Below, piece after piece: positions 1 through 64,000 of a DNA stretch of 64,000 bases. Positions within the stretch are counted from its first letter, which is position 1, and each line of letters begins with the position of its first letter. The position numbers and the translations under genes are program-made. Source of the stretch: Tubulanus polymorphus (taxonomy: Eukaryota; Animalia; Nemertea). Under the pieces are notes generated by a model, which worked only from the letters and a program-made list of their open reading frames with translations, had not been told where the DNA came from and did no database searches. The DNA lies in assembly GCF_964204645.1 (NCBI RefSeq), contig NC_134031.1:15735807-15799806 (forward strand). The letters are read 5' to 3'.

Positions 1-741
1 TTCGTGTCACATGTTTTCAAACACGAAATACCCGATCAAATCTAATATTCTCAACAAAAACACGTCAAATTAACAACTAAGCACGATTCAATATGAGCCA
101 TATATAATAATAATAATAATAATAATAATGAGTTGAAACATAGACAACCGATCATTTTTTTTTTCTTTTAAATGAAAAATCAACGAAAATAAATTTCACG
201 CAGAAAAAGCGCTTTTCACTCCCCGAACCAAAATTCTAATAAGCCTTAATCGACTTAGTGAATCAATGCAACAATCAGATCGGCGACTAGGTCATTAACC
301 CTTTCCTGACCTAGATTTTCCATCTACCTGGGCTATATTATCTAGGCATTTTTTCGTTTGAATCATCAATTCTTTGATTTCATGATGACATTGCAATCTT
401 CAGCAAAAATAAGGCTTATCAGATGATAATTGTAAGTAGACGTTCTGCTAGAGGGCAGCACTGTCGAGCCGAGCTTTTTTCCCACTCGATACAACTGATC
501 ATAGTGCCACCGATCAGACTGCCTGAGTGGGGCAAGCTGATTTTTTAAGGGGGCAAGCGAAATTTGAGATTTGCTTGCCGCACGGGCAAGTGGCTTTTAT
601 TCATGATTCCGTAGATCAAACCCTGGTATTTCACACATCAACCTACTGTATACAGCAGGAAAGGGTTAATATAGATAGTCAAACAATAGTTATTGAATGT
701 TCAGACAGATGTCGCCACAGGTACGCGCGGAATGTGAATGA

Positions 742-3700
742 TCAGTGTTTCTCCGATGACGACGACGACGACGAGCCGCTGCATCGAGTCTCGTTCGTCG
801 GCAGGTAGCTGCACCACTCGTTCAACTCGAGGTTCAAATATTCCGCAGTGTTCAGAAACAGTTTGCCGTTGAATCCGCCGACGGCGAACAGCCGGTTGCC
901 GACGACGATCGCGCCGACGCTGACGCGCGGTGACACCATCATCGGTCCGTTGCTCCACGATTGCGTCGCCGGGTCGAAGATCTCGACCGACTGCTGCACG
1001 GAGTTCCCGTCGCTGCCTCCGATGACGTAGATCTTACCTAGAAAAAATAGTCGAGAACCGATATCAGCTCTAAACAGGAACGTGGACATACTTCCCGAAA
1101 AAACCCAACTAAAAGTTTTTTAACTCAAAAACTCTTTGTTTAGTTCAGTAGAACTCGCTTAATTCGGATGATCATTTTTGACCTAAAAATGTATCTAGTT
1201 CATGAGAATTTCGTATCTAACATCATACTTTACATACATTTACAGATCGGATTGAAATTCGAAATTATACTGATCTGAATTAAGCGGGTTTGACTTCAGT
1301 TTACGATCATAAAGTATTACGACGTTTGTAAACTATATCAGATACCTTTTACTTACATGAGTTCAGCAACGATAACGAAAAAGATGTTAAACGTAACTGC
1401 ACCGTGAATGAATAAATGAATGAATGACCGAATGAATGGAATGGTTTGTGCGCAAGGTATAATCTATAATCGCAACGATGATCATATGAATAACGAAACC
1501 GAACTACAATACAGTCAACCCTTGATTATTCACCATCCGATTATCGACCAGCGTCTTTTCCGCCCTAATTTTGAATCCCTGATTATCAGTTATGCGAGTA
1601 CAAGAAAATCATCCCAAAAGCGGCCGATAATCAAGAGTCAACTGTAATACAACATTTACAAAAATACTGTACATGGAAATTATAAGAAAAACAGCATGAA
1701 AAATTTGACGATCTGTGAATTATGCAATTGGAATGAAGTAGCTACTAGTTATATAACTAGAAATCAGTATAAGCTGCCTCGTGTAAATTCAAGTCAAAAT
1801 GTTCAACTTTGAGGTAGACAGAAAAACTGCCATTGAAATAACTAGTAGAGATGAAACAGTTCTTGAACGGTTAATGAAATATAGAAAAATTGATCTTGCA
1901 GAGGCACCAAAAAACAAAAAACAATATCGACTGTTGATTGACTTACCGTCAAAAGCTGCCACACCGGCCCCTCTACGACAAGAGGTCATAGACGGTAGAA
2001 GTTTCCAGGTGTTGTCCTGAGGAACGTACATTTCCACTGAATTCAAACAATTCCAGCTATCACAGCCCCCGACTGCATAGAGTACGCCGTTTAACGCACA
2101 AACCCCAGACTCGGAGCGTCCTGAAAAAACAGGCAGTTTCGCAAAATATTCGGCCTTTCGCTTTTTTTTTTTTACACTGAAATCAACAGCACGCGCCCGG
2201 GGTGGGCACGCTTCTAGCCGGCGTGCTGGCGCCCTAGTGTGCTATTAAAAATGGGCCTGCAAATTTAATGATCGCTGTAAAAGCATCTGTGTCCGTCGAA
2301 CGTAGAACGGTGTCGACCTTCGCGTGAAACCTCGACCAAAGGTTTTACATACATCAACTGCCTGGCTGCTTCGACAATACTCGTCGGCGAAACGCTGAAA
2401 CAAAAAATGGCGATCTGGAATTTAGAAATGGTTTCATGAATGAAAGAGGTCGTCACAGATTTGTGTCGCACGCATGCCGCGTATACCTATAGATAGGGGA
2501 TAATATCACAGTCGCTATCACACATATTTCACAGAAAAACGCAGCCATTTTTGGATCACACGCGGTTATGTCCAGTTTCGGTTAGGAGGATGCAAGATTT
2601 GAGAAAAAAAAGGCAAATAGTAAGCGGCTATGCATTTTCCCAAATCTTGATCGGAAACCGCGATCGAAAATGGCCGTTCAAAATGCGAAATAGGTCTATT
2701 ACACAGACGGAACAGCGAACTGAATCACTCATATAAGATATGTAAAGTCAAATTCTAATTCACAAAGAAAAGGTGCCGGATAGAATTTGAACCGTCTAAA
2801 GAAGCAGGACATTCAGTTCGCAGAACTGCGCGACGAAATACCTGCAATTATCATTGGAATAGAAATCTACAGGAAAACGATACGTTAACATCACATCATC
2901 GTCAGAGCAATATGTTACACGAAATACGATTCCAACGTCGAAGGTTCCAAACGTCAATCGAGAACATTATTTGCGATTTTAATTCGTAAATGTGCGAACA
3001 ATGCTGAATATCCATTGTTAAATCACTATATCCATGTTGTCACAATAATATAGAAAGAATCCATCAATAATAGCAAAAAACAGAGTCGAAAATGTTTCCT
3101 AAAGCTCTAGAAAACTTTTTTGCAGTTGTTTTTCGTTATCATCGTGGGATTCTCCCGATATTGTGGGATTCTCTCTTCTGCTCGATCGACGGTGAAAATT
3201 CGAACATTAAAATCATACATATATATCACACAAGTCAATCATAGACATAACTTCTGAATTCAGGGGCCCCGATTTAGAAGTTTATTAACGATCAAGTGTT
3301 TTAACCCATTGGTGCTGACTTATTAATACCCTACGGTGGTGGAGATAATTTGAAAATTTTGAAAAATTCCACCCGTGTGTTGAATAACGGGAATACCACT
3401 ATAGTGCGTCTACACCATGGCGCGGTGTATCATTAGTTACTAATATTTCACTATATTTGACACGTGCTGCCATCTTTCAATAGAGATAAAAACCAATTGC
3501 TAATTACATCAATACACCACAGCGCGGTGTACTAGCAAAATCCATCCCTCGTTTATAATTGCACTGCAGTGTAGACGCACTGAAAGGGTAAAAGAACACG
3601 GCCAAAACTTAGAACGTTTAATCAAGGCGCAGTTCCGGTGCTCTTACGAGCAAGCGTTTGTATATGATTGACCTATTGAGGTATTATAAGTAGTTATGTG

Positions 3701-6700
3701 CGAAGTGTCCGAAAAACGACCGGAAACCCGCGTAACCGAGGTCTCCGGTCTGACGCAACGCGGTGACCGCTTCGTGTATGAAATAAGAGTGCGTATTCGT
3801 TTACCCGGAACGAATAACGATTACGTATAGGCAGACGCGCGGGTGTTTCTTAGTGTGTATCACGTTAGTTTCGCAATCACGACAAACCTACAAATGAAAA
3901 CGGAGCATCACCAAATATGTCATTGAAATAACGCAACCAGGTTCCGTGCTAAATCGGCCTACAATCTTCAATAATACAAGATTTCACGTGTCTTCAAAAT
4001 ACCAAACTTAGCAAAAGCTATTACAATAGATGATACCCCGCCAAATTTTTGCTTCAATTTCACCCAAAGCCGAACTTGATTGCATTAAAATCCTGACGAA
4101 ATTCAAATTGTCGCGAGGTATGCGACAGTTTCGAGATAGATGAGAGCGGCATAAAATTGCGTTTAACATAGTTATGTTACGAATACATAGTTACGAAATG
4201 ACCAACTTACGAAAACTAGCAGCGGAAAATGACTTTTAAACATTTCGAATTATGCCGGGATGTTAAAGCCGATGACTGATAATAATAATATACGATAATA
4301 ATAGCGGATTTTGACCCGATAGAAATCGACTTACTTTGATTCATTTGAGCGATATCCGACCACGAATTCGAGTTCGGGTCGTAACATTCACAGCTTTTCA
4401 TTCCGCCTTGACCGCAGTTTCCTCCGATGCAGTAGAGTTTACCGTTCAAAGTGGCCAAACCTGAAATCGAAGAACGGGATATTAGCCGGCCGAAAATAAT
4501 GAACGTCAGTCAAGTGAATGTATGAAAACTCTTCCGAGGCTGTATAGGTGGGAGGAGTCTGGAGGGCAGAGAAACCCTTCAACACATTTCCTGCCAACTA
4601 TGTACAAGCTATTGTGTAGCTAATAGTTCTTATTGACAGATAGATATTTGTACTCAGGCATTTGGAATGACTCAGTTCCAGATTTGCCGGCCATAGGAAC
4701 AAACTCTGCTCCATACTGAAAGTTAATTGGTCAATTTTTAACAATCTCGAGATCTCGAAAGTGGCAACTGTGAAGAAACGGAGCGTGAGCGAGCATGTCT
4801 ATGAGTTCACCCGAAGTTCTGTGCGCTTCTCAATATATACCTGTAGCCTTATATTGTAATACATGTACAGGAGGTTACAAACTTGGAGAAAATATAATTA
4901 ACATTATAGGAAATAAGGTCAGTAAGTGCTGACATCTATCATGAATTACCTGTACTAGCTCTAGTCTGCCGCATGTCGGCTAACGACGACCACTCATTGC
5001 TGACCGGATCGAAGCATTCCAACGATCGCAACTCGGTGCGACTGTTCGACCCGCCGCACGCGTACAGTTTACCGTTCAAACTACACGCGTCGAATCGTCC
5101 TCGCGCGATCGTCATGCTCTTCAGCGGAAACCATTTGTTCAGCGATAAGTCGTACTGTTCGACCATAGCGTAACATTCGCCTCGGTCGTAGCCACCTGAA
5201 ATACAAAATGAGACTCCTCTAAACCTCGACTGAACTTCGTACAAGATATAATCGGTACATGGGCCAGGGTGATCGAAGAAAATGATTTACAAAAAAAAAA
5301 ATATTAGTAGAAGATTAGAGGCTTTCTAATGAAGACCAAGCAAAAACCGAAACGTTGCTACAGCAAGCGCCGAAGGAGTAGAAAAGAGTAAAACAAGAAA
5401 AGAGAAAAAAGATGAAGAATAAGATAAGGAGTTTGAACACTGAGTTCCAAAGTTGTTGGTTAAGTTTGACTCAATAGTTACTATCATTTCATTTCCGATA
5501 AGAATTATAGGCCTGGATCTAAATAATATTCAACGACTCGTACATACCCATTGCGACGATGTTATCTTTAAGCAGGGCTACTCCGAGACCGCTTCGCGCT
5601 ACGCTCATCGGTGCTAGCAATACCAGCGACATCTGACGTGTCAACGTATCGGCGCTGATCTGTCGGGGACTGATTTCTGGCGACGCGCTGCCATTTTTTT
5701 CCGTGCCCGGGTCCATCATGGCGGGCGTCGGTCGATAGTGGATGGATATGGTGGCAAGCTGGTTGTCCAACATGGCTATACATAGACGTTTCTTCTCTAC
5801 AAAAACAGACGATTATCTTCAATAAACTGTTTGTTTGTTGGTCTACGTTAGTTGTGATTGTGCAACCAGGTGCTCAATAATATGAAATCCTAAACTAAGA
5901 ATAAACAAAGTCCCAAATATTCCTTTGAACTAATATTTGAATATATGAAGCGGGTGCATCGGAAGGTGCGACTGTAACTGAGTACAACCAGTTGCTTAAA
6001 CGTAGAACAAGGGCAACTGGCTGGAACTGGAGATCGTCGCTTACCAGTCATGAGCAAGCTCACATCGACACATTCAAGGAACTGATTGTATTCAGCCAAT
6101 TCCTCTCATGCGCCGAAAACTACCCGGCAACTTGTTGTCTCCAGTTTGTCAATGTACGCTAGGCTTTAACTTACAAAATAATTGAAACGTTTTCGACTCA
6201 TTTTATTCCTTATTGCGAGATTCGCATTACATCGCGGACTTCATCGAAGATAAACGGGCGCGGCTCGTAACGGAAAACGCGCATAATTCTCACTTACCCG
6301 AGGAAATGGCGGTGGCCAGAACTCGCCATTCCGGTTCCGCCGGCTTCTCGTCGATATCGCCCGACATCAGTTTGATTTTACGCGGCACGTTTATCGAGTT
6401 GTTGTTATGGCGTCGATGGCTGCTTTCTTTCGTTTTCGACGGAGTAATCTATGAAAAATAAACAACAAGTTTCTAACTTATACGCTTTCGTAGACGCTTA
6501 TATGACACACTTGCAGGTCGAATTTAAAATTCTTTAATTGCTTTCATATCTGACTAATTAATACCCAAACGTGCTTGAGATAATTTGAAAATTTTAAAAA
6601 ATCCGCTCCAATGTGATTGAATAACAGGCATACTGCTTTAGTCTGTCTACACCACGGCGCAGTGTATAGTTAGTTACTAATATTTCATAGACGTTTGTTT

Positions 6701-9700
6701 GACAGGTGCTGCCATCTTTCAATAGAGATAAACTAATTACTAATAACATCATTACACTGCGATGAGGAGTACTAACAAAGTTCGATCACTGATTTATACA
6801 CCGCACTGTAGTGTAGATGTACTGAAAGGGTATAAAAGAGAAATAAACTTGAAATAATAGGTCACAAGATATATTGTAAAGCGAATCAAACTGAAAAGAG
6901 ACTTCAAAGTCCTAAACATGAACTGCACTGGTGGTCACTTTCATTGAACAGCACACACTATTAGATAGGTGGTCATTATAATGCAGTTATTTCAGTTGAT
7001 AGAAAACAAGTTAATCCTAATGCACCAGCGAGCCTATACGGGAGTAATACATGCCCTAGGCAAAATACAAATACATGTACTGTATGCCAGCTACTAACAA
7101 CTGATGTCATAACAAAAACTATAGCTACACCAGGCTCGGAGGGGTACACGACTGTCAGAAAATAAATAATGCAATGCCAGGAATCAGCAAACAATCGAAA
7201 ACAATGACATTCAAAAGACACTCCAGAGAAAATAATTGTGTTCCTACATTACGCATATAAGACGGTATTTCAGGTTGGCTCCATCTCCGAACGCCGGAAC
7301 TGTTACGTCTTAGCTATATACGCCGAGACCGAACGAAATCACATCGAATAGGGAAAATTAACGTTACAATACACAACAATTATTCTTTGAAAAAAATATA
7401 TATATATATTGATACCGCTGTTGAAATATTGTTCTCAAATAAGTTCTCAAAAATCTCCACACGGTTTTCGATTTATTCCGAAGCGCATCGTAAAACGGAA
7501 GGAAGAGCAGGACAAAACCACCAACAGGGTTGAGGATAATGCTCGAGGATTTTATTGCTAAAAGTATCAAATTGTCGAGACCCGAACGCTATATACAGCT
7601 GGTTGAATTAAATTCATAATAATTCACGAATCCAGATAGGCCACAAGCGCCAACGGCATTGATTAATCTTAAAAGACTTCAAACGCAGCTGTTTTTCTAG
7701 TTGGCCAAACGCTGAATATATATGAAAATAATGTTTAAACGTGCCTCTCATGTTTACGCAAACAACTACTCGATATTCGAAAAGTATGAATATTTCAGCC
7801 CGCACAATTTTAGGTCAGGAACCCTTACGCTGATTTATTTTAGGTCAAACTCGTCATCGCAGACAATGTGAACTCCTTATACCTGAAAATCCATGAGACT
7901 TAGTGCCATTAAAGCGCCTGTTATTAGACTAAAATAAATAACTGACTTCATCGCTAGATTCATTTAACAATGGGTTTAAGGGGTGGAGGGTGAACGGAAG
8001 TTAAAAAGAAAGAAAACTTTAGAAACCGTTCCATTTCTGCAAGAAATACCGTCAGAAATTACTTATTAACGCGTAAGCCGGATATCCATTAGGAAACTAA
8101 TTACCTGTCGTTTTTTGCACATGTTCTGGTAGTCCTTGATATATTCAGTGCGTCGTAGTTCGTTAGTGTCGAGGTCTTTACAGTCGCGTAACACATTGTC
8201 GGACGCCAAATACAAAACATTTACCTGAAACACAACAGAAAATACATCCCATAACAATGATTATACGTCAGTGACTATACATTATATAAGGTTATTGGAA
8301 GGAGGTCAAGTTACTATTCAGCTCCTAATCTTTGGAATGAACTAGCTCATAGCATTAGAGAGTCTCCGTTCTCTCAGCCTTCAAATCCACTTCTTTTAAT
8401 ATAAACACCTAAGGTGCTTAATTTTTAACTTGCTCTTTTATAAATGTAGTTTTAGAATGTAAAACGCAGCGGTTATGATTTTACAACCGCACTATATAAG
8501 AAAAGGTATTACTATTATTATCAAATATATATATTACTATGTATCAAATTGAACTTACATGGTCTGTCAAACATTCCCAAGTCGGTTGTTCTTCTAAAGC
8601 TTCTCGAATCCAGTCGACAACGAGGCTGTCGACTTGGTTGTCGTCCTTTTCCATTATCGGAACCTCATCAGCTCCTGAAAGAGAAACAAATATATTTAAC
8701 AACAGGTTCAGAAAACAAGATCTAAAAGAGCTAGGTACTTGTAATGAGTCACATTTATAAAAGACTTGAGTGTAAAAGGTGAAAGATGAAAAACACAAAA
8801 TAATTCGCGAAACATTTGTTTGGGTTTCCGACAAAAAACCATCATCCATTATCGACGAATGATAATCATTCCATTTAAATCTTTCGGTTTTCTCATTGTG
8901 GGCGAGATAAATCTCGCTCATAACAACTCTCGACGTTCTGCAACAGTGGAACTTTTCATTATAACCAAATCGGATACAACGATTCATCGGATATAACTAA
9001 ACAAATAGAATTTCGGGTTACAAGTAAGAAAATTTAATCAATTTCATACTGGATATAACGAACTATCGGTTATAACAAACATATTTTCTGGTCGCGTGAA
9101 GCGCGCTATAACGAGGTTCCACAATTGGGACTTCTATTTTTCACTGAAGACTCTACCAAAAATTCGATTCACTCTAACGGGGAAAAATTCCCAATCCCCG
9201 GAGGTCTGGATTGGGTTGCACTCATATTTTTACGCATAATTCCGAAGCATTAGGCGAACAATACATACGATTTAACACACGTGTTTGTAACTTCATGCCG
9301 TCACTATTCGCGCAGGAAAAAAATTGAAATCATTATTCAGTCCGCCAGCAAATGATATACATATAATATATACATACATACCTGGTATACATATATATAC
9401 ATACATATATTTAGATGAATAAACTATAGGACGACTACAAATGTTCTACAAATCTGTTTCATGGAGACCGAAGCCTCCAGTCTTCAGGAACATTTTATTC
9501 TAACTCCAATGTTCCTAAAGAGTGGAGGCTTCGGTCTCCATGAAACAGATTTGTAGTACATGTAATTGTTGTCCTATAGTTGATTCGTCTATATAAACGC
9601 TGTTGAGCACTCTGTGAATACGTGTAGTTCGACATTGATTATCATTATACATATATTTACATATAATTAATACGTAAAGCTTACCGATTACTTCCACCTG

Positions 9701-12459
9701 TATCCGTGGTAGCGCCATACAGTCATTACTCGTGGCGACGTCGGTGACGAATTTCTTGATGTATTCGTCGCAGGTTTTCGTCAACGACGCGTCCGCGAAC
9801 CCGCTCGCGAACGATCGAATACCTACGACGAGATAATGATAAAGAGAGAGAGAGATGCAGCGAACACCGCATTAACCCTTTAATCGCGAATCGCTACATC
9901 GGCGGACGACGTACCTATACAATTCATCGCGTTCAAATTGTCGGCTAGGTAATTAGAACAAGCTTCGGCCGCGCGGACCATCTTCAACCGCATCGCCATT
10001 TTATAAACAGATTTGATATCGTGCTCTTCTACTTCGAGTCTGAAAGTCAAAAATAGAAAAAGTTGCAATGAAAAAATATTAGGATGCGGGAGACATGAAT
10101 ATAGTTTTATGGACTTAGATAAATTCATCATTTTATGGTCCGATATCTATTAATGATTTAATGCGCTGTTATTCTACGAGATATACGATCAAAAGTAAGG
10201 TCTTGAGTAATCGGCCATAAATCTAGCATAAAATCGCTTGCCACCGTTCAGCTGCGCTCGGCTAGAATATAAACGATCCGCCTAACTACCACAAGCCGAC
10301 AGCCTTTAGAGTTAGACAGATTTTTCCGAACTACATGCCACTGAAGATGTATTTTCTGTTTTTTACAAATGTAAACACCTGATCAATAAGGTAAGTTAAT
10401 GTGGCAAACATATATACATCATACGACCCGCGTTTATAGGCCAAGGTGAAGGAAAGAAGGTGAAGGTGTGATTTCAAGGTTGTTTACTCAAATGAGGTCA
10501 ATTACAGATTTCAACGGAACAGATTTTTTGCGAGTGTGATTCTAAGAAAAATTGCAGAAATACACTTCCCCCCATTTAGAGATTCCCGAGTTTTCCATGG
10601 TTTAACACAAAATTTACCGAGTGAATCTTCAGGCAAATGGGCAAATTTCCTCTTTAAGAAAATGCTACAATTCTTTCATTCTTTTGCGAATCACATATCA
10701 ATAAATGGACTTCCACAATTCAACAAATGAGCTTTCCCTGATTTCTTACAGATACTTCTGACTTCCCGAGGAGCTTTCCAGGTCGATGGCCACCCTGCAA
10801 ACGGCACACGGAAACTTTCCAGGATAGGTGCCAAAAATGCGACGAAACCACGATCGTTATTTTGATTGTAAGCCAATATTCCGATCGAGTTATCTCCTCT
10901 CAGCTCTCTCTCGAGATCTCAAGAGAAATATCTCGGTTATATTTACACACTCCGTGTAATAAATACCTAGACAGTTAGACAGTTATATATGTATAGTTGA
11001 GCTTTCTGCATTAAACAAAACGTCAAAACGGTTGCTAACAAATTATGACGAGTTACCAAAAATATGCTTCGGCGGAAAATGATCGCATTCCGAAAAAATG
11101 TTTTTCGTATAAATGTCGTTTTCGAAATCCGCTGAAGTACAGATGTGCGTAGTTTATTTTCGTAGATTCATTGGCGAAAAAATGAAATTCACTCGGTTTT
11201 GAATGATGAACACTTCAATGCACCAAGTATTAACTAGAATAGCGCTTTAATACCGAGGTGTATCTGTCTACCGTCCTCGAACTACCCAGACCCACTTACA
11301 ACAATAACGCTAATACCGCCTTCCCACTCAAGTATATCAGTGTCTACATTCCCCAAACTAAACACAGCAGCCCTACTATCATAAAATATTGCGCGTCGGG
11401 GTGTAGACAGGTAGAACTTCAGAACAATGGGATCACTGCAGTACAAAATGATTCAGAATTTTATGCAGAATTGGTAAGGACTGAATTATCTGATCAAACC
11501 CGTAGCCTGGATCCTCCAAGGGGGGAAGGTGCAATATAAACTACAAGTGGACCGAATCAGCATTTTTTGAGCTTATGGCCTACAACCCTAGTTTTGAATT
11601 CGACGTTTTCTAACAGAAAATACATACATTATATAGATGTACATGTATTCGAAACTCATGAATAAAACGTATTTCAACAGAAATAGGAACGATCTTTTTC
11701 TTTCAAGGGGACGCACCAACTCTGGTTATGGACCTGCTGATTATATAGAAGTTCCAACCCTACACTCGGATCGCAGGAAACCAACAACACAGGACCCATC
11801 GGGAATCCGCAATTCCCTGATATTTCCTTGACCTTAACCAAATTATGAAATATCTTCAGTGTTGGGCGTTTCTTCTCAAGAGGTTGCGTTCCTCATGCCT
11901 TTGGTATCCAGCTAGAGCAAAAAGATACCAAATATTTATATTCCCCACCTCACCCCCCTGACTTCAAAATCAGATTCAGAATCCCCTGGTTTTCGCCGAC
12001 TGCCTAAGAAGAACCGTTGGCTACAATGCTCTATTATACTCACTTGCCAGTGTAGACGTAATTGACGAGCACGTCGAAGTGTTTATAGTCGAAGTTGTTG
12101 AGTTTGTAATGCGAGTTCGGAACGCTTTCGTCCAGCGAAAACAGCTCCATCAGATACCGGCTCGACGACGCGAGCACGGCTTTGTGCGCGCAGATCTCGT
12201 GCGAGCCGACCTCCAGCGTCACGTCGCAGTACTGTCCGTTTTTGCGCAGCGTGTTCAAACACTGCAGTATGTCGGAGTGGTGTCGTTGGTCTTGAAACGT
12301 CAATTTCGTGACGACGGCGTTTTTGCGTTCGGTGTGCGCCGCGCCGTCGACCTCCGCGTCGTCGTCGTCGCCGTTCATCATTTGCGACGTTCCGTTTTTC
12401 AGGTGGTTCATCTTGAATTCGGCCGGTTCGTTCAACGACGACATCTTACAACTGTTCAT
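742..12459 (-). CDS. IVNS1ABP: Influenza virus NS1A-binding protein homolog (BTB-BACK-Kelch), 11 coding exons, about 718 aa
   Basis: Coding exons 12459-12044, 10039-9915, 9822-9685, 8674-8559, 8224-8105, 6448-6298, 5796-5548, 5195-4950, 4460-4335, 2120-1947, 1037-742. All introns are GT-AG and phase-compatible (sum 2157 nt). BTB: LNTLRKNGQYCDVTLEVGSHEICAHKAVLASSS. NS1-BP-like linker: LPRIQVEV, VNVLYL. Kelch repeats: MSVARSGLGVA..GGYDRGEC, GRFDACSLNGKLYACGGSN, GGCDSWNCLNSVE, RRGAGVA, GGFNGKLFLNTAE. Non-coding 5' exons not resolved. Confidence 0.93.
3301..3591. mobile_element. Non-autonomous piggyBac-like MITE (family P), copy 1
   Basis: About 280 bp, homologous to 6540-6833, 50882-51160 and 60930-61254. 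Ends TTAACCC... and ...GCACTGAAAGGGTAA. Confidence 0.7.
6540..6833. mobile_element. piggyBac-like MITE (family P), copy 2
   Basis: Shares internal blocks (GATAATTTGAAAATT, GTCTACACCACGGCGC, GCTGCCATCTTTCAATAGAGATAAA) and the end ACTGAAAGGG with the other copies. Confidence 0.65.
8275..8520 (+). mobile_element. Truncated L2-like LINE 3' end
   Basis: Degenerate ..FSY.AP.LWN.L...IR.S.S...FK.. C-terminal signature followed by ..GCACTATATAAG and a (TAT)n tail. Similar in type to 41722-41930. Confidence 0.5.
9412..9592. repeat. About 180-bp palindrome made of two divergent hammerhead copies
   Basis: 9412-9493 is the reverse complement of about 9508-9592. The plus-strand copy has core CUAAAGA. Confidence 0.85.
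9439..9495 (-). ncRNA. Type I hammerhead ribozyme motif, near-canonical, in IVNS1ABP intron (sense strand)
   Basis: Minus strand reads AAAUGUUC-CUGAAGA-C-UGGAGGC-UUCG-GUCUCCA-U-GAA-ACAGAUUUGU-A/GAACAUUU. Stem I is a perfect 8 bp, core CUGANGA and GAAA are intact, stem II has a cUUCGg cap, stem III is ACA/UGU, and the cleavage triplet is GUA. Confidence 0.8.
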
Positions 12460-12559
12460 CAAGATTTCTGCGAAGACAAGAGTTTTAAATACATTAGAAA
12501 TAACGAAAACGAACATCTTTTCATTAAACAGCAAAACATTTCTATTTCTATTTACTACA

Positions 12560-12702
12560 GGGGCCAGTTGCACAGTTGCGACTCAAGTCCAAAAGTGGTC
12601 TCAAATCGTACTGACTGGTCTTAAGTTTTTAGATTGGCTATAGAACAAAGTTGGTCTTAAGACTGGTCTTAAGTCTAAGCCATGACTATGCAAGCGGCCC
12701 TG
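12560..12702. mobile_element. About 140-bp MITE (family A; TIR GGGGCCAGTTGCA..TGCAACTGGCCCC)
   Basis: Homologous copies at 25835-25976, 45657-45768 (reverse), 54865-55011 (reverse) and 56971-57114. Internal (AG)ACTGGTCTTA sub-repeats. Confidence 0.8.
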
Positions 12703-13627
12703 GGTCTCTACAGATCGGTCATTCCTGGATATGAGGATTTTTCAAGGAGAAAGTTCACAAATTTCAAGAAGTGTCCGCATCACTTTCATATCCCAATTAC
12801 AATAGACTCCTCCTAAATCAGTACTGTTTATCTTGGTATTTGATGGTTTTGTAAGCTAATTTTTCATCCTTTACACTAGCTAAACTTGGCATCTAATTTG
12901 GTAATCACCTGAACAGGGTACACATAAATCCTGGTCCCATCTTTATCAATTTAGGTGTAGGTTAGCTACAGGTTAGCTGTACAACTACAAACATTTCTAA
13001 TTGCCTTTTTCCCAAAGTTGAAGGAATTTTAAGAGGGTCCCTACAGATCAGTCATTCCAGAATTCAAGGACTTTTCAGAATTTTCAAGGAGAAAATTTCA
13101 AATTTCGAGGAGCGACTGCATCACTATCATATCGGCAGTAGACTCCTCCTAAATTGGTACTGTTTATGATCAGTGTTTTAATATTTTTTTCCAAAAAAAA
13201 AAAATGTTCATATTTCTGTCATAATTTTCGATTTTTTTATCAGCGAAAAGCTAGTCGTCTTTTCACTTAATTTGAACTCGATTCAACTCAAAATTGCAGC
13301 ACTTTCTTTTTTCCACGGTCCTTCCAAGATTTATGCGCGCAGACGAATAATGAAAATTTCAAAACTTTTCCCCCTACCTTTTTAAAGCACCTGTTTAGGA
13401 AACCTGTTTTTCTGTCCCTTCTTTCGCCCTTCAATTATTTTTCCGGCAAAAAAATCCTCCCAGTAATTTTGAAAAAAAAAGCCTAGTAATATCCATTAAT
13501 TCCGCTTATTTTTTAATGCGTACATATGAAACATACGAACGAATGACAAATTGCTTTATCGAAATACGAGCAGAAATATACGCTCTAGATTCGATTCAAA
13601 TATTCAGATTCAAATATTCGATTCATA

Positions 13628-13693
<66 letters not shown>
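13628..13693. repeat. (TA)n microsatellite
   Basis: Directly visible. Similar (TA)n tracts at 15105-15159 and 16434-16548. Confidence 0.95.
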
Positions 13694-13700
<7 letters not shown>

Positions 13701-14029
13701 CGCTTCGCAGTTGCCCCGATCACGATCACGCGGTTCATTCCGGGAAAAGATACCGATGAGAAATGTACGAATCCTGACCTTTCGGATACGGGAAACATCT
13801 AATTTCTTCTTTAAGACGCGTGTTCTATATCAGGGTGCCTACAGATCAGTCGTTCCAGAATTCAAGGAGTTTTCAAGGAGAAAATTTCAAATTCGAGGAG
13901 TGTACGGATCACTTTCATATCCCAATTACTGCAGACTCCTCCTAAATCGGTACTGTTTATCTCAGTAAACTATTTAATTCAGTGGATTGACTGTAGTGAA
14001 CCGATATAAATCTGAATATAGTTAACGAA

Positions 14030-14191
14030 TAAAAACCCACAGTGGATTTGTCGAAAACGTTTATTACCTAAACAGTTGCGAGGTTAATTCTAAACCTCAC
14101 AATAAATCGATAAATTCTTGTGTTCCCTGATGATGTGGTTAGAATAACCTCGAAACTATTAGGAAATAAACTACTGTGGGTTTTTTATCTT
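14030..14191. mobile_element. Palindromic hammerhead-containing element (Penelope pLTR-like), degenerate
   Basis: Ends ATAAAAACCCACAGT / ACTGTGGGTTTTTTAT. Plus strand 14121-14166 reads UUCC-CUGAUGA-U-GUGGUUAGAAUAACCUC-GAAACUAUUA-GGAA. The left arm is an inverted partial copy. Same family as 40150-40415. Confidence 0.65.
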
Positions 14192-15118
14192 TCAATGGAA
14201 TCTGTGTGTATAATAACTAGGCCGAAAACCTAAAAAAATTCCAATCGCCTATTTCTCAAAATTCAAGGACTCTACAAGGAGTTTTTGGCATTTCGCTCAA
14301 ATTCGAGGATATTCAAGCACCTCTAAAATAATTTTCTCGGATAAGAAGGAGTTTGCGAGGAGTCGTAGGGACCCTGTATATAAACGACGCGCTCGCGTTC
14401 CCCCGGAAAAATCAACCGCGACGATAACCAACCTACCTTCCGAATTCTGCCTTTTGACTGGAGGAGGAAACGGAAAATAGGTCATATCCTCGGTCCTGGT
14501 GTAAAACCGCGACGCGGACATAATCCGAAATTATCGCCGGCTCCGATCGACGACGACGATTTAGTCGTTAACAGTCGGAAAACGTTCTCCATTAATGCCG
14601 CAAAGTCAAACAGTTTCGTCTGTCAATAGCAATAGAAATGTTGTAAACCTCAAATGCCAACCAGTTCTAGCATCTAGTCAATTACTCAATAGAAGGTCTA
14701 CGTGTTGAGTAACTAAGCGATAAAAACACAAACAACTCGAGTGTCGAACAGACGTTCTCGCGAAATTCGAGTCCGGAACGAGTATATTTCCACGTTCGAT
14801 CAACTCACACACTCAACTCAACTCACGACACGCCGGTATTACGCAAAATAAAATTTCGTTTATCGATCTTCTTTTATCAACAACGCTGGAAATTCATTTT
14901 CCGTAAAATGCCGAATAGCTCTTCGCCCACAGAACCTATAGAACTAGCCGACGAGAGAGAGAGAAAGAGAGTATACGAACCGCGAAACGTATAAACTTAA
15001 CCTTGATCGTAAATGAATAGCTTTGTCAGCGGCGTTTCAATGCGAATATGAATATTTTCACGCACGTGAACATAAAGTTAAACAAAAATGTCCATACTTA
15101 TGAATATATATATATAAA

Positions 15119-15162
<44 letters not shown>

Positions 15163-15691
15163 TAACGATTTCCACGATTATGTTACGCGTTAAATAAACG
15201 TTCTCGTCGTTCCTTCCAGTCTGTGACGCTCTCTTCTCGTCAAATTAACATTCGATGATTGATAGATCGTTAAATATTTGATAAAGCGATATAAAAAAAC
15301 CGGTGTCTCTCTACGTACGCGCGCGCGCAATCTGACGACTTATGAATATTCCTGACGTTTTGTTGTTAAACGCATAATTCAAGGCGACGACGCAATTATC
15401 ATGTGGTCGTAATCGCATTGCCGAGGTTGAATAGAATTCGCACTTAATGCGGAACCGCTAAAAATGAAGTTCAGCAGGGGGCCGGTGAAATCTCTTCGGC
15501 GTAACCCCAGTAAGAAATTATTCTTAAGTCCTATTCGGATCATTCTAAATTTCGTTATATCCGACTTCGTTATAACGAGGTTCCGATGCGGCAGGAAAAA
15601 ACCTTTTCGAAAAAATTTTCTCGAGTTCGCCTTCCGTTCCAATATATCAAATTATGACAAACTGATCAACAGGAGACAAGTAGGCCTAATA

Positions 15692-15930
15692 GGATAAAAA
15701 CCTACTATGTACGAATTAAAAGAATTTCAAAATCGAGAATATATTTATTCAAAAAATCTAAAATGAAATACACGACGTTTCGATCTCACCCTAGAGATCA
15801 TCGTCAGGTGTGGTGATCTCTAGGGTGAGATCGAATCGTCGTGTATTTCATTATAGATTTTTTGAATAAATAAATTCTCGATTTCTAAAATTCAAATTCT
15901 TTTAATTTGTACACAGTGGGTTTTTATCTT
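15692..15930. mobile_element. About 240-bp foldback element with a minimal type I hammerhead (minus strand, 15811-15770)
   Basis: Near-perfect palindrome. Minus strand reads ACAC-CUGACGA-U-GAUCUC-UAGGGU-GAGAUC-GAAACGUC/GUGU, with a palindromic ACGU stem III typical of Penelope-associated minimal hammerheads. The opposite arm has a broken core (GAAU). Confidence 0.75.
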
Positions 15931-16478
15931 ATCATCCGTTCTCCAAGTTTGAGTGTGATAATCGTTCTAACAAGTAGGCCTGTTCTTTAGAAAGTCAAAA
16001 GTCCAAAAGACGGTCGTTAGGGCCTAGTAATTCGGTCACCTCTAATAGATAAATAGACAGGGAACTCGCGAGCTTTTCCAGGAACGAAGATGACAACAAT
16101 CTATCCCCCTTTGACTGGTTCTTTTTTGACGTAAATAAATCCCAGGGGCCCACTTCGTGACGTTCGTCGACAAACCGGGACGAATTTGAATAGGACCGAC
16201 GAAGTAACAGGACTATAGAATTAACGTAACATAAACCTTTCAAACCGATCAGTCTAGAGAACCGTGCCGGTCGATATTTCACCGAACTACTTCATATATT
16301 TACTACGTGTAAATGTCGACTCGAAATCGTTTTAGAGGCCACGGCGTAAACAATGAAAATAAGAACGGCTTCTCCGGAAAACCGGCTGAATCTAGTTTAA
16401 ATTCAGAAGACATTCTACGCTGGAAATCAGCGGATATATATATATATCTATGTATATCTATATATATATCTATGTATA

Positions 16479-16549
<71 letters not shown>

Positions 16550-18567
16550 AGAGAAAACCTAGGCGATGCATCCACCAAAATTATTATGACGTATGTTCAT
16601 AAACAAAAGAGTGTTGATAGATTGATGGTTTAATTCGGGATACAAATGCCTGACGAATAACAGGCTGCACTCTTTAGTGTAGTTGCCGTAAACCGAACAA
16701 CAATTTTCGTGGAAAGAAACCTTATAATTTCACAAAACATATTTCTGTTGATATATTCATAGATCATGATATTTCTTTCGATCATCTATTTATTACATAC
16801 GCATTAGGGGAGGGGAGAGGCATCAGTGCAATTGCGTACTGTAATACTAAATGTATATGAAAGAATGGCCGATTTTGCGTACAGAGGGGGAGGGGGGTTG
16901 AAAAAGTCAAATTTCATGCGTACGTAATAAATCATTGATCCCCTACGTAAGATTGTGCCAGTACCACGAGGGGTATATAGAATACTTCAACGAGAATGGT
17001 AGTTCATTGCCCTGATCGTAGTTAAGGCGTTGATAGCAAGCAAATAAAACGCTGTTTCTAAAACCTATACATACCTTATAATACTAAATTCGAGACGCTA
17101 AGTGTGTGTGTGGCCGGTATCCGTTAAGCGCTAACTATCGAACGAATTGTCTAAACGCCGTTGGCCGAAAGTACATCGTCGAGCAACAAAGACCTGGAAG
17201 AGAACGATAAAAACGAATTACTAAATGCTGAAATCCTCGACGAGTCTCGAAAACCGAAAGAAAACCTCGATTCTCTCGTATCGCCCGATAGAAATCGATT
17301 ATGTGAACATCGCGTTTCTCACGTTTACAGTTCTGACCGTCGACAGCGCGAAACAAGTATCCGATCGTTCGTCTGCCGTGCGGGCGTCTGCCGTACAAAC
17401 GCGATACTGACCGCGATCAATAAATCGCGTAATCAATCGATACGTTCGCGAAACCCGATTTATCGCCGCCATAGACAACAATCAATAACGAAGTCAATTG
17501 GCGAGTTATCGCGCGCGCTGGATGAACTTCGAACTGAACCGCTCGAATCCTAACGTAACCAGTTCTTAAGTCTATTATCGAGATCATTATTCGAAACGAT
17601 CAAAGGCGGCCAAGTCTCAGCCGTTTCGCTTCGAGAGTCAGTAGTTTATACGACCAGGGTCGATATTAAAGCGCGTTCTTCTAGAGACTTTGAGAGCTTG
17701 AAATGTCAAAGCGGGCTGGATGAAAACAACCATACCGGTATATTGATTCAGACGGCACGCTTAACAACAGGGGCAAGTTGCAGGAATCACGGCTTAAGAT
17801 GATTTTAACACCATGTTAGTTCTTTGGCCAAACGAACGACTTAAAACCAGTCTGAAGATTTACGACTTAAAAGTCACGTCAACTAGTTTTGCAAACATTA
17901 CTTAAGTCCGAAAGCAGTCCTTATTCATACAGGCGGCTTTCAATTGTTGGATCGGCAGTGGAGAACTAAGATGGTCTAGGACCTATCATGACTCCTGCAA
18001 CTGGCCCCTGGTGGTGGTTCTACAGCCAATCCTATCCTAAGCCTTAAGATTTATGACATCTGAACACGAGTCACAACCGCGAATGAGATCAGAGTACTGG
18101 ATTGACCATCAGATTCAGTGGTTAATCGAAGAAATTAGGCGCACGCCTAATATGACCATAGATGAATATCAGGCGCAGTCAAATTTACTTCAGATGAATC
18201 AAGCAGTAGTGAAGGTGCATTGTTGTTGTTGTTGTTATTGATACAGAAGTCACTTCTCACTGTGTAAAGCAATAATGGCGTTCAATAGCTAACTTAGCAC
18301 AGGCGGTTATTATAGTTGCCATGGTTATATGATTCGACGGAGACAACGGAAATGAACTGATCTCGACGTTTACAGATCGTCTCAGTTCATTAGCAACTCT
18401 TTAATTAACCGATAAGAACTATATAAGCGTACTACACTAAAACTCGTTCGACCTGAAGCGAATGGCATCGACAGTCGCGGCGATCGTGATTCACTGAAAA
18501 GAACGAGGCGCCCGTTGTGTCACTAGCAATGATCCCACTAGATGGCGTGACTATCGGTGCAAATTCA

Positions 18568-18790
18568 GTTCAAAATCGAGTTTATTTCTGATGAACTTTC
18601 ATCGTCATTTTGGTTAAAAATTGAGTTCATTTTTTATGAACTTTCATCGTCATTTTGGTTCAAAATTGAATTTGACATTCTTTTTTAACTTCATTGTGAT
18701 TTTGGTTCAAAATTGAGTTCATTTCTGATGAACTTTTCATTGTGATTTCGGTTCGAAATTCAGTTCATTTCTGATGAACTTTCATCCCAA
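18568..18790. repeat. Minisatellite, about 5 x 44 bp
   Basis: Unit approximately GTTCAAAATTGAGTTCATTTCTGATGAACTTTCATCGTCATTTTG. Confidence 0.85.
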
Positions 18791-21700
18791 ATTTTAGCCT
18801 CCCACATATCAACACATTTCAGAGTCGTCATCTGTAAACCTGGTGAATCCTCGCTCGCCACAGTTGAACCTCCAATGTCGAACGTAGCGCGCTCATTGAA
18901 ATCGGATTGAGGCTCGAATAACCGAAAATACTACTGCCTCCAACTGCCCGTGTCTGATTGCATCTCGAGAGCCTCGCGACGCGTCAACCAACCCCGAAAA
19001 CGTCATGGATCCGTTCCTCTACGATCGCGACGTAGTCATTGACAACCGGAGCGATCAATTCAGTTACATCGGTTACCAGCGTTCGTTCGTCAACCGCAGC
19101 GAGATGAAAATAGTCTTCGTCGTCGTTGCCACATAAATACCACAGCAGCGGAAATCCTATTGACAGCGGGCTTTTTGCGCATGACGTTTTTATATCTAAT
19201 ACCAGAATAGAAAGTCAGAGCCATTCGCGCTCTTAATCCTATTGTCCAATGGTCGATTTATCATAAATCTACGTAAACAAACTAAAACCCTTGTAACAAC
19301 CGGGAGGTTGAATCAGCAGGATTCCTTATCCTAGAGATCAGGAATACAAAAGAGCCTGATATTTCCTTGATTTTCCCTCGATCAGAAAATCCTTGCGATG
19401 GGGGCTGTTTCTTATCAAGAGGTTCTTTGAGCCATTCGTCACCGGCGAGAACCGAAAGCTTCGACAAGACACAAAATAGCCCGACTTGCCCTGGTTTTCA
19501 AGAAAAAGATTCCCTGATTTTCCCTATAGCTGAAAAATTTATCGATTGGAATGCCCTGATTTTCCCTATGCTTAGGAACCCTCCAAAAAAAAGCAGTTGA
19601 ACCCTACAAATCAGACGCGTCCAATTGTTCTTAGCGTTTCGGAATGGTCGAACCCGGCAGCTATTGTCGATACTAGCGTCAACGGCGAGTAGAGAAACCG
19701 ATGACCAAAACATGCAAGATTGACGCAGCATCCTCGTCGTAATAACTACAACCCAGCCGAAGGCTTCGGCCGGTTACAGAATGGAATTCCATAACATTCA
19801 CAACATTCGTCGTCTATATGCAAATACAAGTGTGTAACTAGATCGAGCGCAAATGTCAATTTGAACTGTCACTCAGTTGGTCATCGCTGTTTCTGACATC
19901 AACGTCGTACGTCAAAATCTCTCAGCCATATTGATGTCGTTCGACACGACTCGCCGGTTCGACGAAAATAAAAATTGACGGTTCCAAAAAACTATGGATA
20001 TCTGATGCCGACGAGTGTAGGTAAAAACCCCACAAGATAAAATTCACCCCCCCCCCCACGCTGGTCTTTATAGGAAGTGACATGATTGACACAGGAAGTG
20101 GTTTCATTAAGAAATATATATTGTTTAAAACTGACGATAAAATATCTACATATATGTATTCCAGTTACTTGAATACATACATGTAGATATTTATTATTAT
20201 CATTACTTCTATAATTATTATAATTTTTTCAGGTGCAGTGACCTGTACAGCCTCCAGGCTTTCACGGCTTCTTTCATTTAACTGTTATTTCTCTTCACTA
20301 TTGTCGTTATTAAATCTTGTACTTTAAGTTAAATGAAAAATAAATTATTAATATCATTAGACAACGTGGACTTTCCACCTGTAACCAAATCCGACAACCG
20401 TTGGGAACTTATTTTAAACGCCGGCAGATTACGCGCGGATATTTTCTCCAATCTCCGATCGAAACTAATCACACCGCGACGACGTGGACAAACTATATAA
20501 AACCACTCAATAATTGTCGTCTTTATTTCACTGATGCGGTTAATGAGAGATATTAGAAATAGTCGTAGCAACTGACGACGACACGCAATAGAGATCGATG
20601 TTTTAGTTCGTACACACCCAGTAGTTAAAAGCTATACTCAGGTGCAGACAGTTAACCGAAATCATTCTAAACACAACCTTCTGATTTACGCTCTACCTTG
20701 TATTCGGTTTTTACGTTTTTTTTACGTTTTTAACGCGCGCCGGCGTTGCCGAAGGGAGATAAACAAGCTTCAATTCGTTTTTATTATGAATCGATGAGAC
20801 AGGCATCGCGTAGGTGAAGCACCTCCAGCCAGCAGGGTTTTGTACGCGATCAAAGTTCCACAGTTGATTCACGTGGAATCTGTTCTATATATCGGGAGGT
20901 GCAACGCCAGGTTTTCCCACCAGATGGCGTGACAAAAACTCAGTCTTACGTTATCAAAATAAGTTAATTTTCAATGAACTTCAAATTGCATTTTCAGGCT
21001 CCCGAATCCACACATTATCATATGGACCCAACAAATATACTTTAAATTCATTTTTCTACTCTTACGTCGGTGTAGTTTCCATAATATTTGATCTAATTAA
21101 GAGAAAAGTTCATTCGGATTTCATTGAAATGTAGAAGAAATTGAATGCGAACGACCGAGTAACTACTAGCGACACCTGGCGGAACCTTGCTTGCCACAGG
21201 AGCGTCGGTAGTTCCCCATTGTTAGGCGTGTAAGGTCACGGTGCGCTGATAGAACAACACTTCCTGGAAATAACTGAACTGAGCTACATGTTACACAGTT
21301 GTCAGCTTGTTCAGAATAAGGGCTTCAGGAAATAATCTGCGTCGGCCTTTTTATCACCAACTAGTCACTGATCCACATTCCAAAGACCATATCATCAACG
21401 TGTTAGTCGATTATATATCCGACTCATGTCTGATTGAATTCCACTTTGAAGTTTATCACGGCGCAGTATTATTATATCTATCACAAGAAATATCTAGCTC
21501 AGGGGCAGGAGAGATATACCAATCATACAATCATTTGATACTGTTCAATACAAGCACACGCACACGTCTCATGTACAGTAGTATGTGCAAATCGGAAATG
21601 AACGCGACCATCAAAGGTGATAGGAGGGGGGAATGACGAATGTACGATTGCTGATCTCTGGTGTGAGGGCTATCAGTGAGCTCTAGTGGTTTGTTGCCAT

Positions 21701-24467
21701 GTGATTCCGGTGAACGCGAATAGCTTTTGCGATCGAAAATTAGCCGCGCATCGAAGTCCTGTAGTTATGAATGAGTAGAACGACAGCTCCTGGTGAGCCG
21801 CCTCGAGTTCATGTATCGTAGAAATCATAATCGTTCAAAAAATACCTTTTTCTAGTTGGCTGGCTATACTACAATAGACTGCACTACCCACGGAGCCGAT
21901 CGTCTCGGATTATCCCGTGCCTCGGGCTAAAGATTCGACATTTTCTTACTGACAACCCGCTGTCACCCCAACTACCCGAGAATACACTGGTCTCAAGAAA
22001 TACATTGGCCCGCAAACGGAGTGTACTGTAGTAACACCATCGGAACTGAGCAGGCATCTAAATTGTTCCCTACTTATATACCGCAAAAAAAACCAGTAAT
22101 AAGTGGGAAAGTAAACAATATCGACGGGAATTCGGTCGAAATCTAAAGCACACGCGCGGAATCGGTCGGTCTATTGGCGGTAGCTGAACAAACATGACAC
22201 TACCATACTGGCACCTCCATACCATGTAAGATATAGATAGTTAGATAGATAGAAAGTGCAGCGTTCGTTCTCAATATCGTTCATGTTGCCATGGGGATCA
22301 TAAAAGTCGCGGCTTATGGAATGCATTCATTGTTACAATAATTCAGCGACGTAACAACCTCAAGGCCGGGAATCGGTACCATAAAATCTAATGTCAATTT
22401 GCGGGGCCAGAGACTGTAAACGCCAGAAACTATCGCACCAGAGGCAGCAATATTCACCGACCTGACTTTTACAGTCGACATTGATTTAAGCTTTACAGTT
22501 CAGTTAGTTATGAATATCGCCGTATTCCTGCTAGAATCAGCACAAACGGCGAGCAGATGATCATAAGAGTTAAAACGCTCGCTCTTATTGTACCGTTCAA
22601 GCTGACAGCGCGGATAATATACAGAAGGCAGATACCACGTACATGTCACAGGCAGGCGCAGTACGCAGGAGACCGTCGCAATTAAATTTAGACTCAATTT
22701 CCACTTCTGACATGAAACTATAATGCAGTAGCAATCAATTACAGAATTCATTCTAATTAATAAGTTAATTAGCCTATGTTGTCGTCGTATAAACCAGACA
22801 GCCTAATGTTAAACTCAACAAATCGTGTATTAGTCCGGACTTTGCTGGGACTAACATTAATGATGCATCCTAACAACAACTTACTTCAGTAAATTGAAAA
22901 TAGAAGGGGCTCTCAAGTCAAAAATTATGGCGACTTCATTAATAGTCCTATGATGTTTTCCCCTTGATGACGTCAAGCAAGATTGACTGTTGTCAGTAAG
23001 ATGGCCGTGGTTTAGTTTCACGATCGGATATTTTCACAAACCGTGTGATTTTATATAGAGCGTCACGACCGTCTGATAATGATCCTTAACAACCAATTTT
23101 TTATCGGAACTTTATAGCGGATAAATAAACAATATGAACACAAGGTATTTCGACATGATATTTTGAATTTATTCGCAGTTCATATTTAGCGCCATTCTCG
23201 CGAGATTATCAGCAACCCGGAAATAAAATCCAAGTCCATCGCCAAACCCGTGTGTAGGCATATGGGCTAGACGAAACATTAGCTAACAAATATTCTCTGA
23301 TGTAATGTACTTATTAAGTCAGTAAGAATTAATCACACTTATATGCTTAATTCAAATAGGTTAGATTATTCAATTTTGTGTTATTGATGGATTGTGTATA
23401 TTATTCAATGACGCGCCACGTACCGGTACTGGTCAACGTGTCAACGACGAATAATAGCCAAATCATAGGACAAAAGATTGGTGCGACCATGAGTTGACCT
23501 TTTGACAACGGTGGTGTATGCCAAATATTTCTAAACGTTTCGCACTATTCAAAAAGACCATTCAAAAATTCCTATTGTCACAAAAAGAGAAGGGAATACC
23601 GAGTCACACTCACAGGGCAAAGACTGAGAGGAGGGTATTTCTTGAATTTCTATAAAAATCCACATCATCATTCGATTGATGCACACTGTTTTCTACGGCA
23701 TACTATGAAATTAAACTACATTCAACGATTTTTTCTTCACGTCGGTGTCTGGCTGAAAACTGATGTAAATATATTATTCATTGTCAACCTACCTTTTCTG
23801 TAAAATTTAGTCGTTTTTTCGGCATGCTTTTCACTCGAATCCTCTTCTTCAACTACAGATATGACGTCATGGTGTCATTGATGTTAATATTGACCTACAG
23901 ATGGCGCCACGTTCCGGTCATAATCTCAAATTTTTTTCATATATCCGATTTACGACTTAATTCCAAACAGTGTATTTCTTATATTCTCCGACAGATCACT
24001 TCACCTTTATCTTTGTTCTGAATAAACTATTTACTTTCTCAAGTTCCTGACTCTAATTTATGACAGATATCAAAATAAATATCGTTTTTCACACTTAACA
24101 GAAATCCGAGAGCAACACGAACTCGTTCCTCTGTTACATAGTGATTTAAAGTGAAAAGTCTTAGATTTTGGAAAGAAAAACCACATGTAACTACAGGAGA
24201 CGATCATTAAATCAATCGAACTAGAACACTATAAAACTAGAAAACAAGACCGATGCTATATTCATATAATACAGAACATTACAAGACAAGATTTCAACAA
24301 GTCAAATAATAACACTATGATCTTTATATATAGAAATAAAACAAATTATTGTTATAAAAATATACAAATTGTTAATGTAATATTACAATTATCAATCTAG
24401 TTGAATTCTTAAACAGAGTGATAACAGAATTTATAGAGTTTATTGATCAGCTAGCTTCACTTCAAGA

Positions 24468-27400
24468 CTAAAACGCATTCTGCAGGAGCTCCAAATAAGC
24501 AGGATGAAGATGAGTGTCATCAAATTCTGAAATAAATAAGAAAAAGTAACCTCAAAATTGATGTAATTTGAGCGGCACACATGTAGAATCTAAATTCAGC
24601 TCAACGAACCATAGATCGATTTCAAAGAACCTGCAGGTTTTAATAAATCTTTCTCAATGTCTAACCACTTCAAGGTGCCATGTTTTTCGACTCTACGTCT
24701 TAAAGCTTGGTTGAATCGAACGACAATCGGCCTGAATTAAAACGAAGAATTACATTTCAAAAGTCAAAAAGATGGATGCAAAAGTTTGATGGAATATTCA
24801 GTACCTGGTTACATCGATCACCGGTGCGATTGGATGAACGTAAATTTTCCATCTATATTCAATTTGAAGATTGTCTAATACCTTGATATAAATGTCTATC
24901 AAACATTCCATTGCTTCCTCCAGACTCTGAAAGGCAATGAGAAAATATTTCGTAAAACCATTGCCGCAGGCTACATTTCTGCACCCGAAAGAGCGATACG
25001 GGTACTTACATCGTAATAACACTTTTGCACGCACGTTGTCAAAGATTCTCTACAGTCAATTTCACCGAAATTCACGACGACTAAAGCGTTATTCGGTATG
25101 ACTTTGATCGCTGTAAAGAAGCCTTCTCTGGTATACAGCTTTTCCTCATGCCGTAAATGCCATATCTTCGTTCCAGTTGACAGAACGGGGTGCACTGTAA
25201 CAGGAGTACCCTTTTTTAACAAGAAAAGAAAATCCCCTATTAATAGAATACCGGTGATTTTTGAAATTCTACAGTTGAAGGTTAGTAGTTCTCACCTTAC
25301 AAAGCAGCTTCTGCCAGGCAGGAGTAATACAATGGCTGTCACTTAGAAAATAAAGGAAATTCTGAGAGTTCAAATCACTGCAGTTAATAACATCCGGCGG
25401 ACACTGTTTCATAACGAGTTGAATGCAACGGAAATAGGCAGCTTCATTTCGAATTGCTGTTTTGTGAAGATCTCGTCCCGGCCATAGGTGTTCTGTAAAT
25501 GGATATCGAAGATAAAGAAAGGTGTTCTGTAAATGGATATCAATGATAAATTAAGCTGTTCCGTAAATGGTTATCAAAGATAAAGAAACAATGTCTCTAA
25601 CCCTCACGAGAATCTAGCAGTTCTTACCCAAAATTGACATTAATTTTTGGACAATTCGCAAAGCTCCGTTGACGTAGAATATCTTCACCGACGTGAACAG
25701 AATGGCCGTAAAGAAGATTTCAATATTACCATATGGACGTTCACTACTGGTATTCGTGTTATCTTCGTACTGCAAACCTGCAGGGTATAATTATAGGTCC
25801 GTTCATAAAGTATGTACGGTATGCAAAATATTCAGGGGCCAGTAACACAGTCAAGACTTAAGTCCAAAAGTGGTCTTAAATCTTAAGACTGGTCTTAAGT
25901 TGTTAGATTGGCTATAGAACTAAGTTGGTCTTAGACTGTTCTTAAGTCAAAGCCATGACTATGCAACCGGCCCCAGCTGATTTTCTACCACTTCTTTTCA
26001 CAAACACAATTCGAGCATTATGTTATGTTAGGGAGACGAGGCCTGTTAATGCGTTATATGACACAAATCTAAAAATCTTAATTCAAATATTCTGAGCATT
26101 TGAGATTTGCTTTTCGAAAGTTTACAAGAATTTCAAGGGAAACGTACAATTCCATAAGTAGATATCCTCAGGTACAGTTTCAATTATGTTTAGATACTGT
26201 TCTAGTAGTTGTTGTTGGTGAGGCTGATGGACAGATGACGCGAGAGATTGAGTTTTCAACTGCGTCTTCATGAACTGAATGCACGCTCCGTGTTTTCCTT
26301 TCAACTGAAATGAGCAGAATTCATAATTTCTATTCTACACGCTCAAAATTTGGCTTCTTAGTTTATATTCATTTTTGCGACACGTACCTCAAGCAGATGC
26401 ATATAAGCGAGCAAAATGATAAGATCGTTTGGATCGCACTGAACAGCTTTGAATAGAATCTTCTCCGCTTCATTCGTCGCTGATTAGAAAAATTTAAAAA
26501 TTTATTCATTTCGATGTTTCGTCATAATGCTACACGAATAACCACAGCATTTTATACAAAGCATTTCACTTACCTCCATAGTTATACAACACTTCGTAAA
26601 GGACAAACAATGCTGCAGATTGTCTACCGATAATACTATAAGAGACCATTTACAATCAAATTACATATAATCCATGGGGAAGGGGTTCGATTAAGGGTCA
26701 AGGGACACGATGCCCACTTGGTGATGAAATGCTCGACCATCTGAAAATCTTGATACTGACGAGGCAAGTTTTTGAGCTGCACATTTGTTTACAGTGGATT
26801 CATATATAAAAATATTCAGACAATCCATCGAAGTGTCTTAAAAATAACTGGATTGCGTCTACGGACAATGAATGAAAAGTGGATGCAATAGCCTGCCAGG
26901 ACCCAAGTCCCAAATGGGATAGAAATTGACCAATTCTTCCGATATGACTGATACATGTTAGAGTGTTAAAATGGCCGGGGTAATAATACCAGAAAATATA
27001 AAGCATTCTTAGTAGCTTTGCTGGATTTAGCGCTATATAAGACACATATTATTATTATTATTATATCATATATAAGAATATTTGATATCAAACGAAATCA
27101 TCAATTTATATTGTGAGCTTTTTAATCGTATTGAAGCCAGTGAATCAAAAGTACTGGATACATACTTTTCAAGAATTTCAACTCCGCCGGGTTTCTGCAC
27201 CAGCTTACACAATACAACAGGAATCCTCGTGTCAGCTGAAAATAGAAATTAAGCCATCTACCAACATCCATTGTGGCTCGAGCGACAATCTTGAAACTAA
27301 ACTAACGTTAGATTATGGAACAGGGGCGGATCTCGGGGTAAATCTGAGGGTCTTCTCAGAATTCTAGGGGCACACCGAAAAGAAAAGGGCACTGATAACA

Positions 27401-30162
27401 CACCGTGCACAGCGGGCGAGGCTAACACTGCTTCAGCGCGAAGCCCTTCTGGGGGGTCTGAGGCCCCCTCCAAGACAATTTTGAGATTCCAGCACCGATT
27501 TGAAGCCATTTCCTGCATTTTGAGATTTTGAGTCATGAAACTGTTTTGCGAGCAAAATTTTTTGGGGCACTTAAGAGAAATTTTGAGGGTCTTCCAGAAG
27601 ACATGTAAGACCCATAAGATCCGCGCCTGTGGAATCTACCCAGCGTAGTACCTCTATCAAGCATCATCGCTGTGGTCGTAAGTTGTATTGACAGGAACAG
27701 TTTTTCATGGTGTGAAGAGATCAAGTCCGCGTATCTTACTGCAGCAGTTGCATGGTATGTATATTGTTGCATAACATTATGATAATGAATGATTGCCTTA
27801 TCCCGCATTCCCTGCAGTTCGTACGACTGAGCCAAAGCACACTGCAAGCGGATAAAATCATTAAGATGCTTCAGTGGTGTTGGAACAGCAGCTACTGTGA
27901 AAGCTGCAGCAATAATTTACTGAATGACATTTTCTTTCTTTGAATACTAAGTTTTTGTCGAAATTGAAGTAAATTCGCCACGGCAACATATTAGAACCTG
28001 TTAAAAATCAGCAATTGGCCACAGCAATCAAAAACTGCTTCCAACACCCCTTTATTCCTCAAAATGCGATATGTGTATAACAAAATGCTCACGAGTACCG
28101 CGTTCATACCTTAACATCGAACTGATCATTTCTGGGAAGATTTTTCATTTCATTTTCATAAATATCTGCGAATATTTTCTCGGATTTCGCAGCATTTTCT
28201 AACATCAAAAAACACTTCCCCAACCTACAAAACAAACAAGGCTGGATTCAGAGGAGGGTTTTGGAGGTCTAGACCCCACCGCCTTCCCATTGCCTTTTTT
28301 GTGAACTAAGCCGTATGTCAACTCCACAAACAATATATTCTTCAGATATTTCGAAATAATCATCAATACCTGAAAATTTAATTCTCATCTTCTCGGAATA
28401 TTGCATCTTTTGAAATGTATTTTTGTAAAATTTCGAAACGAGAAGGCTCTCTTAGACTTCCCTGCTAATTACCACTGCCGCTCTGGTAGGAACTTAAGTG
28501 GTACTTCTGATCCACCCTCTGCATTGACTCTTACATATCGATGGTTTTCAACAAAATGAAATACACGCGGAGTGCCTTCTTACTTTATTCGATGAAATAC
28601 ACTGCACGATTTCAGCTTTTTGAGCATTTTTGCATATTTCACAGCGACATCAGGACGTTTCACCGTTAGGAAGATATCAACTGGAAGGAAATTTGAATAA
28701 AATGAAAGTATGAGAACTCAACTTCACGCATTAAAACTATGATAGACTGTATTGGGATTCTTACCCATTCGTTCAAGAGCTTGAACATTAGTGGGATCTG
28801 ACTGGATAACAGTCTGGTATAGCGTGACAGCAGATTTCGTGTTTCCAGACTTCAATTCTGTGGCAGCTTTTTCACAAATTCTCTTCACCCTAGGAATTAA
28901 TGAATGTTCTTCTTAGACACCTGCCCACCCAACAGAATAATGAATCAACCAATGAATGATTTTTTATTCATTTCTCTGCACGATAAATGCTAATAGGATT
29001 AAATACCTGGCGCAATCAAATGATTTACTGTTAGATTGTTGTGGTCCGGATACTTTTTCATTGATGATGATATACAAATCTTCTCTATTTTTCAGCAGAG
29101 ACGTAATCTCTCTGTCTAAATCTAGATAGACTCTAAAATATACATTTCAGTATCCAATTTGATGAGCGAAAAATAGCCGTATTGACAACTTCGGTCATGA
29201 AAAAGAAGCATGATTTTCCATTCATACCCTTTAGAATTCTTCAGTTGAATATCGTTTACTTGAGTTGAACGAAGATGTTCAGCACCGGAATTCATGTACA
29301 ACTGAAAACAATATTGAAATTTATTAACAAAAACTTGTCGTGTTGTAAAAGCTGACTATGAGACGAAATTGGCCAACCTTGATAAGATCTCTAAGACTCC
29401 CTTTGTCACTTTTATGCCATTCGATAATACTTGTAGATGATTCACCATCTCCAGGCACATAATGCAAATAAAACTTCAATTTACTGCAACAACAAGTAAT
29501 CGTTCAAGTTTTGAAGACCAGGGGGGGGGCAGTTGCTCAAGAGTTGGTTAAAGATAACTGGAGGATAAATACCGTGTAACAATGAACTTTTAATTGTCAC
29601 TAGGTCAACTATCTACTTGTTAGCCCTAACCTACTTTTGAGGAACTGACCGCCTGTACTTTTGGTCATAAAACATCATTAGTTAGTAATGGGCGATAGGA
29701 ACGTACCTCTCGAGACCTTTCGTTTTCTCCGAAGGTGGTTTAACATTAGTGGATTCTTTCAGTTTCAGGAAGATGTCTTCTCGATTTTTCAAGTTGGATG
29801 AAACATCTAAATCCAGATCCAGCAATGTCCTGAAAGCAATTTCATACGATTAGATAGAAATTTCTTAATGAATCGTGGTTGAAAATACAGACAACGGTTC
29901 CACCAATTTTACCCCTTAGAATTAAATACTTGTATATCTCGAAATGCAGTCAGTAATTCTTTTTTCACTTTATCCGTAGTTGTAGAACTTATGAATTGCT
30001 GAAAGTAAACAGAGTCAACAGCTTTATGGAAAAAGAATTATAGACAGGGATTTAATAAAAGGCGAAACTAACCGTTATAACATCACTCAGAGTGCCTTTT
30101 TTACTTCTGTCCCATTCAAAAACCTGAGTACAAGCCTCATAGTGCACATAAAACTTCAGCAT
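24468..30162 (-). CDS. Uncharacterised protein: two tandem N-terminal (possibly ubiquitin-like) modules + TPR-like helices + SGNH/GDSL hydrolase-like domain, 20 exons, about 787 aa
   Basis: Exons 30162-30073, 29998-29913, 29829-29707, 29483-29378, 29301-29228, 29132-29007, 28889-28765, 28680-28584, 28224-28110, 27841-27652, 27235-27166, 26635-26574, 26479-26388, 26304-26148, 25777-25628, 25492-25296, 25210-25010, 24926-24805, 24731-24610, 24526-24468. All are phase-compatible (sum 2364 nt). TPR-like segments: AVTLYQTVIQSDPTNVQALERMG, ALAQSYELQGMRDKAIIHY, AEKILFKAVQCDPND. SGNH-like blocks: FLYFLSDSH, VVVNFGEIDCRE, DDTHLHP. Confidence 0.85.
25487..25588. repeat. 3 x 34-bp tandem repeat overlapping a splice acceptor
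   Basis: Units GGTGTTCTGTAAATGGATATCGAAGATAAAGAAA start at 25487, 25521 and 25555. Confidence 0.85.
25835..25976. mobile_element. MITE family A copy
   Basis: High identity to 12560-12702 and 56971-57114. Confidence 0.8.
27321..27629. mobile_element. MITE with TIR CAGGGGCGGATCT/AGATCCGCGCCTG and 5-bp TSD TGGAA
   Basis: TGGAA occurs at 27316-27320 and 27630-27634, directly flanking the inverted termini. Confidence 0.7.
29521..29651. mobile_element. About 125-bp MITE (family B; GGGCCAGTTGCTCAAAAGTTGG..TTTGAGCAACTGGCCC)
   Basis: Homologous copies at about 58208-58333 and 63410-63533. Confidence 0.6.
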
Positions 30163-30220
30163 CTTCTGTGTATAGAGAATCAAATGTTTACAGTTTGCCA
30201 AGTGAGTGAAAGGTGGAAAC

Positions 30221-30272
30221 ATGATGATGATGATGATGATGATGATGACGATGATGATGATGACGATGATAA
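30221..30272. repeat. (ATG)n microsatellite
   Basis: Directly visible. It explains the spurious poly-M and poly-I ORFs. Confidence 0.95.
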
Positions 30273-31101
30273 TGAGTGATGCCAAACACTTAAGGTTTTC
30301 TCATCCTTTTCCATTCTTTATAGTGTATAGTGGACTAGTTGCAGAAGGGGCAGTCTTATTTTATGAAGCTGATATCAAATTCATATGTCATAAGCACATG
30401 CCCACCAACGGTGACATAATAGTCATGGCTCATATTGCATATTAGAGGGCAAGTATGGTCGGGGACTAGAGGGAGTCGAGGTACCGTATGGGGAATAAAG
30501 ACAAATTTAACATTAAATTAGGAAGTAGGCTAAATTTTAGTTAGTAACCTAATCGTTGGTGTAAGCTTTTTATAATCGGATGGGCTTATACCAACGAACA
30601 AAAGGTATAAGACTATGTGGTTTGTGAAAATATCCGATCGTGAAACTAAACCACAGTCAGGTTGGGTTACTGACTTGACTAGCTAAGCCTAAAGAGCAAG
30701 AGGGTTGTATTAAAAACATCGTTTAGGGATATATGATTTTTGTCAGTTGTAGGTAAGTATCTAATCTGGTAATTTTGAATAAACTTGAACGTCAGGATCA
30801 AGTTTCATGTCGTATACATAATGAGTTTGCGTTGTAAGGCTCGCTAATCACGGCCGATCAATTTTTGTTGAGTTCATATTCGTGGTACGTCCGCCATGTT
30901 GAAGTCATGTGACTTTAAACGTATTGCCTAAAATCCGGATTAGACCGTTACAAGTTGAGCATAAAACGCGGACCTGGGTAAAACAGATTTGTCATGCCCG
31001 GACACGGCGGGCTCTCGAAGAGATTGAACGAGGTAATATACTGTGTCTGGTTCTCTGCTGTCAGGCCGTGCCACCGAACAAATCATCTGGGCTGCATCAA
31101 C

Positions 31102-31216
31102 AGGGACTTGACACAAAAGGATTTTAACCCCAGTATCCTAGGTACTATATATAAAAAGACTTTTTATGTACAGTAAGTACCAAGGTTCTGGGGTCAAAAT
31201 CCGTGTCCTAGTCCCT
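31102..31216. mobile_element. Short palindromic MITE
   Basis: AGGGACTTGACAC..GGATTTTAACCCCAG is inverted with CTGGGGTCAAAATCC..GTGTCCTAGTCCCT. Confidence 0.6.
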
Positions 31217-32534
31217 GTGGCTGCAACCAGCTATTTTGAAAAATCCGTCGTTAGGTGTATCTCGATCTTGTGACCTCTCGATCTTGAAGACTAGAGAAAA
31301 TCGACACAAGACCAAAGAAAAGTGCAATAAAACACCGAATAGTTTCTTTTTTCTCAGATAATTTTTAATAGTCTTTAATCACCAACTCTAAAGATCACGT
31401 CAGTAAATTGATGTCAGTATTTATAAAACAGTGTGAACGCGATTGTTAAACGCTTAGTCGTCATATTAGTCAGTCAAGGTGAAATATGCTGATTTAAATC
31501 TATATGTTTATATTAATTCTATGGTTTAGACATATCGAGCTTAAAACTATATGTGTTTTCAATAAAAAACTCAGTGTTTTCTATTACCCGTAAACATTTC
31601 ACATTTACAACAACACACTGCTATTTTCTTTTATGTACATCAATAGTAACGCGATAACAAAATATATTCTGAATTAATCTTCTTAAAATACATCTAGCAT
31701 TTACTTTCATTCAACAAAATTAAAACCCACTATATAAACTATATGCAATGGGATACCCGCAGTGCTACTGTGGCAATCCAGGATTCCACGTATGACAGGC
31801 GAGGATCCGCCAGGTTCGCTAGTAGATAGTTGGTCGTCCGTATTCGATTTCTCCTTACGTTTTGATTAAATCTGAATGAACCCCTTAAATGAATCAATCA
31901 TTTATGAAAAATATGCCGATATCCGAGTAGAAGAATGAAAGTTGTGTATATTTGGTGAGTGCTGTGATAAGATTCAGGAGTATGATAGATTCAGTTCAAA
32001 GTTTTGACAATGGACGACCTACTGCTCGTCACGCTACCGGCTGGGATAGCTGGTTATGCGGGTTCCCTATTTCAAAGATTAAAAGCGAATCATTGCCTAA
32101 CGAAATTTATTTTATCAGTCTATCAAAACGGAGTCGATTTTAACGAATCTCTTTTTAATATTTTGAATTTATTGAAATACATCTAGTGGGTTTTAATCCT
32201 TATCTATTCTCAACGTCTGCGTGAAATTGGCTTTTTCATTCACTTTTAATCTCACGCCATTTTAGCGCCGCGTTATCAGACTAGAATTGCGGAACCTTTT
32301 TGTAGCGGATTCTCGTTCTCGGATTATATCTATTTTAATACTTGGTACCAAAAACCGCGGTTTAAGTTTGTTATTCTTATTTATTGTAATTTTTTGCGTT
32401 CATTTCTGGCTGGTAATAATCGTATAGTTTGTCGTGGCAGAAATCAGGATCTTCGCAGCGAGCGAAGTTTTTTCGTAATAGCGCTATAAAAAAACCCTTT
32501 GTCATCATCATTCCTTCAATCATGTTCTTCAATT

Positions 32535-34958
32535 TCATTTTATGAATATTTCGGGTGATTTTGATTCCACCAGTTCCGGTTGACGTTCAAAAGCTTTCCG
32601 TTTTCGCCTAGCCCGAAATTCAGGTGACATTGATTCCACTAATTCTGGTTGGAGTTCGGGAGCATTCCGTCTCCGCCTGGTGCGAAATTCTGGTGACATT
32701 GATTCCACTAATTCTGGTTGGAGTTCAGGAGCATTTCGTCTTCGCCTGACCCGAAATTCTGGTGACATTGATTCCACTAATTCTGGTTGGAGTTCGGGAG
32801 CATTCCGTCTCCGCCTGGCGCGAAATTCTGGTGACATTGATTCCACTAATTCCGGTTGGAGTTCGGGAGCATTCCGTCTCCGCCTGGTGCGAAATTCTGG
32901 TGACATTGATTCCACTAATTCTGGTTGGAGTTCGGGAGCATTCCGTCTCCGCCTGGCGCGAAATTCTGGTGACATTAATTCCACTAATTCTGGTTGGAGT
33001 TCGGGAGCATTCCGTCTCCGCCTGGTGCGAAATTCTGGTGACATTGATTCCACTAATTCTGGTTGGAGTTCGGGAGCATTCCGTCTCCGCCTGGCGCGAA
33101 ATTCTGGTGACATTGATTCCACTAATTCCGGTTGGAGTTCGGGAGCATTCCTTCTGCGCCTGGCGCGAAATTCTGGTGACATTGATTCCACAAATTCTGG
33201 TTGGAGTTCGGGAGCATTCCGTCTCCGCCTAACCCGAAATTCTGGTGACATTAATTCCACTAATTCTGTTTGGAGTTCGGGAGCATTCCGTCTCCGCCTA
33301 ACCCGAAATTCTGGTGACATTGATTCCACTAATTCTGGTTGGAGTTCGGGAGCATCCCGTCTCCGCCTGGCGCGAAATTCTGTTGACATTGATTCCACTA
33401 ATTCTGGTTGGAGTTCGGGAGCATCCCGTCTCCGCCTGGCGCGAAATTCTGTTGACATTGATTCCACTAATTCTGGTTGGAGTTCAGGAGCATTCCGTCT
33501 CAGCCTGGCCCGAAATTCGGGTGACATTGATTCCACTAATTCCGGTTGGAGTTCAGGAGCATACCGTCTCCGCCTGACCCGAAATTCGGGTGACATTGAT
33601 TCCACTAATTCTGGTTGGAGTTCAGGAGCATTCCGTTTCAGCCTGGCCCGAAACTCACCTATCAATTCAGGCTCAATTACCGGTGCATTCCGAGCCACTC
33701 TCGAGCGGAACTCGGTCCTGATCTCGGGGGAGCTGTCTGTATCGACCAGTTCTGTCGAGCTATGACGTTTTCTCCTGTGCAATTCAGGCGATTTTTCCGA
33801 TGGATCGGAATATGTAAATTCGGGTTCTAATTCAGGCGTATCGCGGCGCCTTCGTCTCGTTTGGTGATAGAGTTCCGGAGAATAGATTATTTCCGGTTGT
33901 TGTCCACTTACAAATCGTATTTTTCTAGCAAATTCTGGTAGATATTCTGTATACAAACTACGTCTATCCCTCCGCGATCCTTTTGATTCAACGGCTTGCA
34001 GTTCAGCGATATTTTCTTCGCGTTTATCGACTGACTTGAGTTTTCCAACAGATCCATTTAGGTTTTTCTTCAACTTTCTGAGCTTAGCCACAAACTCTTG
34101 CGTCTTTCTGGACGCGGGATTAAGAACGGTGAGGTTAGTCCCCGATCGCGCGTGTCTCATTCGATTTCTCCCGATCTTCGTCACAAATTTCTTCACACCT
34201 GAAATCGATGCTTCGTGTACATTCTTTTGATTTGTCAACATCGTCTGGCCGCTCGTCTGGCTGTTTGTCTGGATGACGAAATCTAAACGTTTTCGCGATT
34301 GCAACCGATTTCTACCGAGCAGCTCTGGCAACAAATGACGACGGTGACCGCCAGTCATTTTGCTACTCTTCGAGTCGTATTTCTCTTTCGTTTCGCCATT
34401 AACTGCAAGTGACAAAAAAACCTCAAACTTAGTATTCTAAATGGCCACACCCGGTTTTTGACGTGTTAATGATGAGATTGTAAGCAGAGCACTCAGTATA
34501 CCAGCTAAGCCTGACTGGTCCCCGCCGCTTAATTCAAAGCAGAAACCCTCTAACAACTGAATCAATCGCCATATACTCAAAGGAGTAGTGATCGGCGCAT
34601 GGGATTGGATTAGAATCCAGGTTCCAAGTTCAATATCCAAGGGTATCTAGGTTTACAGCATTATGGACATCCCATTTTGTCAAATTTTCTTACGGAATTT
34701 GTTTTACCCGAAATGACAGTTGGCGGTGTTGTTGAATCTAAATTGTTGTTGATCAAAATTAAGAAAACATTTTTGTCTAAATTTTAAATGACGTAGCAGA
34801 ATACATAAAACAATTACGCATGTTGTTTCATGTTTCATGTTGAGTGTTCTATCCATATAACGGAAATCGAAATTTTGTTCGTACTTACCACATGTAAGAA
34901 TCAACAACACCAATGCAGAGACGCTGAATATCCAAGACTTCAATCCCGTATTAACCAT
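32535..34958 (-). CDS. Secreted multi-copy peptide precursor (prepro-polyprotein) with 15-16 tandem 23-aa repeats, about 645 aa
   Basis: Exon 1 is 34958-34889 (MVNTGLKSWIFSVSALVLLILTC, donor G|GTAAGT). It splices in phase 1 to exon 2, 34402-32535 (acceptor TTGCAG), giving a signal peptide ending ..LTCVNG|ETK. Many KR/RR/RxRR sites. Repeat unit NAPELQPELVESMSPEF-R[AVT]RRRR. Confidence 0.88.
32560..33650 (-). repeat. Coding tandem repeat, 69-bp unit x about 15-16
   Basis: Plus-strand unit GAAATTCTGGTGACATTGATTCCACTAATTCTGGTTGGAGTTCGGGAGCATTCCGTCTCCGCCTGGCGC, with no frameshifts across the array. Confidence 0.97.
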
Positions 34959-37818
34959 TTTTCAGACTTTGTGATTCGTCTTGTCAGCTGTAAAATACAC
35001 AAATGAATCGTGAACACGAGTCAGTTCTCGTTTTATATAGAATGTCGGAGATTTTTTCCTTTCGTCCGCTTCGTTTTGCATCGCGTATTTTTTGTACCAA
35101 AGTCGACCGACAGCGCGTTGTCCGGACCGCCTCCATCAGTTTGGAAGTTCACATAAAAAATTTCAGTTATTATGATAATAAACATATGGATAGATAGACT
35201 AATTAGGCGACTAGTCAAAACAAAAGGCAGTCTGTATAAATGATCTAGTGTTAATAACAAATACTGTCTAACATCATATGGTTCTTACTAGAAAAGAAGA
35301 TCGGATTTGAAAATGTTTAAATTCTCCTGTGTATGAGATTATTCTTATGCAAGCAGTTTAAAAACTTGTCTTTCGTGTTTCGTGTCGTAGAAATATTGCC
35401 AAAACAAATAGTCAACAAACATCATAAATAAATCACGAGGAAATAATGGTTACGTAAAATTGGAAGTTAGTCAAGAATGAAATGAATTTCTGATACGGAA
35501 TGTCATCCACTTTATGGGACGAAATAAAATTGATCTATCTAGGATTTTTGCGTTTACGTTAAATGGTCAAACCTTTAGAAAGGCAAGCGACAAGGAGAAA
35601 TTGAAATGCCATCGTTTTCGAAAGTATCAAATCTTTTAAAAAGTTTAAAGACATTTCTTTATAAATGAATAATGATTAACGTAATGTTCTTACCTTATAT
35701 TTTAGTTTTAAAATCCCGTTTTTTTCTTGAACACTCCCTAAAGGCTTAGTCGATTAAACTTATATGAACAAAATTGTTCTCAATAATTGTGCGATGGTAT
35801 CTGCCGATTTGCCGGGGGTGGTGTGATGCGTGGGAGTGTTTCGTGAGCAATGGGTCATGATTTATCCGTCTGATTTGACTAACACATTCCTCATCGGGTT
35901 GAACTAAACTTTTGAATTACCTGAAAGCCATTCCTAGAAAACGAGTTTTCATTCTCAAAAGAGGAAGAGGCCTTCATCCATCAACTGAACAATGGTACAA
36001 AACCGATTCATCGCAAATACAATCAAAATCTTTCCAGACAGTTTTCGAAACTTTAATGTGTACAACAACTCATAGCCCATTTGCCTACTGACCACAAAGG
36101 ACCAAAGGCGACCTGGATATTTTTGGGAATAGGAAATTTATTTGAATGATAATTTACATATAAAAGGATGATTGAGTGTATTTCTAGAAGTGTCGGCTTC
36201 GAAGCAAACAGAATTTCACGATAATGCCCCACTTCAGAAAGCTGATAGAAGGTTCCCGCGTCTCCGCGCACGTGCACTCGCTCTCGTCTGCACTTTCGTG
36301 ACCTTTGCGTTCTCTCCGCGATATCGTTACATCATAATGTTCCACGAATGTTGCTCTAGATAGGCTACTGACGACGTGAAGATTAATGATCGCACGATGC
36401 CCCATTGGCGATCTAAACATCTTAAATGAATCAATGGAATGCATTTCTCATAAATTACATATCATTCGATGCTGACATCTCCTCCTTAACATATTTCTCG
36501 TTACAAAACACGACTAGAGGTATTTCGGGTTGCACTGGGGCCCTAGTAATATATTCCATCTTTCCAAAACTTTTCCGAAATATTTCATAAGGCGGGTGTG
36601 AGACGTGCTCGGATTAGTGTGGTAAAACTTCGCGTTTGTAAATAATCGAATCCGGATTGTTCTCTCGCTTCTGTTATGGCATTCTTTTTACTTATGAGGT
36701 GCCAAAGATATTCTGGAATCTGACAAGCAAAACCGACGAGAACAAACTAAAACAACATTCCAAACTATCCGTCAATTAATTTGATCTATCGGCAGCAAGT
36801 AAAACATTTTTGGAGAATTTTCCAGTAGGAATTTTTCCGATGATAATACAATAATATTTACGATCAATTCAAGGATAGAATAGCGCACCTCCCCAAACCC
36901 TGCGTCATCAGTTGAAAATGAAACTGTAACAAAAATTCTAGAACCTTTTCTAGGGTTGTTTGCAAAAGATTTTTAATTGTAATCTGGTCTAAAACTGACA
37001 CTATGCTATGCCGTTTTTCATGGATGGAAGAATGTAACCTACATGATAATATTCTACATTTTGCTTCTAATTCCCGCTCATGTGAATGGTTCTTAACCCT
37101 GGAAACAGTTAAGACCCAAAAAATTTAACAAAACCCAGACCGCTCTCGACATGTCTCCCCTAAATCAAGTGTCCTTGTTGCTCCCTGCTCACGGTTAGAC
37201 ATTTCATTCATTATTTGCAGGACAGGTATAACTAATCATCGAGGATCCTGCGTTTGATCATACGTAGTAGAAGCGTCTCAGGGGCGTAGTGATTAAACTA
37301 CTGTTTAAGAAATTATTCATCATTGATAAGAATTCTAATAATTAAACTCTGACTGTGATAAAGTTTGAAACACTTCATAGCTAGCAACCAAAATTGCCAA
37401 TAACAGCTTTCAACAATTTCAAACTTTCAACAATGTACTCTATTTGGATACGTGTATTATCTGACGGTTGAAGAATTATTCTCAACTCATCGAAGTTTAA
37501 CAGTTCAAGGGCGATGAACAAATGGAATTTTTTCGAAGTCGTCAGCGTATTTTAAATTCAATGCACCGTATGGTTGATTGAAAAGTTAGAATTCATTTTT
37601 ACTAGTAGGATAAATTAGGAACGAGGAAAGAAACATGGAGAGTTAATAATCTAATTTGGTAGAGAAATATTCCTTAATTGATTCAATTAATTAAATGGAA
37701 GACAGTGTACGGTACTGATGATCGATTTTTCTAAACGACCGTCTTGCCACCGGCTGAGCGCGATTGTCAGAGATGAACAGTTTTAAGATCTGATATACAG
37801 CAATATTTTTGTGGCCGC

Positions 37819-38693
37819 TCAAGACGATTTCTTTTCGAAAATCAAATTCTGCAATTCTTTTCTGATTTCTTTGCCCGTCATCAGATACAGGTAGAGATTA
37901 AACGAATAGTTTATCAACAAAATATCGGCGAGGGCGGCGAAAATGTTTGCTGATTGTGGATTTGTTCCGACGAAAGCGTTTATTAAAGCAGCAGGGAATG
38001 TTGTAACCATGAAGAAGATACACAGTAGCAGAACCAACCTGGTTACCTGGTTTGAGTATCTCGATGCTCGGGTTGTTTCCGATTTAACTTTTTTTCTGAA
38101 TAAAGCGATAGAAGTTATTGCGGACATGATAGTTAACGCAATAAACGGGGCTATGCAGATGATGATAGACGACAGCAAAGGCTGGCTAAATGCGGGCCCA
38201 TTTCTAATACAACCGTTGTCACTAACGTCGATAGTTACGAATAAAAAACTATGAATCAGCGCTAGGAAGCAGATAACGGAGAAGCAGAGTTTAGAAGCGG
38301 TAGTCGGGTTCCAGAAACGAGGACCTCTAAACGGAAAACAAACGACACACATTCGCTCGGTAGCTACGAGAACTAGCGTCCATGGACTGCTCGAAAGGCC
38401 AACTGTTACATAATACTCAAAAAACATACATTGAATTCGTGTTGACGGTTTGATCAGTAATTTCCTCCCATAAAATGCATAAGATATAAAGTTGATGTAT
38501 CTCATCGTATAATTGAGGAGAACCGAAGTGTCGCAGACGGCTAGTTGAACGAACATACGACTGAAAGAACGTCGCCATAGTTTACGTTGCCGCATCACTA
38601 CTACGATCAGCAGATTACCGATGAATCCTAGAATAAAACAAAGACTGACGATTGTGAGAAACAAGAAATTAACTTTAATAAATTATTTGACGC
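37819..38693 (-). CDS. Class A (rhodopsin-like) GPCR, FMRFamide/sex-peptide-receptor-like type; 5' end unresolved, possibly a pseudogene
   Basis: Seven hydrophobic segments with GFIGN (TM1), LAVCD (TM2), C..ATERMCVVCFPF (TM3), APF (TM5), FMVTTFP (TM6) and NYSFNLYLY (TM7). The ORF track start is TTG, not ATG. There is an acceptor TTTTTTCGCAG ending at 38694, but an in-frame TAA lies at 38685-38683. Confidence 0.8.
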
Positions 38694-40149
38694 CTGCGAA
38701 AAAATGAAGAATTTCTGGGATAAGCTAATGTGGAATTGCAAATTTGAAATCGAAGTTTTAAGAAATTTGGGGAATTATGAGATTTGGCGATGATACAGTC
38801 TTCGACTGGTCTAATTAAAAAAAAATTGTCAACTTGTGACCGACTTCGATTCACTTTTGCTCTAAGCTGGTCTGCAACTTCATTGCCTCCATGGTTGAAG
38901 AAAGAGCTCTTCTGATGTCTGCTTCATCATGACTTCGAGCATATCGTGTAGCCAGCCGGCCCGGTCCCGGGGCCCGGTTTGGCTGTCACTCGATATCCTA
39001 GACTTGAGTCTGGGTTGACATCGTCATTTAAATAACTTATTCATGTTATTCTGTATGAATTACCCATGTGTCTTGTATTTTGTATTTTCTTATTCTAAAA
39101 TTTGTAACTTTATTGAATTTTGGAATTTCATCCCGGAATTTCAATGTAATAAGGATCAATAAAGTATTGAATTGAATTGTCACCTTATACACATGCCATC
39201 AGTGGACGCGGAGCCGTATATGACAGCTATGCTATTATAGATTGCTAATCTCATGAAACCTGCATACCCCTAATATCGAACATATTTTCTAAAACATTTG
39301 AATATTGAAATTATTTGTTTACACGTTTTTATATAGACCGCTTGTAGCCGCCGATGAAATTCACGCCGGCCCTACTCAGATCGTAGATAGCTTCGTCATT
39401 CCACTAGCATCCCCATGTCAGGGTCTGACTTTTATATCAGACTTCCAAATCGTGTATACATCCGCCATTTAACCGAATAATCCGATTTACTTATCATTTC
39501 TATTTATGCCTGCCGCTCCTGATATAATCATACATCCTTTACTATTACAATACCTCTTAACATGATATTCAATGCAATATAACATTTCGACGTTCAAATA
39601 GAGGTCATTATATAATCACAGGGAGCCATTCTACATCTTTATCAATAATATTTTGCCAAATAGCTTGTATGTGTACACATAAACCTGTGACGTTTTGCAC
39701 ATCGATTTACGGTTGTCGTTTGTAAAATGACGCTGAATGGTTAACATTGTTTAAGTTTCATAATGGTAACGTTTTATAAGGCGTCAAAAAACCATAGATA
39801 AGTTCCGTTTATCGTAGTTGCAGCCAGTACGATGGACATGTAGATGATAGTGGGATTAGTGCGGTTCTGAGGAACTGAAGTTGCAGCCATTGCGTCGACC
39901 AATCAGACTATGCTCTCAATTAAAGCTAATTACTGAAACTATATATTGAAAGCTATGTAGATTTCACAAGCGTCCACGCCTTCTTTCATACGACCTTAGA
40001 TTCCACACTCAGTGTTGTTTGTACATGAATCTATCATAGCAGTTTCTATAAGAAAAACTTACAATGACTTTCCTCAAAGCTCAGAATTTTAAAAAAACCA
40101 CTTTTGAAGATAACAATTTTTAATGAATTCATATGATATAATCTTGACT

Positions 40150-40415
40150 GCAGTGAACTGATATAAATCTCAGTGTAGAGTTAACGAATAAAACCCACAA
40201 TTACTTCTGTAAAAACAGTTTATTGCCTTACAGTTTCGCGGTTCAAACTAAACCTCATCTTCAGAGGAACAAGAAATACAATTTTCCCAAGTTTTTCATA
40301 GGTGATTTCTCAATCTTCCCAAATGGAAAATGGGGTCTTCAAAAAAATGAACATATATCATACAATCAACACAAAAGTATTTTTGTTCCTCTGAAGATGA
40401 GGTTTAGTTTTTGAA
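40150..40415. mobile_element. Hammerhead-containing Penelope pLTR-like element (intact minimal HHR, minus strand 40272-40223; inverted partial copy at 40381-40415)
   Basis: Minus strand reads UUGUUCCU-CUGAAGA-U-GAGGUUUAGUUUGAACCGC-GAAACUGUA/AGGCAA. The flank CAGTGAACTGATATAAATCT..GTTAACGAATAAAACCCAC is shared with 13995-14040. Confidence 0.7.
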
Positions 40416-40697
40416 AAATTTTGAAATAATATTCCCAGTTTGGAAATATTTGGGAATTTGAGACATTTTTCTCTAATCAGGGAACTAATATTCGGGAAAT
40501 TCATTTTCATTTCACATATTGCATTTGCCAAGGGGAACTCTGTTCAGCAATTTCTCTTTAGAATCACCTTTTTCAATGTTGATTTTTCAATTTTCCTAGA
40601 TGGAAAATGAGGTCTTCAAAAAAATGAACATATATCATACAATCAACATTGGGAATCTTTAATTCATGTAACTGTAGCAACCATAATATTGCTCATC

Positions 40698-41698
40698 AGG
40701 TAATTGAGTAAACAGGTAGTACTGTGTAAGTTAATTGATCTTGGTAAGAAATTTCGAGTTTTCCGCAACTAGTGTATAGAGTAGCTTTATCAGGTAAATG
40801 GGTAAACATATGTAACGAGAGAAATCCCACAATAACGAAGCCAAGATTGAAAAATTCTATATCAGAATGATTATATTTGAGGAGCAACGTTACGGCTAAC
40901 AACTGTTAGCCATCATCAGGCGTACTGAGAACAAAATAAAATAACAGGATATTTATACAAGAATATGACAAATGATAAAGATTAAAGGATTAAGATTAAA
41001 ATAATTAAATAACAAAAACCGGAACACTAAGGAAAGAAAACAAAGAAGGCAAACGACAAACTATAGGGGATGTAGTGCGAGATTAAAGTAATCTAAAAAC
41101 AGAGCCCAGAGGGTTCAAAGGCAGACAAACTAAGGGGTAATCAGACAAAAACTAAAGGCAAGAACATCAAAGGGATAATCAAGGAATGAGTGAGGGAGGG
41201 AGTGAGTGAGTGGAAGTGTCAAACGGAGGAAAACAAGCTAACGGGGTTAGAATAATGGGGGTACAAGGGAAGCGAGAAATTTAGAGATCAATATATTGTG
41301 AGGAGAAAAACCGTTATTCAAATTAACACATTTATCCACATTTTCAATAATAAGGGCAGATTCCATAATGTGACGTTTGGTTTTATCGGGACAGGGAAAG
41401 ATTATAGCGGCATTATCAAAATTAAAATTATGACTAGTTTCATAAACGTGATTAGAATTTTTGACGTCATTTTTATGTTCTCTGAGGCGCTTGTTCAAAT
41501 CACGCCCAGTTTTACCAATATATATTTTATTACAGACTTTACAAGGTATTTTGTATACACCAATGTTCAAATGTTTCGTTTTGCAGGAATTGTGAGTTAA
41601 GTTATGACAAAGTTTATTATTGTAAGTGAAAACGAGTTACCGGGGGTAAACAGGTAGTACTGTGTAGGGTAATTAATCTTAGTATGAAATTACGAGAA
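40698..41698 (-). mobile_element. 5'-truncated Penelope-like retroelement: GIY-YIG endonuclease C-terminus + 3' pLTR with hammerhead
   Basis: ORF 41570-41247 reads GVYKIPCKVCNKIYIGKTGRDLNKRLREH..HNFNFDNA..R..MESALI..N.NNG, a PLE GIY-YIG domain. The hammerhead motif at 40926-40880 is CUGAUGA-U-GGCUAAC-AGUU-GUUAGCC-GUAACGUU (GAAA mutated). An about 55-bp direct repeat GTAAACAGGTAGTACTGTGTA.. lies at about 40708 and 41646. Confidence 0.85.
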
Positions 41699-41721
41699 TT
41701 TATTTATTCAAAAAATCTAAA

Positions 41722-41930
41722 ATTCGGCGAACGTGCATTTGAGACATTTGCACCTACAGTGTGGAACTCCCTTCCGCAACCTCTCCGTGATATTGACTCT
41801 CTGCCAGCATTCAAAGCACAGCTCAAGACATTTCTGTCCAAGTCATCATCTTCGTCTGGAGAGCACCTTTGATAATAGTCCTGCTATTACAAGGCGCTAT
41901 AGAAATTTACAATCCTATCCTATCCTATCT
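41722..41930 (+). mobile_element. L2-clade LINE 3' end with (CCTAT)n tail, inserted into a foldback element
   Basis: FGERAFETFAPTVWNSLPQPLRDIDSLPAFKAQLKTFL is a typical L2 ORF2 C-terminus, followed by AAGGCGCTATAGAAAT and ATCCTATCCTATCCTAT. The flanks (41692-41721, 41928-42015) match the 15692-15960 family. Confidence 0.75.
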
Positions 41931-42199
41931 CGATTTGAAATTTCTAAATTATTCTTTTGATTTGTATACATGGTGGGTTTTTATCTTATTATCCGTTCAC
42001 CACGTTTGAGTGTGGTAATTTTACTATTTTCAGAGTGTATTTTATTTAACTTTCGGGCAATAATTGAAAACTGATAGATCGTCAATGCGGAGCTGCCATT
42101 GTGTGAGCTCGTGTAGCATCGCTTCTGTCGGTAATTAGATTGATTGATTGATTGATTTTATTTTCATAGAACATAGTTTAGTATAATAATTTATCTTAC

Positions 42200-45100
42200 A
42201 AAATACCACAATGAACTATGAACTATGAAGGACTCGTCCAGAGCCTGAAGGTGGGGGCGATTTATGCTAGCAAGCGACTTTCCTACAAGATCAGAAATGA
42301 CATAAGCGTATTTAAAGAGGGTAAATTCGAATCCTGTTTTATAGAAATAATTTCTAAAACCGGAAAAAACGCTAGAAATATTATTGTTGGAGAACTATAT
42401 AGAATACCGGGAACTAGCGAATCTGATTTTTTGTTAGATTATCAAGGCATACTAGAAAAAATAAATCACGAAAGAAAAGATATAATCATTGGGATGGACC
42501 AAAACTTGGACCTCATCAAATCTGAAACCCACAGAAACACTGCTAGATTTCTTGATTTGAATCTCTCCTATGAAGTAATACCAACAATACTACGTCCAAC
42601 TAGAATCACACATAATACAGCCACCCTCATTTATAATATATATATAAGCTCAAAACTAACTGACCATTATAGATCATGCATCATCACAACTGACCTATCA
42701 GAACATCTGCCCTGTTATATATCAATTAAAGATAGGAACTACAAAATGAAAACAAAGGAAACTAAATTATTTCGAAGATTCAATCGAAGCAACTTAACCA
42801 ATATTAATAATGAACTCTCTGAAATTGATTGGGCTGTAATTGAAAACATGAACAGCGATGATGGGTATAGCTTTTTAATTGAAAAGCTCACTCCATCTTT
42901 AGATAGACATGCCCCCCCGACTGAAAGGAAAATTGGGCATATAAGGCTAAACAAAAATGATACCTTGTTTCTCCGCAGCGGCCGGGTCATTTTTGTAAAA
43001 TATGATAAAATTAATAAACAGTTCATTTCTATAGCGGCCGGGTCTGTTATGGTAAAATTGATCACGATTTAAAAAAAAGTAATGTATAGGGTAGATAGGC
43101 GGCCGGCCGGGTCAACATTTAAGCTCAGCAGAGCGGAGAAACAAGGTATCAATTTTTTTAGCCTAAAGATAGACGAACCATGGATGACACATGGTCTACT
43201 AACATCGTCAAAAAAGTGTGATCGTTTATATCGTAAGGTACTTGGTGCTCCAAAAAGTGATCCAAAATACGTAAGATATCTTAATTATCGAAATCAGTTG
43301 AATTATTTAAGAAGAAGAGCAAAGCATAGTTATTATGCGAATAAGAAACTTAGTTTTAGAAATAACAGTAGAAAGTTATGGGATTTACTAAAGACCACCA
43401 TAGGCAAACATAATGACAAATCATCTACTATTGAAAATTTTTCGCATTTCAGCGTGATAATCGCCGTCCCCAAAATTGATGGAAAAATTGAAAAAGACCA
43501 CAAAAAAATTAGTGACTCACTGTCTTTGTTTTTTAGTCATATAGGAAAAGAGTATGCCACTAAAGTCCCAACTTCTAAGCATTCATTTCAAGAATACCTC
43601 AATATCCATAACAATATTAACATTTTCTTTAGACCCACTGACACTAATGAGATCATTTCTTTAGTGAAATAATTACCAAATAAAAGTAGTACTGGTTTCG
43701 TTAACATTAGCAATAATCTCCTAAAACAAGTAATTTATACTATAGGCCTATGTGATCCGTTATGTACAATATTTAACAATTCATTAAGAGATGGCGTAGT
43801 ACCCAAATTAATGAAAATTGCAGAAGTTATTCCTATCCACAAAGGTGATGATAAATCCCAAGCAACTAACTACAGGCCTATCTCACTTTTACCCGTAATA
43901 TCTAAAATACTAGAAAAAATAGTTCACAACAGGCTATATAACTTTTTTTATTACGAACAACTTACTCTACAGCAGCCAATATGGGTACAGAGAAAATCAT
44001 TCAACTGCTCAAGCAATACTTGAATTAACCGGAAATATAATTAGTAGCTTCGACAATGGTAATAACACAATTGGAGTCTTCCTTGATCTGTCTAAAGCGT
44101 TTGACTCGCTCGATGTCCCAACGTTGATATACAAATTAGATAAGTATGGAATAAGCGGAATTCCATTGCAATGGTTGAAAAGTTACCTCAGTGAAAGGAG
44201 AATGTATGTAAAGGTCAACGGAATCAAATCAAATCTAACTAAAGTCGAATACGGAATTCCTCAAGGCTCTATACTCGGACCACTGCTTTTTCTTATATAT
44301 GTTAACGATGCCCATCAAGTTTTAAAATCCTGTAAAAGTATATTATTCGCAGACGAGACTAGCATATATATTACCGGAAAGAATCTTAACACTATTTTAG
44401 ATCTTCTGAAAGATGACCTATCTACACTGATCGATTGGTTCCATGCTAACAAATAAACAGTCAATTTCAGGAAAACTAATTGCATGATTTTTAGGCCCAG
44501 AAGTAAAAGTTTCCAAACAGATATAGATCTCATATTTGGTACTGAGAAAATAAGATCAGTAAAACAGTGTAAATTTTTAGGAGTACTTATTGATGAAAAT
44601 CTATCTTGTGAACAACAATTCAAACAAATCTGTTCAAAAATCAATAGAAACTTGTATTTATTAAGAAGAATAAAAAAATTTATACCTGCTTGGAGTAAGA
44701 AACTGCTGTATTATGGCTATATACATACACATTTATCTTATGCAGTGACATCGTGGGGCACTCTTCTCTCAAAAAAGCAAATAGACACCATTTTCAAATT
44801 GCAGAAAAGGGCAATCAGATATATCGATAACAGACGCTATAATGCCCCCACATCACACTTATTTAGAAAATATGATATAATAAAATTTGAAGACATAATA
44901 AATTTAGACCTCGCAAAAATTGGCTACAAATACTTCGAAGGAAAATTGCCCACCCCGAGCATTGTTCCAACATAACCAAGTAAACCACATACATAACACA
45001 AGATCAAGAAATTATCCACAATCTGCCCGTCACAAAACGAATATGTTCAATAAATCGTTTCTTAACAAAGTTCCAGTCATTTTGCAAACAATCGATAACA

Positions 45101-45300
45101 CAATCAGAAAATCTCCATCAATTCATTCATTCACCAGGCTCTACAAAAAACAGCTCATCAATAGATATTGAATATTCATCCCGTCCCCCTAAAATATTCT
45201 ATCATGGTATGTTTATGTTATATAATAGTTATTGTAGTATAATTACCATTGTATGTTGTATGTTGTTTTGAAAATAGCTTACCATAGATAAACCTTATGA
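42200..45300 (+). mobile_element. Decayed non-LTR retrotransposon ORF2 (APE endonuclease + reverse transcriptase; CR1/L2-group LINE)
   Basis: APE motifs YRIP, IIIGMDQNLD, PTRITHNTATL and SEHLP. RT motifs KIAEVIPIHKG, NYRPISLLPVISKILEK, FLDLSKAFD, GIPQGSILGPLLFLIYVND and FADET, then KFLGVLID and LQKRAIR. Contains stops and frameshifts. Confidence 0.92.
42945..43163. mobile_element. PIF/Harbinger-type (Tourist-like) MITE inserted in the LINE
   Basis: TIRs of about 30 bp (GGCTAAACAAAAATGATACCTTGTTTCTCCGC / GCGGAGAAACAAGGTATCAATTTTTTTAGCC) with TSD TAA at 42942-42944 and 43164-43166. Removing it restores the LINE frame ..GHIKIDEPW.. Confidence 0.85.
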
Positions 45301-45656
45301 TATTGACATTTGTATCTTTGTCATCATCATCCATTTCATAGTCACCGGGGCTCGTCCACTCTGTTCAGAGCTACAGCCTTAGAAAAGCATGAGCGGCATC
45401 CAAATGAAGAAAAATTCAAGAGAGGTACTTTAAGTCACATCACAAAGGACACTAGATATCTAAACCAAGAAGCTGTCTATCGGCCTTGATGGGTTGAAAT
45501 AGAAAAGAAATGTTTCAATGTCAGCATCAGAAAAAATACATTAAATATCCGAAAGAGAAAGGAAAGATAGATTTGTAGACTGAAGCAGTACGCAATATAA
45601 ATGCAATGCCGCCAATAGATCATTTTAGAGAGCCCTACTGTCAGATTCTGTGTCCC

Positions 45657-45768
45657 AGGGGCCGGTTCCATAGTCATGGCTTAGACAAGACAATGTTAGT
45701 TCTATAGCCAATATAACAACTTAAGACCAATCTTAAGACTTAAGCCCGACTTTTGGAACTGGCCCCCT
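45657..45768. mobile_element. MITE family A copy (reverse, internally deleted)
   Basis: GGGGCCGGTTCCATAGTCATGGCTTAGAC..GGAACTGGCCCC. Confidence 0.7.
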
Positions 45769-46549
45769 GGAACGTAAAGATAAGAACTTCAGCACGATTT
45801 TAATAATTTCTGTTTCTGTGTACGAAAACATAACGCAAGCTAACACACGCCAAATTGGGTAAAATTCTATAGAAAAAGCCCGTGGCTTAAAGGGTAATTA
45901 TTGCAGCATCCTAGACTTGCATCAGAAATATGAAGCAAATCTGCTGTTTCGATTATTTGGATCATCTTATTTTGTGGTATCGATGATTCGTGGATTTTTT
46001 ATTAACAAAATTGTCTCGGCAAGCCTCCGGACTCGGAACGCGCAGTAATCGTCGATTCGCCTCAGCGATTTTTTAGCTATACAAAGTTCAAGTAAAATTA
46101 AATTTATTTCAAATTTTGTATATATTTGTTTCCATAATTATGTATATAGTGTTTACTTAATTGTATTTTTAACCAATGCGTGGTTTTCTTCTATACGTAC
46201 GGAACAATAAAGTATTGAATTGAATTGGACGCCAGCCTTACACGCGACGTTTTGACAATCTCGAGAACAACCACTTCCTGTCAATTTTGACAGATCGGAT
46301 AAAAATTTGTTCACGTTTTTATCGCCTAAATACGCTTTGAATGTTGATATCGCTGCTATTAATGAGGTGAATAGGTTTGAGAAAAATAAACAATGTTCAG
46401 AACCGACTGTCAACTGGAAGAATTTCATCATCAAGAAAGAACTCGGATGATCATTTAATTCTGCTCACTGACTTGTCAATGTTGTTGGCCCGTTGTTGGC
46501 GTTGGATCTTCAATCTTGGATTGGAACCCCCCATCCCTGGCCAGACGGC

Positions 46550-46916
46550 TGTAGCCTCTGCTGTAGTACCATCCTCCCCGGGATTCGAACCTGATGGCAT
46601 CGAGACCCGGTACGAAACCCTGCCACACTAGACCGAGTGCGCGGCTACACGCGCAGCTTAGATGATGTCATCATCAGCCAATCAGACCCTGTTGTATTTT
46701 AGCCCGTGTTTTCCCATTTATAGTTCTTCCGTGAAATTTACCTCAGCAATTATACAACAAGCAATCTGATTGGTGCCGCAAGTTTTCGTACAGCAAAGCT
46801 GCGCATGAACCTGCGCACCCTGTGTAGTGTGGCAAGGGTTCGTGCTGTGGCTGAGGAGTCTAGCGATGCCATCAGGTTCGAATCCCTGCCGAGGGAGGAT
46901 GCTGTAGCACAGGCAC
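46550..46916. mobile_element. Two diverged tRNA-derived SINE-like heads in inverted (divergent) arrangement
   Basis: The plus copy (46797-46916) has A-box-like TAGTGTGGC and B-box GGTTCGAATCC. The minus copy (46550-46660) has GGGATTCGAACCTGATGGCATCG. Inverted similarity extends to CCAATCAGA/TCTGATTGG. Confidence 0.6.
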
Positions 46917-47940
46917 TTGAATATGGGTGTTGTTGGTGTGTTGAAAATGATGAAATTTACTTTTAATCTACGATAAAACAATCACCGGCCGGGTTAGCCG
47001 CCTGAAATAATGTATTTGTTTTGGCCGTTTGTTTTACCAGGCCTTTGATTAGCCTAAATGTCTATTTCAACTTCATAGCACATCTGTTGGCCTAACTCGG
47101 TCAGTTCATATGTGATAAAAGTCTTATAAGTCTGAATACCAGACGTTACGGTCCCCTTCTACCTTGTTTGAGGAACAACCAGGGGCGTTGGAAGCAATTT
47201 TTGATTGCCGCGGCCAAATGCCGATTTTGGACTAAATATTGCCGCGGCGAATTTACTTCATTTCTTCAAAAATGTGGTATTCAAGAAAAAAAAACATTCA
47301 GTAAATTATTGCCGCGGCTGCAGTCACTGCACTTCCAACGCCACTGTCAACGGCTAGATGCTAGGCCATGATTACTCAATGGCTGTGCATGCACTCGTCA
47401 TCCATCTCTGTACTTATGCAAAAGCAGGAAATGCACCTATCTCCGACCGTAATGCTTAAATCTACCTACAATTATCAGAACGGCTGATGCGAACACAAGA
47501 GCGCTCATGCCACGCCATCTGGTGGTTGTACAGCCGGCGAAAAATCAATTTTATTGCCAGATATAAACTTTACCGGTGCCAAAAAGGTGTGTCTAAAGAT
47601 CATCTAGAATTGAAATTCTGGGCGCTCCGCATATTTCAGGATAAAAATTGAATCCTCGGAACCAACTTCGACAATCGTCGGCGGTGTTCGACTGGCCCGA
47701 TATTTGCGGGTAGATTTAAGCTAAGGATCATTTCCTGCCTTTTTGTATAGTATAGTAGAATAGATTGATTAGGCCTATACCAGTGAACAAAAATAAACCA
47801 ATTCAGATTGTACTAGTGGTATTGACTGGCTTAGGTTTGAGATTGGACCGTGATAAGAATACGTCTCTAAGAAATTAAACTTTATATAGAGACATAGTCT
47901 TGATATGTATTTGATGATTTCAGATGTTTCGGACGTAAGA

Positions 47941-61650
<13,710 letters not shown>

Positions 61651-64000
61651 CGGCTCCGCGGCCTAGTAGATGTTCATTGTGTCATAGAAAAAAAAACGCT
61701 GATTTTCATTGTGTCGTTTACAAAAACCTGCAAAAGTTCTCTTAAAGATCAGCAGACGCTATAAATCCAGTCACAATCAATTTAGACTAGACACTGTCTA
61801 TGAAGTGTATTTTAAAGACCAGAAATAAGTGAACATTGAACAAAACAAATTTGTTAACCTGTTAACCAGGGTAGGATAAAATGTTTCCACCCATCTCGGG
61901 TGCGAGCATTTAATTCAAAAAGTCTGCGTAACAGATTTCGATTGTTGGATCTTCGTAATAGAGTGGGTGTTTTATATACGCTAAATCCTGTAATCTGATT
62001 GGTAGATATTTGAAATAAATTGACAGTTGAAAATCATCGGAACTTGTCTGGAGCGATACTACATAACGATGTCTCTGATAGCTAGATATTAGATTCAAAA
62101 TTTGAATTAGCGTCTGCTGGTCGATAGGACACGAAGGGTTTCAAAAATGTCCTAGTCTCCTCTGTAGTAATAGGGAGTGGCAATCTGCATAGTTAATGTG
62201 CATACATGTACAATCGCTATACTGTATATACCTGGTATAAATAAGTTATACATGAACGCACTCATTTGTGTAAATGCTCACATGTGCATGTGCATCTCAC
62301 ATGCACATGTGCGTGTACTGTTATTGATGCTTGATCGTTCACAAGATCTCATTATCCGGCTACAGATGTTCATATGGTATAAAACATAACCATCATTGTT
62401 CATGCTAATTCACATTCATTGTATTATATTGAAATAGTTAATATACACGGCCCACACTGCAGAGCGAGTGTGAAGTTTAAAATGTGTGCTGGATGTAAAA
62501 ATTTGTTTCAAATTTCGTGTTCACACATTTTGCTTACTCGGTGTGCGTTCGGAAGAGGAATGCAAACGAAACAGCTATATTTCTGTCTAAAAACATGTTC
62601 AATAATGGACGTGAAGGGAATTCTGAAAATTGTGAAATCTAGCTTGTCTGTGCTCTAGCAGGACCTGAATTCATGCAGCAGCTGCTATATGCTGTCTGTA
62701 TCTACCTGTCTGACTGTCAACTAACAGACCTGAGCATGACTACTATTGCTAGTAGTTTCTACTCTTTTTAAGAGCTCATCTACTCCCATACCAATACTCT
62801 CAAAATCACAATAATGTCTAGCTCATTTTCGATAGATACTATTTGCTATGTCTAATTACTCTCGCAAAAAAAAAAAACTGAAATCAGAGGTATCAGGTAG
62901 TCAGGTCTGGACTGACTATCTATCCCCGTACTTACAAAACTAATGAATGTCTGTTGATAGGTACAGGCAGCTGATTGATGCCTGCGACAATCTAATCTGA
63001 AATGATGATCTGAATTGGTCGGATCTGAGTGGATTGAATGGATTCGGTGGATTTCCTGCTATCTACTAGCGGTACACATAATACTAATAAGTACCCTGTA
63101 TTCACGTCGAACTGTGCATTGCTGATATATCGTACAATATATGCTGTGTATATTTTATTCGCGTAGCTGCTTTGAAAAATATGATAAAAGATTTTCCGTA
63201 AAACATTCCATATCTAATAGGTATATACATGAGATGATGATAAAAGTAATTGAATAAGTAATACTAAGTATTCTGCATGTGTTCGTGAAATCACCTAAAT
63301 TACACTTAAGTTAATGTTGAACTGTAGTTCCTTTATTGTGTATGTAATTAAGTAAAATGCAGTGAATTATTCTTCGAGATTGAAAAATTACTGAAATACT
63401 AAGTAGCGGTAGGTTGTTCCAAAAATGTGGTCAGAGTTAACCAGTGGAAAGTTGACTGTCACAATTAAAACTTCTGTTACTTAAGGCATATCTACCTGTA
63501 CCGGTTAACTCCAACTTTTGAGCAACTGACCCGAGGTTGTTAGCTATTTTTTTCAGGCAAAGCCAGTCTTACATGTCGTATACCTAAGGAGCATCATTAA
63601 AAACTTTCGAGCACAGATCGATTGACGCTTGCTAAGCTCATCAGTACCGATAAAGGCCGATTATCAAAAGTGGAAATTTTCATTAGAATATGTACATATT
63701 GTAATACTTTGTAATATAATGTAATGTTTTCAGGGTAGCTACACAGAGTAGTGTTACATTTAGTTATCCACGTTAGACACTTGTATTTTTGATTGGAGAG
63801 ACACATTGTGTTCCAATCATTTTCGATAATTTTGTCGAGGAAATCGATGTTATTTCCTTCACGGGTGCATTTTATGTTTTTAGTTCTAGAAGTTGTAGAA
63901 TTCTGTGATATAAATTCCGCGTTCAAGATTAGAACATTGCTGGTAATTCTGCGTTAGCGAGGGAGGCTTAGGGAAAGCCTCCCCTTACTCGTAGCGATAG

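Follow-up and report, generated by a model that had tools for sequence, protein, structure and literature searches.

The closest described systems to the gene reported here are found in the nemertean neuropeptide survey of Thiel et al. (2021, PMC8557429), which comprises approximately 1,300 precursors in 72 groups and includes Tubulanus 64 times in its main sequence list. Part of this catalogue was obtained by searching for patterns of repeated peptides flanked by basic sites. According to it, nemerteans produce multi-copy acidic non-amidated peptides from the ND and AxxxDF precursors; the ND peptide is described as nemertean-restricted, and the AxxxDF peptides have been confirmed by mass spectrometry in Lineus (PMC8557429). 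Pedal peptides 1-3 are listed as well. Among the catalogue entries inspected, the AxxxDF precursor of Lingula has a complete N-terminus and begins with a signal peptide, and the ND entries are internal fragments (PMC8557429).

Here, a gene of Tubulanus polymorphus is described within a window of 64,000 nucleotides (contig NC_134031.1, positions 15,735,807 to 15,799,806 of the forward strand), to which all the coordinates given below refer. The novelty lies in a well-supported orphan gene outside the described families and not in its architecture, which, as read in the sequence, is of an already known kind: a predicted signal peptide followed by tandem peptides between putative convertase sites. 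We consider it fairly probable that the gene encodes a secreted polyprotein from which furin-type convertases release approximately 15-20 acidic non-amidated peptides.

Gene structure and transcription

The gene consists of three exons on the minus strand, and it is both spliced and transcribed, as seen in a contig from the public sequencing run X3. Its parts are the following:

35694..35828, minus strand: non-coding 5' exon without ATG, third piece of X3 contig record 22, donor ataag/gtaaga
34988..35693, minus strand: intron 1, GT...AG, skipped by the X3 contig, splice sites read in the sequence
34889..34987, minus strand: exon 2, with 29 nt of 5' UTR (in-frame TGA inside it), the start codon at 34958 and the predicted signal peptide (23 codons plus 1 base)
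34403..34888, minus strand: intron 2, GT...AG, phase 1, absent from the X3 contig, present in the DNA-like runs X1 and X2
32535..34402, minus strand: exon 3, the large coding exon, with an AG acceptor before 34402 and the TGA stop at 32537-32535
31811..32534, minus strand: 3' UTR, from X3 contig record 18 (on 31811-32594), extending at least to 31811

Contig record 22 of X3 (1,021 nt) aligns to 33607-34402, 34889-34987 and 35694-35828 with exact GT-AG junctions. Moreover, the depth of X3 is zero within both introns, and every bin of the repeat array has depth. The transcript evidence comes from this one public run, at contig level. Intron coverage is seen in runs X1 and X2, which behave as DNA, and run X5 (from 2015, guessed to be RNA) gave no contig at the locus, a result that was counted against the precursor reading though it is uninformative. 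Neither a second copy nor a retrocopy was found in the 268-Mb genome of the species, where the gene is single-copy and the other matches were stop-rich repeat noise. As there is no genomic retrocopy to pass for a spliced transcript, the X3 contig is taken as a real mRNA.

The minus-strand open frame at 32535-34415 is listed with 626 aa. The initial annotation had proposed that the signal peptide lies outside this frame, on a separate exon (34958-34889) missed by the open reading frame track, and that it is joined in phase from 34889 to 34402. Both proposals were right: the coding piece measures 70 nt and is followed by a GT donor at 34888, and the phase 1 join, which rebuilds a Val codon, is found exactly in contig record 22, the spliced RNA that had been set beforehand as the check on this junction. 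To this model we add the non-coding 5' exon (35828-35694), spliced to 34987, which had been overlooked. This locus shows that gene calls on the T. polymorphus genome miss the signal-peptide exons of repetitive secreted proteins.

Concerning the limits of the transcript, an in-frame TGA lies two codons 5' of the ATG, and therefore the start is placed at 34958. The 5' edge of the non-coding exon is only the end of the contig, and the true transcription start may be further upstream. A TATA-like motif near 35030 was rejected as a promoter because the transcript contig begins in an exon approximately 700 bp further upstream. The 3' UTR measures at least 724 nt past the stop in X3, whose contigs break at an interspersed repeat (approximately 31650-32030), and AATAAA motifs appear near 32385, 32172 and 32110. 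Only on the minus strand do the introns have GT-AG borders, and a plus-strand ORF of 361 aa was therefore rejected; it arises from the repeat, whose period is divisible by three.

Read from its own exon, the start of the protein presents the features of a cleavable N-terminal signal peptide, with an n-region carrying Lys7, a hydrophobic core of 15 residues (Kyte-Doolittle 11-mer maximum of 2.9) and a C-V-N-G end in which Val is at -3 and Gly at -1, followed by Glu. The predicted signal peptide would be removed probably after this C-V-N-G.

Pro-region, diverged units and repeat array

The large coding exon can be divided into four regions:

33951..34402, minus strand: basic N-terminal pro-region at the start of exon 3 (aa 1-150 of the exon frame), net charge +22, pI 11.2
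33633..33950, minus strand: diverged units with PE[LFI] motifs, each ending at a basic site (RDRR, RKIR, RRRRR, RRKR, RVAR or RLKR)
32598..33632, minus strand: array of 15 units of 69 bp (23 aa), each an acidic 17-mer plus a linker R-[AVT]-R-R-R-R, from Tandem Repeats Finder and translation
32535..32597, minus strand: terminal diverged unit KAFERQPELVESKSPEIFIK of 20 aa plus the TGA stop (32537-32535), from translation

A basic pro-region after the signal peptide had been anticipated, and its net charge and pI agree with it. Disorder or loose helices are predicted for this region, which is also more polymorphic than any other part of the gene. It is followed, upstream of the array, by four or five diverged units, and all those named in the initial annotation (SLYTEYLPEF, FVSGQQPEIIYSPEL, DTPELEPEF...SPEL and NAPVIEPELIGEF) were found in the translation. 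The basic sites at their boundaries are almost always R-x-x-R, and this spacing is kept even where just three basic residues are present (RKIR, RVAR). The R-x-x-R pattern has thus outlasted the decay of the units, which fits selection for a protease site and not for charge alone.

The array is highly regular. Tandem Repeats Finder reported a period of 69 bp, 16.0 copies, 93% matches and no indels at 32550-33653 (score 1809), and the translation gave the 15 near-identical units (33632-32598) and the one terminal unit that had been counted before. The consensus of the 17-mer is NAPELQPELVESMSPEF; 9 of the 15 peptides are identical to it and the others are one or two residues off. As had been stated, the 17-mer contains four Glu and neither Cys nor an amidation Gly; it has no Gly at all, lacks basic residues and holds three PE[LF] motifs. 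Pro is the third residue from either terminus, and prolines near both ends are a usual protection of secreted peptides against exopeptidases. A further feature is the S-P-E triplet in each unit, which could, as a speculation, fit the S-x-E pattern of secretory-pathway kinases.

The linkers, first described as R-[AVT]-R-[RLK]-R(R), are read here as R-[AVT]-R-[RL]-[RK]-R across the units, and the form R-x-R-R-R-R holds two overlapping R-x-[K/R]-R sites. Each repeated peptide is thereby placed between candidate convertase recognition sites. The precursor architecture proposed at the outset, a signal peptide followed by units between basic sites, is borne out by the sequence and by the X3 transcript contig.

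Charge pattern and the possibility of an uncleaved protein

The product of exon 3 contains neither Cys nor Trp and has a net charge of +36, and the full-length protein would measure approximately 70 kDa. The array is near-neutral, with a net charge of +12 over 345 aa and a charged-residue fraction of 0.37, and its charges are segregated with perfect periodicity into blocks of +5 (6 aa) and -4 (17 aa), the same values per unit that had been given in the initial annotation. No folded domain was predicted in the first 260 residues by single-sequence AlphaFold2 (pLDDT 54, pTM 0.19). The array therefore combines the segregated charge blocks of a block polyampholyte with predicted disorder, and it could be that the protein is secreted and stays uncleaved, with its alternating blocks leading to self-coacervation or to the binding of charged polymers in mucus, a tube lining or an adhesive.

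Several features would be well explained in this way. The five arginines per linker exceed the need of any convertase, a surplus that counts against cleavage and that a charged block accounts for. Furthermore, the free A/V/T position would be harmless in an uncleaved chain, whereas in a cleaved precursor this variable residue would form the C-terminus of the product if trimming stopped there, which is unusual for a receptor ligand. Tubulanus species build tubes, and another pair of orphan repetitive secreted proteins was seen in the same genome (L010). However, the uncleaved protein requires the assumption of masked sites, as it is otherwise hard to picture how 20 or more R-x-[K/R]-R sites could escape the ubiquitous Golgi furin. 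In addition, the basic positions are nearly all Arg and not a mixture of Lys and Arg (1 Lys in 75), the diverged units hold the R-x-x-R spacing despite their low charge, and known marine cements and tube proteins typically have a Gly, Tyr/DOPA, Cys or Ser-rich make-up, which is missing here. Considering these points, an uncleaved polyampholyte seems rather unlikely to us. Cleavage is favoured because so many furin-type sites are unlikely to pass the Golgi uncut and because Arg hardly ever gives way to Lys. Left intact, the protein would amount to a natural block polyampholyte that is genetically encoded and very regular, of interest for coacervates and biomaterials.

Sequence variation and selection

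Among the 15 units, pS was 0.154 and pN 0.041, with a pN/pS ratio of 0.27 (0.27 in the peptide and 0.35 in the linker), which is weak evidence because the units are non-independent and their likeness may owe much to recent unequal crossing-over. At the five Arg positions of the linker, Arg was present in 73 of 75 cases and Lys in 1 of 75, with codons varying between CGG, CGC, CGA and AGG. Almost all the variation of the linker is concentrated at its second residue (A/V/T), the one non-Arg position. Since the arginines are conserved through synonymous change, the sequence evidence favours functional cleavage sites.

The alleles present in other runs were also compared. Among the coding differences listed (at least 23), 12 were synonymous and 11 nonsynonymous, counts that are small and that are distributed along the protein as follows, again among the differences listed:

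aa 17-143, N-terminal region: 10 nonsynonymous and 5 synonymous changes, and a 9-nt in-frame indel at 34260
aa 150-247, unit region: 1 nonsynonymous and 5 synonymous changes, and no other

This distribution agrees with loose constraint on the pro-region and constraint on the units, although it is supportive only.

These data also bear on the possibility of a young, fast-evolving orphan gene, that is, a coding minisatellite grown by unequal crossing-over and translated, whose units have no specific selected function. The gene is single-copy and no homologue was found; its units are 93% identical in DNA, as a recent expansion predicts; and the N-terminal region is highly polymorphic, with an in-frame indel. 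Nevertheless, this explanation is less likely and we hold it to be very improbable: the pattern of PE[LF] plus a basic site outlives sequence similarity in the older diverged units, synonymous changes exceed nonsynonymous ones both among the units and among the unit-region alleles listed, and the gene is expressed with its frame, signal peptide and splice sites intact.

Search for related sequences

Pfam showed no match. A word-indexed search of 5.8 billion proteins found no relative, and phmmer against 1.84 billion protein representatives returned 22 weak matches and no relative; the 5 of the 22 that were inspected are unrelated repeats of similar period, none of them secreted-precursor-like or with PEL/PEF-type motifs. 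No homologue was found in the ESM Atlas or in the JGI metagenome contigs, and Rfam gave nothing in the 64-kb window. Concerning the described nemertean peptides, none of 23 strings of the unit and linker appeared in a related context in the 27 supplementary files of the catalogue (PMC8557429). The peptide strings were absent from a full-text literature search, and the titles and abstracts on nemertean mucus and toxin proteomics contained nothing applicable to T. polymorphus. The polyprotein pair located approximately 73 kb upstream (L010) was inspected too and is unrelated in sequence.

By these comparisons, no similarity to a described bilaterian or spiralian neuropeptide family was detected, and the initial annotation, which recognised no bilaterian neuropeptide family, holds in Pfam, phmmer, the word search and the catalogue strings, all of them negative; the prearranged look for a match to a described precursor family likewise found none. 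Membership of the pedal peptide / orcokinin family was not indicated either, as judged by the string search of the catalogue files. The best explanation of these results appears to be a lineage-restricted, single-copy gene.

The searches are also relevant to a classical neuropeptide or hormone precursor, which would be neuronal, stored in dense-core vesicles and processed by PC1/3 or PC2, with the 17-mer acting on a G-protein-coupled receptor. The general architecture is common to multi-copy spiralian neuropeptide precursors, and non-amidated acidic multi-copy peptides are known in nemerteans (PMC8557429). Moreover, a divergent class-A GPCR gene is located approximately 2 kb upstream on the same strand (37819-38664), which is suggestive at most. 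Despite this, the precursor does not appear in the catalogue of approximately 1,300 precursors, itself partly built on repeated-peptide pattern searches (PMC8557429), and no orthologue was found, while the majority of neuropeptide families in bilaterians show conservation across a phylum at least. The peptide has neither an amidation signal nor a conserved C-terminal residue, and the linkers differ from what is found in the T. polymorphus FMRFamide and HIGA precursors, where KR/KK sites occur together with acidic spacers. All-Arg sites without spacers point to constitutive furin-type processing and not to the neuronal KR type, and for this reason a classical neuropeptide is ranked below a generic exported peptide effector. 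We therefore see a neuropeptide precursor in the classical sense as quite unlikely; such a role is possible but unsupported, its support being no better than that for a gland-secreted peptide.

Proposed processing of the precursor

According to the favoured reading, that of a secreted precursor cut into peptides, furin-type proprotein convertases would act at the R-x-R-R-R-R linkers and at the R-x-x-R sites flanking the older, diverged units, and a carboxypeptidase would then trim the C-terminal arginines. Approximately 15 copies of an acidic (-4), cysteine-free and non-amidated peptide would be freed, of 17 residues, or of 19 if the R-[AVT] stub stays. Use of the single Arg after Phe as well would yield the bare 17-mer; without it, the 17-mer would keep R-[AVT]. 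Another four to six peptides, related and of the PE[LF] type, would be freed too, and all of them could be exported as extracellular effectors.

This reading is preferred because the array is always in frame and without indels, because nemerteans make similar peptides and because no fold is predicted. A proprotein-convertase P-domain is present at 7 or more loci of the genome, which was also counted for cleavage. On the other side, no orthologue was found for an interspecies comparison of the 17-mer, and the catalogued precursors of T. polymorphus use KR/KK sites.

A more specific proposal, which we put forward as doubtful, is that the gene represents a nemertean-restricted family of acidic, proline-bracketed, non-amidated signalling peptides (pheromone or neuro/endocrine) made at approximately 15 copies per precursor and with a dedicated receptor, missed by the 2021 survey. 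If the peptides are made, the ribbon-worm repertoire would gain a lineage-specific secreted peptide that is new and belongs to none of the catalogued families. The 17-19-mer is simple to synthesise, as it needs no cysteine and no modification, and it could be used on behaviour, muscle, microbes and orphan receptors.

Comparison with known systems

The ND, AxxxDF and pedal peptide precursors resemble the present gene in carrying many tandem short acidic peptides without amidation Gly between basic sites. The differences concern the peptides and the sites: the ND and AxxxDF units have 4-6 residues (LWND, HGDD, AKFNDF), the pedal peptides show the pedal motif, and K-R sites are used, whereas here the unit is a 17-mer and the linker is R-x-R-R-R-R. 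The FMRFamide and HIGA precursors of T. polymorphus itself are also large, with tens of copies, like the present gene (PMC8557429). Nevertheless, they use KR/KK/GR sites and acidic spacers, and their peptides are basic or amidated. In the present gene, it is the peptide itself that is acidic, spacers are lacking, and all-Arg sites of the furin type are used.

Outside the nervous system, Drosophila Baramicin A and the honeybee apidaecin precursors consist of a signal peptide and tandem short peptides separated by R-x-[K/R]-R or RR sites, and they give rise to non-neural secreted effectors, which are cationic or Pro/Arg-rich and infection-induced. The layout of one gene with many copies is the same as that found here, but the product of the T. 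polymorphus gene would be anionic and phmmer showed no sequence similarity to these immune precursors. Fungal alpha-factor-type precursors share the layout too, with a signal peptide, a pro-region and tandem identical peptides freed at basic sites by a protease of the Kex2/furin family. They belong to a different kingdom and are not homologous, and their KR sites are followed by X-Ala/X-Pro spacers, removed by a dipeptidyl aminopeptidase, which are not present here.

Finally, the Pc cement and tube proteins of Phragmatopoma are secreted, disordered, highly charged and repetitive. In them, the opposite charges are carried by separate proteins (poly-phosphoserine versus Lys/Gly/Tyr-rich) without convertase motifs, whereas in the T. 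polymorphus protein the opposite charges alternate along a single chain, whose basic blocks match the furin consensus.

Variation in the pro-region of the precursor gene

The pro-region, the basic N-terminal part of exon 3, differs between the reference and the public sequencing runs X1, X2 (both DNA-like) and X3 (RNA), and the variable part also contains two possible processing motifs.

34252-34268, (-) gene: 9-nt in-frame indel polymorphism, about codons 45-50 of exon 3, from the run-versus-reference comparison
~34160-34330, (-): two G-R-N-R motifs at aa 25-80 of exon 3, from the sequence

The indel sits within a QTSGQT duplication, where 9 nt of the reference are absent from all three runs, and several nonsynonymous differences are found near it. 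The G-R-N-R motifs lie in the contexts ...PELLGRNR and ...TKIGRNR. Cleavage at these motifs, if it occurs, would allow C-terminally amidated products, although this reading is weak because the pro-region around them is polymorphic.

Interspersed repeat at the 3' end

~31650-32030: interspersed repeat, from word depth in X1-X3

In the three runs, word depth at this repeat reaches 1,500-16,000, versus 20-60 in the surroundings; loose ends and differing joints are numerous there. The repeat is located inside the 3' UTR of the precursor or just past it, and all contigs are broken there because of it.

Other repeat-unit and coding features

L010 2104-3015 and 3991-4515 (G000:C7 ~15659600-15662000), (-): two adjoining open frames with repeated units, from the sequence
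12040-12570, (-): BTB/POZ-domain exon of a kelch-type gene (domain match 5e-18)
51199-51720, (+): kinesin-associated DUF3694 exon (domain match 1.4e-6)
42218-44975, (+): run of four open frames, one after another (284, 196, 110 and 163 aa)
37819-38664, (-): intronless class-A GPCR open frame, 281 aa (Pfam 7tm_1)

The frame pair in L010, a separate stretch 73 kb before the window, carries 4-5 copies of a unit of ~47 aa, in which an acidic half is followed by a K-rich half, with KR sites; its sequence is unrelated to that of the precursor gene. The four-frame run could represent either a mobile element or a gene missing from the annotation, and a Pfam scan of its 284-, 196- and 163-aa frames gave no match.

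The GPCR frame is on the same strand as the precursor gene, ~2 kb upstream of its first known exon. Judging by its sequence, the product is a divergent class-A GPCR: it matches 7tm_1 at 4.8e-12, presents ERM in place of the expected DRY, and among solved structures its best relatives are opsins, with matches of only ~1e-6.
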